Shown piece by piece: positions 1 through 64,000 of a stretch of DNA of 64,000 nt. Source of the DNA: Selaginella moellendorffii (taxonomy: Eukaryota; Plantae; Lycopodiophyta); NCBI RefSeq assembly GCF_000143415.4, contig NW_003314381.1:292649-356648 (forward strand). Reading direction: 5' to 3'. The notes below the pieces were generated by a model that was not told where the DNA came from, made no database searches, and was given only the letters and a program-made list of their open reading frames with translations. The stretch's first letter is position 1; each line of letters starts with the position of its first letter. Made by a program: the position numbers and the translations under genes.

Positions 1-860
1 CTTGTATTAATATTCAAACTCGGTCTCGAACTTGATCTTAGAATAGACCTCAAACTCAGTCTCGGACTCAATTTCAGACCTGATCTTGAACTCGGTCTCA
101 AACCCGATCTCGGATCTCGGACTCAGTCTTGCACTTGGTCTCGAACTCTATTTTGGAGTCGGTCTCATACTCGATCTCGAAGTCGATCTTAGACTCGGTC
201 TCGAAGTTGGTCTCGGACTCAATCTCAAACTCGGTCTCATTTGATGAACTCTTTATCATTTCAATTGTGCTTTTAGAGATCCTTTAGCCTATGACACCTC
301 GGGGATTTGTTTCCTTACACCGAGTTGAGGCTGAGTCCAAAATCGAGTCCACGATTGAGTCTAAGATTGAGTCTAACATCAAGTTTGAGATTGAGTTTGA
401 AACTAAGTCCAAAATGGAGGCTAAAATTGGGTTCAAAATTGAGATAGAGGCTGAGACCAAGTCCAAGATTGAGACCAAAACCAAGACCTAAACCCTAAAC
501 CAAGACTGAGTCCAAGTTTGAGTCCAAATCTGGGTTCAAATCCAAGGAAGAAAACCCAAAGAAATTGTCTCTAAGGGATAGTAAAGGGAGGAATTTAGTG
601 GAACTAATATGGCAAGAAAAGACCGATGTAACTAAGGAAAGCAATACTTATATGTTGGGTGATGATATGAACACTAGGGTATCCAAGGTTAGAATGAACA
701 TGGATGGACAAGTAAGGTGATTTAATAAAGTGTTCAAGAGTTTACTTTAGCTCATGAATAGTTAATGCTCCTAATTTAAGTGTGGGTGGCACTACCTACT
801 TGGATACCTTATGTAACTTATCAAAACCTTGCTCTAACCATATAATTGGGGCACCCTAGT
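1..860. mobile_element. Old, C->T-decayed fragments of the family-A LTR (hexamer arrays in both orientations plus degenerate LTR body)
   Basis: 1-245 is a degenerate (GGTCTC/GGACTC)n array. 320-545 is a degenerate (GAGTCC/GAGACC)n array. It is followed by LTR-body matches such as 'tgtgggtggcactacctacttggatacc' (781-808), which is identical in the intact LTRs. Confidence 0.7.
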
Positions 861-924
861 GGCAGAAAGTTTGATGTTTGGCAATTATCTCACATGCAAT
901 GAGGATTTCAAAGAGGAAAATTTC

Positions 925-2078
925 AGACCGGGACCGAGACCGGGACCGAGACCGGGACCAAGACCGAGACCGAGACCGGGACCGAGATCAGGACCGAGAC
1001 CGAGACCGAGGCAGAGGCCAAGACCAAGCCCAAGTCCGAGTCCGAGTCCAAGACCGAGTCCGAGTCTGAGTCTGAGTTCGAGTCTGAGAGGGTGAAAGCC
1101 CAAAGCGTTCGTCTCCCAGACCCTGGAGGGTTTGGTGAGCTCCAAAAGTATAGTAAAGGGGAGGACTGTAGTGGAGCCAATTTGGCCAGGAAAGGCCAGT
1201 TTGGCCTAGGAAGGCCAGACCTGGGTGATGAACTGACCACTGGGAAGTCCAAGACTAGAGTGAATACGGACCGACAAGTAGGGTAGCTTGGTAAAGTATT
1301 CAAGAGCCGGCTCTAGTTCCCCTGGGAGATTGACTGGCCGATGCTCCCAGTCCAAGTGTGGGTGGCACTACCTACTTGGATACCAGGTGTGGCTCAATGG
1401 AACCTCGCTCTAAGCCCATGGCTAGAGCACCCAAAGGCAGAAGGCGGGGAGAGTACCCAAGTGGCTCACGTAAGGCCACGGTGTTCCGAAGTGTTGTCCC
1501 AAAGTCCTAGACTGTGAAAAGGAAAAGGAGTAGACCTTTGGTGTGGTGGCCAAGGATATGGTCACGTGGTGAGGAAGTCCCAGAGGACTATGGGACTTAG
1601 TGGTCAGGCCTGTGGGCCTCGATCCAGTGGCAGTGTTGGCAAACACGGCCAAGGGCAGAAAGGGACTTAGTGGGGACAGATAGAGGGATATTGGGGAAGG
1701 CTGTTCCTCTTGTCAGTGGGCATCCTAAGGATGCTAAGGAGTGGATCTGGGATGACCACTCACGGATGGTTAGCCTAGTCTTGGAGAGACAAAACTGTGT
1801 TGTAAGTGGTATTGGACTACCAGTGCAGCAAAAGTGATTGGGCATGGCCTTAGCGTAACAGGCTGCTATGTTGGTGGTACCTTTGAGTGTCGGTCAAAGG
1901 ATCGGACACGTGGAGCACTTGGACCAGGTGCAAGGGTGGAGTGGCATGGATGCCATTCTTGGGGCTAGCAAGTCCCAAGTCCTGAATTGGACTTATGGAG
2001 GTTGTGAATGAGACTCCTCCAAGTGGTTGGAGGTGTGGTTAAGTGACTAAAGTAGAATGGAAAATTTAGTCGCTTACA
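925..2078 (+). mobile_element. 5'-truncated family-A LTR
   Basis: Starts inside the GAGACC/GAGTCC array and is colinear with the intact LTRs up to the terminus 'aaaatttagtcgcttaca' at 2078. No PBS follows. Confidence 0.85.
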
Positions 2079-4298
2079 GTTGTCTTTCCCACAATATTAT
2101 TTGAAAGAGGACATGTTTAGTAAGTCACTCTTGTTCATAAGGTGGAGCATTAATCTTGTAAAACACTTGTAAATATATTTAAATTATAAAAAATACCCAT
2201 TTTGGGCTACGTTTGTCAGCCTCAAAAGAGATCACCACATTAGCGAGAGAAGTAGTAAGAGATTGCATATATATGGTGTGGTTGTTATTGTGCTTAAACT
2301 CTTACTCATAAGCAACATTGTTTGGTTGGACATTGTTTTGTTGAGTAACTTGGTGTTGGATTAGTTTTGAGTTAGTCAGAAAGAGAGTGGCATAAGCTTG
2401 TCCGTGTTGTGAACAAAAGTTAGTGGTATTGAGTGTTGTAAATATCTATCAGTGGAATGTGGCATTTATGTTGCATTTTGTTGGCACTTGAGTCGAGTTG
2501 GCACTTGATAGTCACATAAACCTTTGAAGTAATGACATAAGTAGTGCTCGTGGTGTTGCTCAATTGATAATCAAGTCATTGTGATTTTTATATCATATCC
2601 ATGTGATAATGAATAATGTGTTTACGAAGTTGCATGGTTAAACAATGATCAACTCGAAAGTGGTTGATGGTAACGCTAGTCTACTTGCATGAAGTAGCAT
2701 TGTAGTAGCTTTGACTGAATTCTTGATAGTAGTTCTTTGAGTTTGCCCATTAAAGTGTTGGAAAAGGGTGGTAGCATTCATTTGCTATATCTCATCAGTT
2801 GATCCATTAGCACTTGGAGTAGATTGTTGGATAGAGAAGGTATGTAGTTGAGGCATTGACGTTGCTAACACTTGTGTTAGTGGAAGTAGCATTGTTATTT
2901 CGAGTGATGAGAAATTTTTCCTTAGAACTTGATTTTCCAAGTCATTTTTCTTATTAGTGTTTTGGCTTCACATTAGATTTTAAAGGTGGTTGAAGAAAAG
3001 TATTAGTGCAATGTGAATATCCAAAAATATGGTTTTTGTAATCAAGCCTTGGATGTTCACTTTGCATTTTGTGGATGTTGGTGTTGGATTTGGAGATATG
3101 GGCAAAAATGTTCAATGTTTAAGTATATTATTAGATATGAGAATTTATGTTGAAGTAAACCTATGTGAAGTAGTAGGTAAGAGGAAGTTGGTTGAGTTTT
3201 GAAAGTTTGCATTCCTAGACTTAGAGTCATTCTTTCGCTAGGATGGAAAATTTTTCCATAAATTTTCTTAAGATTTTCCAATGGCTGATCTATTGATCGC
3301 TTGCCCGAAAACCATTTTGTTTTCGTAAGCCAGTGAAGGGGTTAGAGTTGACTTTGGTTGGCTTAGATCTTAGTAGATAGTTTGTATGATGCAACCCGAA
3401 AGGGATGTTGACTTTTGAGGCTAATGCAATTGAGTTGGATAGAGTCTGAAGTTGGTGTAGAAAATTGGCCATTATGCTTTTCTAAAAAGGGTGACCTTTA
3501 TGCCTTTCTTTTGTAGCATTGTGCTTGATGGTAGATTACACCTTGCATTTCATTAAAGCTCTATGAGAATAGTGAGCTCTCACTAATCTTGACTTGGTCT
3601 TGGTTGTCTTGCACCTTGGCTGAGGATGATGATGTCTAACTTAGTTGTTTGAGGTTGAGATGTTAGTACCTGTACTATAACTTTGTTTATGAGGAAGTTA
3701 TGTACCGATATAAGACCATCTCATGGTCTTCACTTTAGTTTCGACTGAGTGTTGATCATGCATAGCTAACCTCTTCAAGGCATGCTCAAAACTAATGGTT
3801 AAATGCATTAGTGAGTTTATTGCGGTTGAGTTGGATTCGAGGGGTCATTTAATTTATGCTTGTTCATGTTCTTTTATCTCATGTCTAGGATATTATATTC
3901 ATGTTGGACAAGTATATAACTTGATGGCATGAGTTTAGTGTTTGGGTCTTGTGAAGGCAAGTTGAAGAGTGGTTGTTAGTTGTTTTGCAACTAATAATTG
4001 TTTGTAGACTTCATTTAAAGACTATTGACACTTGCTTCACTCGATGAAGATTTATCAGTGATGAGTTTATTTTACCAGATGGTGTTGCGAAGGATGGTGT
4101 TGTTAGACTTACATGGGTTTTCCATGTTGGTATATTGACTTTACCTTTGTTGATATCATTTTTAGTCCATAATGTTGGATTTCATTGAGTTTTGGACGTG
4201 GTGAATCACTCCTTGATGATGTATTATCTGTAATTGAGTATTGTTGGAGGATTGGTCTCGGATACTAATTAAAATATCTTCGACTTTGGCTAGTTTAG

Positions 4299-5276
4299 TG
4301 TAAGTGACTAATTTTTTCCATTCTACTTTAGTCACTTAACCATACCTCCGACCATTTGAAGGAGTCTCATTCACAACCTCCATAAGTCCAATTTAGGACT
4401 TAAGGAACGTTAACCCTGAGAATGGCATCCATGCCACTCAACCTTTGCACTTGGTCTAAGTGTACCACGTGTCTGATCCCATGACCGACACCCCAAGGTA
4501 CCACTGACATATCAGCCCGTTACATTAAGCCATGCCCATTCACCTTGGTCACCTTGGTGGTCCAACACCACATGCATTGCAATCCTGTCTCTCAAAGACT
4601 AGGCCATCCGTCCATAAGTGGTCATCCCAGATCCACTCCTTAGCATCCTTAGAATGCCCGCAGACATGGGGAATAGCCTTCCCCAATATCTCTTTTCTGG
4701 TCCCCACTAAATCCCTTTCTGTCCATAGCCATGTTTGCTAACACTGCCATTAGATCAAAGCCCATAGGCCCAACCACTAAGTCCCACTGTCCTTTGGGAC
4801 TTCCTTACCGTATGACTGTATCCTTGGTCATCACACCAGAGGACTACTCCTATTCCTTTTCACAGTCTGGGCTTTGAGACAATATTTCGGAACACCGTGG
4901 CCCTACGTGGGCCTCATAGATACTCTCCTTGCCTTCTACCTTTGGGTGCTTTAGCCATGGGCTTAGAGCGAGGTTTCGTTGAGCCATACCAGATATCCAA
5001 GTAGGTAGTGCCACCCACACTTGGATTGGAAGCATTAACTATTTGATCTCCCAGGGGAACTAGAGTCGACTCTTGAATATTTCACCAAGCTACTTCACTT
5101 GTCAGTCCATATTCACTCTAGTTTTGGACTTCCCAGTGGTCAGCTCATCACCTAACACCTGAGTACAGCCTTTCTAGGCCAAATTGGCTCCACTAGGCTC
5201 CAACCCCCACACTCTCCTTACTATACTTTTGGAACCCCTTACATCCACTTTGGGGCTTAGGGATTTGTGTCTCACA
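4299..5276 (-). mobile_element. Solo LTR of family A, short (978 bp) variant with no tandem-repeat block
   Basis: Termini TGTAAGTGACT...GTGTCTCACA. Flanks TTTAG (4294-4298) and CTTAG (5277-5281) form a 4/5 TSD match. No PBS or PPT is adjacent. Confidence 0.8.
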
Positions 5277-7359
5277 CTTAGTTGCTAAAGAGTTTTGGGT
5301 GGCAATTCACTCTTGCTTTCTTTTAATTTTGTTTTAGTGTTGATGGCATTAAAGTGATGCTTTCTCATTAACATTATTTATATTGAGATTTGAGTAAAAT
5401 GAGATGTCTTTCTATAAGATTAATATTGAGTTTCATTAGTCTCGATAAAGATAGTGTTGATTATTTTGCTATGGCTTTGTGTTATTAGCATTCATGCATT
5501 TGCTAGTTAGCAACTATGTTGGCGTTCAAACGAGCTGAGTGGCAAGTTTGAATTAGTTACATTCTAGACGAGATTATTTAGTAGGGGTTGAGTTTTGGCT
5601 TTTCCTTGAAAAGTGATTTAGTCATGGACTATGCTAGCTTTACGAGACAAAGAGTTAATAATTAATATTGAAATGTTTAAATCCTTATTGGATTTGAGTT
5701 AGAATATATTGAACATTGATGATTCTTCTTATGCTTGTTATGAAGTGAGTTACATTTTACTATAAATAGATTCATAAAGGATTGTTTAGTGATCACTTGT
5801 TAAGCATAGTTCTATTGTGCTTGGTTTTTGGATTGATGTAGATATGCTTTTCATTAGCTTTGGCACTATAGAGTTATTTTATGGATGTGTTGAGGAGGAT
5901 GTTATGGGTTGTACTATGAGTTCTTCTTTCACATTGAAATTAGTTTATGCAAGACTTGGTTATAAACTTCTTCGAGCTTTTGGTTCTTTGAGTTTTATGC
6001 TCATTATTCCATTTATTAAGAGTTGTTGGGGAAGGCATTTTGACTTGTTAGCTTCAATATTGAAATTAATATTTGCATTTAGCAATCATTGGTGATGATT
6101 GACTATCATCTAGGATAGTTGATTATCCTTGTCAGGTGTTGCTTGATTATTGTTGATTTAGAATAATTTGCCGTCCTTTAGGATGGTGAATTCTTTATTC
6201 AATGATGATTATGCATATCTCTTTTTGATAGGATGATTGAAGATCTTTCATGATAGTTAGTTGTTCTTTTTGATAGCTTTTGGCTTTTCGCAATACCACA
6301 TATTCTTTTTGATTTGCTCTGGATTGGTCTATTGGGTTTGAGACATTAGTAGAATGTTGCTAACACTTGTTTAAACAACTATAATTCCTTGGTATTATTG
6401 ACCGGGATCTATTCAAATTGGCTAGTGTGATAGTTAATATGAATGAATGTTTGTTGGTCTTTCCACATTCATTCTGTTCTGTTGATTATTGTTCAAGTTA
6501 GTTTTGATAGATTGGAATGTTATTTCCTTTGGGTGATACATTCATGAGCATTTTGCTTGCTAGTTAATGATACTTTATGATCTTTGAGTTATCCTTTATA
6601 AGTTGTTTGGCATACTATCTGCAATATTTGATAGTTATGTTTTGTCATTAAGTATCCTTGATAATACACTAGCTATTGAATTTTGTTGGATGATGAATCC
6701 TATATTTGCAAAAATGATGATTTTGGTGGTTCCTATACTCTAATACTGGTTTATCGGATGATAACTTACTTGGAATACTTTTGTGTTCTAATATAAGATT
6801 TATTCACTGATAATTAAGTCTCTAAGATATCATTGTCTTTGACTTTGATATTATCCATCTATTAATCTTTGGGTTTGGGCTAGTATAAGCAGACTAGCTT
6901 TAACACTTCGTGTGCATGGTGAAATCTTTAATCATGGGGTAGCTACTATAGACTGGTCATATTACCTGCCTCTCTATCGATGTTCCTTATTCCGTTAAAA
7001 GGGTGTGACCATGTAAACAACTCTAACTACCTATTTACAGTAGTTTATTTAAACTTTACTGACATGTTTGGTTTCTTTTGGAGCTTCTGGCTTCTCTCTC
7101 TATGTCCCTACAAGCAAAAGCGTACCACACTTTTGTAAGCTGGGTGACACCTAGAGCAGCAAAGGTGGCTAACTTCGTTAGTCATTCCTTTGTCGGTGAC
7201 AGTCGGAAGGTGTCTAAGTTGGTAGCACATCCACATTAGACAAAGAGGTTACCCTAACTCATTTAAGTTGGTGCATTTCTCATATAATGTGATCACTATG
7301 AAAGTTGTTTCCTTGCCGGTGGTCTAAACTCGAGTATGCATTGACAAGAATGTCAATCT

Positions 7360-7860
7360 TCCCTAAGGGGGGAGAGTGTCGTGAATGTGATTTCGGGTAT
7401 CGAAAGTTACCTGTCAGCTAGTCCTTGCGGACACTCTTTCTTTACTACCATAATGGCAGAAGGTCGATATTGCTAGAACCTTTATCAGTCCCTCTTGTGC
7501 TAGTGGAGTTAACTAGGCATTTCAAGTGTATTTAGACCAAACGAGCATAAAGATAGAATTCCTATGTGTTATTAGTTAAGCATATTTAGCCCGGTAAGGA
7601 GTTCCCATCTCGTTATATCTTACATTAGCTAATGACAAGAACTCTCGTATATTGAAATTAGTCCCTCAATATTGTCGGATGATAGCTTACCGTGTCTGCT
7701 AAATACCCTTGCTATCATGCCCTTTGTGTTAATTTCATTTTAGTCCCAAATGCTATTTATAAAAAGTGTTTAGATTTGTTCATTTGGCATAACTACAAAA
7801 TGTAGAGATTGTTCTAAACACAATGGTGTTCGTCCCGTGTCCAAATTTGCAATCTAGAGA
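7360..7860 (+). mobile_element. Possible PPT and start of an unrelated LTR (remnant)
   Basis: Purine tract AAGGGGGGAGAG directly before TGT at 7377. The right boundary is not defined. Confidence 0.3.
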
Positions 7861-7887
7861 TATTATATATTTAGTAAGTTTCAAACT

Positions 7888-8540
7888 TGTCCCAGAGACT
7901 AACTCTTGGTACTAAGGGAGGCTTGGGGTGAAAGCCCAAAGCATATGTTCCTTAGGGGGGGGGGGATATAGGGGGGTTCCAAATGTATAGTAGGGATAGT
8001 GGGTAAGTCAGGCATGGTTGACTAACCTAAGGCATAGTTTAGCTCTTGCTTGCATGCCTATCTTTGTTCTACGTTCGGCTTGGGTCTAAACTCAAGTTCC
8101 ATTCCATGCTAGTTAGTGGAGTACTCATATCCTCACATTAGGCCATTGGTATGCTGAAATAACACTAAATTCCATTTGGCTCTGTTTTTGCTGGTCCTAG
8201 CATTGGGATACTGGACACTCTAGGATTGTTCCAAGTTGCTCTATGCTCCTGTCCCTTTGCTCCTCAAGCTATATGCTTGGGAATTGTTCCATGCTCTAGT
8301 GCTATTGCTCTTTATCTCCATGCTTGGGAGTTCGGCTCTGTTCTTTTGTTCAGTGGCCTAAGGCTCTGAAACTCAAGTTGTCCTATAGACACGTGGCATG
8401 TAGCGTGGCATGTGACATGGCACATGGAGGGTTTAAATTCCGCTTCATGGTTATCCTATGGTAAAACACCATAGGATAAAGGGTTAAAACCATGTGCACT
8501 ACACCTTTGCACCTAACTTCATTGATAAGGAAGCCTTGAA
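7888..8540 (+). mobile_element. Degenerate LTR-like remnant related to family A
   Basis: Shares 'gggtgaaagcccaaagc' and a 'ccaaa(t)gtatagtaggg'-like motif with family-A LTRs. 7990-8380 recurs, diverged, at ~17388-17737. Confidence 0.4.
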
Positions 8541-8599
8541 CCTAGTCAACCCAAGCCAATAAGAGATAATTAATTTCACAAAAATGGAGCAATGGCTTA

Positions 8600-9800
8600 C
8601 TTAATTTTACATGATTTGCTAAACTTGAAATGGACCAATTCACTTGCCACACCACTATGAAAGATAATTTTACCCCATTATCTACCACAAACAACACAAA
8701 CCCTATACCCAAATTATCCAAAGTTTGCAATGGTCTCTTTTAAATCCAAACTTGCATCTATAGACATATTGCAATTGCAAGCTTGCAAAGTCTATTTACT
8801 TGCTTTAGATACCATGATCAAGGCTTGGACTCTCCATAAATTTTATAACTTAAGCAATTGCCCTATATAATCAAAACTCTATAAGCAAAGGAATCAATCT
8901 CTTGCAATCCATCTTTCATGGTCCATATCCATTTACATAAAAAGTACTAAAGCAAACCAAATGTTGCCAGCAAAATTCTATAAATTTCAGACTATATATT
9001 CTAAATTATAATCAAAATAATCTCATATGTAATACTAGACATTGCCCAGCATGGTTGGCAAAGTTTATTTGATTCACATATTATCAATAATCTCTTACTG
9101 GATCTCTAGGGCAACATCCAAATCCACATAGCTTTTCTAGCACTAATTGTGACATTTAGGATCTGCATAAAGCAAATATAAAGCTTGGAGGAAATGCCTT
9201 TTGAAACTATAAAACATGTCATGATATCCTCACAACCTAGATTCTCACCATTTACAGCACCTCACTATTGTCTATACCAAGCAACTTGCATATAAGGGGC
9301 AAACTTTGCCCTAATATCCTTCCAGTTCAAAGCTATAAGATGACTAATGACTTTTATAATTAATTATATGTTCACATCTTGATAAATTACAAATTGGACA
9401 CTGAGTTTGAACTAGAGCAAGTAAACTAAAGATTATGAAGAGTTGAAAGCACATATATGCTCAGGAATCCTTCTCTTGCCATGGAGTGCTGATATTAAGC
9501 TTAAGAACCTGTGTCATAGCAGCTTGACTTGAGGCAATAAGTAGAAAACATAATGTGGTTATTCACAGAGGCAATTGGCAAAAGCAAGTGCAATAGCAAC
9601 ATGCCCAGCTCACTTAAGACTGGACAATATTTTAGCTAGAGCTAACAATCTTGTTTACTGTCCCACTACCATGAAATTCCTAATTCAAACATTGACCTTA
9701 AGTTCATATGAAGATTGACATGTGCATTTGGAATACGATCACCAACTTTGTTTAGCACTCTTCACAAGCCAACACCTTAATGCATATTTGTATGGTTGAA
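8600..9800 (-). pseudogene. Possible relic of a CACTA/En-Spm (Tnp2-like) transposase
   Basis: Hand-translated minus-strand fragments CPICNLSR...WKDIRAKF...QPCW...NLWRV...GYRVCVVC follow the order of Tnp2 motifs. There are many stops and frameshifts. A partial second copy lies at ~17750-18430. Confidence 0.3.
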
Positions 9801-10310
9801 ATTAAACTTTTAATTCACAACTTTCCTTGCAAATCCATGAAGCACTATCAATCTTGCATGAATCCCAACCTTCACTCCAAGCCATTGAGAATTGAAGGAG
9901 TGGCCCTACTTAGTGGAAGTGGAATTGAGATTGAGGAAGCAAAAAGTGGCATTTTGATTCTTAGCATATCACATGTGTTAAATTTCTCAGAACACAACAA
10001 TCATTGGCCAAAACAAAACAACCTCAAAATATTTCAATAAGACATAGTTAAAGAAATAGCTTTTTGACAAATACCCCCCCATCCAACAGCTGCCATTTGG
10101 ATCTAATGGCCTAAAAAGTTGGGCAACTCATCTCTCTTTAGTGCCAGAAGTATTTATTAGTTAAACTAACTACATCATATTAATTTGGTTTGCTTAAGCA
10201 AATCAGTGAGTGAGTGGATATACATAAAATATGTTTATAATTTAGAAATTTTCCTAAACACTTCTTAGTATATTCTAGATTATTCTACCATCAAATGGGA
10301 TTAATCTTGT

Positions 10311-10363
10311 GTTTATAAATTATAAACATGTTTATAATTATAAACATGTTTATAATTATAAAC
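10311..10363. repeat. AT-rich tandem palindromes (TTATAAACATGTTTATAA)
   Basis: The self-complementary unit is repeated in tandem. Related motifs recur at 18850-19240. Confidence 0.7.
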
Positions 10364-10388
10364 TTCCATTAAGATCAATAAATTATTA

Positions 10389-11212
10389 TTAAAATCTATA
10401 TTTCATATTGTACAAGAAAAGAAATAGGGATTGTATGATAAAACGTCTAGAATCCTTATCAAACAATGCATCTGAACGGTCAGCACAGAGAAACTTTTTG
10501 GAATGGAATTTCTTCACCTTAGTGATAAATGTAGGCTTTTTACCTTCTTTGATGCAATCAGCCAAAGTTTTTCTCATGCTGATGAGATAAAACCAGTGGT
10601 ACAGGTCCCAGGTCATAGAGCTCATGTAGCCTTTCATTTGTATTGCAGCTATGGATTCTGCCACGAGTTGAGCTTGAGGATTATGACTTCTGAGTTGAAG
10701 ATGATCAGAGGTTTTGTCTTCAGTAGCTACCGTGATCACTTCATCTTCCACACACGAATCTGAACTTACTTCCTTTTGGCCGTCTAACATCTGCAGTGGA
10801 ATGGTGACTCTAGTCCTTATAGAGGAACCATTCCTGTCATAATCTAAGAACTCCAACAACCTCCCACCTCGATGGCACAAGACTCATGTCTCTGGTGAGC
10901 TCTAGTGGCAGAGATGATGTCCTTCACAAGTAATTCTACAACACGAGACCTAAATGAGATCTCTGCAGTAGATAAGCTCAGATAAACGTCTAAAAGATCC
11001 AGATCTAAAAACTCTTGAACTTCCTCTGCAACGACGGTGCATGGTGGTTCACCAAAGAATTCCTCGAAGGACCTAACTTCTGTGATCTCGAATTTAAAGA
11101 AACCCACTTCCCTGTCGACCCAAGAAGATCCCACTCCCTTGCCCTTGCCTGACTCTTTCCTTTTCCTCATAGGGTTCCTTTTAGGGTTTGAGCAAATTTC
11201 TTTTATAGGCAC
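10389..11212 (-). pseudogene. Frameshifted copy of the PD-(D/E)xK-like nuclease-fold gene
   Basis: Two overlapping ORFs (10844-11212 and 10389-10880) match the intact 346-aa ORF at 55412-56452. There is a 4-bp deletion near 10862 and a further deletion near 10595. Confidence 0.85.
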
Positions 11213-11373
11213 AATCCACTCCAGTAATCTGAACTCCTTTTGCCGAGGTACGGTGTTTCGCCCAGTTCCTCGAGTCTGTCAGTGGTCTGTCACTAGCGAA
11301 GATGGAGTTCTTTTTGCTAGGAACTCATTGTGCTGGTGAACTTGTCTGATCGAGGGGAACTGAACTCCCTTCA

Positions 11374-12440
11374 TTGCTGCAGCGGGACATCGTTTCCTTG
11401 GTTTACGTCCCAGCGAGGGATTCTCAATCGAATGCCGTGTGGGATATTCTCACCTGGACACTTGCCCACTCAGGGTGTAGCGCGCCAGATGCTTGTTTGG
11501 CGGAAACAACCAACTCAGAAATCTCTGAGCACTCTTTGGCCGGCAAGGTTTCTTCCGCGATGGATATCTTTCAAAAATTGTTGGAGTTTCTTGATTACCT
11601 CTATAGGGAATTTGGCGTTAATGCCCGTGGCTCAGAACATCTGATTTGACAATGATAAAAGTTTTTAGAATACTCTTCACAGATGACTCCTTTGCTATGA
11701 TCATGCAAAAGTATCCGGCTTGGACCATCTTCTATAAATCTTTTCTTTTGAGTGTTTTCCAGGTACATAAACTCAGGTTTATGTGAGAGTGCGACAATGT
11801 GATCCAAACTTCTTGATCAAGAAAAGCAGTGGAAGGCTGTGATCGATCATCCGTAGGGATTGCTGTGCGTAGCAATGGAGTTGTGACGAAAAGCACGCTG
11901 GAAAGTAAACCAAGCTTCGGAAGGGACACAAGTTATCCGGAAAGCACTATTTTGCTCATCTTTCCAGAGGGGACTTGCAAGAACAAGGAGGACATTGTGA
12001 TGTTCAAGCAGGTTCATGATTTCTCCAGGCAGTTCTTATTTCCTTGCGCTCGATTTTGCAGATTGTATTCGAACTGGATTTCACTGTCTGCCCCGTTGCT
12101 ATCAAAGTAAAACAAAATAATTGTCCACGCTAAGTTTATACTTTTCATCTCGATTGACTTTCAGTTTTTTTTTTTCGTTTAGCTGAAGCTGATGTCGTCC
12201 TGGGTAGTCGTTTGCGATGTCTGGTATGTGGAGCCACAAATAAACGATGCACCAATAGGATTCTCGGAGAAGTATGTAAAGAGCATTCTTCTTCGACATA
12301 TATTTAAATTTATATCCTTTCAGAGTTTGCGATAGCGAAACGAGCTGAAGTTACGAAAGTCGCTTGAAATACTACGTCCAAGCTCGAAACTTACAGAAGA
12401 AGAAGAACAGCTCATCGTGGTGCCATTGGAAAATGTAAGA
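11374..12440 (+). pseudogene. GPAT9: Glycerol-3-phosphate acyltransferase 9-like pseudogene, copy 1
   Basis: Exon remnants translate to QMT.FAMIMQKYPAW, LLIFPEGTCKNKEDIVMFKQ (FPEGTC at 11961), FELDFTVCPVAIK and LKLMSSWVVVCDVWYVEPQ. These match the plant GPAT9 motifs LLIFPEGTCVNN..VMFKK / FELDCTVCPIAIK / LMTSWAVVCEVWYLEPQ. Short GT-AG introns, stops and frameshifts are present. Confidence 0.8.
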
Positions 12441-13281
12441 TTCTTGCTTTGTTTTCTCTAAATTTTGCGTGAAAGCCTGTAGCCTACGCGTTTTTCCTCC
12501 ACGGGCCAGAAACTCCCCTAGATAATGCTAAGAAGATTAAGAACAAAGACAAATTCATGGAATGATCGACGTGGTTTTTTTTTCTTGCTTTTGTTTTTGT
12601 TTCGAAGAAAGCCAATGCCGAATAAAAAATCTCCGCTCCTCTCATGTGCAATAATGGGCCGGCTTGGACCAGATGAGAAATGAAGGCGACGAAGAACCGA
12701 ATCCTTTCTTTTGACCAAAAATCCGCACGCGCTTGCGACGTTTGTGTGTTTATTCTTCGTAGCGAGACATGAGTCAAGGACCGTTTGATACTGGGAATCG
12801 AAATGGTGACGGCCTTGGCCACTGTGTCCCAAACTCTTCGTACAACGCGCAAGAATGCCACCGTACCGCCTTGCTATGGCGCTTGTATTGTTTTTGTTCC
12901 TGACGTGACATGGTTTGGTGAGTAGATGCCAGACGTACTTGCCACGTGGCCCTATGTCCAGTCATACGGCCCGCCCGGCATTATGGCTTCCCAGGCAATC
13001 TGATCCTGTCACCAAAAAGTTGAGTCTGGGACATTAGGTGGCAAGCGGCGTCAATTCTGCCGTGTGCTAACGGAGGAGCTCGTCGTCGCCACTACGGCTA
13101 GAGGCGACTAAAGGTAGGGCGATGATCGATCGATCGATCTTTCTGTGACCGAAATATTGAGACGAAAATTTCAAGAAGGAGACTATCCTTCGTTACTATA
13201 CCTTTATTCTAAAAAGAATAAAGAGAACAGGTTATTTCTAGGCCGCAAAGAAATTCTAGCATAAGGACAGGAACCACATCA

Positions 13282-15693
13282 ATGGATGGATCCAGAGGAG
13301 GTGGAGAAGGAAGTGGAGCCGATGGATCATCTGGCGGTGGTGATCCTCCTCCGTCCCCTGACGGATCATCTGGCGGTGGAGATCCTCCTCCTTCCCCTGA
13401 CGGATCATCTGGCGGTGGAGATCCTCCTCCTTCCCCTGACGGATCATCTGGCGGTGGAGATCCTCCTCCTTCCCCTGACGGATCATCTGGCGGTGGAGAT
13501 CCTCCTCCTTCCCCTGACGGATCATCTGGCGGTGGAGATCCTCCTCCTTCCCCTGACGGATCATCTGGCGGTGGAGATCCTCCTCCTTCCCCTGACGCTG
13601 GCGCGGAAATTCTTCCATCTCCTCCTCCTCTGGCCTCAACTTCGGAAACACCAAGTACTAACAATGGTGGTGGAAACCCAACGACTAGTGACAGCAGCGG
13701 CAGCGGCGGCATTCCCATTGGCGCGATTGTGGGGATTGCCGCGGCCGGGATTTTGATCTTGATCGTGCTCGCGCTGGTGGTTTGCTGCCTCCGAAGGAAG
13801 TCCAAGAGGAAGTATAGACGAGATGACCACGAGTATGGATCAGACCAATGCAAAGCTGGTAAAGTTTCTTCCTCTCTCTTTTGCTTGCGTGCTTTTCTTC
13901 ATCTTTGGTTTTCAAGCTATCTCAAGCTATCTCTTTTTGCTTGAGTGCTTTGCTTCTTGATAATGTTCGCCAGCTTTAGGGAATGCAGGCGACATGAATT
14001 CTAAAAGTTTTCTTGCGTGTTCCAGAGATGGATGAAGCCGGCAGGACACCAAGACCAGATCATTATGACCACAAGCCTCCTCCGCCGCCACCGTCGCCGC
14101 CACCACCGCACTACAGTAGTTCGGGAAGACAGGATTCCTGGGGGCAACCACCACCGCCCGGTATGAGCCCGAGCATGGGTAGCTCCAGGTCGTTGTTCAC
14201 TTACGAGGAACTTGAGGCAGCGACTGCTGGATTCTCCAGGGCCAATCTTCTCGGCGAGGGTGGGTTTGGATGTGTATACAAGGGGTTTCTCCATGGTGGT
14301 CAGGTTGTAGCTGTGAAGCAGCTTAGAGTTGGAAGCAGGCAAGGAGAGCGTGAGTTTCGAGCTGAGGTTGAGATTATCAGCAGAGTTCATCACAGGCATC
14401 TGGTTTCGCTGGTTGGATACTGCATTGCGGATGCTCAGAGGCTGCTGGTTTACGATTTCGTGCCGAATGGAACGCTGGAGCATCACCTGCACGGTACAAG
14501 TTCTTGTCCGTGTTTTTCCTTGTTCTCAGTCTCGTTTTCTCTCTTGTTTTTTCAGGTGAAGGTAGAACCGTGATGGATTGGCCAACGAGATTGAAAATAG
14601 CTGCTGGTTTTGCTCGTGGACTTGCATATCTTCATGAAGACTGTAAGATCTCTATCTCTCCGTTGGAACTTAATCTAAAAGTTATTCGTTCTTGCAGGCC
14701 ATCCTCGAATCACATAAAGTCGTCTAACATTCTTTTGGATAACAATTTTGACGCTCAGGTTTGTTGTTACATATTTGCTCACTTGCTTTCAATTGTAACG
14801 CTTGTCCATTACAGGTTTCTGACTTTGGGCTTGCGAAGCTCGCTTCTGACACTTACACACATGTCACTACTCGAGTTATGGGAACCGTCGGGTAAGGACA
14901 TGAGTCATGACCAACCAATATATCATTTTTCCATCTGAATTTTTCAAACTTCCAGGTACCTTGCACCTGAGTACGCCTCCACAGGAAAACTGACGGAGAA
15001 GTCAGACGTGTACTCCTTCGGAGTCGTCCTATTGGAACTTATAACAGGAAAGAGGCCTGTAGATACCACGCAACCTGTGGGAAAAGACAGTTTGGTCGAA
15101 TGGGTGAGTGTTTGCAAAACCTCATCCCTGGACATACTAAAACTTATTGCCTCTTTCAGGCTCGGCCATACCTCATGCAGGCTATCGAGAAAGGCCACCT
15201 CGACGGCATAGTCGACGAAAGACTAGCAAACTACAACGAGGACGAGATGCTACGAATGGTCGAGGCAGCTGCAGCCTGCGTTCGACACTCAGCCAGCGAA
15301 CGCCCAAGGATGGCAGAGGTTTGTTTGCCTCTTTTGTTTTCTCGAGCAACTACTAAACTCCTTGCATTTTTCTTTCAGGTTGTCCCCGCTCTAAAAAGCG
15401 ATATCTCCGACCTCAACCAAGGAGTAAAGCCAGGCCACGGCTCGAACTTCACGAGTGCGGACTACAATAGCAACCAATACGCCTCGGACATGAAAAGGTT
15501 CCGAAAGGTGGTGTTTGGAAGCCAAGAACACGGTGGCCCGCCGACGAGCGATCCCTCGGTGTCGAGCAGCGAAGGGATGAGCAGCATGGAGATGGAGAGG
15601 CGGCGGGCTGGGTTGCTTGGGAGCTCGGACACGACGAGTTCCAGTGAAATCAATGCCAACACCAACAGCAGTAATCGTCTCAATGGCGGGTAA
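13282..15693 (+). pseudogene. PERK (proline-rich extensin-like receptor kinase) paralog with a frameshift deleting the catalytic HRD
   Basis: TM helix, FTYEEL, GEGGFG, VAVKQL, YLAPEY and DVYSFG motifs, with the same introns as copy 2. At ~14711 it reads 'cgaatcacataaag' against 'cgaatcattcatcgggacataaag' in copy 2, a 10-bp deletion. Confidence 0.85.
13321..13593 (+). repeat. 7 x 39-bp in-frame tandem repeat encoding DGSSGGGDPPPSP
   Basis: 273 bp = 7 units. Units 2-7 appear identical. Confidence 0.95.
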
Positions 15694-15777
15694 AATTTCG
15701 AGAAGAAAGATCACAGGGAAGAAGAGAAGATTTTTTTTAATTACTACGTTGTCTCGTTTGCATAATATATTTTATCG

Positions 15778-16390
15778 ATGCTTGGCCGCGATGGCCGGCC
15801 TTGTGTGCCTCGGTTCTTTGCAAGGCTGGGGAGAAGAAAGCCGCGCGGTTCGTCCAGAAGCAGCAGATGATCTCCAGCCGCGAGGCAGCGGCCGAGGCGG
15901 ATTATGGCAAACAGCCATCCCTCGGCTCTCGATCGGTGAGTTTCTTGGAGCTGGGAAGGGATTTCGGCTGAGGTTTTCGTTCTAGATCATGTGACTGTGA
16001 GCTTTGCGAGGAGTGGAGGTGCTGGCGGCCAAAATGTGAACAAAGGTGTGATTCTTTTGGTGTTTTGGGGGCTTTCGTGATCGAATTCTTTTCTGTTTGA
16101 CAGTGAACACGAAAGTGGACATGCGATTCAATGTGATGAACGCGCATTGGCTCCCTCTCCAAGTGAGGAACAAGCTGCTTCAAACAATTTGTCACGATCT
16201 TTGAAATGTGAGACGTCTAGTAGTTTGGAATGAGTTTTTCTATACTAATTCCACGGTTTCGTGAACAGGAGAAGAACCGGATCAACAGCAACAGGTGAAT
16301 TGGTCATTTCGAGGAAACGTCGATGATCCTCTAGCTAAATTGCAGGCAGGTTTTCATCGTGCTTTGTTTCTTCAGTAACTATCGTTTGTT
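15778..16390 (+). pseudogene. Truncated ICT1/ArfB-type peptidyl-tRNA hydrolase copy
   Basis: Keeps DHVTVSFARSGGAGGQNVNK. It has a 5' deletion, a 1-bp insertion near 16293 and an internal deletion, and lacks the last two exons. Confidence 0.85.
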
Positions 16391-16399
16391 TCTTCTCCC

Positions 16400-17192
16400 A
16401 AGGTTTCTTCCGCGATGGATATCTTTCAAAAATTGTTGGAGTTTCTTGATTACCTCTATAAGGAATTTGGCATTAATGCCCGTGGCTCAGAACATCTGAT
16501 TTGGTTCCACAATGATAAAAGTTTTTAGAACACTTCTTCACAGATGACTCCTTTGCTATGATCATGCAAAAGTATCCTGCTTGGGATGGTGAGCTAACCA
16601 TCTTCTATAAATCTTTTCTTTTGAGTGTTTTCCAGGTACATAAACTCAGGTTTATGTGAGAATGATCCAAACTTCTTGATCGAGAAAAGCAGTAGAAGGC
16701 TGTGATCGATTATCCGCAGGGGATTGCTGTGCGTAGCAATGGAGTTGAGACGAAAAGCAAGCTGGAAAGTAAAACCAAGCTTCAGAAGGGATGCAAGCGA
16801 TCCGGAAGACACTATTTTGCTCATTTTTGCAGAACAAGGAGGACAATGCGATGTTCAAGCAGGTTCTTGGTTTCGTAGTTTCTCCAGGCAGTTTTTATTT
16901 CCTTGCGCCCGATTCGGCAGATTGCATTCGAACTGGATGTCACTGTCTGCCCCACAAGATAATTGTCCACGCGAAGTCTATACTTTTCATCTCGATTGAC
17001 TTTAAGTTTTTTCTTTCCGTTTAGCTGAGGCTGATGACATCCTGGGTATTTGTTTGCAATGTCTGGTATGCAGAGCCACAAACAAACGATGCACCAATAG
17101 GATTCTTGGAGAAGCATGCAAAGAGCACATAACTTTATATTTATATTCCTTTTAGAGTCTACAATAGCAAAACGAGCTAAAGTTACAAAAGT
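16400..17192 (+). pseudogene. GPAT9: Third, partial GPAT9-like pseudogene copy
   Basis: Colinear with 11545-12360 from 'caaggtttcttccgcgatggatatc'. The FPEGTC codons are deleted. Confidence 0.8.
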
Positions 17193-17387
17193 TAAAGTGA
17201 TCATTCATTGCTCTCTTCATACTTGTTCCTACTTCATTAGGATTTCCACTTTTGCTCTTGACTTTATGGCACACTTTTGGCTCTACTTTTGGTCTTAGAG
17301 ATTTATGTTTGACATGTTGTTTCTGCATCTAAATTCACAATCTAACATCATTTCATAGTTAATAAATTTTATGATTGTCCCATATAA

Positions 17388-19244
17388 TAGGGATAGTGTG
17401 TAAGTCAAGTATGGCCAATTAATCTAAAGTATAGTTTAGCTCTCACTTGTTGTCTTTGTTTTACATCTGTCTTGGGTTTAAGTTTAATATCCATACTATG
17501 CTATTTTGTGGAGTATATATATCTTTGCATTAGTCCACTAATATACTGAAATAACACTAGACTTCATTTGATTATGTTTTATGTGTTAGTTCTGGCATTA
17601 GAATGTTAGAAACCTTAGGACTATATCAAGTCACTTCTCATAAGTTGCTTTTTACTCCAATTCCTTTACTCTTTCGCTATATGCTTAAGTGTTTAGCTCT
17701 GTCCTTTATTCAGTGGCTCAAGGCTTTGAAGCTCAAGTTCCATTTTGAGGGTAGCATCCAAATCCATGCAACTTTTCTAGCACTAATTGTGATGTTCAGG
17801 ATCTGCATATAGCAAGTATTAAGTTTAGAGGAAATGCCTTTAAAACTATAAAACACATCATGATATCCTCACAACTTAGATTGTCACCATTTGCAACACC
17901 TCACTATTGTCCATACCAAGCAGCTTGCTTTGCCCCAATATCCTTCCAAATCAAAGCTGTAAGATGACTATGAATGATCTAATGACTTTTACAATCAATT
18001 ATATGTTCACATTCTGATAAACTACAAATTGGATACTAAGTTCGAGCTGGAGCAAGTAAATTATAGACTATGAGTTTAGCCAAGAGTTGAAAGCATATAT
18101 ATGCTTGGGACTCTTTCTCTTGCCATGAAGTGCTGATATGAAGCTTAAGAACCTGTGTCATAGCAGCTCAACTTGAGGCAGCAAGTAGAAAACATGGTGT
18201 GGTTATTCATGGAGGCAAATGGCAAAAGCAAGTGTAATAGCAACATGCCCAGCTCACTTAAGACTGGAAAATATTTTAGCTAGAGCTAACAATCTTGTTT
18301 ACTGTCCCACTACCAAGAAATTCCTAATTCAAACATTGACCTTAAGTTCATGTGGAGATTGACATGTACCTTTGGAATCTGATCACTAACTTTGTTTAGC
18401 ACTCTTCACAAGCCAGTTCCTTAATGCATTTTTGTATGGTCAAATTTAAATTTTAATTCACAACTTTGTGTGCAAATCCATGGAGCACCATAGCCATCAA
18501 GAATTAAGGGAGTGGCCCTGTTTAGTGGGAGTGGAATTAAGATTGAGGAAGCAAAAAGTGCCATTTTGATTCTTTCCAAATCTGCATGTCACATATGTTA
18601 AATTTCTCATAATACAACAATCATTGGCCAAAACAAAACCTTATCAAAATATTTCAATAAGACATAGTTTAAGAAATCAGAGTACCCCTCCATTTGGATT
18701 TAATGGCCTAAAAAGTTGGGCAACTCAGTGCCAGGTATAAAAAGTATTTATTAGTTAAACTAACTATAGTTTCCACATACTAATTATTGCCAACATTTTT
18801 GGTTTGCTTAAGCAAATCTGTAAGGGGAGTGAGTGGATATACATAAAATATGTTTATAATTTATAAATTTTCCCAAAGATGTCTTAGTATATTCTAGTTT
18901 ATTCTACCATCAAATGAAATTTATCTTTTTTTTGTTTGCTTAAGCAAGGTAATTGATATACCTAAAAATATTCTACCATCTAACAATTGTTATTCATTTA
19001 GATTAATTTTGTATTTATAATTTATAAATATGTTTATAAATTATAAACTTGCTTAAACACTTTCTAGTATATTCTTTTTTATTCTACCATCTTGCAATAA
19101 GATTAATCTTGTGTTTATAAATTATAAAATTTTATTTGATCAATTAGATTAATAAGTAAGTATAACATTACTATTAAGCAAACCAAGCATTGCTACATGC
19201 AACACATAAAAATTATAAACATATTTATAATAATAAACTTCCAT
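17388..19244. repeat. Segmental duplication, copy 2, left part (continues at 55356)
   Basis: Homologous to 7990-8380 and 9110-10370. It ends at 'aaacttccat', and the equivalent site in copy 1 (~10361) has no insertion. Confidence 0.85.
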
Positions 19245-19419
19245 TGTGAGTGCATGGAATATGGAAAAGGAATACAAAAATGTGCATATTAATTAGCCCA
19301 AAAACCCTAGCTTATATATAGGAGAGAGTGGTCCGGATTGAAACCAATCCGATGGCTACCAAAATCCCAGTACACTAATATTAGTATACGGCATCGTAGC
19401 CATACACTTGGCCCTCACA
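19245..19419 (-). repeat. 3' LTR of the host gypsy element (175 bp)
   Basis: About 17 substitutions and a 3-bp indel against 55180-55351 (hand count). The PPT complement is at 19420-19434. Confidence 0.95.
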
Positions 19420-19449
19420 TCATCCCCTCCTCTCGGAATAATGGAAGAC

Positions 19450-21260
19450 CATTAGGGTTCTCTTGTAAATGGGCCGAGATCTGGAGGAACATCAGGAGGA
19501 GGCATTGGTAGATTTGTAGATGGTATTAACCGCTCCTGATCCCTTTGTATAAAGCATTTCAACTGTTGCACATGCACAATCTCTAGAGGATCGGCCTACT
19601 GGACGTCATGCCGAACCTCATAAACTTGTGGTCCAACTTGTTGCAACACCCGATACGGTCCTTTCCACTGTGCAAGGAGCCCCTTAGATAAACCACATAC
19701 TGTAAGATGGGGAAAATGGACTAACACCAAATCATCCACTTTGTACTCTGCAAATGGACGATGATGGGAGTTGTAACGCCATTGTTGTCCCACTTGTACG
19801 CGGCCTAAGTGTCCGGCAAACTTCGCTCGGACAAGTGGAAGAATGCTTGTCAAATATTGATCCCATGACCTAGCATCCGCAGCTCGTGGCAATCGCGAAG
19901 GTAAACCCAGCTCCGTTGGTAATATTGGATCATGACCATATAGAAGTTTATATGGTGAAGCACCAATAGAACTTTGCACCCCAGTGACATATGCATACCA
20001 AAGAGACGGCAAATAACCATCCCAATTCGAATGCTGAAAGTTCACATACTTCGCAATTATCCCCTTGAACGTCCGAATGAGCCGTTCCACCTGATAGTCT
20101 GATTGTGGATGATAAGCACTCATGAAAGTGTGGTGAATCCCCAATCAAGACATCAAAACATGAAATGCCTCAACTATAAATGCGGGACCATTATCCGAAA
20201 GAATCCACTCTGGACAAGAATGTTGAAACATCACTCGATTGAGGAGGAAGTATCCAATAGCAGTTGCAGAGGTGCTAACAAGAGCACCAACTTCCACCCA
20301 ACGAGTCAAATAGTCAGAAGTAATAATAATATACTCTTTGCCAACAGTCAACCGTGGAAAAGGTCCCATAAGATCAAATGCCACCAACTCAAACGGACGG
20401 GAAACTGCAATTGACTCCAATCGTCCTTCCGCAGCTCGAGGGGGAGTATTACGAGCTTTGCACCAAACGCAGCTACGCACATACCAGATAATATCACGTC
20501 GCATCTTTGGCTAATAGAAAGACTTGCATAGCTTCTCAATTACACAATGATGTCCCATATGCCCACATAGAACAGGAGAATCATGGTAGGCATGGAGAAA
20601 TCGCAGAATAAAGATAGAAGGCACCACCAGCCGTAAATGATCATCAGGATCTGTCCCCACAAAATAAAGAAGGCCATCTTCAAGACGATATTGAGAATGT
20701 AAATGCCAGAAAGGCAAGTCATCAGCAAGTGATGCAGGATTCTTAATCCCATCTCGAAGCCTTCGAATCCATGGCTCAATCTTTTGAGCCTCACAAACCT
20801 CATCAAGCGAAGGTAGATCTTGCTCTGCACCTTGTGGACATTGAATGTCAAGTATAGCAACTGCCGATGGCACAGAATCCTCGTCTAGAAAATCCACAGA
20901 TGCTGGAATAACAGGCTCGTCAGAAACATGGAAGAGAGTGAAGAAGGAAGAGGAGCTTGAGAAAGAGCATCAGTATCAGTCATAGAACTCCCTAGGCAAT
21001 GAACAACATCAAAATCATATATCTGAAGCTTCAAAACCCACCGAGCAGTACGACCAACCAGGTTCTTCCGCTTTAATAACGAAGTAACAGTAGTATGGTC
21101 ACCTTCAAGTAATGTCCGAGAACCATATAGATATGCATGAAGTTTCTCGAAACCCCAGACTGCTGCTAAACACTCCTTCTCTGTCGTGGAGTAGTTCATC
21201 TCCGCTAGTTGTAATGTACGGCTTATATATGCAATGGGATGGCACTGACCAGGCACACTC
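19450..21260 (-). pseudogene. Host pol 3' segment: RNase H and integrase (degenerate)
   Basis: HPIAYISRTL..AEMNYSTTEKECLA (RH). H-H-C-C zinc finger (HDSPVLCGHMG...SCVWC), FDLMGP, ILSDNGPAF, AYHPQSD.QVER and WKGPYRV (GPY). In-frame stops. Confidence 0.95.
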
Positions 21261-21498
21261 GAGCTTGTGAGACACAAAATCCCTAGGCCCCAAAGTGGAG
21301 CCAGAAGGGCGCCACATGGTAGTGGCCGAAGCGAGAGCCAAACGAGCGTAACACGTTTGGACCAAAAGCTCCGACTTGAAAAGTCAAGAGCGGGAGTGGA
21401 ACTCCCAACGAAGTGCTCGAGGAACGAGCACGAAGCGAGCAAAAGGCGAGGCTCCAAAAAGGGACCCAAAAGGACCAACACATGACACGTGGGAGTGT

Positions 21499-22075
21499 CC
21501 GAGATGGACTCGAGTTGGAGTCCGAAGTGGAGTCCGAGATGGACTCGAGATGGAGTCCGAGATGGACTCGAGTTGGAGTCCGAAGTGGAGTCCGAGATGG
21601 ACTCGAGATGGAGTCCGAGATGGACCCGAGATGGAGTCCGAGATGGAGTCCGAGGTGGACCCGAGATGGACCCGAAATGGAGTCCGAGATGGACCCGAGA
21701 TGGAGTCCGAGATGGAGTCCGAGATGGAGTCCGAGATGGACCCGAGATGGAGTCCGAGATGGAGTCCGAGATGGACCCGAGATGGAGTCCGAGATGGAGT
21801 CCGAGATGGAGTCCGAGATGGACCCGAGATGGAGTCCGAGATGGACCCGAGATGGACCCGAGATGGAGTCCGAGATGGAGTCCGAGATGGAGTCCGAGAT
21901 GGAGTCCGAAGTCGAGACCGAGACCGGGACCGAGACCGGGACCGAGACCAAGACCGAGACCGAGATCGGGACCGAGACCGAGACCGAGGCCGAGGCCGAG
22001 ACCGAGCCCGAGCCCGAGTCCGAGTCCGAATCCGAGTCCGAGTCCGAGTCCGAGTCCGAGTCCGAGTCCGGAGCC
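21499..22075 (+). repeat. LTR-internal minisatellite: GAGATGGAGTCC (12-mer) and GAGATGGACCC (11-mer) array followed by GAGACC/GAGTCC hexamers
   Basis: Directly visible. Present in all eight full-length family-A LTRs with variable copy number. Confidence 0.95.
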
Positions 22076-23077
22076 TGAGAGGGTGAAAGCCCAAAGCGTT
22101 CGTCTCCCAGACCCTGGGGGGTTTGGTGAGCCCCAAAAGTATAGTAAGGGGGAGGACTGCAGTGGAGCCAGTTTGGCCAGGAAAGGCCAGTTTGGCCCAG
22201 GAAGGCCAGACCCAGTGTTGGGTGATGAGCTGCCCACTGGGAAGTCCAAGACTAGAGTGAACACAGACTGACAAGCGGGGTAGCTTGGTGAAGTGTTCAA
22301 GAGCCGGCTCTAGTTCCCCCGGGAGATCGACTGGCCGATGCTCCCAGTCCAAGTGTGGGTGGCACTACCTACTTGGATACCAGGCGTGGCTCAACGGAAC
22401 CCGCTCTAAGCCCATGGCTAGAGCACCTAAAGGCGATAGGTGGGGAGAGTACCCAGGTGGCTCGCGTAAGGCCACGGTGTTCCGAAATGTTGTCCCAAAG
22501 GCCCAGACTGTGGAAAGGAAGAGGAGCAGTCCTCTGGGGTAGTGACCAAGGACACAGTCATGTGGTGAGGAAGTCCCAGAGGACCGTGGGACTTAGTGGT
22601 CGGGCCTGTGGGCCTCGATCCAGTGGCAGTGTTGGCAAACACGGCCAGGGGCAGAAAGGGACTTGGTAGGAACTGACAAAGGGACTTTGGGGAAGGCAAT
22701 TCCCCAGGTCTGTGGGCATCCTAAGGATGCTAAGGAGTGGATCTAGGATGACCACTCGTGGACCCATGGCCCAGTCTTGGAGAGACGAGGTGGTGATGCA
22801 AGTGGTGTTGAACCACTAGTGCAGCAAAGGTGAATGGGCATGGCCTTAGCGTAACGGGCCGAGATGTCAGTGGTACCTTTGGGTGTCGGTCTCAGGACCG
22901 GACACGTGGAGCACTTGGACCAGGTGCAAGTGTGGAGTGGCATGGATGCCATTCTTGGGGCTAGCAAGTCCCAAGTCCTGAATTGGACTGATGGAGGTTG
23001 TGAATGAGACTCCTCCAAGTGGTCGGAGGTGTGGTTAAGTGACTAAAGTAGAATGGAAAATTTAGTCGGTTACAATT

Positions 23078-23089
23078 TGGTATCGGAGC
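23078..23089 (+). promoter_or_regulatory. Primer-binding site complementary to initiator tRNA-Met
   Basis: TGGTATCGGAGC against the canonical TGGTATCAGAGC (G:U-compatible), 3 nt after the LTR end. Also seen in copies B (one extra mismatch), C and D. Confidence 0.85.
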
Positions 23090-25613
23090 TGTTCCTTAGT
23101 CCGACTTTTATTGGTGCTCAAGTATATCACCACTAGTGTTGGCATCGGAAGGTCCGAGGAGTGGGCCTATCCTTGAGGAGTAGCAAGTCGGGAAGACATG
23201 GCTCTCCATTACAGTTCATGTGTGAACTTGTAGACGAGGTGGTGGATAGAAAAGGGCCAATAATGGAACGACTTTGGGATCTTGGGAACAGGGCAAGGTT
23301 TTCCTCATTGAGTTGAGGATGTGATCCGGATAAGCATTTGTCTCAGCAAATTGGCTAAGGTTGTTGTGGTAAACAACTAAAGTTGGGATCACGGGAAAGA
23401 TAGAGACTCCAAAATAATAAAGGAGTCACAAGATTATCCTCATATAGTTGAGGTTGGTGCTCATGAATGTGAGACCAAAGGTAATGACCGTGGAAGGTCA
23501 AATACGGAAGAGGACTCAAGTCCTTGAAATGGTAGCCGGGGCTACCTCTAATAAATGCTGGAACAACCCAAGGAGTTGGGGGTGTATTAAGTGGATGAGT
23601 TGGTATTCTCATCACATGGACAAGTAGTCCTAAGGGGCAAAGGTTGCCCCCAGAGCACAAAATCAAGTGTCGGAGTAACACTTGTGAAAATAGTCCTTTT
23701 GAGTAGGACCGGAATGCAAGATGTGTATTCCAGTGAGCTAGTGCCTCACAAGTAGGACCTTACGGGTCGGTGGATTAACCAAGTCCAAAACTGCTAGACG
23801 ACTCAAGTAGAGTCAAGGGATGGTCCTAAAAGGATTGATAGAAGCATTTGGACTGAGGTGCATTGTACCCCACAAAGGATGGGGGGGGATCATAGGATCC
23901 AAGGATGAGAACAGAGAGTATCTCATCGATGGCAATGTGCCATGCTAAAGTTATGGGAAAGGTGTTCCCAGAAGAAAACAACTTTGACATAAAGTTGTGT
24001 GTGACCTCTATGGGGCAGTGCTAACAGATGGTTGGCATGAGAAAGAGCGGTGTTGGTCTTGGCGAAGACTTAGACACGAAGGGAAATGTCATAGAGGTAG
24101 GCTCGTGGAGCCGATGGTGTGGAGACACCAAATGTGCCAAGGTGTGATACCTTGAGGCTATGTTGGTGGGTTCATGAGAACCCCTTGCCAAAGGAATCCC
24201 AATGGAAATGGGAATGGCATAGCCTAAGCTGCAGAGCATGCAGTTGGAGTGTGGTGACCCAGATAGTGATGGAGGTGTGAAAGCACCAAGCAATGAGTTG
24301 TAGGACTTGACAACTATGAGGCAACTAAGCAAGAGGTGCAAAATAACTGATTAAACGGGTAGAAGGTAGCTACCCAAGACTTCTAGTATAGGGAAGTCGG
24401 ATATACCCTTACGGGGGATAAGTTTCTTATGTTGCGATATAGTAAGTCAATGTCATAAAAGGAAATACTCATTGTCAAGAAAGCCATCATTGGGACACCC
24501 GAACACTCTAGAACACCAGAAGGTGGTGTTTGATATCGCGAGGGCAATGGATAAAGCCCAAGGGACTAAGTCCCTAGCGAATGATGGATAGAAGGTGCTA
24601 TCCAAATGTCCAAGGTTGCGGAGACAGGAGAGGACTGTCTACCCAAGTTGGACAAAGCCAAAAATGGAATTTTGGCAAGGCTAGTGATGGGCATGTAAAG
24701 GCCCATAAGCAACAAATGTAATCCCAGTGTGTGGGATTATAAGGTGAGCATACCCGGATTGAGGAACCACTCCCTGGGCTATTGGGTAGGTTCATCCCTA
24801 AGAATACTTGCTAAGGCATGACAGAAAGTGCAAAGCTATCCTCCTGGTCTGGAGGAGAATGACCGAAGGAAAGGTGTGAAGCCAAAGGCAAGTAGTATTG
24901 GGATGGAACTAAACCATAGAAATCAAAGGACATATCCAACAGTGGTTATGAAAGTTGGGAGTGGAGAAGCAAGAGGGTGCTCGAGGATGTTGTTGCTAGC
25001 AACCGTGATGCCATGGAGAGTCTAAAATATGGAATTGTCCATGTTAGACTATATGGCAACTATAAAGCTTGCGAAAGGGGAGGCCTTAGCAAGTTGAGGG
25101 ACAGAGTTCCTTCAAGGTTCCCAAAGACGATTCTAGGTAGCGTAGTACCTAGAAAGGCCAAGTGTAAATGGTTCATGGAACGCGCGAAATCAGAGTGGCG
25201 CAGCAGAAGCGTGGTCTTGAAGCTTGCCATGAGGCAAGGTTATCAAGGTTAGGGAAGTAGTTCCCGAGTGTTCAAAGAGAGGGCTTTGAACGAAAGTCGA
25301 TGGTCAAGGACTTTCACGCTTATGCAGGAACCATGTTACAATGGTCGGAGGACTTGCCAAGTGAGATTGGCACGTCGGGGGAACGAAGACCCTAGTTGAA
25401 GGTGATAACTTCAAAAAGGGTGGGCCATGGGGCCGAGCATGGAGGAGTCCATGCATGATCACAGACATGTCAAGTGAGAGGACTTGGCAGTGTGGAGGAA
25501 CTAGGTTCCTAAGCTGTGATCTGTAGCGCGCTTTAAAAATAAGTTGGTGCACCGGCGTGGGGAGTCACGCCAGGCATCTAGGGTGATGCCGTCCGTAGAT
25601 GCATATACGGAGG

Positions 25614-25668
25614 TTGGGTTCGAGTCCCGACCCTCTAGTGCTTGGGTTCGAGTCCCAAATCACTAGGG
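25614..25668 (+). other. Tandem tRNA T-arm / Pol III B-box-like hairpins
   Basis: TTGGG-TTCGAGT-CCCGA and TTGGG-TTCGAGT-CCCAA, unchanged in all four element copies. Confidence 0.7.
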
Positions 25669-28600
25669 CGTGGTGATGGTTTGGAATATGAGGACACTCA
25701 TATTTCGGTGGTCATGGACTCTCAGTGGGGAGACTGGTTTGGGCACACCGCCAAGCGAGGGATGCCTCGGAGTCGTGATGCACGGTTAGATTGCTTAGTG
25801 TGAAAGCTCAGCATATCTAACTTGAACACTTTGGTGCAAGTGGCACCAAGGTCGTGGTGAGTGAGATGGGGACACCTAATCTCAGTTGCTATGAACCCTT
25901 GGCCATAAGGGCTAGCTTGGGTGCACCGCCAAGTGTGGGGGATGCCCCCGGGGTTATAGTCAACAACTTGGAGGTCTAGAAAACCAAGTACCTCTTGGCA
26001 ACTCTGTTAAGGTGCCAAGGTGAGATCACTAGGTGATCTTATGGCCAGAAAAGGACAAGGTCCTTGGTTGGCTAAGGAATGAAGTTCCTGGTTCAAAATG
26101 TTGAAATTGAACTGTTTAAGGTGGTGTGGCTTGGTCGTGATAACCAAGTGGGAAGAGCACCTAAGGGAAATAAACTATGTCCGTGCGATGGCATAGTGAG
26201 TCCGAGGAAAGTAGTCTCTATAAAAGACCCATGGGAGGGTCACGAAGTTGGGCCGTGGATAGAGCCCATAGCAGAAGATGCTAAAGAGACGTACTAGGGG
26301 TGAACGTCCTCCGGACTTGGCAAAGAAGAGTCTTTGCTATGGAACCGAAACAATACCTCAAGGAGGGAGGTAGAGATTCGATGTTGCTTGGTGCAACAAT
26401 CAACGGATAGGAGCAAAAGATGAGTGGCCAAGATAGGGCCGTGGAATCCCTTGGAAGGAATCCAAGTGACAAAGTTAGGCGAGGAACACTAATGTGTTGG
26501 ACGCTAACAAGTTGCGGGAAAGGAAGTGTGTTTCCAAGGAGGGATTCCGAAATGCTCCGATTTGGTGAAAGTGGAAGCTCCAAGGGAGGGAGCAGTAAGG
26601 TAGCCAAATGATAGGGCCATGAACAGCCCTAGCACAAAGTATGATAACTGGAACTTTGGCACGAAATAAAAGAGAGGATGATGGTGCCCTCGAGTAGAGA
26701 ACTTCCTAGGATGGGAAGTGGAGTTGCACAAAAGGTGCAAGGCAAGGTGTCGGAGACACCTAGGAAATTGACTCCAAGAAGTCAAAATTCAAAGTTCCCA
26801 AAGTGCAAAGGTTATATCGATGGAAATCGAGACTACTCGAGAAGGAGTAGTGGGACTGACTTAGAGAAGGGTCTCTAAGGGGTTTAGCGAGAACTGAACC
26901 AATAAAAAGGAGCAAACCACCCCAGGTGGTCAAGTGAGTCTCTAAGCTGGAGAGACTATCCTCCTTAGAGGATGGGCAAGGCATGGTGAGCCTTTGGTGT
27001 CGAACCATTGATGAATATGGAGAAGGCATGGTGAGCCTTCAATGTCAAACCATTGACAAATATTGGCTAGGGGCCAAGGATGGAAATGGTAACACATGTG
27101 AGTGTTACTTTATAAAATGGTTTACCGTTCGATGAGGACATCGAACTTCGTCTATGGGTGGTGGAGTTGTGAGACACAAAATCCCTAGGCCCCAAAGTGG
27201 AGCCAGAAGGGCGCCACATGGTAGTGGCCGAAGCGAGAGCCAAACGAGCGTAACACGTTTGGACCAAGAGCTCCGACTTGAAAAGTCAAGAGCGGGAGTG
27301 GAACTCCCAACGAAGTGCTCGAGGAACGAGCACGAAGCGAGCAAAAGGCGAGGCTCCAAAAAGGGACCCAAAAGGACCAACACATGACACGTGGGAGTGT
27401 CCGAGATGGACTCGAGTTGGAGTCCGAAGTGGAGTCCGAGATGGACTCGAGATGGAGTCCGAGATGGACTCGAGTTGGAGTCCGAAGTGGAGTCCGAGAT
27501 GGACTCGAGATGGAGTCCGAGATGGACCCGAGATGGAGTCCGAGATGGAGTCCGAGGTGGACCCGAGATGGACCCGAAATGGAGTCCGAGATGGAGTCCG
27601 AGATGGACCCGAGATGGAGTCCGAGATGGAGTCCGAGATGGAGTCCGAGATGGACCCGAGATGGAGTCCGAGATGGAGTCCGAGATGGACCCGAGATGGA
27701 GTCCGAGATGGAGTCCGAGATGGAGTCCGAGATGGACCCGAGATGGAGTCCGAGATGGACCCGAGATGGACCCGAGATGGAGTCCGAGATGGAGTCCGAG
27801 ATGGAGTCCGAGATGGAGTCCGAAGTCGAGACCGAGACCGGGACCGAGACCGGGACCGAGACCAAGACCGAGACCGAGATCGGGACCGAGACCGAGACCG
27901 AGGCCGAGGCCGAGACCGAGCCCGAGCCCGAGTCCGAGTCCGAATCCGAGTCCGAGTCCGAGTCCGAGTCCGAGTCTGAGTCCGGAGCCTGAGAGGGTGA
28001 AAGCCCAAAGCGTTCGTCTCCCAGACCCTGGGGGGTTTGGTGAGCCCCAAAAGTATAGTAGGGGGAGGACTGCAGTGGAGCCAGTTTGGCCAGGAAAGGC
28101 CAGTTTGGCCCAGGAAGGCCAGACCCAGTGTTGGGTGATGAGCTGCCCACTGGGAAGTCCAAGACTAGAGTGAACACAGACCGACAAGCGGGGTAGCTTG
28201 GTGAAGTGTTCAAGAGCCGGCTCTAGTTCCCCCGGGAGATCGACTGGCCGATGCTCCCAGTCCAAGTGTGGGTGGCACTACCTACTTGGATACCAGGCGT
28301 GGCTCAACGGAACCCGCTCTAAGCCCATGGCTAGAGCACCTAAAGGCGATAGGTGGGGAGAGTACCCAGGTGGCTCGCGTAAGGCCACGGTGTTCCGAAA
28401 TGTTGTCCCAAAGGCCCAGACTGTGGAAAGGAAGAGGAGCAGTCCTCTGGGGTAGTGACCAAGGACACAGTCATGTGGTGAGGAAGTCCCAGAGGACCGT
28501 GGGACTTAGTGGTCGGGCCTGTGGGCCTCGATCCAGTGGCAGTGTTGGCAAACACGGCCAGGGGCAGAAAGGGACTTGGTAGGAACTGACAAAGGGACTT

Positions 28601-28992
28601 TGGGGAAGGCAATTCCCCAGGTCTGTGGGCATCCTAAGGATGCTAAGGAGTGGATCTAGGATGACCACTCGTGGACCCATGGCCCAGTCTTGGAGAGACG
28701 AGGTGGTGATGCAAGTGGTGTTGAACCACTAGTGCAGCAAAGGTGAATGGGCATGGCCTTAGCGTAACGGGCCGAGATGTCAGTGGTACCTTTGGGTGTC
28801 GGTCTCAGGACCGGACACGTGGAGCACTTGGACCAGGTGCAAGTGTGGAGTGGCATGGATGCCATTCTTGGGGCTAGCAAGTCCCAAGTCCTGAATTGGA
28901 CTGATGGAGGTTGTGAATGAGACTCCTCCAAGTGGTCGGAGGTGTGGTTAAGTGACTAAAGTAGAATGGAAAATTTAGTCGGTTACAGAGCT

Positions 28993-29672
28993 CTTTTGCA
29001 TTAACACACCTCCAAGACCAATGTCAAAAGCATCCACGTGCAAAATAAAAGGTCGAGTGTAGTCAGGATATGCCAAAACTAGAGGAGTTGTCAATAACTC
29101 TTTGAGATCCCCGAACGCTCGCTCACAATCCGGAGACCAGATGAAAGATGACGTTGATGACTTCAGCAACGCTCGCAATAGTGCAATGTGATCAGAAAGA
29201 TGATCCACAAAATGCTCGAGATACTGCACCTTGCCCAAGAAGCGCTGCACATCATTCACACACTTTAGAGTAGGGAACTTTAGAACAGCCACAAGTTTGT
29301 TAGGATCAACTTCCAAACCCTCACGAGAAATACAGTACCCAAGATAAGTTGTGTCCTTGGATCCAAACACACACTTCGACCACTTCAACTTTAAACCAAC
29401 GTCGCGTAGCCGATCCAACACTTTACAAACATCACGAACGTGCTCCTCCCACGTCCCCTCCGAGTGGATCAAGACATAATCAATGTAGTCAGCAGTCACC
29501 TCTGGCATATCGTAAAGAACCTCGCCCATCATCCGTTGAAAAGTTGCTGGAGCATTGTTCAAACCAAATGGCATGACCAAGAACTCGTACAAACCAAATG
29601 GTGTACGAAAAATAGTCTTAGGAATATCTTCTTCGGCCATCGGTACTTGCCAGTACCCAGAAGCAAGATCTA
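28993..29672 (-). pseudogene. Host pol middle segment: reverse transcriptase and start of RNase H
   Basis: DLASGYWQV, KTIFRTPFGLYEFLVMPFGLNNAPATFQR, YIDY (mutated YIDD), LAYPDYTRPFILHVDA. Confidence 0.95.
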
Positions 29673-32600
29673 GCTTGTGTGAGACACAAAATCCCTAGGC
29701 CCCAAAGTGGAGCCAGAAAGGGTGCCACGTGGTAGTGGCCGAAGCAAAAGCCAAATGAGCGTAACACGTTTGGACTAAAAGCTCTAACTTGGAAGGTCGA
29801 GAGCGGGAGTGAAACTCCCAACAAAGTGCTTGAGGAGCGAGCACGAGGAAACCAATAAGCAAGGCTCCAAAAAGGGACCCAAAAAGGACCAACACATAAC
29901 ACGTGGAAGTGTCTGAGATGGATCCGAGATGGACCCGAGACGGAGTCCGAAATGGAGTCCAAGACAGAGTCCGAGATGGAGTCCAAGATGGAGTCTAAGA
30001 CGGAGTCCGAGATGGAGTCTGAGATGGAGTCCAAGATGGATCCGAGATGGACCCAAGACAGAGTCCAAAATGGAGTCCGAGACAGAGTTCGAGATGGAGT
30101 CCGAGACGGAGTCCAAGATGGAGTCCGAGACGGAGTCCAAGATGGAGTCCGAGACGGAGTCCAAGATGGACCCGAGATGAAGTCCGAGATGGAGTCCGAG
30201 ATGGACCCGAGATGGAGTCCGAGATGGACCTGAGATGGAGTCCGAGATGGATCCGAGATGGACCCGAGATGGAGTCCGAGATGGATCCGAGATGGACCCG
30301 AGATGGAGTCCAAGATGGACCGAGACGGAGTCCGAGATGGACCCGAGATGGAGTCCAAGATGGACCGAGACGGAGTCCGAGATGGAGTCCCAGAAGGATC
30401 TGAGATGGAGTCCGAGGTCGAGATTGAGACCGGGACCGAGACCGAGACCGAGGCCAAGGCCGAGACCGAGCCCGAGTCCGAGTCCAAGTCCGAGTCCGAG
30501 TCCGAGTTCGAGTCTGAGAGGGTGAAAGCCCAAAGCGTTCGTCTCCCAGACCCTGGGGGGTTTGGTGAGCTCCAAAAGTATAGTAAGGGGGAGGACTACA
30601 GTGGAGCCAGTTTGGCCAAGAAAGGCTAGTTTGGCCCAAGAAGGCCAGACCTAGTGTTGGGTGATGAACTGACCACTGGGAAGTCCAAGACTAGAGTAAA
30701 TATGGACCAACAAGCGGGGTAGCTTGGTGAAGTGTTCAAGAGCCGACTCTAGTTCCCTCGGGAGATCGACTAACCGATGCTCCCAGTCCAAGTGTGGGTG
30801 GCACTACCTACTTGGATACCAGGCATGGCTCAATGGAACCTCACTCTAAGCCCATGGCTAGAGCACCTAAAGGCAGAAGGTGGGGAGAGTACCCACGGGG
30901 CTCGTGTAGGCCCACGGTGTTCCGAAATGTTGTCCCGGAGTCTCAAATGGGGGAAAGGAGGAGGAGCAGTCCTCTAGTGTAGTGACTAAGGATACAGTCA
31001 CATGGTGAGGAAGTCCCAGAGGACCATGGGACTTAGTGGTCGGGCCTGTGGTCCTTGATCTAGTGGCAGTGTTGGCGAACATGGCCATGGACAAAAAAGG
31101 GACTTGGTAGGAACTGACATAGGGATATTTGGGAAGGTTATTCCCCATATCTGTGGGCATCCTAAGGATGCTAAGGAGTGGATCTGGGATGACCACTCAT
31201 GGACAGATGGCCCAGTCTTGGAGAGACAGGATTGTGATGCAAGTGGTATTGGACCACTAGTGCGGCAAAGGTGATTGGGCATGGCCTTAGCGTAACAGGC
31301 TGCTATGTCAGTGGCACCTTTGAGTGTTGGTCATGGGATCGGACACGTGGAGCACTTGGACCAGGTGCAAGGGTTGAGTGGCATGGATGCCATTCTTGGG
31401 GCTAGCAAGTCCCAAGTCCTGAATTGGACTTATGGAGGTTGTGAATGAGACTCCTCCAAGTGGTCAGAGGTGTGGTTAAGTGACTAAAGTAGAATGGAAA
31501 ATTTAGTCGATTACAACTTGGTATTGGAGCTGTTCCTTGGTGCTCAAGTATATCACCATTGATGCTGGCATCGGAAAGTCCTAGGAGTGGGCCTATCCTT
31601 GAAGAGTAGCATGTCGAGAGGACATGGCTCTCCACTCAAGTTCATGCGTGAACTTGGGCGCGATGTGGTGGATAGAAAAGGGTTAGTAAGGGAACGACTT
31701 TGGGATCTTGGGAACAGTATAAGGGTTTCCTCAGAGAGTTGAGGATGTGATCCAGATGAGCGTTTGACTTAGCAAACTGGCTGATGTAGTTGTGGTAAAC
31801 AACTACAGTTGGGATCACGGGAAAGATGCGGACTCCAAAACAATAAAGGAGTCACAAGATTACCCTTATATAGTTGAGGTTGGTACTCATAAATTTGAGA
31901 CCAGAATTGGTGACTATGGGAGGTCATATAGAAGAGGACACCAGTCTTTGAAATGGTAGCTGGGGCTACCTTTAATAAATGCTGGAACAACCCAAGGAGT
32001 TGGGGGTGTACTTAAAGATGAGTTGGTATTCTCATCACATGGATAAGTAGTCCTAAGGGGCAAAGGTTAGCCCTAGAGGGAATAATCAAGTGTCGGAATA
32101 ACACTTGCAAAGATGGTCCTTTTGAGTAGGATATGAATATAAGAAGTTGTATTCCAGTGAGTTGGCACCTCAAAGACTAAGACTTTGCAGGTTGTTGGAT
32201 TAGCAAAGTCCAAAATGCTAGATGACTCAAGTGGAGACACGGAATGGTCCTAAAGGATTGGTTGAAGCATTTGGACTGAGGTGTATAGTGCCCCATGAGG
32301 TATGGGGAGGATCATAAGATCCAAGTATGAGAACAATAGGTATCTCATTGATGGCAGAATGTGCCATACTAAAATTGTGGGAAAGATGTTCTCAGAAGAA
32401 AGCAACTTTGGCCCAGAGTTGGGTGCAAACACTATGATGCGGTACTAACGGATAGTTAGCATGAGGAACAACTATATTGGTCTTGGCAAAGACCTAGACA
32501 CTAATAAGTAGTGTCATAAGGATAGGCTCGTGGGGCCAATGGTGTGGAGACACCAAATGTGCCAAGGTGTGATACCTTGAGGTTATGTTGGTGGGTTCAT

Positions 32601-33511
32601 AAGAACCCCTTGCCAAGGGAATCCCAACGGAAATGGGAATGGTATAGCCTAAGCTGGAAGACATGTGGTAGAGTGTGGTGACCAAAACAATGATGGAGGT
32701 GTGAAAGCACCAGCAATGAGTTGTAAGACTTGACAACTATGAGGCAACTAAGCAAAAGGTGCAAGATAATTGGTTAAACTAGTAGAAGGTAGCTACCTAA
32801 GACTTCTTAATGGCATAAGGAAGTTAAATATACCTTTATGAGGGATAAATTGCTTATGTTGCAATATAGTAAGTCAATGTTGTAAAAGGGAATGCTCATT
32901 GTCAAAGAGGCCATTATTTGGGACATCCAAACACTCTAGAACACTAGGAGGTGGTGTTTGATGTCGCAAGGGCAATAGATAAGGCCCAAGGGACTAAGTC
33001 CCTAGCGAAGGATGGATAGAAGGTGCTACTCAAATGTCCAAGGTTGCGAAGACGGGAGAAGATTGTTTACCCGAATTGGACAAAGCCAAAAATGGAATTT
33101 TGGCAAGGTTAGTGATGGGCATGTAAGGGCCTATAAGCAACAACGTTAATTCCGGTGTGTGGGATTATAAGGTGAGCATACCTAGATTGAGGAACCACTC
33201 CCTAGGCTATTGGGTTGGTTCATCCCTAAGAATACTTGCTAAGGCATGATAGAAAGTGCAAAGCTATCCTCTTAGTCTGGAGGAGAATGACTAAAGGAAA
33301 AGTGTAAGGCCAAAAGCAAGTAGTAAGGGGATAGAATCAAACCATAGGAATCAAAGGGCATAACCCAGGGTGGTTATGCTAAGTGGGAGTGGAGAATCAA
33401 ATGGGGGCTCGAGGGTGTTGTTGTTAGCAACTGTGATGCCATAGAGAGTCTAAAATATGGAGTTGTCCATGTTAAACTATATAGCAACTAAAAAGCTTGT
33501 GTAAAGGGAGG

Positions 33512-36500
33512 TGTAAGCGACTAAATTTTCCATTCTACTTTAGTCACTTAACCACACCTTCGACCACTTGGAGGAGTCTCACTCACAACCTCCTTAGCCC
33601 AATTCAGGACTTGGGACTTGCTAGCCCCGAGAATGGCATCCTTGCCACTCAACACTTGCACATGGTCCAAGTGCTCCACGTGTCTGGTCCCAAGACCGAC
33701 ACCCAAAGGTACCACTGACATCTCGGCCCGTTACGCTAAGGCCATGCCCACTCACTTTTGCTGCATTAGTGGTCCAATACCACTGGCATCACCATCCCGT
33801 CTCGCCAAGACTGGGCCATGTGTCCACGAGTGGTCATCCTAGATCCACTCCTTAGCATCCTTAGGATGCCCACAGACCTGGGGAATCGCCTTCCCCAAAG
33901 TCCCTTTGTCAGTTCCTACCAAGTCCCTTTCTGCCCCTGGCTGTGTTTGCCAACACTGCCACTGGATCGAGGCCCACAGGCCTGACCACTAAGTCCCATG
34001 GTCCTTTGGGACTTCCTCACCACACGACTGTGTCCTTGGTCACTACCCCAGAGGACTGCTCCTCTTCCTTTCCACAGTCTAGGCCTTTGGGACAACATTT
34101 CGGAACACCGTGGCCTTACGCGAGCCACCTGGGTACTCTCCCCGCCTTTCGCCTTTAGGTGCTCTAGCCATGGGCTTAGAGCGAGGTTCCGTTGAGCCAC
34201 ACCTGGTATCCAAGTAGGTAGTGCCACCCACACTTGGACTGGGAGCATCGGCCAGTCGATCTCCCGGGGGAACTAGAGCCGGCTCTTGAACACTTCACCA
34301 AGCTACCCCGCTTGTCGGTCCGTGTTCACTCTAGTCTTGGACTTCCCAGTGGGCAGCTCATCACCCAACACTGGGTCCGGCCTTCCTGGGCCAAACTGGC
34401 CCTTCCTGGCCAAACTGGCTCCACTACAGTCCTCCCCCTGCTATACTTTTGGGGCTCACCAAACCCCCCAGGGTCTGGGAGACGAACGCTTTGGGCTTTC
34501 ACCCTCTCAGGCTCCGGACTTGGACTCGGACTCGGACTCGGACTCGGACTCGGATTCGGAATCGGACTCGGGCTCGGGCTCGGTCTCGGCCTCGGCCTCG
34601 GTCTCGGTCTCAGTCCCGATCTCGGTCTCGGTCTCGGTCTCGGTCCCGGTCTCGGTCCCGGTCTCGGTCTCGACTTCGGACTCCATCTCGGACTCCATCT
34701 CGGGTCCATCTCGGACTCCATCTCGGACTCCATCTCGGGTCCATCTCGGACTCCATCTCGGACTCCATGTCGGGTCCATCTCGGGTCCACCTCGGACTCC
34801 ATCTCGGACTCCATCTCGGACTCCATCTCGGGTCCATCTCGGACTCCACTTCGGACTCCAACTCGGGTCCATCTCGGGTCCACCTCGGACTCCATCTCGG
34901 ACTCCATCTCGGACTCCACTTCGGACTCCAACTCGGGTCCATCTTGGGTCCACCTCGGACTCCACTTCGGACTCCAACTCGGGTCCATCTCGGACTCCAC
35001 TTCGGACTCCAACTCGAGTCCATCTCGGACTCCACTTCGGACTCCAACTCGAGTCCATCTCGGACACTCCCACGTGTCATGTGTTGGTCCTTTTGGGTCC
35101 CTTTTTGGAGCCTCGCCTTTTGCTCGCTTCGTGCTCGTTCCTCGAGCACTTCGTTGGGAGTTCCACTCCCGCTCTTGACTTTTCAAGTCGGAGCTTTTGG
35201 TCCAAACGTGTTACGCTCGTTTGGCTCTCGCTTCGGCCACTACCATGTGGCGCCCTTCCGGCTCCACTTTGGGGCCTAGGGATTTTGTGTCTCACAACTC
35301 CACCACCCATAGACGAAGTTCGATGTCCTCATCGAACAGTAAACCCTTTCATAAAGTAACACCCACACGTGTTACCATTTCCATCCTTGGCACCTAGCCA
35401 ATCTTTGTCTATGGTTTGACATCAAAAGCTCACCATGCCTTGTCCTTCCTTTAAGGAGCATAGTCTCTCCAACTTAGAGACTGATTGGACCACATGTAAT
35501 GGTTCTCTCCTTTTATTGGTTTAGTTCTCGCTAAACCTCTTAGAGACCCTTCTCTAAGTCAATCCCACTACTCCTTCTCGAGTAGTCTCAATTTCCATCG
35601 ATATAACCTTTGCACTTTGGAACTTTGAATTTTGACTTCTTGGAGTCAATTTCCTAGGTGTCTCCAACACCTTGCCTTGCACCTTTTGTGCAACTCCACT
35701 TCCCATCCTAGGAAGTTCTTTACTCGAGGGCACCATCATCCTCTCTTCTATTTCGTGCCAAAGTTCCAGTTATCATACTTTGTGCTAGGGCTGTTCATGG
35801 CCCTATCATTTGGCTACCTTACCACTCCCTCCCTTGGAGCTTCCACTTTCGCCAAATTGGAGCATTTCGGAATCCCTCCTTGGAAACACACTTCCTTTCC
35901 CGCAACTTGTTAGCGTCCAACACATTAGTGTTCCTCGACTAACTTTGTCACTTGGATTCCTTCCAAGGGATTCCACGGCCCTATCTTGGCCACTCATCTT
36001 TTGCTCCTATCCGTTGATTGTTGCACCAAACAACATCGAATCTCTACCTCCCTCCTTGAGGTATTGTTTCAGTTCCATAGCAAAGACTCTTCTTTGCCAA
36101 GTCCGGAGGATGTTCACCCCTAGTACGTCTCTTTAGCATCTTCTGCTATGGGCTCTATCCACGGCCCAACTTCGTGACCCTCCCATGGGTCTTTTATAGA
36201 GACTACTTTCCTCGGACTCACTATGCCATCGCACGGACATAGTTTATTTCCCTTAGGTGCTCTTCCCACTTGGTTATCACGACCAAGCCACACCACCTTA
36301 AACAGTTCAATTTCAACATTTTGAACCAGGAACTTCATTCCTTAGCCAACCAAGGACCTTGTCCTTATCTGGCCATAAGATCACCTAGTGATCTCACCTT
36401 GGCACCTTAACAGATTTGCCAAGAGGTACTTGGTTTTCTAGACCTCCAAGTTGTTGACTATAACCCCGGGGGCATCCCCCACATTTGGCGGTGCACCCAA

Positions 36501-39500
36501 GCTAGCCCTTACGGCTAAGGGTTCATAGCAACTGAGATTAGGTGTCCCCATCTCACTCACCACGACCTTGGTGCCACTTGCACCAAAGTGTTCAAGTTAG
36601 ATATGCTGAGCTTTCACACTAAGCAATCTAACCGTGCATCACGACTCCGAGGCATCCCTCGCTTGGCGGTGTGCCCAAACCAGTCTCCCCACTGAGAGTC
36701 CATGACCACCGAAATATGAGTGTCCTCATATTCCAAACCATCACCACGCCCTAGTGATTTGGGACTCGAACCCAAGCACTAGAGGGTCGGGACTCGAACC
36801 CAACCTCCGTATATGCATCTACGGACGGCATTACACAGGATGCCTGGCGTGACTCCCCACGCCGGTGCACCAACTTATTTTTAAAGCGTGCTACAGATCA
36901 CAACTTAGGAACTTAGTTCCTCCACACTGCCAAGTCTTCTCACTTGACATGTCTGTGATCATGCATGGACTCCTCCATGCTCGGCCCTATGGCCCACCCT
37001 TTTTGAAGTTATCACCTTCAACTAGGGTCTTTGTTCCCCCGACGTGCCAATCTCACTTGGCAAGTCCTCCGACCATTGTAACATGGTTCCTGCATAAGCG
37101 TGAAAGTCCTTGACCATCGACTTTCATTCAAAGCCCTCTCTTTGAACACTCGGGAACTACTTCCCTAACCTTGATAACCTTGCCTCATGGCAAGCTTCAA
37201 GACCACGCTTCTGCTGCGCCACTCTGATTTCGCGCGTTCCATGAACCATTTACACTTGGCCTTTCTAGGTACTACGCTACCTAGAATCGTCTTTGGGAAC
37301 CTTGAAGGAACTCTGTCCCTCAGCTTGCTAAGGCCTCCCCTTTCGCAAGCTTTATAGTTGCCATATAGTCTAACATGGACAATTCCATATTTTAGACTCT
37401 CCATGGCATCACGGTTGCTAGCAACAACATCCTCGAGCACCCTCTTGATTCTCCACTCCCAACTTTCATAACCACTGTTGGATATGCCCTTTGATTTCTA
37501 TGGTTCGATTCCATCCCAATACTACTTGCCTTTGGCTTCACACCTTTCCTTCGGTCATTCTCCTCCAGACTAGGAGGATAGCTTTGCACTTTCTATCATG
37601 CCTTAGCAAGTATTCTTAGGGATGAACCTACCCAATAGCATAGGGAGTGGTTCCTCAATCCGGGTATGCTCACCTTATAATCCCACACATTGGGATTACA
37701 TTATTGCTTATGGGCCTTTACATGCCCATCACTAGCCTTGCCAAAATTCCATTTTTGGCTTTGTCCAACTCGGGTAGACAGTCCTCTCTTGTCTCCGCAA
37801 CCTTGGACATTTGGATAGCACCTTCTATCCATCATTCGCTAGGGACTTAGTCCCTTGGGCTTTATCCATTGCCCTCGCGACATCAAACACCACCTTTTGG
37901 TGTTCTAGAGTGTCCGGGTGTCCCAATGATGGCTTTCTCGACAATGAGTATTTCCTTTTATGACATTGACTTACTATATCGCAACACAAGCAACTTATCC
38001 CCCGTAAGGGTATATCCAACTTCCTTATGCTATTAAGAAGTCTTGGGTAGCTACCTTCTACCCGTTTAACCAGTTATTTTGCACCTCTTGCTTAGTTGCC
38101 TCATAGTTGTCAAGTCCTACAACTCATTGCTTGGTGCTTTCACACCTCCATCATTATCTGGGTCACCACACTCCAACTGCATGCTTTGCAGCTTAGTGTA
38201 AGCGACTAAATTTTCCATTCTACTTTAGTCACTTAACCACACCTTCGACCACTTGGAGGAGTCTCACTCACAACCTCCTTAGCCCAATTCAGGACTTGGG
38301 ACTTGCTAGCCCCAAGAATGGCATCCTTGCCACTCAACACTTGCACATGGTCCAAGTGCTCCACGTGTCCGGTCCCAAGACCGACACCCAAAGGTACCAC
38401 TGACATCTCGGCCCGTTACGCTAAGGCCAGGCCCATTCACCTTTGCTGCACTAGTGGTCCAATACCACTTGCATCACCACCTCGTCTCTCCAAGACTGGG
38501 CCATGTGTCCACGAGTGGTCATCCTAGATCCACTCCTTAGCATCCTTAGGATGCCCACAGACCTGGGGAATCGCCTTCCCCAAAGTCCCTTTGTCAGTTC
38601 CTACCAAGTCCCTTTCTGCCCCTGGCCGTGTTTGCCAACACTGCCACTGGATCGAGGCCCACAGGCCCGACCACTAAGTCCCACGGTCCTCTGGGACTTC
38701 CTCACCACATGACTGTGTCCTTGGTCACTACCCCAGAGGACTGCTCCTCTTCCTTTCCACAGTTTGGGCCTTTGGGACAACATTTCGGAACACCGTGGCC
38801 TTACGCGAGCCACCTGGGTACTCTCCCCACCTATCGCCTTTAGGTGCTCTAGCCATGGGCTTAGAGCGAGGTTCCGTTGAGCCACGCCTGGTATCCAAGT
38901 AGGTAGTGCCACCCACACTTGGACTGGGAGCATCGGCCAGTCGATCTCCCGGGGGAACTAGAGCCGGCTCTTGAACACTTCACCAAGCTACCCCGCTTGT
39001 CGGTCCGTATTCACTCTAGTCTTGGACTTCCCAATGGTCAGTTCATCACCCAACACTGGGTCTGGCCTTCCTGGGCCAAACTGGCCTTTCTTGGCCAAAC
39101 TGGCTCCACTGCAGTCCTCCCCCTACTATACTTTTGGAGCTCACCAAACCCCCCAGGGTCTGGGAGACGAATGCTTTGGGCTTTCACCCTCTCAGGCTCC
39201 GGACTCGGACTTGGACTCGGACTCGGACTCGGACTCGGACTCGGACTCGGATTCGGACTCGGATTCGGACTCGGACTCGGGCTCGGGCTCGGTCTCGGCC
39301 TCGGCCTCGGTCTCGGTCTCGGTCCCGATCTCGGTCTCGGTCTCGGTCTCGGTCCCGGTCTCGGTCCCGGTCTCGGACTCCATCTCGGACTCCATCTCGG
39401 ACTCCATCTCGGACTCCATCTCGGACTCCATCTCGGGTCCATCTCGGACTCCATCTCGGACTCTATTTCGGGTCCATCTCGGGTCCACCTCGGACTCCAT

Positions 39501-42500
39501 CTCGGACTCCATCTCGGACTCCATCTCGGGTCCATCTCGGACTCCACTTCGGACTCCAACTCGGGTCCATCTTGGGTCCACCTCGGACTCCATCTCGGAC
39601 TCCATCTCGGACTCCACTTTGGACTCCAACTCGGGTCCATCTCGGGTCCACCTCGGACTCCACTTCGGACTCCATCTCGGCGTCCATCTCGGGTCCATCT
39701 CGGACTCCAACTTGGGTCCATCTCGGGTCCACCTCGGACTCCATCTCGGACTCCATCTCGGACTCCACTTTGGACTCCAACTCGGGTCCATCTCGGGTCC
39801 ACCTCGGACTCCACTTCGGACTCCATCTCGGACTCCATCTCGGGTCCATCTCGGACTCCATTTCGGACTCCAACTTGGGTCCATCTCGGGTCCACCTCGG
39901 ACTCCACTTCGGACTCCATCTCGGACTCCATCTCGGGTCCATCTCGGACTCCATTTCGGACTCCAACTTGGGTCCATCTCGGACTCCACTTCGGACTCCA
40001 ACTCGAGTCCATCTCGGACACTCCCACGTGTCATGTGTTGGTCCTTTTGGGTCCCTTTTTGGAGCCTCGCCTTTTGCTCGCTTCGTGCTCATTCCTCGAG
40101 CACTTCGTTGGGAGTTCCACTCCCGCTCTTGACTTTTCAAGTCGGAGCTTTTGGTCCAAACGTGTTACGCTTGTTTGGCTCTCGCTTTGGCCACTACCAC
40201 GTGGCACCCTTCCAGCTCCACTTTGGGGCCTAGGGATTTTGTGTCTCACAACTCCACCACCCATAGACGAAGTTCGATGTCCTCATCGAACGGTGAACCA
40301 TTTTATAAAGTAACACCCGCATGTGTTACCATTTCCATCCTTGGCGCGTAGCCAATATTTGTCAATGGTGCGACATTGAAGGCTCACCATGCCTTCTCCA
40401 TATTCGTCAATGGTTGGACATTGAAGGCTCACCATGCCTTTTGCATATCCTCTAAGGAGGGTAGTCTCTCCAACTTAGAGACTGATTGGACCACATATAG
40501 TGGTTCTCTCCTTTTATTGGTTTAGTTCTCGCTAAACCTCTTAGAGACCCTTCTCTAAGTCAATCCCACTACTCCTTCTCGAGTAGTCTCAATTTCCATC
40601 GATATAACCTTTGCACTTTGGAACTTTGAATTTTGACTTCTTGGAGTCAATTTCCTAGGTGTCTCCGACACCTTGCCTTGCACCTTTTGTGCAACTCCAC
40701 TTCCCATCCTAGGAAGTTCTTTACTCGAGGGCACCATCATCCTCTCTTCTATTTCGTGCCAAAGTTCCAGTTATCATACTTTGTGCTAGGGCTGTTCATG
40801 GCCCTATCATTTAGCTACCTTACCGCTCCCTCCCTTGGAGCTTCCATTTTCGCCAAACTGGAGCATTTCGGAATCCCTCCTTGGAAACACACTTCCTTTC
40901 CCGCAACTTGTTAGTGTCCAACACATTAGTGTTCCTCGCCTAACTTTGTCACTTGGATTCCCCCCAAGGGATTCCACGGCCCTATCTTGGCCACTCATCT
41001 TTTGCTCCTATCCGTTGATTGTTGCACCAAGCAACATCGAATCTTTACCTCCCTCCTTGAGGTATTGTTTCGGTTCCATAGCAAAGACTCTTCTTTGCCA
41101 AGTCCGGAGGATGTTCACCCCTAGTACGTCTCTTTAGCATCTTCTGCTATGGGCTCTATCCACAGCCCAACTTCGTGACCCTCCCATGGGTCTTTTATAG
41201 AGACTACTTTCCTCGGACTCACTATGCCATCTCACGGATATAGTTTATTTCCCTTAGGTGCTCTTCCCACTTGGTCATCACGACCAAGCCACACCACCTT
41301 AAACAGTTCAATTTCAACATTTTGAACCAGGAACTTCATTCCTTAGCCAACCAAGGACCTTGTCCTTATCTGGCCATAAGATCACCTAGTGATCTCACCT
41401 TGGCACCTTAACAAAGTTGCCAAGAGATACTTGGTCTTCTAGACCTCCAAGTTGTTGACTATAACCCCGGGGGCATCCCCCACACTTGGCGGTGCACCCA
41501 AGCCAGCCCTTACGGCCAAGGGTTCATAGCAACTGAGATTAGGTGTCCCCATCTCACTCACCACGACCTTGGTGCCACTTGCACCAAAGCGTTCAAGTTA
41601 GATATGCTGAGCTTTCACACTAAGCAATCTAACCGTGCATCACGACTCCGAGGCATCCCTCGCTTGGCGGTGTGCCCAAACCAGTCTCCCCACTGAGAGT
41701 CCATGACCACCGAAATATGAGTGTCCTCATATTCCAAACCATCACCACGCCCTAGTGATTTGGGACTCGAACCCAAGCACTAGAGGGTCGGGACTCGAAC
41801 CCAACCTCCGTATATGCATCTACGGATGGCATCACACAAGATGCCTGGCGTGACTCCCCACGCCGGTGCACCAACTTATTTTTAAAGCGCGCTACAAATC
41901 ACAGCTTAGGAACCTAGTTCCTCCACACTGCCAAGTCCTCTCACTTGACATGTCTGTGATCTTGCATGGACTCCTCTATGCTCGGCCCCATGGCCCACCC
42001 TTTTTGAAGTTATCACCTTCAACTAGGGTATTTGTTCCCCCGACGTGCCAATCTCGCTTGGCAAGTCCTCCGACCACTGTAACATGGTTCCTGCATAAGC
42101 ATGAAAGTCCTTGACCATCAACTTTCGTTCAAAGCCCTCTCTTTGAACACTCGGGAACTACTTCCCTAACCTTGATAGCCTTGCCTCATGGCAAGCTTCA
42201 AGACCACGCTTCTGCTGCGCCACTCTGATTTCGCGCGTTCCATGAACCATTTACACTTGGCCTTTCTAGGTACTAAGCTGCCTAGAATCGTCTTTGGGAA
42301 CCTTGAAGGAACTCTGTCCCTCAGCTTGCTAAGGCCTCCCTTTTTGCAAGCCTTCTAAATGCCACATAGTCGAACATGGACAATTCCATATTTTAGACTC
42401 TCCATGGCATCACGGTTGCTAGCGGCAACACCCTTGAGCCCCCACTTGATTCTCCACTCCCAGCTGGCATAACCAACCTTGGTTATGCCCTTTGATTCCT

Positions 42501-45500
42501 ATGGTTCGATTCTATCCCCTTACTTCTTGCTTTTTGGCTTCACACCTTTCCTTTGGTCATTCTCCTCCAGACTAGGAGGATAGCTTTGCACTTTCTATCT
42601 TGCTTTAGCAAGTATTCTTAGGGATGAACCTACCCAATAGCCTAGGGAGTGGTTCCTCAATCCGGGTATGCTCACCTTATAATCCCACACACTGGGATTA
42701 CATTGTTGCTTATGGGCCTTTACATGCCCATCACTAGCCTTGCCAAAATTCCATTTTTGGCTTTGTCCAACTCGGGTAGACAGTCCTCTCTTGTCTCCGC
42801 AACCTTGGACATTTGGATAGCACCTTCTATCCATCATTCGCTAGGGACTTAGTCCCTTGGGCTTTATCCATTGCCCTCGCAACATCAAACACCACCTTCT
42901 GGTGTTCTAGAGTGTCCGGGTGTCCCAATGATGGCTTTCTCGACAATGAGTATTTCCTTTTATGACATTGACTTACTATATCGCAACACAAGCAACTTAT
43001 CCCCCGTAAGGGTATATCCAACTTCCCTATGCTATTAAGAAGTCTTGGGTAGCTACCTTCTACCCGTTTAACCAGTTATTTTGCACCTCTTGCTTAGTTG
43101 CCTCATAGTTGTCAAGTCCTACAACTCATTGCTGGGTGCTTTCACACCTCCATCATTATCTGGGTCACCACACTCCAACTGCATGCTCTGCAACTTAGGC
43201 TATGCTATTCCCATTTCCATTGGGATTCCTTTGGCAAGGGGTTCTCATGAACCCACCAACATAGCCTCAAGGTATCACACCTTGGCACATTTGGTGTCTC
43301 CACACCATCGGCTCCACGAGCCTACCTCTATGACATTTCCCCTTCGTGTTTAAGTCTTTGCCAAGACCAACACCGCTCTTTCTTATGCCAACCATCCGTT
43401 AGCACTGCACCATAGAGGTCACACACAACTTTATGTCAAAGTTGTTTTCTTCTGGGAACACCTTTCCCATAACTTTAGCATGGCACATTCTACCATTGAT
43501 GAGATACCCTCTGTTCTCATCCTTGGATCCTATGATCCCCCCCCATCCTTTGTGAGGTACAACACACCTCAGTCCAAATGCTTCCATCAGTCCTTTTAGG
43601 ACCATCCATTGACTCTACTTGAGTCATCCAGCAGTTTTGGACTTGGTTAATCCACAGACCCGTAAGGTCCTACTTGTGAGGCACTGGCTCACTGGAATAC
43701 TCTTCTTGCATTCCTGTCCTACTCAAAAGGACTATTTTCACAAGTGTTACTCCGACACTTGATTTTGTTCTCTGGGGGCAACCTTTGCCCCTTAGGACTA
43801 CTTGTCCATGTGATGAGAACACCAACTCATCCACTTAATACACCCCCAACTCCTTGGGTTGTTCCAGCATTTATTAGAGGTAGCCCCGGCTACCTTTTCA
43901 AGGGCTTGAGTCCTCTTCCGTATTTGACCTCCCACGGTCATTACTTCTGGTCTCACATTCATGAGCACCAACCTCAACTATATGAGGAAAATCTTGTGAC
44001 TCCTTTATTGCTTTGGAGTCTTTATCTTTCCCGTGATCCCAACTGTAGTTGTTCACCACAACTACATTAGCCAGTTTGCTAAGTCAAACGCTCATCTGGA
44101 TCACATCCTCAACTCTTTGAGGAAAACCATATACTGTTCCCAAGATCCCAAAGTCGTTCCATTATTGGGCCTTTTCTATCCACCACCTCGTCTACAAGTT
44201 CACACATGAACTGTAATGGAGAGCCATGTCTTCCCGACTTGCTACTCCTCAAGGATAGGCCCACTCCTCAGACCTTCCGATGCCAACACTAGTGGTGATA
44301 TACTTGAGCACCAATAAAAGTCGGACTAAGGAACAGCTCCGATACCAAGTTGTAAGCGACTAAATTTTCCATTCTACTTTAGTCACTTAACCACACCTTC
44401 GACCACTTGGAGGAGTCTTATTCACAACCTCCATCAGTCCAATTCAGGACTTGGGACTTGCTAGCCCCAAGAATGGCATCCCTGCCACTCAACACTTGCA
44501 CCTGGTCCAAGTGCTCCACATGTCCGGTCCCAAGACCGACACCCAAAGGTACCACTGACATCTCGGCCCGTTACGCTAAGGCCAGGCCCATTCACCTTTG
44601 CTGCACTAGTGGTCCAATACCACTTGCATCACCACCTCGTCTCTCCAAGACTGGGCCATGTGTCCACGAGTGGTCATCCTAGATCCACTCCTTAGCATCC
44701 TTAGGATGCCCACAGACCTGGGGAATCGCCTTCCCCAAAGTCCCTTTGTCAGTTCCTACCAAGTCCCTTTCTGCCCCTGGCCGTGTTTGCCAACACTGCC
44801 ACTGGATCGAGGCCCACAGGCCCGACCACTAAGTCCCACGGTCCTCTGGGACTTCCTCACCACATGACTGTGTCCTTGGTCACTACCCCAGAGGACTGCT
44901 CCTCTTCCTTTCCACAGTTTGGGCCTTTGGGACAACATTTCGGAACACCGTGGCCTTACGCGAGCCACCTGGGTACTCTCCCCACCTATCGCCTTTAGGT
45001 GCTCTAGCCATGGGCTTAGAGCGAGGTTCCGTTGAGCCACGCCTGGTATCCAAGTAGGTAGTGCCACCCACACTTGGACTGGGAGCATCGGCCAGTCGAT
45101 CTCCCGGGGGAACTAGAGCCGGCTCTTGAACACTTCACCAAGCTACCCCGCTTGTCGGTCCGTATTCACTCTAGTCTTGGACTTCCCAATGGTCAGTTCA
45201 TCACCCAACACTGGGTCTGGCCTTCCTGGGCCAAACTGGCCTTTCCTGGCCAAACTGGCTCCACTGCAGTCCTCCCCCTACTATACTTTTGGAGCTCACC
45301 AAACCCCCCAGGGTCTGGGAGACGAACGCTTTGGGCTTTCACCCTCTCAGGCTCCGGACTCGGACTCGGACTCGGACTCGGACTCGGACTCGGACTCGGA
45401 CTCGGACTCGGATTCGGACTCGGACTCGGGCTCGGGCTCGGTCTCGGCCTCGGCCTCGGTCTCGGTCTCGGTCCCGATCTCGGTCTCGGTCTCGGTCTCG

Positions 45501-48500
45501 GTCCCGGTCTCGGTCCCGGTCTCGGACTCCATCTCGGACTCCATCTCGGACTCCATCTCGGACTCCATCTCGGGTCCATCTCGGACTCCATCTCGGACTC
45601 TATTTCGGGTCCATCTCGGGTCCACCTCGGACTCCATCTCGGACTCCATCTCGGACTCCATCTCGGGTCCATCTCGGACTCCACTTCGGACTCCAACTCG
45701 GGTCCATCTCGGGTCCACCTCGGACTCCATCTCGGACTCCATCTCGGACTCCACTTTGGACTCCAACTCGGGTCCATCTCGGGTCCACCTCGGACTCCAC
45801 TTCGGACTCCATCTCGGACTCCATCTCGGGTCCATCTCGGACTCCATTTCGGACTCCAACTTGGGTCCATCTCGGGTCCACCTCGGACTCCACTTCGGAC
45901 TCCATCTCGGACTCCATCTCGGGTCCATCTCGGACTCCATTTCGGACTCCAACTTGGGTCCATCTCGGACTCCACTTCGGACACCAACTCGAGTCCATCT
46001 CGGACACTCCCACGTGTCATGTGTTGGTCCTTTTGGGTCCCTTTTTGGAGCCTCGCCTTTTGCTCGCTTCGTGCTCATTCCTCGAGCACTTCGTTGGGAG
46101 TTCCACTCCCGCTCTTGACTTTTCAAGTCGGAGCTTTTGGTCCAAACGTGTTACGCTCGTTTGGCTCTCGCTTTGGCCACTACCACGTGGCACCCTTCCA
46201 GCTCCACTTTGGGGCCTAGGGATTTTGTGTCTCACACTTAGGCTATGCCATTCCCATTTCCATTGGGATTCCTTTGGCAAGGGGTTCTCATGAACCCACC
46301 AACATAGCCTCAAGGTATCACACCTTGGCACATTTGGTGTCTCCACACCATCGGCTCCACGAGCCTACCTCTATGACATTTCCCCTTTGTGTCTATGTCT
46401 TTGCCAAGACCAACACCGCTCTTTCTCATGCCAACCATCCATTAGCACTGCCCTATAGAGGTCACACACAACTTTATGTCAAAGTTGTTTTCTTCTGGGA
46501 ACACCTTTCCCATAACTTTAGCATGGCATATTTTGCCATCGATGAGATACCTTCTGTTCTCATCCTTGGATCCTATGATCCCCCCTCATCCTTTGTGGGG
46601 TACAACAGACCTCAGTCCAAATGCTTCCATCAGTCCTTTTAGGACCATCCCTTGATTCTACTTGAGTCCTCCAGCAGTTTTGGACTTGGTTAATCCACGG
46701 ACCCGTAAGGTCCTACTTGTGAGGCACTAGCTCACTGGAATACACTTCTTGCATTCCTGTCCTACTCAAAAGGACTATTTTCACAAGCGTTACTCCGACA
46801 CTTGATTTTGTTCTCTAGGGGCAACTTTTGCCCCTTAGGACTACTTGTCCATGCGATGAGAATACCACTCATCTCTAAGTACACCCCCCAACTCCTTGGG
46901 TTGTTCCAGCATTTATTAAAGGTAGCCCCGGCTACCATTTCAAGGACTTGAGTCCTCTTCCGTATTTGACCTTCCACGGTCATTACCTTTGGTCTCGCAT
47001 TCATGAGCACCAACCTCAACTATATGAGGATAATCTTGTGACTCCTTTATTGTTTTGGAGTCTCTATCTTTCCCGTGATCCCAACTTTAGTTGTTTACCA
47101 CAACAACCTTAGCCAAATTGTTGAGACAAATGCTCATCCGGATCACATCCTCAACTCAATGAGGAAAACCTTGCACTGTTCCCAAGATCCCAAAGTCGTT
47201 CCATTATTGGCCCTTTTCTATCCACCACCTCGTCTACAAGTTCACACATGAACTGTAATGGAGAGCCATGTCTTCCCGACTTGCTACTCCTCAAGGATAG
47301 GCCCACTCCTCGGACCTTCCGATGCCAACACTAGTGGTGATATACTTGAGCACCAATAAAAGTCGGACTAAGGAACAGCTCCGATACCAAATTGTAAGCG
47401 ACTAAATTTTCCATTCTACTTTAGTCACTTAACCACACCTTCGACCACTTGGAGGAGTCTCACTCACAACCTCCTTAGCCCAATTCAGGACTTGGGACTT
47501 GCTAGCCCCGAGAATGGCATCCTTGCCACTCAACACTTGCACATGGTCCAAGTGCTCCACGTGTCTGGTCCCAAGACCGACACCCAAAGGTACCACTGAC
47601 ATCTCGGCCCGTTACGCTAAGGCCAGGCCCATTCACCTTTGCTGCACTAGTGGTCCAATACCACTTGCATCACCACCTCGTCTCTCCAAGACTGGGCCAT
47701 GTGTCCACGAGTGGTCATCCTAGATCCACTCCTTAGCATCCTTAGGATGCCCACAGACCTGGGGAATCGCCTTCCCCAAAGTCCCTTTGTCAGTTCCTAC
47801 CAAGTCCCTTTCTGCCCCTGGCTGTGTTTGCCAACACTGCCACTGGATCGAGGCCCACAGGCCTGACCACTAAGTCCCATGGTCCTTTGGGACTTCCTCA
47901 CCACACGACTGTGTCCTTGGTCACTACCCCAGAGGACTGCTCCTCTTCCTTTCCACAGTCTAGGCCTTTGGGACAACATTTCGGAACACCGTGGCCTTAC
48001 GCGAGCCACCTGGGTACTCTCCCCGCCTTTCGCCTTTAGGTGCTCTAGCCATGGGCTTAGAGCGAGGTTCCGTTGAGCCACACCTGGTATCCAAGTAGGT
48101 AGTGCCACCCACACTTGGACTGGGAGCATCGGCCAGTCGATCTCCCGGGGGAACTAGAGCCGGCTCTTGAACACTTCACCAAGCTACCCCGCTTGTCGGT
48201 CCGTGTTCACTCTAGTCTTGGACTTCCCAGTGGGCAGCTCATCACCCAACACTGGGTCCGGCCTTCCTGGGCCAAACTGGCCTTTCCTGGCCAAACTGGC
48301 TCCACTACAGTCCTCCCCCTGCTATACTTTTGGGGCTCACCAAACCCCCCAGGGTCTGGGAGACGAACGCTTTGGGCTTTCACCCTCTCAGGCTCCGGAC
48401 TCGGACTCGGACTCGGACTCGGACTCGGACTCGGATTCGGAATCGGACTCGGGCTCGGGCTCGGTCTCGGTCTCAGTCCCGATCTCGGTCTCGGTCTCGG

Positions 48501-49147
48501 TCTCGGTCCCGGTCTCGGTCCCGGTCTCGGTCTCGACTTCGGACTCCATCTCGGACTCCATCTCGGGTCCATCTCGGACTCCATCTCGGACTCCATCTCG
48601 GGTCCATCTCGGACTCCATCTCGGACTCCATGTCGGGTCCATCTCGGGTCCACCTCGGACTCCATCTCGGACTCCATCTCGGGTCCATCTCGGACTCCAC
48701 TTCGGACTCCAACTCGGGTCCATCTCGGGTCCACCTCGGACTCCATCTCGGACTCCATCTCGGACTCCACTTCGGACTCCAACTCGGGTCCATCTTGGGT
48801 CCACCTCGGACTCCACTTCGGACTCCAACTCGGGTCCATCTCGGACTCCACTTCGGACTCCAACTCGAGTCCATCTCGGACTCCACTTCGGACTCCAACT
48901 CGAGTCCATCTCGGACACTCCCACGTGTCATGTGTTGGTCCTTTTGGGTCCCTTTTTGGAGCCTCGCCTTTTGCTCGCTTCGTGCTCGTTCCTCGAGCAC
49001 TTCGTTGGGAGTTCCACTCCCGCTCTTGACTTTTCAAGTCGGAGCTTTTGGTCCAAACGTGTTACGCTCGTTTGGCTCTCGCTTCGGCCACTACCATGTG
49101 GCGCCCTTCCGGCTCCACTTTGGGGCCTAGGGATTTTGTGTCTCACT
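33512..49147 (-). mobile_element. Family-A element, copy C (inverted, nested in B; contains D)
   Basis: LTRs at 33512-35296 and 47393-49147. TSD GGAGG (33507-11 and 49148-52). PPT complement at 35297, PBS complement at 47378-47389. Confidence 0.95.
38197..46236 (-). mobile_element. Family-A element, copy D (nested in C)
   Basis: LTRs at 38197-40250 and 44351-46236. TSD CTTAG (38192-96 and 46237-41). PPT and PBS present. Confidence 0.97.
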
Positions 49148-52100
49148 GGAGGCCTTAGCAAGCTAAAGGACAGAGTTCCTTCAAAGTTCCCAAAGACGAT
49201 TCTAGGTAGCTTAGTACCTAGAAAGGCCAAGTGTAAATGGTTCATGGAACGTGCGAAATTAGAGTGGCACAACAGAAGTGTGGTCTTGAAGCTTGCCATG
49301 AGGCAAGGCTATCAAGGTTAGGGAAGTAGTTCCCGAGTGTTCAAAGAAAGGGCTTTGAACAAAAGTTGATGGTCAAGGACTTTCACGCTTATGCAGGAAC
49401 CATGTTACAGTGGTCGGAGGACTTGCCAAGCGAGAGTGGCAAGTCGGGGGAACAAATACCCTAGTTGAAGGTGCTAACTTCAAAAAGGGTGGGCCATGGG
49501 GCCAAGCATGGAGGAGTCCATGCCTGATCACAAACTTGTCAAGTGAGAGGACTTGGCAGTGTGGAGGAATTAAGTTCCTAAGTTGTGATCTGTAGCGTGC
49601 TTTGAGTATAAGTTGGTGCACCGGCGTGGAGGGTCACGCCAGGCATCCTAAGTGATGCTGTTCGTAGATGCATATACGGAAGTTGGGTTCGAGTCCCGAC
49701 CCTCTAGTGCTTGGGTTCGAGTCCCAAATCACTAGGGCGTGGTGATGGTTTGGAATATGAGGACAATCATATTTCGGTGGTCATGGACTCTCAATGAGGA
49801 GATTGGCGTGGGCACACCGCCAAGCAGGGGATGCCCCGGAGTCATGATGCACAGTTAGATTGCTTAGAGAGAAAGCTCAGCATATCTAACTTGAACACTT
49901 TGGTGCAAAGGGCACCAAGGACGTGGTGAATGAGATGGGGACACCCAGTCTCAGTCGCTATGGATCCTTGGCCGGAAGGGCTGGCTTGGGCATACTGCCA
50001 AGTGTGGGGGATGCCCCTGGGGTCATAGTCAACAACATAGAAGGGTCTAGAAGACCTAGTTCCTATTAGTAGATATATTAAGGGGTCAAGGTGAGATCAC
50101 TAGATGATTTTGTGGCTAAACAAGGACAAGGTCTTTATTTGGGTTAAAGAATATGATTCCTAGTTCAAAGTGTTGATTTGAACTATTGATAATGGTGTGG
50201 CTTGGTCAAGGTGACTAAGTGAGAAGAACACCTAAGGGAAATGAGCTATGTCAATGTTGTGGCATAATAAGTCCGAGGAAAGTAGTCTCTATAAGAAATC
50301 CAAGGGAGGGTCTCAAAAGTTGGGCTGTGGATAAAGCCCACAACCGAAAATGTTAAAGAGACGTACTAAGGGTGAACACCCTCTGGAGTTGGCAAAACAA
50401 AGTGTTTGCTATGGAACTGAAAGGAAACCTCAAAAATGGAGGTAGCAATCCTATGTTGCTGGGTGCAACAATCAAGGATAGGAGCAAAAGACTAGTGGCT
50501 AAGAAAAGAGCCATGGGAATCATAGGAAAGAATCCAAATGGCAAAGTTAAGCCGAGAACACTAATGTGTTGGGTGCTAACGGATTGTGGGAAAGGCAAAT
50601 GTTTCCCCAAGGGGGGATTCTCAACTGCTCCAATTTGGCAAAAGTGGATGCTCTAAAGGGGGGAGTGGTAAGGTAGCCAAATAATAGGGCTATGGGCAGC
50701 CCTATCACCAATTATGATAACTGGAACTTAGTGCCAAAGGTGGCACGATATCGGAGAGAGGATGATGGTACCCTCAAGTAAAGAACTTCCTAGGATAGGG
50801 AAGTGGAGTTGCACCATATGCAACATAAGGTGTCAGAGACACCTAGGAAATTGACTCTGAGAAGTCAAAATTAAAAGTTCCAAAGTGCAAAGGTTATGTC
50901 AATGGAATCTGAGACTACTCGAGAATGACTAGTGGAATTGAGTTAGAGAGGGAGTCTCTAACGAGTTTAGCGAGAACTGAACCAATAAAAGGGAGCAAAC
51001 CATCCCAGGTGGTCGAATGAGTCTCTATGTTGGAGAGACTATGCTCCTTAGAGGATGGACAAGGCATGGTGAGCCTTTAATGTCAAACCATAGACAAATA
51101 TTGGCTGGGTGCCAAGGATGGAACTGGTAATACATGCGGGTGTTACTTTATAAAAGGGTTTACCGTTCAATGAGGACATCGAACTTCTCTATGGGTGGTG
51201 GAGTTGTGAGACACAAAATCCCTAGGCCCCAAAGTGGAGCCGGAAAGGGTGCCACGTGGTACTGGCCGAAGCAAAAGCCAAACGAGCGTAACACGTTTGG
51301 CCTAAAAGCTTCGACTTGGAAGGTCGAGAGCAGGAGTGGAACTCCCAACAAAGTGCTTGAGGAGCGAGCACGAGGCAACCAATAAGCAAGGCTCCAAAAA
51401 GGGACCCAAAAAGGACCAACATATGACACGTGGAAGTGTCTGAGATGGATCCGAGATGGACCCGAGACGGAGTCCGAAATGGAGTCTGAGACGGAGTCCG
51501 AGATGGAGTCCAAGACGGAGTCCGAGATGGAGTCCAAGACGGAGTCCAAGATGGATCCGAGATGGACCCGAGACGGAGTCCGAAATGGAGTCCGAGACGA
51601 AGTCTGAGATGGATTCCGAGACGGAGTCCAAGATGGACCCGAGATGAAGTCCAAGATGGACCCGAGATGAAGTCCGAGATGGAGTCCGAGATGGAGTTCG
51701 AGATGGACCCGAGATGGAGTCCGAGATGGACCGAGACGGAGTCCGAGATAGACCCGAGATGGAGTCCGAGATGGACTCGAGATGGAGTCCGAGATGGACC
51801 GAGACAGAGTCTGAGATGGAGTTCGAAAAGGACCCGAGATGGAGTCCGAGGTCGAGACTGAGACTGGGACCGAGATCGAGACCGAGACCAAGACCGGGAC
51901 CGAGACCGAGACCAAGGCCAAGGCCGAGACTGAGCCCGAGCCCGAGTCCGAGTCTGAGTCCGAGTCCGAGTTAGAGTCTGAGTCCGAGTCCGAGTCCGAG
52001 TCCGAGTTAGAGTTAGAGTTAGAGTTAGAGTCCGAGTCCAAGTCCGAGTTCGAGTCCGAGTTCGAGTCTGAGAGAGTGAAAGCCCAAAGCATTCGTCTCC

Positions 52101-53074
52101 CAGACCCTGAGGGGTTTGGTGAGCTCCAAAAGTATAGTAAGGGGGAGGACTACAGTGGAGCTAGTTTGGCCAAGAAAGGCTAGTTTGGCCCAGGAAGGCC
52201 AGACCCAGTGTTGGGTGATGAACTGACCACTGGGAAGTCCAAGACTAGAGTGAATACAGACCGACAAGTGAGGTAGCTTGGTGAAGTGTTCAAGAGCCGG
52301 CTCTAGTTCCCCCGAGAGATCGACTGGCCGATGCTCCCAGTCCAAGTGTGGGTGGCACTACCTACTTGGATACCAGGCGTGGCTCAATGGAACCTCGCTC
52401 TAAGCCCATGGCTAGAGCACCTAAAGGCGGAAGGTGGGGAGAGTACCCACAGGGCTCGCGTAGGCCCACGGTGTTCCGAAATGTTGTCCCGGAGTCTCAA
52501 ATGGGGGAAAGGAGGAGGAGCAGTCCTCTAGTGTAGTGACTAAGGATACAGTCACATGGTGAGGAAGTCCCAAAGGACCATGGGACTTAGTGGTTGGGCC
52601 TGTGGGCCTTGATCTAGTGGCAGTGTTGGCGAACATGGCCATGGACAAAAAAGGGACTTGGTAGGAACTGACAAAGGGATATTTGGGAAGGCTATTCCCC
52701 ATGTTTGTGGGCATCCTAAGGATGCTAAGGAGTGGATCTGGGATGACCACTCGTGGACGGATGGCCCAGTCTTGGAGAGACAAGATTGTGATGCAAGTGG
52801 TATTGGACCACTAGTGCGGCAAAGGTGATTGGGCATGGCCTTAGCGTAACAGGCTGCTATGTCAGTGGCACCTTTGAGTGTTGGTCATGGGATCGGACAC
52901 GTGGAGCACTTGGACCAGGTGCAAGGGTTGAGTGGCATGGATGCCATTCTTGGGGCTAGCAAGTCCCAAGTCCTGAATTGGACTTATGGAGGTTGTGAAT
53001 GAGACTCCTCCAAGTGGTCAGAGGTGTGGTTAAGTGACTAAAGTAGAATGGAAAATTTAGTCGCTTACAGCTTG

Positions 53075-54016
53075 GTGAACCAATGACTTCGCCCCAGACG
53101 ATCCAAAAGATCAGCAGTGTGAGGAAGAGGGTACACATCCGGGATCATTACGTCGTTTAACGGATGATAGTTGATATAAAAACGAATACACCCATCATGC
53201 TTCGTCACAAGATGAGGTTCACATGCCCAAGGACTCCGTGACTTCCGAATAACACCCTTCTCCAACATCTCCTTGACATTTGCATGTAAAATCTTGATCT
53301 CCTTTAGTGACCGATGACGAACAGGAACCTTGATTGGATGAGCATCCCCAATTGGAATCGGATGACGTATGGCAATCTTGGCTCCAAACGATAGGTCAAA
53401 GTCAAAGAGATCAGAATACTCCTTCATGAGCCGGTCAGCTGCTGCAACACAAAGATCATTGGAGGGATCGGAAAAGGGAAGAGTAGAACAAGATGGAAAC
53501 ATAAGAGGAAAAAGTGGGGGAACAAAAGTAATGGAAGCAGAGGTAAAAGTAGAGGGACAAAGAGGTACGGAAGTGAGAGGAATGGATGAAACATAAAGAA
53601 GTATGAGACAAGGGGGAGAAGCCTCAAAGTCATACTTGGCATGATTGCGTTGCAACCAATCCATACCAAGAATAAGGTCAAAAACTTGACTTGGCACCAC
53701 CCGCAACGACTGCAACTCAAGCTCGAGATCGCCCACACGCACAACCAGGGTCTGCCTCATCCCGTGCACATGCATGTGTATGGCCGTTGCCATAAAGAAT
53801 GAAAACTAGTTCCGCCGCACGACGCAAGTATAGATGACAACGTGTGGCAACAAGTCGAGCAATAGAAGATAAACTCGAACCTATATCAACCAATCTTGTT
53901 ATAAAGATGAGCTTGGAAAGTAAACACTGGATGAACTGGTGCCGAGTGAACCCCTTGATGATACTCCTGAAAGAAAGATGGAGGGGTCACTGATTTATTC
54001 GCGCAAGGTCTCTCCG
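53075..54016 (-). pseudogene. Host pol 5' segment: aspartic protease and RT N-terminus
   Basis: LVDIGSS (degenerate DTG), FDLILGMDWL, MLEKGVIRKSRSPW, RFYINYHPLNDVMIPDVYPLP. Confidence 0.9.
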
Positions 54017-54961
54017 TTACTCATGCGACTCCTCGTTTCCCGGATGCATCTTGGTGTCCAAACCTTCCATTGCAGCAGCACCAACGGGATGTTGCTGATG
54101 CCAAGGTCTCCACCCAGAAAATGGAGGTCGCCAATCCGGAAAATGCCGAAAACGCCGATAAGTATGACCAACTTCATCACATGCCCAGCAGCGAACATCA
54201 TGGCCACGACCACATCCTCGCCTTTGGCCTTGGACTCGAGCAGCAGCAGCATCAACCTCCATTGGAACAAGACCATCACCCACAGAAAGTGGAGCTGAAG
54301 GACGTGCAGCGAGAAGTGGAAGAGGCGATGTCTCATAACGTTGTGCCAAGCAAAGAGCATCGTCAAGGGTGGCAGGAGCAAGTGCATGCACAAGTCCGAC
54401 AAGATCTTGACGAAGTGCTGGCCACAACATTCCTAGCTTGATCCGTTCTGACATATTTGGCTCCACACGAAGCAAAAGACTTCGGAAATAAACACTAAAT
54501 TGCATCACCGACTCAAATGGCCCTTGGCAAAAACAATGCAATTGTTAGAAGGCATCATCACAGTCGTCGGTGTGTCCGAAGGCACGTTTGAAGACGTCTG
54601 GGAGAACACTCCAATCCCCACGAGTGGCTGCGCTCAAACTATTGTACCACTGCAATGCCGTCCCTTGAAAACACGTGGGAAACTCACGCAAACGTCGATC
54701 ATCATCCCAAGAATGATATGTGGCAATCACCGTGAAGTGATCGAACCAATGGTACACATCATCCCCAAGATTCCCACGAAAGAACTTTAGCCGAACGCGA
54801 GGATTAGCACCAAGAGTAGGAGGAGTTGTACCATGTGCCGTGAACGCCACCATCAACTGAGTTTGGTTGTTCAGTTGCAAGCGCATAGCATCAAGCAATT
54901 GTACCAACTGCTGCTCCAGAGTCAAAGGAGGAGATTGCTGATCTGCCATGAAGACGAACAA
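54017..54961 (-). pseudogene. Host gag (one in-frame stop at 54545)
   Basis: Retrotransposon gag motifs (FRG...W, F.GTALQWY), PMEVD, and the degenerate zinc knuckle CWACDEVGH. Confidence 0.9.
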
Positions 54962-55159
54962 AGAAAGAGCAAAAGAAGATAAATGACAAAAAGTTGAAAG
55001 GAAATAGTAGATTTAGACAATGCAAAAAGCTAGATCTAAACCAAAATCCTGAAAGGAAAGAACAAAATAAAAGAAATGGAAAAAACTAGATCTAGACGAT
55101 GCAAAAACTAGATCCAAACCAAAATCCCAAATCCAAGCACTCCCCAGGGACAATCAAAA

Positions 55160-55178
55160 GTGCCCTTCACCTCCACCA
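55160..55178 (-). promoter_or_regulatory. Host PBS, tRNA-Ala-like (TGGTGGAGGTG)
   Basis: Adjacent to the 5' LTR and complementary to a tRNA ending ...CUCCACCA. Confidence 0.6.
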
Positions 55179-55179
55179 A

Positions 55180-55351
55180 TGTGAGTGCATGGAACATGGA
55201 AAGGGAATATAGAAATGTGCATATCAATTAGCCCAAAAACCCTAGCTATACAGGAGCGAGTGGTCCGGATTGAAACCAATCCGACGGCTACTAAAATCCC
55301 ACAATGCTAATATTAATATATGGCATTGTAGCCATACATTTGGCCCTCACA
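55180..55351 (-). repeat. 5' LTR of the host gypsy element (172 bp)
   Basis: Direct repeat of 19245-19419 with TG...CA ends. Confidence 0.95.
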
Positions 55352-55411
55352 CCATCTGATTAATTAAATTAATAAATAATAAATATTAAAATAAAAAATA
55401 TTATTAAAAAT

Positions 55412-56452
55412 TTATATTTTATATTGTCCAAGAAACTTTTTAAAAGAAATAAGGGATTGTATGATGAAACGTCTAGAATCCTTAAGAAACAATACATCTG
55501 AAGGGTCAGCACAGAGAAACTTTTTGGAACGGAATTTCTTCACCTTAGTGATAAATGTAGGCCTTTTACCTTCTTTGACGCAATCAGCCAAAGTTTTTCT
55601 CATGCTGATGAGATAAAACCAAGGAAGAGTTCCCACAAAAACGATTCCAGGAAATACAATATCTTCCAGTGGTACACGTAGGTCATAGAGCTCATGTAGC
55701 CTTTCATTATCTTGCATTGCAGCTATGGATTCTGCCATGAGTTGAGCTTCAGGATTATGAAGATGATCAGAGGTTATGTCTTCATCAGAGGTTTTGTCTT
55801 CAGTAGCTACCATGATCTTTACCATGGTCACTTCATCTTCCACACACAAATCTGAACTTACTTCCTTTTGGCCGTCTAACATCTGCAGTGGAATGGTGAC
55901 CCTAGTCCTTATAGAGGAACCATTCCTGTCATAATCTAAGAACTCCAACAACCTCTTACCCACATCGATGGCACAAGACTCACGTCTCCGGTGAGCTCTA
56001 TTGGCAGAGATGATGTCCTTCACAAGTAATTCTACAACACGAGACCTAAATGAGATCTCTGCACTAGATGAGCTCAAGTAAACGTCTATAAGATCCAGAT
56101 CTAAAAACTCTTGAACTTCCTCTGCAAAGACAGTGCATGGTGGTTCACCAAAGAATTCCTCAAAGGACCTAACTTGCGTGATCTCGAATTTAAAGAAACC
56201 CAATTCCCTGTCGACCCAAGAAGATCCCATTTCCCTGTTAGCCCGAGAAGATCCCACTTCCCTGTGAGCCCGAGAAGATCCCACTTTCCTGTGAGCCCGA
56301 GAAGTTCCCACTTCCTTGCCCTCGTCTGACTCTTTCCTTTTCGTCCTTGCCATAGGGTTCCTTTCAGACTCTTTCCTCTTCCTCTTTGCCATAGGGTTCT
56401 TTGCCATAGGGTTCCTTTCAGGGTTGATACGTTTTATACGTGGCAAGGGCAA
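55412..56452 (-). CDS. Intronless 346-aa protein, putative PD-(D/E)xK restriction-endonuclease-like fold, resembling a fungal uncharacterised family
   Basis: Intact ORF. Motifs GSSW...EL...FFG, IRTR.TIPL, SDLCV...ATEDK, PEAQLMAESIAAMQ.N and PGIVFVGT.PWFY. The family assignment comes from recalled motif similarity, not from a search. Confidence 0.65.
   Translation of the reverse strand: MPLPRIKRINPERNPMAKNPMAKRKRKESERNPMARTKRKESDEGKEVGTSRAHRKVGSSRAHREVGSSRANREMGSSWVDRELGFFKFEITQVRSFEEFFGEPPCTVFAEEVQEFLDLDLIDVYLSSSSAEISFRSRVVELLVKDIISANRAHRRRESCAIDVGKRLLEFLDYDRNGSSIRTRVTIPLQMLDGQKEVSSDLCVEDEVTMVKIMVATEDKTSDEDITSDHLHNPEAQLMAESIAAMQDNERLHELYDLRVPLEDIVFPGIVFVGTLPWFYLISMRKTLADCVKEGKRPTFITKVKKFRSKKFLCADPSDVLFLKDSRRFIIQSLISFKKFLGQYKI
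56220..56315 (-). repeat. 27-bp in-frame tandem repeat (VGSSRAHRE-like, ~3.5 units) in the N-terminus of the nuclease-like ORF
   Basis: Unit gaagatcccacttccctgtgagcccga. Copy 1 has a single unit. Confidence 0.85.
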
Positions 56453-56559
56453 GGCACAATCCGTAATCTGAGCTCGAGTCTGTCAGTGGTCTGTCACTCG
56501 CGAAGATGGCTTTTTGCTAGGAACTCATTGTGCTGGTGAACTTGTCTAATTGAGACTGA

Positions 56560-57520
56560 ACTCCCTTCAATGCTGCAGCTTTACGTCCCAGCGAGGGATT
56601 CTCAATCGAATGCCGTGTGAGATATTCTCACCTGGCACTTGCCCACTCAGGGCAACTGTCGCGCTTGTTTGGCGGAAAACCAACTCAGAAATCTCTGAGC
56701 ACTCTCAGGCTGGCAAAGTTTCGTTAATGCAGAACATTTGATTTGGTTCCACAATGATAAAAGTTTTTAAAACACTCTTCACGGATGACTCCCTTTTCTA
56801 TGATCATGCAAAAGTATCCGGCTTGGGATGGTGAGCTAATCATCTTCTATAAATCGTTTCTTTTGAGTGTTTTCCAAGTACATAAACTCAGGTTTATGAA
56901 CCAAGCTTCTTGATCGAGAAAAAGCAGTGGAAGGCTGTGATCGATCATCCGCAGGCGTAGCAATGGATTTGAAACGAAAAGCACAAAACCAAGCTTCGGA
57001 AGGGATGCAAGCGATCCGGAAAGCACTATTTTGCTCATCTTGCCAGGGGACTTGCGTAAACAAGGACGACATTGTGATGTTCAAGCAGGTTCTTGATTTC
57101 GTAGTTTCTCCAGGCAGTTCTTATTTCCTTGCGCTCGATTCTGCAGATTGCATTCGAACTGGATTTCACTGTCTGCCCGTTGCTATCAAAGTAAAACAAG
57201 ATAATTGTCCACGCTAAGTCTATACTTTTCATCTCGATTGACTTTAAGTTTTTTCTTTCGTTTAGCTGAGGCTGATGACATCCTGGGTAGTCGTTTGCGA
57301 TGTCTGGTATGTGGAGCCACAAACAAACGATGCACCAATAGGATTCTCAAAGAAGCATGCAAAGAGCACTCTTTTTCGTCATAAATTTATATTCTATATT
57401 CCTTTCAGAGTCTGCGATAGCGAAACGAGCTAAAGTTACAAAAGTCGCTTTGAAATACTAACGTCCAAGCTCGAAACTCACAGAAGAAGAATAACAACTC
57501 AACGTGGTGCCATTGGAAAA
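56560..57520 (+). pseudogene. GPAT9: GPAT9-like pseudogene, copy 2
   Basis: Colinear with copy 1. GTCVNKDDIVMFKQ, FELDFTVCPVAIK and LRLMTSWVVVCDVWYVEPQ are present, with a frameshift in the FPEG codons. Confidence 0.8.
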
Positions 57521-58622
57521 TGTAAGATTCTTGCTTTGTTTTGTCTAAGTTTTGCGTGGAAAGCCTGTAGCTTACGCGTTTTTCCTCCACGGGCCAGAGA
57601 AACTCCCCTAGATCATGCTAAGAAGATTAAAAACAAAGACAAATCCATGGAATGATCGACGGGGTATTTTTCTTGCGTTTTTTATTTTTTGTTTCGATGA
57701 AAGAAGAAAAAATCTCCGCTCCTCTCATGTGCAATAATGGGCCGGCTTGGACCATTGAAATGGGAGATCATGAGCGCGTATTAAGAGAAGATTTTGAAGA
57801 AGTAGCTCTCCAACTTATAGTGGTGGTGGTCACTGTTCTTCACGCGAGCTTGCGACGTTTGTGTGTTTGTTCTCGTAGCAGTGGATCGCGACACATGTGT
57901 CAAGGACCGTTTGATAATGGGGAATCGAAATGGTGACGGCCTTGTCGTGTTGTCCCATGGCCACTGTGGCCCAACCTCTTCGTACAACGCGCAAGAATGC
58001 CACCGTACGGTCTTGCTAAGCCAACTAAATAACAGGCGCTTGTAAGAAAAAAAGAAATTTTGTTCCTGACATGACATGAACGAATCGTAGCTAGTTATTG
58101 TTTTCTTTTGTGGCCTGCAAGGTGAGTGGATGCCAGCCGGTACTTGCCACGTGGCCGCTACGTCCACGTCATGCGGCCCGCCCGGCATTATGGCTTCCCG
58201 GGTTTGCAAGGCAATCTAGTTCGCTGGAATGTGACGCGCTAGTCCTGTCACCAAAAAGTATGAGTCTGGGATGCATATTCCGTCTGCCAGGTGGCAAGCA
58301 GCGTCAATTCTGCCGTGTGCTAACCATGGCGGCTGGCTGCATGAGAGGGAAATCAAGCCGGCTTTGCTGAGGAGCTCTTCGTCGCCACTAGGGCTAGAGA
58401 CGACTAGAGATAGGGCGATGATCGATTCCTCCCCTTTCCACGCATAGATGGATCGATCGGGCGCTCTGGTAGGTATCACACGGATCTGATCTAGGCTAGA
58501 TCGTACATTTGCGGGGAAGGGACAGGGATTGCGATCGATCGATCGTTCTGTGACCGAAATATCGCGGCTAGAACAGGCTATTTCCAGGGTCGCAAAGAAA
58601 TTCTAGCACAGAGGCAGCAAGA

Positions 58623-61124
58623 ATGTCCGCGCCAGCGCCTAGTCCTCCAGCCGGGGGAGGAGGAGGAGCTCCACCGCCGGCTGTTCCATCGGCTCCAGCT
58701 CCAGTGCCGCCAGTCTCACCTCCTCCTCCAGTAGCTCCCGTTGTTCCTTCCTCTCCGCCTCCTACTACTGGTCCGCCTGTCGATCCATCTCCTCCTCCTC
58801 CTCCTGTTCTTCCTGGCACACCTCCTGCTCCTCCGGCCTCTCCTCCGCCGGCTATAGTCAATCCTCCGCAAAATCCAGCTCCAGGCACTCCATCCGCGCC
58901 AACACCGCCCATTCCATCAACGCCAACGCCTCCTTCTCGGGGATCTCCTCCGAGAACACCAAGTACTGGCAATGGTGGTGGAAACCCAGCGACTGGCGAT
59001 AGCGGCGGCGGCGGCGGCAATAGCCCGATTACCACTGGCGCGATTGTGGGGATTTCCGCGGCCGGGATTTTGATCTTGATCGTGCTCGCGCTGGTGGTTT
59101 GCTGCCTCCGAAGGAAGCCCAAGAGGAAGTATAGACGAGATGACCACGAGTATGGATCCGGGCAATACAAAGCTGGTAAAGTTTCTTCCTCTCCCTTTTG
59201 CTTGCGTGCTTTTCTTCATCTTTGTTTTTCAAGCTATCTCTTTTTGCATGAGTGCTTTTCTTCTTGATAATGTTCCACTCGGCTTTTGCCAGCTTTAGGG
59301 AATGCAGGCGACATGTTCTAAAAGTTTTCTTGCGTGTTCCAGAGATGTATGAAGCTGGCAGGAGACCAAGACCAGATCATTATGGCCACAAGCCTCCTCC
59401 GCCACCACCGCCGCCGCCGCCGCCTCACAAGCATTACGCGTATGGCTCTCCAGTTCCGCCACCACCTCCGCCACCTCCGCCGCCACCGCCGCACTATAGC
59501 AGCTCGGGAAGCCAGGATTCCTGGAGGCCAGTTCCGCCACCACCACCACCGCCCGGTATGAGCCCGGGCATGGGTAGCTCCAGGTCGTGGTTCACGTACG
59601 AGGAACTTGAGGCAGCGACTGCTGGATTCTCCAGGGCCAATCTTCTCGGCGAGGGTGGTTTTGGCTGTGTATACAAGGGATTTTTACCTGGTGGACAGGT
59701 TGTGGCTGTGAAGCAGCTTAAAGTTGGAAGCGGCCAAGGAGAGCGTGAGTTTCGAGCCGAGGTTGAGATTATCAGCAGAGTTCATCACAGGCATCTGGTT
59801 TCGCTGGTTGGATACTGCATTGCTGATGCTCAGAGGCTGCTGGTTTACGATTTCGTGCCAAATGGAACGCTGGAGCATCACCTGCACGGTACAAGTTTTT
59901 GTCCGTGTTTTTCCTTGTTCTCAGTCTCGTTTTCTCTCTTGTTTTTTTCAGGTAAAGGTAGACCCGTGATGGATTGGCCAACAAGATTGAAAATAGCTTC
60001 TGGTTCTGCTCGTGGACTAGCATATCTTCATGAAGACTGTAAGATCTCTATCTCTCCGTTGGAACTTAATCTAAAAGTCATTCGTTCTTGCAGGCCATCC
60101 TCGAATCATTCATCGGGACATAAAGTCGTCTAACATTCTTTTGGATAATAATTTTGACGCTCAGGTTTGTTGTTACATATTTGCTCACTTGCTTTCAATT
60201 GTAACGCTTGTCCATTACAGGTCTCTGACTTTGGGCTTGCGAAGCTCGCTTCTGACACTTACACACATGTCACTACTCGAGTTATGGGAACCTTCGGGTA
60301 AGGACATAACCAACCAAATATATCAGTTTCCCATATGAATTTTTCAAACTTCCAGGTACCTTGCGCCTGAGTACGCCTCCACAGGAAAACTGACGGAGAA
60401 GTCAGACGTGTACTCCTTTGGAGTCGTCCTACTGGAACTTATAACGGGAAGGAGGCCTGTAGATACCACGCAACGTGTGGGAGACGAAAGCTTGGTCGAA
60501 TGGGTGAGTCTTTGCAAAAGCTCATTCCTGGACTTTCTAAAACTTATTGCCTCTTTCAGGCACGACCATACCTCACGCAGGCTATCGAGAATGGCGACCT
60601 CGACGGCATAGTCGACGAAAGACTAGCAAACTACAACGAGAACGAGATGCTACGAATGGTCGAGGCGGCTGCAGCCTGCGTTCGACACTCAGCCAGCAAA
60701 CGCCCAAGGATGGCACAGGTTTGTTTGCCTCTTTGTTTCTCGAGCAACTACTAAACTCCTCGCATTCTTCTTTCAGGTTGTCCGCGCTCTAGAAAGCGAT
60801 GGAGCAATCTCCGGCCTCAACCAAGGAGTAAAGCCAGGCCACAGCTCGAACTTCACGAGCGCGGACTACGATAGCAACCAGTACGCCTCGGACATGAAAA
60901 GGTTCCGAAAGGCGGTGTTTGGAAGCCAAGAACACGGGAGCTCCGAGCACAGTGGCCCGCCGACGAGCGAGTATGGGATGAATCCCTCGGTGTCGAGCAG
61001 CGAAGGGATGAGTAGCATGGAGATGGAGAGGCGGCGGGCCGGGCTGCTCAGGAGTTCGGACACGACGAGCTCCAGCGAGATCAATGCCAACACCAACACC
61101 AGTGATCGTCTCAATGGCCGGTAA
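58623..61124 (+). CDS. PERK: Proline-rich extensin-like receptor kinase (PERK family), multi-exon, apparently intact
   Basis: Pro-rich ectodomain without a signal peptide, TM helix, and kinase motifs [37 protein letters not shown] introns, e.g. 59176-59342 and 59889-59951. TAA ends at 61124. Confidence 0.93.
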
Positions 61125-61260
61125 AGTTTCGAGAGGAAAGATCACAGGGAAGAAGAGAAGATTTTTCTAAGTTACTGGCAAGAACTTTTTGATCATACGA
61201 CGTTGTCTCGTTTGTACAATATATTTTATCGACCTTGGAGAGTTTCTAGGGTTCTTGGGA

Positions 61261-62199
61261 ATGGCTGCTTGGCTTCCTCTTCCTCCGCGATGGCCGGGCT
61301 TGCGCGCCTCGGTTCTTTGCAAGGCCGGGGAGAAGAAAGCGCCCGCGCGGCTCGTCCAGAAGCAGCAGATGATCTCCAGCCGGGAGGAGGCGGCGGCCGA
61401 GGCGGATTATGGCAATCAGCCCATCCCTCGGCTCTCGATCGGTGAGTTTCTTGGAGCTGGGAAGGGATTTCGGCTGAGGTTTTCGTTCTAGATCATGTGA
61501 CTGTGAGCTTTGCGAGGAGTGGAGGTGCTGGCGGCCAAAATGTGAACAAAGGTTTAATTTTTTCGGTGTTTGGGACTTTGGTGATTGGAATTTCTTCTTT
61601 GACAGTGAACACGAAAGTGGACATGCGATTCAATGTGGTGAACGCGCACTGGCTTCCTCTCCAAGTGAGGAACAAGCTGCTTCAAACGGTTTGTCACGAT
61701 CTTTGAAATGTGAGGCTGTCTAGTAGTTTGGAATGAGTTTTTCTATACTAATTCCATTCCGTTTCGTGAACAGGAGAAGAACCGGATCAACAGCGACGGT
61801 GAATTGGTCATTTCTTCGACAAGAACAAGGACACAAAAGTAAACCGAATGTCACAAGAGAGAAAATACTCACCTTTTCTTGCCAGGGGAAACATCGATGA
61901 TGCTCTAGCTAAATTGCAGGCAGGTTTTCATCGCGCTTTGTTTCTTCGGCAGCTAAGTTTGTTTCTTCTCTTTGTTTACCAGGAATTAGTTGATGCTGCA
62001 GCTTATGTGCCACCGCCTCCATCTAAGGAGACCAAGCAACGAATTGCAAGGCTGTGAGTTATCTTATTTCTTGCGAGTCTTTCCCAGAACTTAAACTTGG
62101 ATTTTTAGTGCTGCTGCCGAAGACATGAAGAGACTCCAGTCCAAGAAACTGTCTGCTCTCAAGAAATCGGCGAGGAGAGACAAAGGAAGCTGGGACTGA
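61261..62199 (+). CDS. Organellar ICT1/ArfB-type peptidyl-tRNA hydrolase (RF-1 domain, ribosome rescue), 7 exons
   Basis: Transit-peptide-like N-terminus, FARSGGAGGQNVNKVNTKVDMRF, NRINSDGELVISSTRTRTQ, and a basic tail RLQSKKLSALKKSARRDKGSWD*. Confidence 0.92.
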
Positions 62200-62274
62200 T
62201 ACGAGGTAATTTTACAAGTTGTATTTCGCATGAAGCCTAACCGAAGCTACAGATTGCGAGAGAAAATCTCCTAG

Positions 62275-63395
62275 TCAACTCGGAACTTCATCTTGCTCGG
62301 AGGAGTCATCGACAAAATGACGATTTACAAGCTGAGAGACCTTGGAATGTGAACAGTGGCTCTTCTTAAACAACTCTCGCAGCTTGTCATCACACATGAC
62401 ATTGTGATTACCTGGTTCCTGGATCGAGAAAACGCAAACGCAACTTTTAGAGCTCTAAAACTCCCGAGAAGAAACTTGCTTTTACCTGGAGATCCTTGTC
62501 AAGGATGTACTCCCACACTCTGTCCACCGCCTCGGCTCGAGACATCGTCGTTCTATCAGTGCCGAGGAAGGATTGGAGAGCCTCGGAGATTGGATATGGA
62601 GTGAGGAAATTGGAACGCCTTGGACGATCATCAGATCGATCGAGTTTCTTCTTCTTGGGCATGTCAATGTCCTCGTAGCCTACAAGCAAGCACACGCTAA
62701 GATCAAAGAAACAAAACAATCAAGAGAAACTCACCCTCTTCTAGCGGTAGCAGGTGATCTTGGAGAACTTTGTTAATGGTAAACATGTTGATCGAATCCA
62801 CCTTGAAAACGTCGAAGAGCTTGTTTCCGGCGCACAGGATCATCTTCCTGTCGCTTGGATCTTGGAGATTGTTGTCTCGGATGTAGCGCCACAAGCATTG
62901 CACAGCCTAATCCTCGAAAAGACGAACAAGGAAAAGAATTTCTAGCTTTCATTCAACTAGAGCTTACTTCGTGTCTCCTGAGAATGTGATGCCCAGTGAC
63001 CGCTCGAAGCTCCGGAGAGAGGCGAAAGGCCTTGAGGAAGCTATTGTTTCCAGGCGCCCCAGCTCTATCCGTCCCAGCAAGAGATCAATCGCAAAGAATG
63101 CCAAACGAGGAGGAAGAACTTACTGGCTCTTGCGATTGCTCTGGAGGGTGTCCTGGATCTTCTCATCTAGCGCCCGCTTGCTCTCGTCCAGCCGGATCTT
63201 CTTCTTGAAATAGAGCTTGGCGAGCCGCGCTACTTCCTTGGGCTTGACCTTCCCGGCGCCAAATTCCTTCTCCAGAGCCTTGCGGATGGCCTTGGTCGTC
63301 ACAAAGGCCGGATCGCCGCCGAAAATCGCAGCTTTCACGCGCTTGCGCAGCTGTGAGTTGGTTGGAACATCCTTGCTCAAGGGAGGACGACCCAT
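62275..63395 (-). CDS. SWIB/MDM2-domain protein with two SWIB domains and a possible DEK-C-like N-terminus (UAF30/spp27-like)
   Basis: LSPELRAVTG...LWRYIRDNNLQDPSDRKMILC, and ISEALQSFLG...VWEYILDKDLQ...VMCDDKLRELF. Short introns. The TGA is at 62275-77. Confidence 0.88.
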
Positions 63396-64000
63396 GAAAG
63401 CCCTAAACCCAAGAGAATATTCAGAAGCAAGATCAGAATATACTCCACAAAAGAATATTCAAAATAATAACAGAATATTCTACTAACCCCAAAAAGTTTT
63501 CACTTCTTAAAGAAAAACAAAGGTAAAACGTAAAATGTTTTTAGTTTTTTCCAATCCTTTTTTGATTTTTTTTATAAGAAGTGTTTTTCCTTTTTCTTTT
63601 TTAACTTTTCGGTGTGGCTGCTTATAAAATTAAGCGCCACAAACGCTTTTTTTTCGTATCAGATTTTTCTTTTTTCGTATCGTATCACCACCACGGGGAA
63701 ATAATCGCGCGGAGGGCCTATTGCGAGCTAAATAGGAGGTAGTATACACTCTGCTTCTACATCTAGCTGCAGAAACAAGGAAAAAAAAAGGATCAAGAAA
63801 AAAAACAAAAAAAAAAAAACCACCAAGAATAAGTTAATAGCAAACGAGCAAGCAACTCAACTGACTCTTTTTCAGCAAGCCAGCGTTGCCGTCTCCCATG
63901 GCTTTGGCGTCGGGGCCTGCGATCGTTGCCATGGAGAGGGAGAAGCTTTGAGCTGCTGCTGCTCGTCTCGCTTCGCAGTCGCGGCGGTGGCGGTGGCGAT

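Follow-up and report, generated by a model that had tools for sequence, protein, structure and literature searches.

A probable PD-(D/E)xK nuclease gene of foreign origin in Selaginella moellendorffii, with relatives on soil giant-virus-like contigs and in fungi

Introduction

An intact open reading frame (ORF) without introns, lying among ordinary plant genes in a 64,000-nucleotide stretch of the Selaginella moellendorffii genome (the window; contig NW_003314381.1), raises the question of where the gene came from and whether it is still kept for its product. A first-pass annotation read the ORF as a nuclease-fold gene of fungal type, suspected that relatives might occur in giant viruses, and suggested horizontal acquisition, possibly as the cargo of a mobile element. 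The analysis presented here, which combines direct observation with deduction, leads us to regard the ORF with good confidence as a foreign PD-(D/E)xK gene that was acquired, transcribed, duplicated and long kept, and whose product is most likely active and probably nuclear. To our knowledge, giant-virus infection of land plants is recorded only by a few genomic footprints, in moss and in Selaginella, and the family described here adds a footprint whose nearest relatives lie on present-day soil virus-like contigs.

The open reading frame and its N-terminus

Translation confirmed the 346-residue ORF and located every motif that had been quoted from it, and contigs colinear with the genome agree that it has no introns. 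The gene and its parts are as follows.

55412-56452, minus strand: intact intronless ORF of 346 codons, counted from a mechanical TTG start, identified by translation and family membership
55415-56230, minus strand: conserved family domain, ORF residues 75-346, defined by alignments, common to the viral and fungal homologues, and the portion that was modelled
56199-56417, minus strand: Lys/Arg-rich N-terminal extension with tandem repeats (27 nt x 4.3, 39 nt x 2, 15 nt x 2)
55964-55981, minus strand: ESCAID, start of the first core helix (E158, D163), with E in 111 of 135 family members
55835-55855, minus strand: SDLCVED, core strand 2, with D201 as the putative metal-binding Asp (D in 111/135, N in 16/135)
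55793-55807, minus strand: ATEDK, end of core strand 3, with E218-x-K220 as the (D/E)xK element (E in 104/135, K in 105/135)
55766-55802, minus strand: 18-nt x 2 duplication in the loop after EDK, with in-frame length variants in other haplotypes or strains
55706-55753, minus strand: PEAQLMAESIAAMQDN, helix after the catalytic strands (Q237 in 118/135, N249 in 122/135)
55613-55651, minus strand: PGIVFVGTLPWFY, beta-hairpin of core strands 4 and 5 (F in 130/135, Y in 123/135)

The first ATG lies at 56407-56405 and would give a protein of 331 residues. The ORF is far beyond a chance reading frame because its profile, in the exhaustive HMMER search by which the family was collected, matches 430 cluster representatives at E ≤ 1e-3, 11 of them at E ≤ 1e-30. 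A word-index homology search was far less productive, returning only two Selaginella paralogues for the ORF and only five proteins for the alignment.

The Lys/Arg-rich character of the N-terminus, noted in the first-pass annotation, is real and is built from the tandem repeats listed above. The extension has no counterpart in viral and fungal homologues, varies between Selaginella paralogues and includes a KRKRK-type stretch resembling a nuclear localisation signal; one contig (X3) skips 31 nt within the repeat region. To judge from its sequence, this plant-specific extension probably targets the protein to the nucleus.

Predicted fold and catalytic residues

The AlphaFold model of the conserved domain (pLDDT 88.9, pTM 0.87) has the element order H84-97, E105-117, E120-132, E138-144, H160-181, E190-199 and E202-211, which contains the alpha-beta-beta-beta-alpha-beta core by which the PD-(D/E)xK superfamily is recognised. 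In a VIA-align comparison with the PDB, two mitoribosomal chains came first (Z 12.6 and 12.5, with 207-212 residues aligned across residues 1-272), followed among nuclease domains by BpuSI (Z 9.8), DrdV (Z 8.9) and an HsdR-N fragment (Z 8.2). Twenty PDB chains reached Z ≥ 5 and, besides the two mitoribosomal chains, those with names are nearly all PD-(D/E)xK nucleases. Foldseek matched the model to nucleases of the same superfamily, again with mitoribosomal chains on top, and among Atlas structure clusters the family's own gave TM 0.77-0.84 and an HSDR_N cluster TM 0.53. On this model, the fold of the protein is restriction-endonuclease-like, as had been proposed from the motifs. Sequence searches were silent on the point: Pfam gave the ORF no match at E ≤ 1, nor any to 30 family members and another 10 longer ones, and a search of the PDB by sequence gave nothing meaningful for the family profile. 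The BFVD viral structures yielded distant phage PD-(D/E)xK proteins at best, and no close giant-virus or chlorovirus model.

In the modelled fold, the residues E158, D201, E218 and K220 occupy the elements on which a PD-(D/E)xK site is expected, and each is kept in 77-82% of 135 members; across the same 135 members, conservation is highest in the block PGIVFVGTLPWFY. The putative E...D...ExK...Q catalytic set is complete in the ORF, which argues that the Selaginella protein would most likely still bind Mg2+ and cut DNA. The family may be described as an unnamed one of stand-alone proteins of about 260 residues, probable nucleases for which Pfam has no model.

Type I, IIG and IIL restriction enzymes (HsdR-N PF04313, BpuSI, DrdV) have the same core, in which the first helix carries E, strand 2 carries D, strand 3 carries ExK and the next helix carries Q. 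However, restriction enzymes are bacterial, whereas the Selaginella family is eukaryotic and viral, stands alone without helicase, methyltransferase or specificity modules, and has no sequence similarity to them detectable with Pfam or the PDB. Membership of the HsdR group was rejected, as the protein of 331-346 residues has no fused SF2 helicase/translocase and no further domains. The best whole-model structural matches, chains 3j7y_5 and 7a5f_s3, we take to be mL37 and mL65 (mS30) of animal mitoribosomes. These two proteins have been called 'repurposed endonucleases' (PMC8998825), but they are animal-specific structural ribosomal proteins with 8-10% sequence identity, and nothing suggests a ribosomal role for the Selaginella protein.

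A further likeness is to the Crinkler/CR effectors, in that both are REase-fold domains of eukaryotic conflict systems. According to PMC5289972, REase-fold toxin domains of such effectors occur in fungi, chytrids, oomycetes and some land plants (Zhang et al. 2016), and CRN effectors, frequently paired with kinases, do their work in the nucleus. The one structural match behind this likeness is an Atlas Mucoromycota cluster (TM 0.63 to the model), 17% of whose members have a Crinkler header. Crinkler membership was ruled out, since neither the ORF nor 40 family members have a header (the Ubl 'Crinkler' PF20147 or another CR header) or a fused domain.

Distribution in fungi and on soil giant-virus-like contigs

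Organism labels were available for about 30 of the 150 family matches listed. The labelled fungal matches belong to Agaricomycetes (Amanita, Lactarius, Hebeloma), Mucoromycota/Mortierellomycota, Zoopagomycota and chytrids, so that they come from Agaricomycetes and early-diverging fungi; the earlier idea was of a family expanded in Glomeromycota and Agaricomycetes, and the Atlas label of the fungal cluster is 'Mucoromycota'. All plant sequences among these roughly 30 labelled matches are from Selaginella, and no other plant appeared either there or among the 11 matches at E ≤ 1e-30. In Cunninghamella, a family member (P0006) adjoins intron-bearing DnaJ/TMEM18 genes and is a fungal nuclear copy. 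In Boothiomyces, a copy adjoins a protein-primed PolB. Genes of Clydaea contain introns, and the paper on Mycodnaviridae makes no mention of Clydaea, Boothiomyces or nucleases.

The suspected occurrence in giant viruses proved correct. At least 10 dense virus-like contigs from soil contain family members, often 2-10 copies each, together with genes for viral-type RNA polymerase, PolB, capping enzyme and helicase. An 86.9-kb contig of ERZ26273096 and the 54-kb contig Ga0435546_00001 are examples of such contigs. The two proteins P0003 (E 1.8e-53) and P0007 are encoded on contigs (L001 and L002) with Rpb1/Rpb2, DUF5757, SNF2, MutS and XPG, and the L001 Rpb2 falls within Nucleocytoviricota clusters; closest homologues on giant-virus genomes are a criterion for endogenous giant-virus elements, and those of the ORF lie on these two contigs. 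Eight more virus-like contigs were found beyond these. Loci L008/L009 have PolB and 10 tandem family copies, mixed with small kinases on one virus-like contig, and L014/15/17/24/26/55 variously encode capping enzyme, Rpb1/Rpb2, PolB and SNF2. A pattern scan of IMG/VR returned one locus, on contig L003. In the parts of the virus-like contigs that were sampled, we saw no gene for a capsid protein. The RNA-polymerase large subunit of these contigs is split, as is reported for the NCLDV-type insertions in moss; this shared feature opens the plant-virus question to tests on actual viral genomes.

Probable horizontal transfer and its donor

The gene is considered foreign to the plant because the family is otherwise found only on soil giant-virus-like contigs and in fungi. 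In the phylogeny, the Selaginella copies group together (UFBoot 92 / SH-aLRT 89) inside a fungal and viral group A, and this nesting, with Selaginella as the only plant among labelled matches, supports the horizontal acquisition that had been proposed; transfer into the Selaginella lineage is the direction that the sequences suggest. The alternative, that the gene is an ancient plant one passed down vertically and since lost from all the other plants sampled, or that the assembly is contaminated, is very improbable. Nothing was found in favour of vertical inheritance, although a distant plant homologue could escape notice with labels on about 30 of 150 listed matches, and no other plant falls inside the Selaginella clade. 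As to contamination, plant genes and plant transposons flank the gene on the same contig and the gene was duplicated with them; it is also present in a second haplotype or assembly (a 1.7-Mb scaffold) and was seen in runs from seven studies.

The donor was probably either a relative of giant viruses or a fungus, the former being slightly the more likely. The nearest rows to the Selaginella copies by tree path are virus-contig proteins and not fungal ones, and since they are nearest by distance the donor may be a giant virus. Nevertheless, the backbone of group A is a polytomy and its topology does not separate a viral from a fungal donor: in AU tests, a clade of Selaginella plus virus, which the tree did not recover, was not rejected (p-AU 0.37), and neither was polyphyly of the Selaginella copies (p 0.17). 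A fungal donor, such as a chytrid or a root-associated member of the Mucoromycota, with the viral copies taken from fungal hosts, is possible but the less probable source. Such a donor would fit the polytomy, the bona fide fungal nuclear copies within group A, such as that of Cunninghamella, and a broader tree in which Cunninghamella groups with Selaginella and V_L001 (SH-aLRT 88). Against it, viral copies are basal to several fungal clades in the broader tree, and the closest proteins by path length and by identity, among them P0003, are on virus-like contigs; P0004 is 49% identical to the L001 protein versus 41-44% to its own paralogues. Moreover, one Selaginella family is already of clear NCLDV origin (PMC4083422).

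Copies, surroundings and expression

The family in Selaginella comprises at least seven intact and at least three broken copies on at least three scaffolds, with five copies within about 26 kb on GL377604. The surroundings are those of ordinary plant genes, as first described: a PERK-like kinase (Pfam Pkinase) lies at 58.6-61.8 kb, and an acyltransferase-like remnant is suggested by a weak Pfam Acyltransferase match (E 0.005) on the equivalent fragment of a duplicate copy. Other Selaginella copies are likewise in ordinary plant gene neighbourhoods. The duplicate in the window arose with a segment of more than 6 kb that includes the PERK gene, positions 10368-16310 matching 55385-61814.

10392-11278, minus strand: broken duplicate of the gene, inside the segmental duplication, with at least six indels including 4-nt and 47-nt deletions

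A gypsy gag-pol adjoins the ORF. The duplicated block ends at 55385, exactly at the 3' end of the ORF, and the twin has no gag-pol; the same gypsy fragment occurs near other family copies in differing orientations and at differing distances. The adjacent element is an unrelated, later insertion, and these data rule out an accessory ORF or cargo of the retroelement. A gene carried by another transposon was also ruled out: the ORF is not flanked by terminal repeats, either inverted or direct, and paralogues share no flanking homology, their nucleotide similarity ending at the ORF edges. The mobile-element suggestion therefore fails both for the neighbouring retroelement and for any recognisable transposon. 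A viral island was considered and rejected, as no other ORF of L001-L003 matches the window or the Selaginella loci L004-L006.

Transcript evidence comes from assembled sequencing runs, as the first-pass annotation had proposed to check.

55457-56709, strand not assigned: span of contigs from probable RNA-seq assemblies of four studies, colinear with the genome

The contigs, which have no strand information and come from runs whose RNA nature is a guess, cover the ORF and its 5' side only, leaving the flanks at 54600-55170 and 56770-58000 bare, and in those of four probable RNA runs there is no joint inside the conserved domain. The ORF therefore looks transcribed and unspliced.

Selection and the fate of the copies

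Over the long term, the family is kept as coding sequence by purifying selection, with omega at 0.22-0.35 (0.22-0.27 for the ORF versus P0002, 0.33 for P0015 versus P0011), and six of six further Selaginella copies compared with the ORF are open. Recent constraint on the ORF copy is weak. Since the latest duplication, dN/dS between the ORF and its broken twin is 0.88, with seven derived nonsynonymous changes on the ORF copy and 10 on the pseudogene; all five substitutions between the ORF copy and the other haplotype (contig X1 against P0001) are nonsynonymous; the chance of remaining stop-free over this time is about 0.3; and the ORF is no more similar to its twin than is the flanking DNA. Each of these observations would suit a recently relaxed, transcribed relic, in which a once functional family has left a now neutral copy that is open for lack of time. 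We nevertheless consider a relic unlikely, though deserving of weight. At least six indels since the last duplication all fall on the twin and none on the ORF (about 0.03, two-sided, for a random spread), the gene has only in-frame indels in three haplotypes or strains, the catalytic residues are all kept, and transcription appears in probable RNA runs of several studies. The earlier remark that the ORF stayed open while its neighbour decayed is evidence of selection only in part: recent dN/dS is about 0.9, but every one of the six or more indels is on the duplicate.

Persistence might also reflect a selfish mobile nuclease, comparable with a homing endonuclease or transposon cargo, that copies itself in Selaginella without serving its host. 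Homing endonucleases of the PD-(D/E)xK type exist, and I-Bth0305I is among the fold matches (Z 4.9). Viruses have several copies of the family (up to 10 in tandem), fungi have an expanded set and Selaginella has clustered copies, and the Boothiomyces copy beside a protein-primed PolB has the same flavour. This explanation is improbable, as the flanks show no trace of a mobile unit, the newest copy came from the segmental duplication that also took the PERK gene, and the gypsy fragment lies outside the duplicated block.

A foreign gene retained by the plant is the reading that we prefer. The family would have entered the Selaginella lineage by horizontal transfer from a giant-virus relative or a fungus, and local and segmental duplication would have raised its number to 10 copies or more, spread over three or more scaffolds. 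Copies would then have been preserved as coding sequence over the long term, and the repeat-built N-terminus, peculiar to the plant, may direct the nuclease to the nucleus. A benefit of the gene to the plant is something that we infer. A more specific version holds that a giant-virus nuclease was domesticated, from a donor like the split-RPB1 soil Nucleocytoviricota of the moss insertions, whose relatives would still circulate in soils, and now acts as a nuclear DNA nuclease in defence or genome conflict; it is speculative, with odds well against it. If true, the family would be a marker linking extant soil giant viruses with early land-plant hosts.

Significance and relation to earlier reports

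The analysis defines a large family of probable nucleases (at least 430 clusters) from giant-virus-like genomes and fungi, often massively duplicated, which is a candidate for a part in conflict between virus and host or between organisms. It also offers the case of a vascular plant that has kept, expressed and duplicated a nuclease of foreign origin.

Maumus et al. (2014) described NCLDV-like families in Selaginella, represented by an exoribonuclease (EFJ26844) and by a protein of unknown function in 23 copies (EFJ10148) (PMC4083422). For both, homologues are confined to viruses and/or a few fungi, and both were judged to be horizontally acquired, with no other viral genes nearby; purifying selection was reported for the exoribonuclease family only. 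That study makes no fold assignment and no link to soil virus contigs. The distribution pattern matches that of the nuclease family, and the unnamed 23-copy family may be identical with it. Because no chlorovirus protein was found in BFVD structures, there is a mild argument against this identity, and P0018 lies beside P0015 on GL377604 and is therefore not EFJ10148, an accession that we found in no further paper. Members of the nuclease family are present under the accessions EFJ33594, EFJ07452 and EFJ19886.

The nuclease gene and its family

The following features of the window are considered here:

55412-56452, minus strand: nuclease ORF, 346 codons from a mechanical TTG start
10392-11278: pseudogene twin of the ORF, with six or more indels, among them deletions of 4 and 47 nt
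53065-54961, minus strand (that of the ORF), downstream of the ORF: decayed gypsy-type gag, zinc-knuckle, protease and RT

The first-pass annotation described an intact ORF with a set of quoted motifs, all of which were found and positioned by translation; from the first ATG (56407-56405) the product is 331 aa. Its Lys/Arg-rich N-terminus consists of tandem repeats and is particular to this protein, being acidic in the Selaginella protein P0002, Ala-rich in P0004, another Selaginella copy, and absent from non-plant homologues. A Pfam scan of the ORF returned no match, and neither Pfam nor fused domains were detected in any family member scanned.

An exhaustive search with a profile from three sequences matched 430 cluster representatives at E<=1e-3, 96 at <=1e-10 and 11 at <=1e-30. 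The labelled members bear out the fungal family named in the first-pass annotation and include no plant other than Selaginella; the remainder are metagenomic.

Labelled family members
Selaginella: EFJ33594, EFJ07452 and EFJ19886, with SELMODRAFT_418720 and SELMODRAFT_418717
Early-diverging fungi: Cunninghamella, Podila, Conidiobolus, Smittium and the chytrids Clydaea and Boothiomyces
Agaricomycetes: Amanita, Lactarius and Hebeloma

The family consensus reads ES.VDD ... pD(V/I)C(V/I) ... LLVQEDK ... PEAQ(L/V)IAEAIAAFQ.NN ... PGI.M.GT.PTFY. In ORF numbering, residues E158, D201, E218, K220 and Q237 are each shared by 77-87% of 135 members, and the ORF has all five.

Predicted fold

An AlphaFold2 model built from a 30-sequence alignment (pLDDT 88.9, pTM 0.87) shows the order of helices and strands expected for a PD-(D/E)xK core. 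In a Foldseek-independent structure scan of 48,161 PDB chains, the best matches were two mitoribosomal chains, which we take to be mL37 and mL65/mS30, with Z scores of 12.6 and 12.5 over the whole model. These were followed by BpuSI (9.8), DrdV (8.9) and an HsdR fragment (8.2), with further matches to NucC, McrC, Shedu/SduA, Hjc, Vsr, Cas4 and many type II enzymes. The proteins mL37 and mL65/mS30 have themselves been termed 'repurposed endonucleases' (PMC8998825). A shape search of the ESM Atlas recovered Basidiomycota and Mucoromycota clusters (TM 0.77-0.84) and an HSDR_N cluster (0.53), in agreement with a feature search. The putative catalytic residues are an E in the first core helix, a D in strand 2, ExK where strand 3 ends and a Q in the next helix. 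Since these lie where the fold requires, the model and its nuclease matches confirm the PD-(D/E)xK fold for which the first-pass annotation had proposed structure prediction and Foldseek as checks; from this we infer nuclease activity of the product.

Family copies on giant-virus-like contigs

The two closest non-Selaginella proteins, P0003 (E 1.8e-53) and P0007, are encoded by dense contigs (87 and 31 kb) that lack introns, alongside the N-terminal half of Rpb1, DUF5757, Rpb2, an SNF2/DEAD helicase, HIRAN, XPG and MutS. The Rpb2 of the virus-like contig L001 is placed in Nucleocytoviricota RNA-polymerase clusters. A metagenome scan yielded 79 further family loci; among the 20 of at least 8 kb, eight were dense (coding fraction 0.73-0.92) and 12 resembled fungal nuclear DNA. 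Six of the eight dense loci carry a trifunctional-type capping enzyme, helicase, Rpb1/Rpb2, PolB or DUF5757, usually with two to five family copies. One further copy is on an IMG/VR contig, and the group B protein P0023 comes from a dense soil virus-like contig (L008 in the ENA assembly, 31.5 kb; L009 in the JGI assembly, 54.5 kb) with at least ten tandem paralogues, small kinases and a family-B polymerase. Chytrid copies also lie on dense contigs, beside PolB in Clydaea and a protein-primed PolB in Boothiomyces; the Cunninghamella copy P0006 has an ordinary fungal gene context. The giant-virus presence raised as possible in the first-pass annotation is thus supported by copies accompanied by Rpb1, Rpb2, PolB and capping enzyme. 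No capsid gene was seen in the sampled stretches of these contigs, which are therefore labelled 'giant-virus-like'.

Several features of these contigs deserve record. A block conserved in soil virus-like contigs (L001:2497-8997, L002:1-5367, L026:5531-9717) comprises the Rpb1 N-terminal half and a DUF5757 protein, with a compact Rpb2 of ~930 aa in L001 and L002. The Rpb1 pieces are 599-673 aa long and, in the two scanned in full (L001 and L026), span domain 1 to the beginning of domain 5. This recalls the RP1n/RP1c split in moss NCLDV-like regions, where the RNA-polymerase large subunit is split (Maumus et al. 2014, PMC4083422). The source contig of L001 has a name ending in '_c' and may have been assembled as a circle of 86.9 kb. 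At L008:8515-17275 (equivalent in L009), at least ten nuclease paralogues are interleaved with small protein kinases and adjoin the family-B DNA polymerase, an expansion like that of multigene families in large DNA viruses. The chytrid contigs (L011:2987-8055, Boothiomyces, PF03175; L007:1-10860, Clydaea, family-B PF00136) are short, AT-rich and gene-dense; rather than fungal chromosomes, they may represent viral, plasmid-like or Polinton-like elements.

Origin of the Selaginella copies

In quick 135-row and careful 40-row trees, every Selaginella sequence falls in group A, together with early-diverging fungi and virus contigs, and a strongly supported branch divides this group from group B, which is rich in Agaricomycetes. 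Seven rows are from Selaginella and cluster as a single clade (UFBoot 92, SH-aLRT 89). The backbone of group A is a polytomy, and by path the rows nearest to Selaginella are P0003 and P0007. AU tests rejected neither a Selaginella-plus-virus clade (p 0.37) nor a placement of P0004 among the viruses and away from its paralogues (p 0.17), and P0004 is 49% identical to the L001 protein against 41-44% to its own paralogues. Other ORFs of the virus contigs have no match in the window or at three other Selaginella loci, which carry ordinary plant genes such as RPN6, eIF-1A and WD40. Tree placement, identities and plant-gene surroundings together make the horizontal acquisition proposed in the first-pass annotation well supported; the donor would be a virus or a fungus, and the transfer may have comprised one event or more. 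In a 103-row tree of unknown root, viral copies are scattered through the family and basal to several clades of fungal-context copies, suggesting that viruses may be a primary home of the family. Among the known homes of the gene, giant-virus-like genomes are the nearest.

Relation to known systems

Two Selaginella families with NCLDV affinities have been reported (Maumus et al. 2014, PMC4083422): an exoribonuclease of clear NCLDV origin, and a 23-copy family of unknown function (EFJ10148), judged 'likely acquired horizontally' but of unresolved origin, whose homologues come from a few fungi and one chlorovirus and which had no other viral genes nearby. The latter fits the ORF's family, as compared by description only; the ORF model has no chlorovirus match in BFVD, which argues mildly against identity. 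Crinkler/CR effectors, which act in nuclei and have representatives in some land plants, join header domains to REase-fold toxins and kinases (PMC5289972). In the ESM Atlas, one Mucoromycota cluster (TM 0.63) has a Crinkler header in 17% of members. With no header, the ORF does not have the architecture of a CR protein, though it may share the nuclease module. It adds a new, uncharacterised protein to the PD-(D/E)xK superfamily, and its family adds to the foreign gene families of virus or fungus type in Selaginella. The original observation was confirmed and its interpretation supported, with the nearest home refined to giant-virus-like genomes and the neighbouring retroelement set aside as irrelevant.

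Genomic neighbourhood

The first-pass annotation named mobile-element cargo as one possibility. Self-comparison of the window reveals a segmental duplication (10368-16310 = 55385-61814), in which a PERK-like kinase gene was copied too, and a second matching pair (9108-10314 = 17748-18933). The edge of the duplicated block coincides with the 3' end of the ORF, so the repeat array at 21-53 kb and the gag-pol fragment interrupt sequences that were once adjacent; both are later insertions outside the nuclease gene's unit. The gypsy fragment recurs near other family copies at differing orientations and distances, and no terminal repeats surround the ORF. The idea that the gene is cargo of this retroelement or of a recognisable transposon is accordingly abandoned.

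Besides the nuclease gene, the duplication (9108-18933 and 55385-61814) carries the proline-rich PERK-like receptor kinase gene and an acyltransferase-like remnant, which has an FPEGTC motif and a weak match to Pfam Acyltransferase (E 0.005). The upstream segment has a third partial copy at 16399-17192. The ~32-kb array (21265-53076) contains nested or tandem copies of one ~2-7 kb repeat, 83-99% identical, is rich in Gly/Ser/Asp/Leu microsatellite-like ORFs, and is absent or collapsed in the version of the locus on scaffold GL377604. Directly 3' of the ORF, a ~180 bp repeat (55176-55356) recurs near three other copies (L004, L005, L012) at 80-89% identity; it is covered by separate transcript contigs with unrelated loose ends, and is thus probably a transcribed dispersed repeat.

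Transcription, copy number and selection

The ORF stretch is present in 20 public runs from seven studies, whose RNA label is a guess, although assembly sizes fit transcriptomes. Contigs from four runs are confined to 55457-56709 and colinear with the genome, and the flanks (54600-55170 and 56770-58000) have none from those runs. This is the pattern of an unspliced transcript and not of genomic DNA, and it agrees with the lack of introns noted originally. The allele in one run is of P0001 type, differing by five substitutions and an in-frame insertion of one codon, and another run has an in-frame 6-nt deletion inside an 18-nt duplicated loop.

P0001 (SELMODRAFT_418720), 97% identical to the ORF in a word-index search, seems to be this gene as carried by another haplotype or assembly; P0002 (SELMODRAFT_418717), 59% identical to the ORF, lies on the 1.7-Mb scaffold of P0001. 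The sampled Selaginella loci hold at least seven intact and three broken copies, five of them within ~26 kb on GL377604, where the region is 93-97% identical to the window and differently structured.

Long-term dN/dS values of 0.22-0.27 (ORF vs P0002) and 0.33 (P0015 vs P0011) indicate purifying selection, part of which could have acted in donor viruses, as Maumus et al. considered for their own families (PMC4083422). Since the last duplication (dS ~0.06), dN/dS between ORF and twin is 0.88, with seven derived nonsynonymous changes on the ORF and ten on the twin, and all five haplotype substitutions are nonsynonymous. That the ORF stayed open is evidence of selection in part: all of the at least six indels fell on the twin, and ORF variants in other haplotypes are in frame, but freedom from stop codons by chance (P ~0.3) is unremarkable. 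We interpret this as a frame that is being maintained, with weak present constraint on the amino-acid sequence, which is compatible with either a fast-evolving conflict gene or early relaxation; the ORF is probably still functional under weak recent constraint.

The five GL377604 members (P0001, a broken copy, P0018, P0015 and P0002; L012:8648-16079, L004:9974-20732) represent three divergent subfamilies, and L006, on scaffold GL377685, has two intact copies and fragments.
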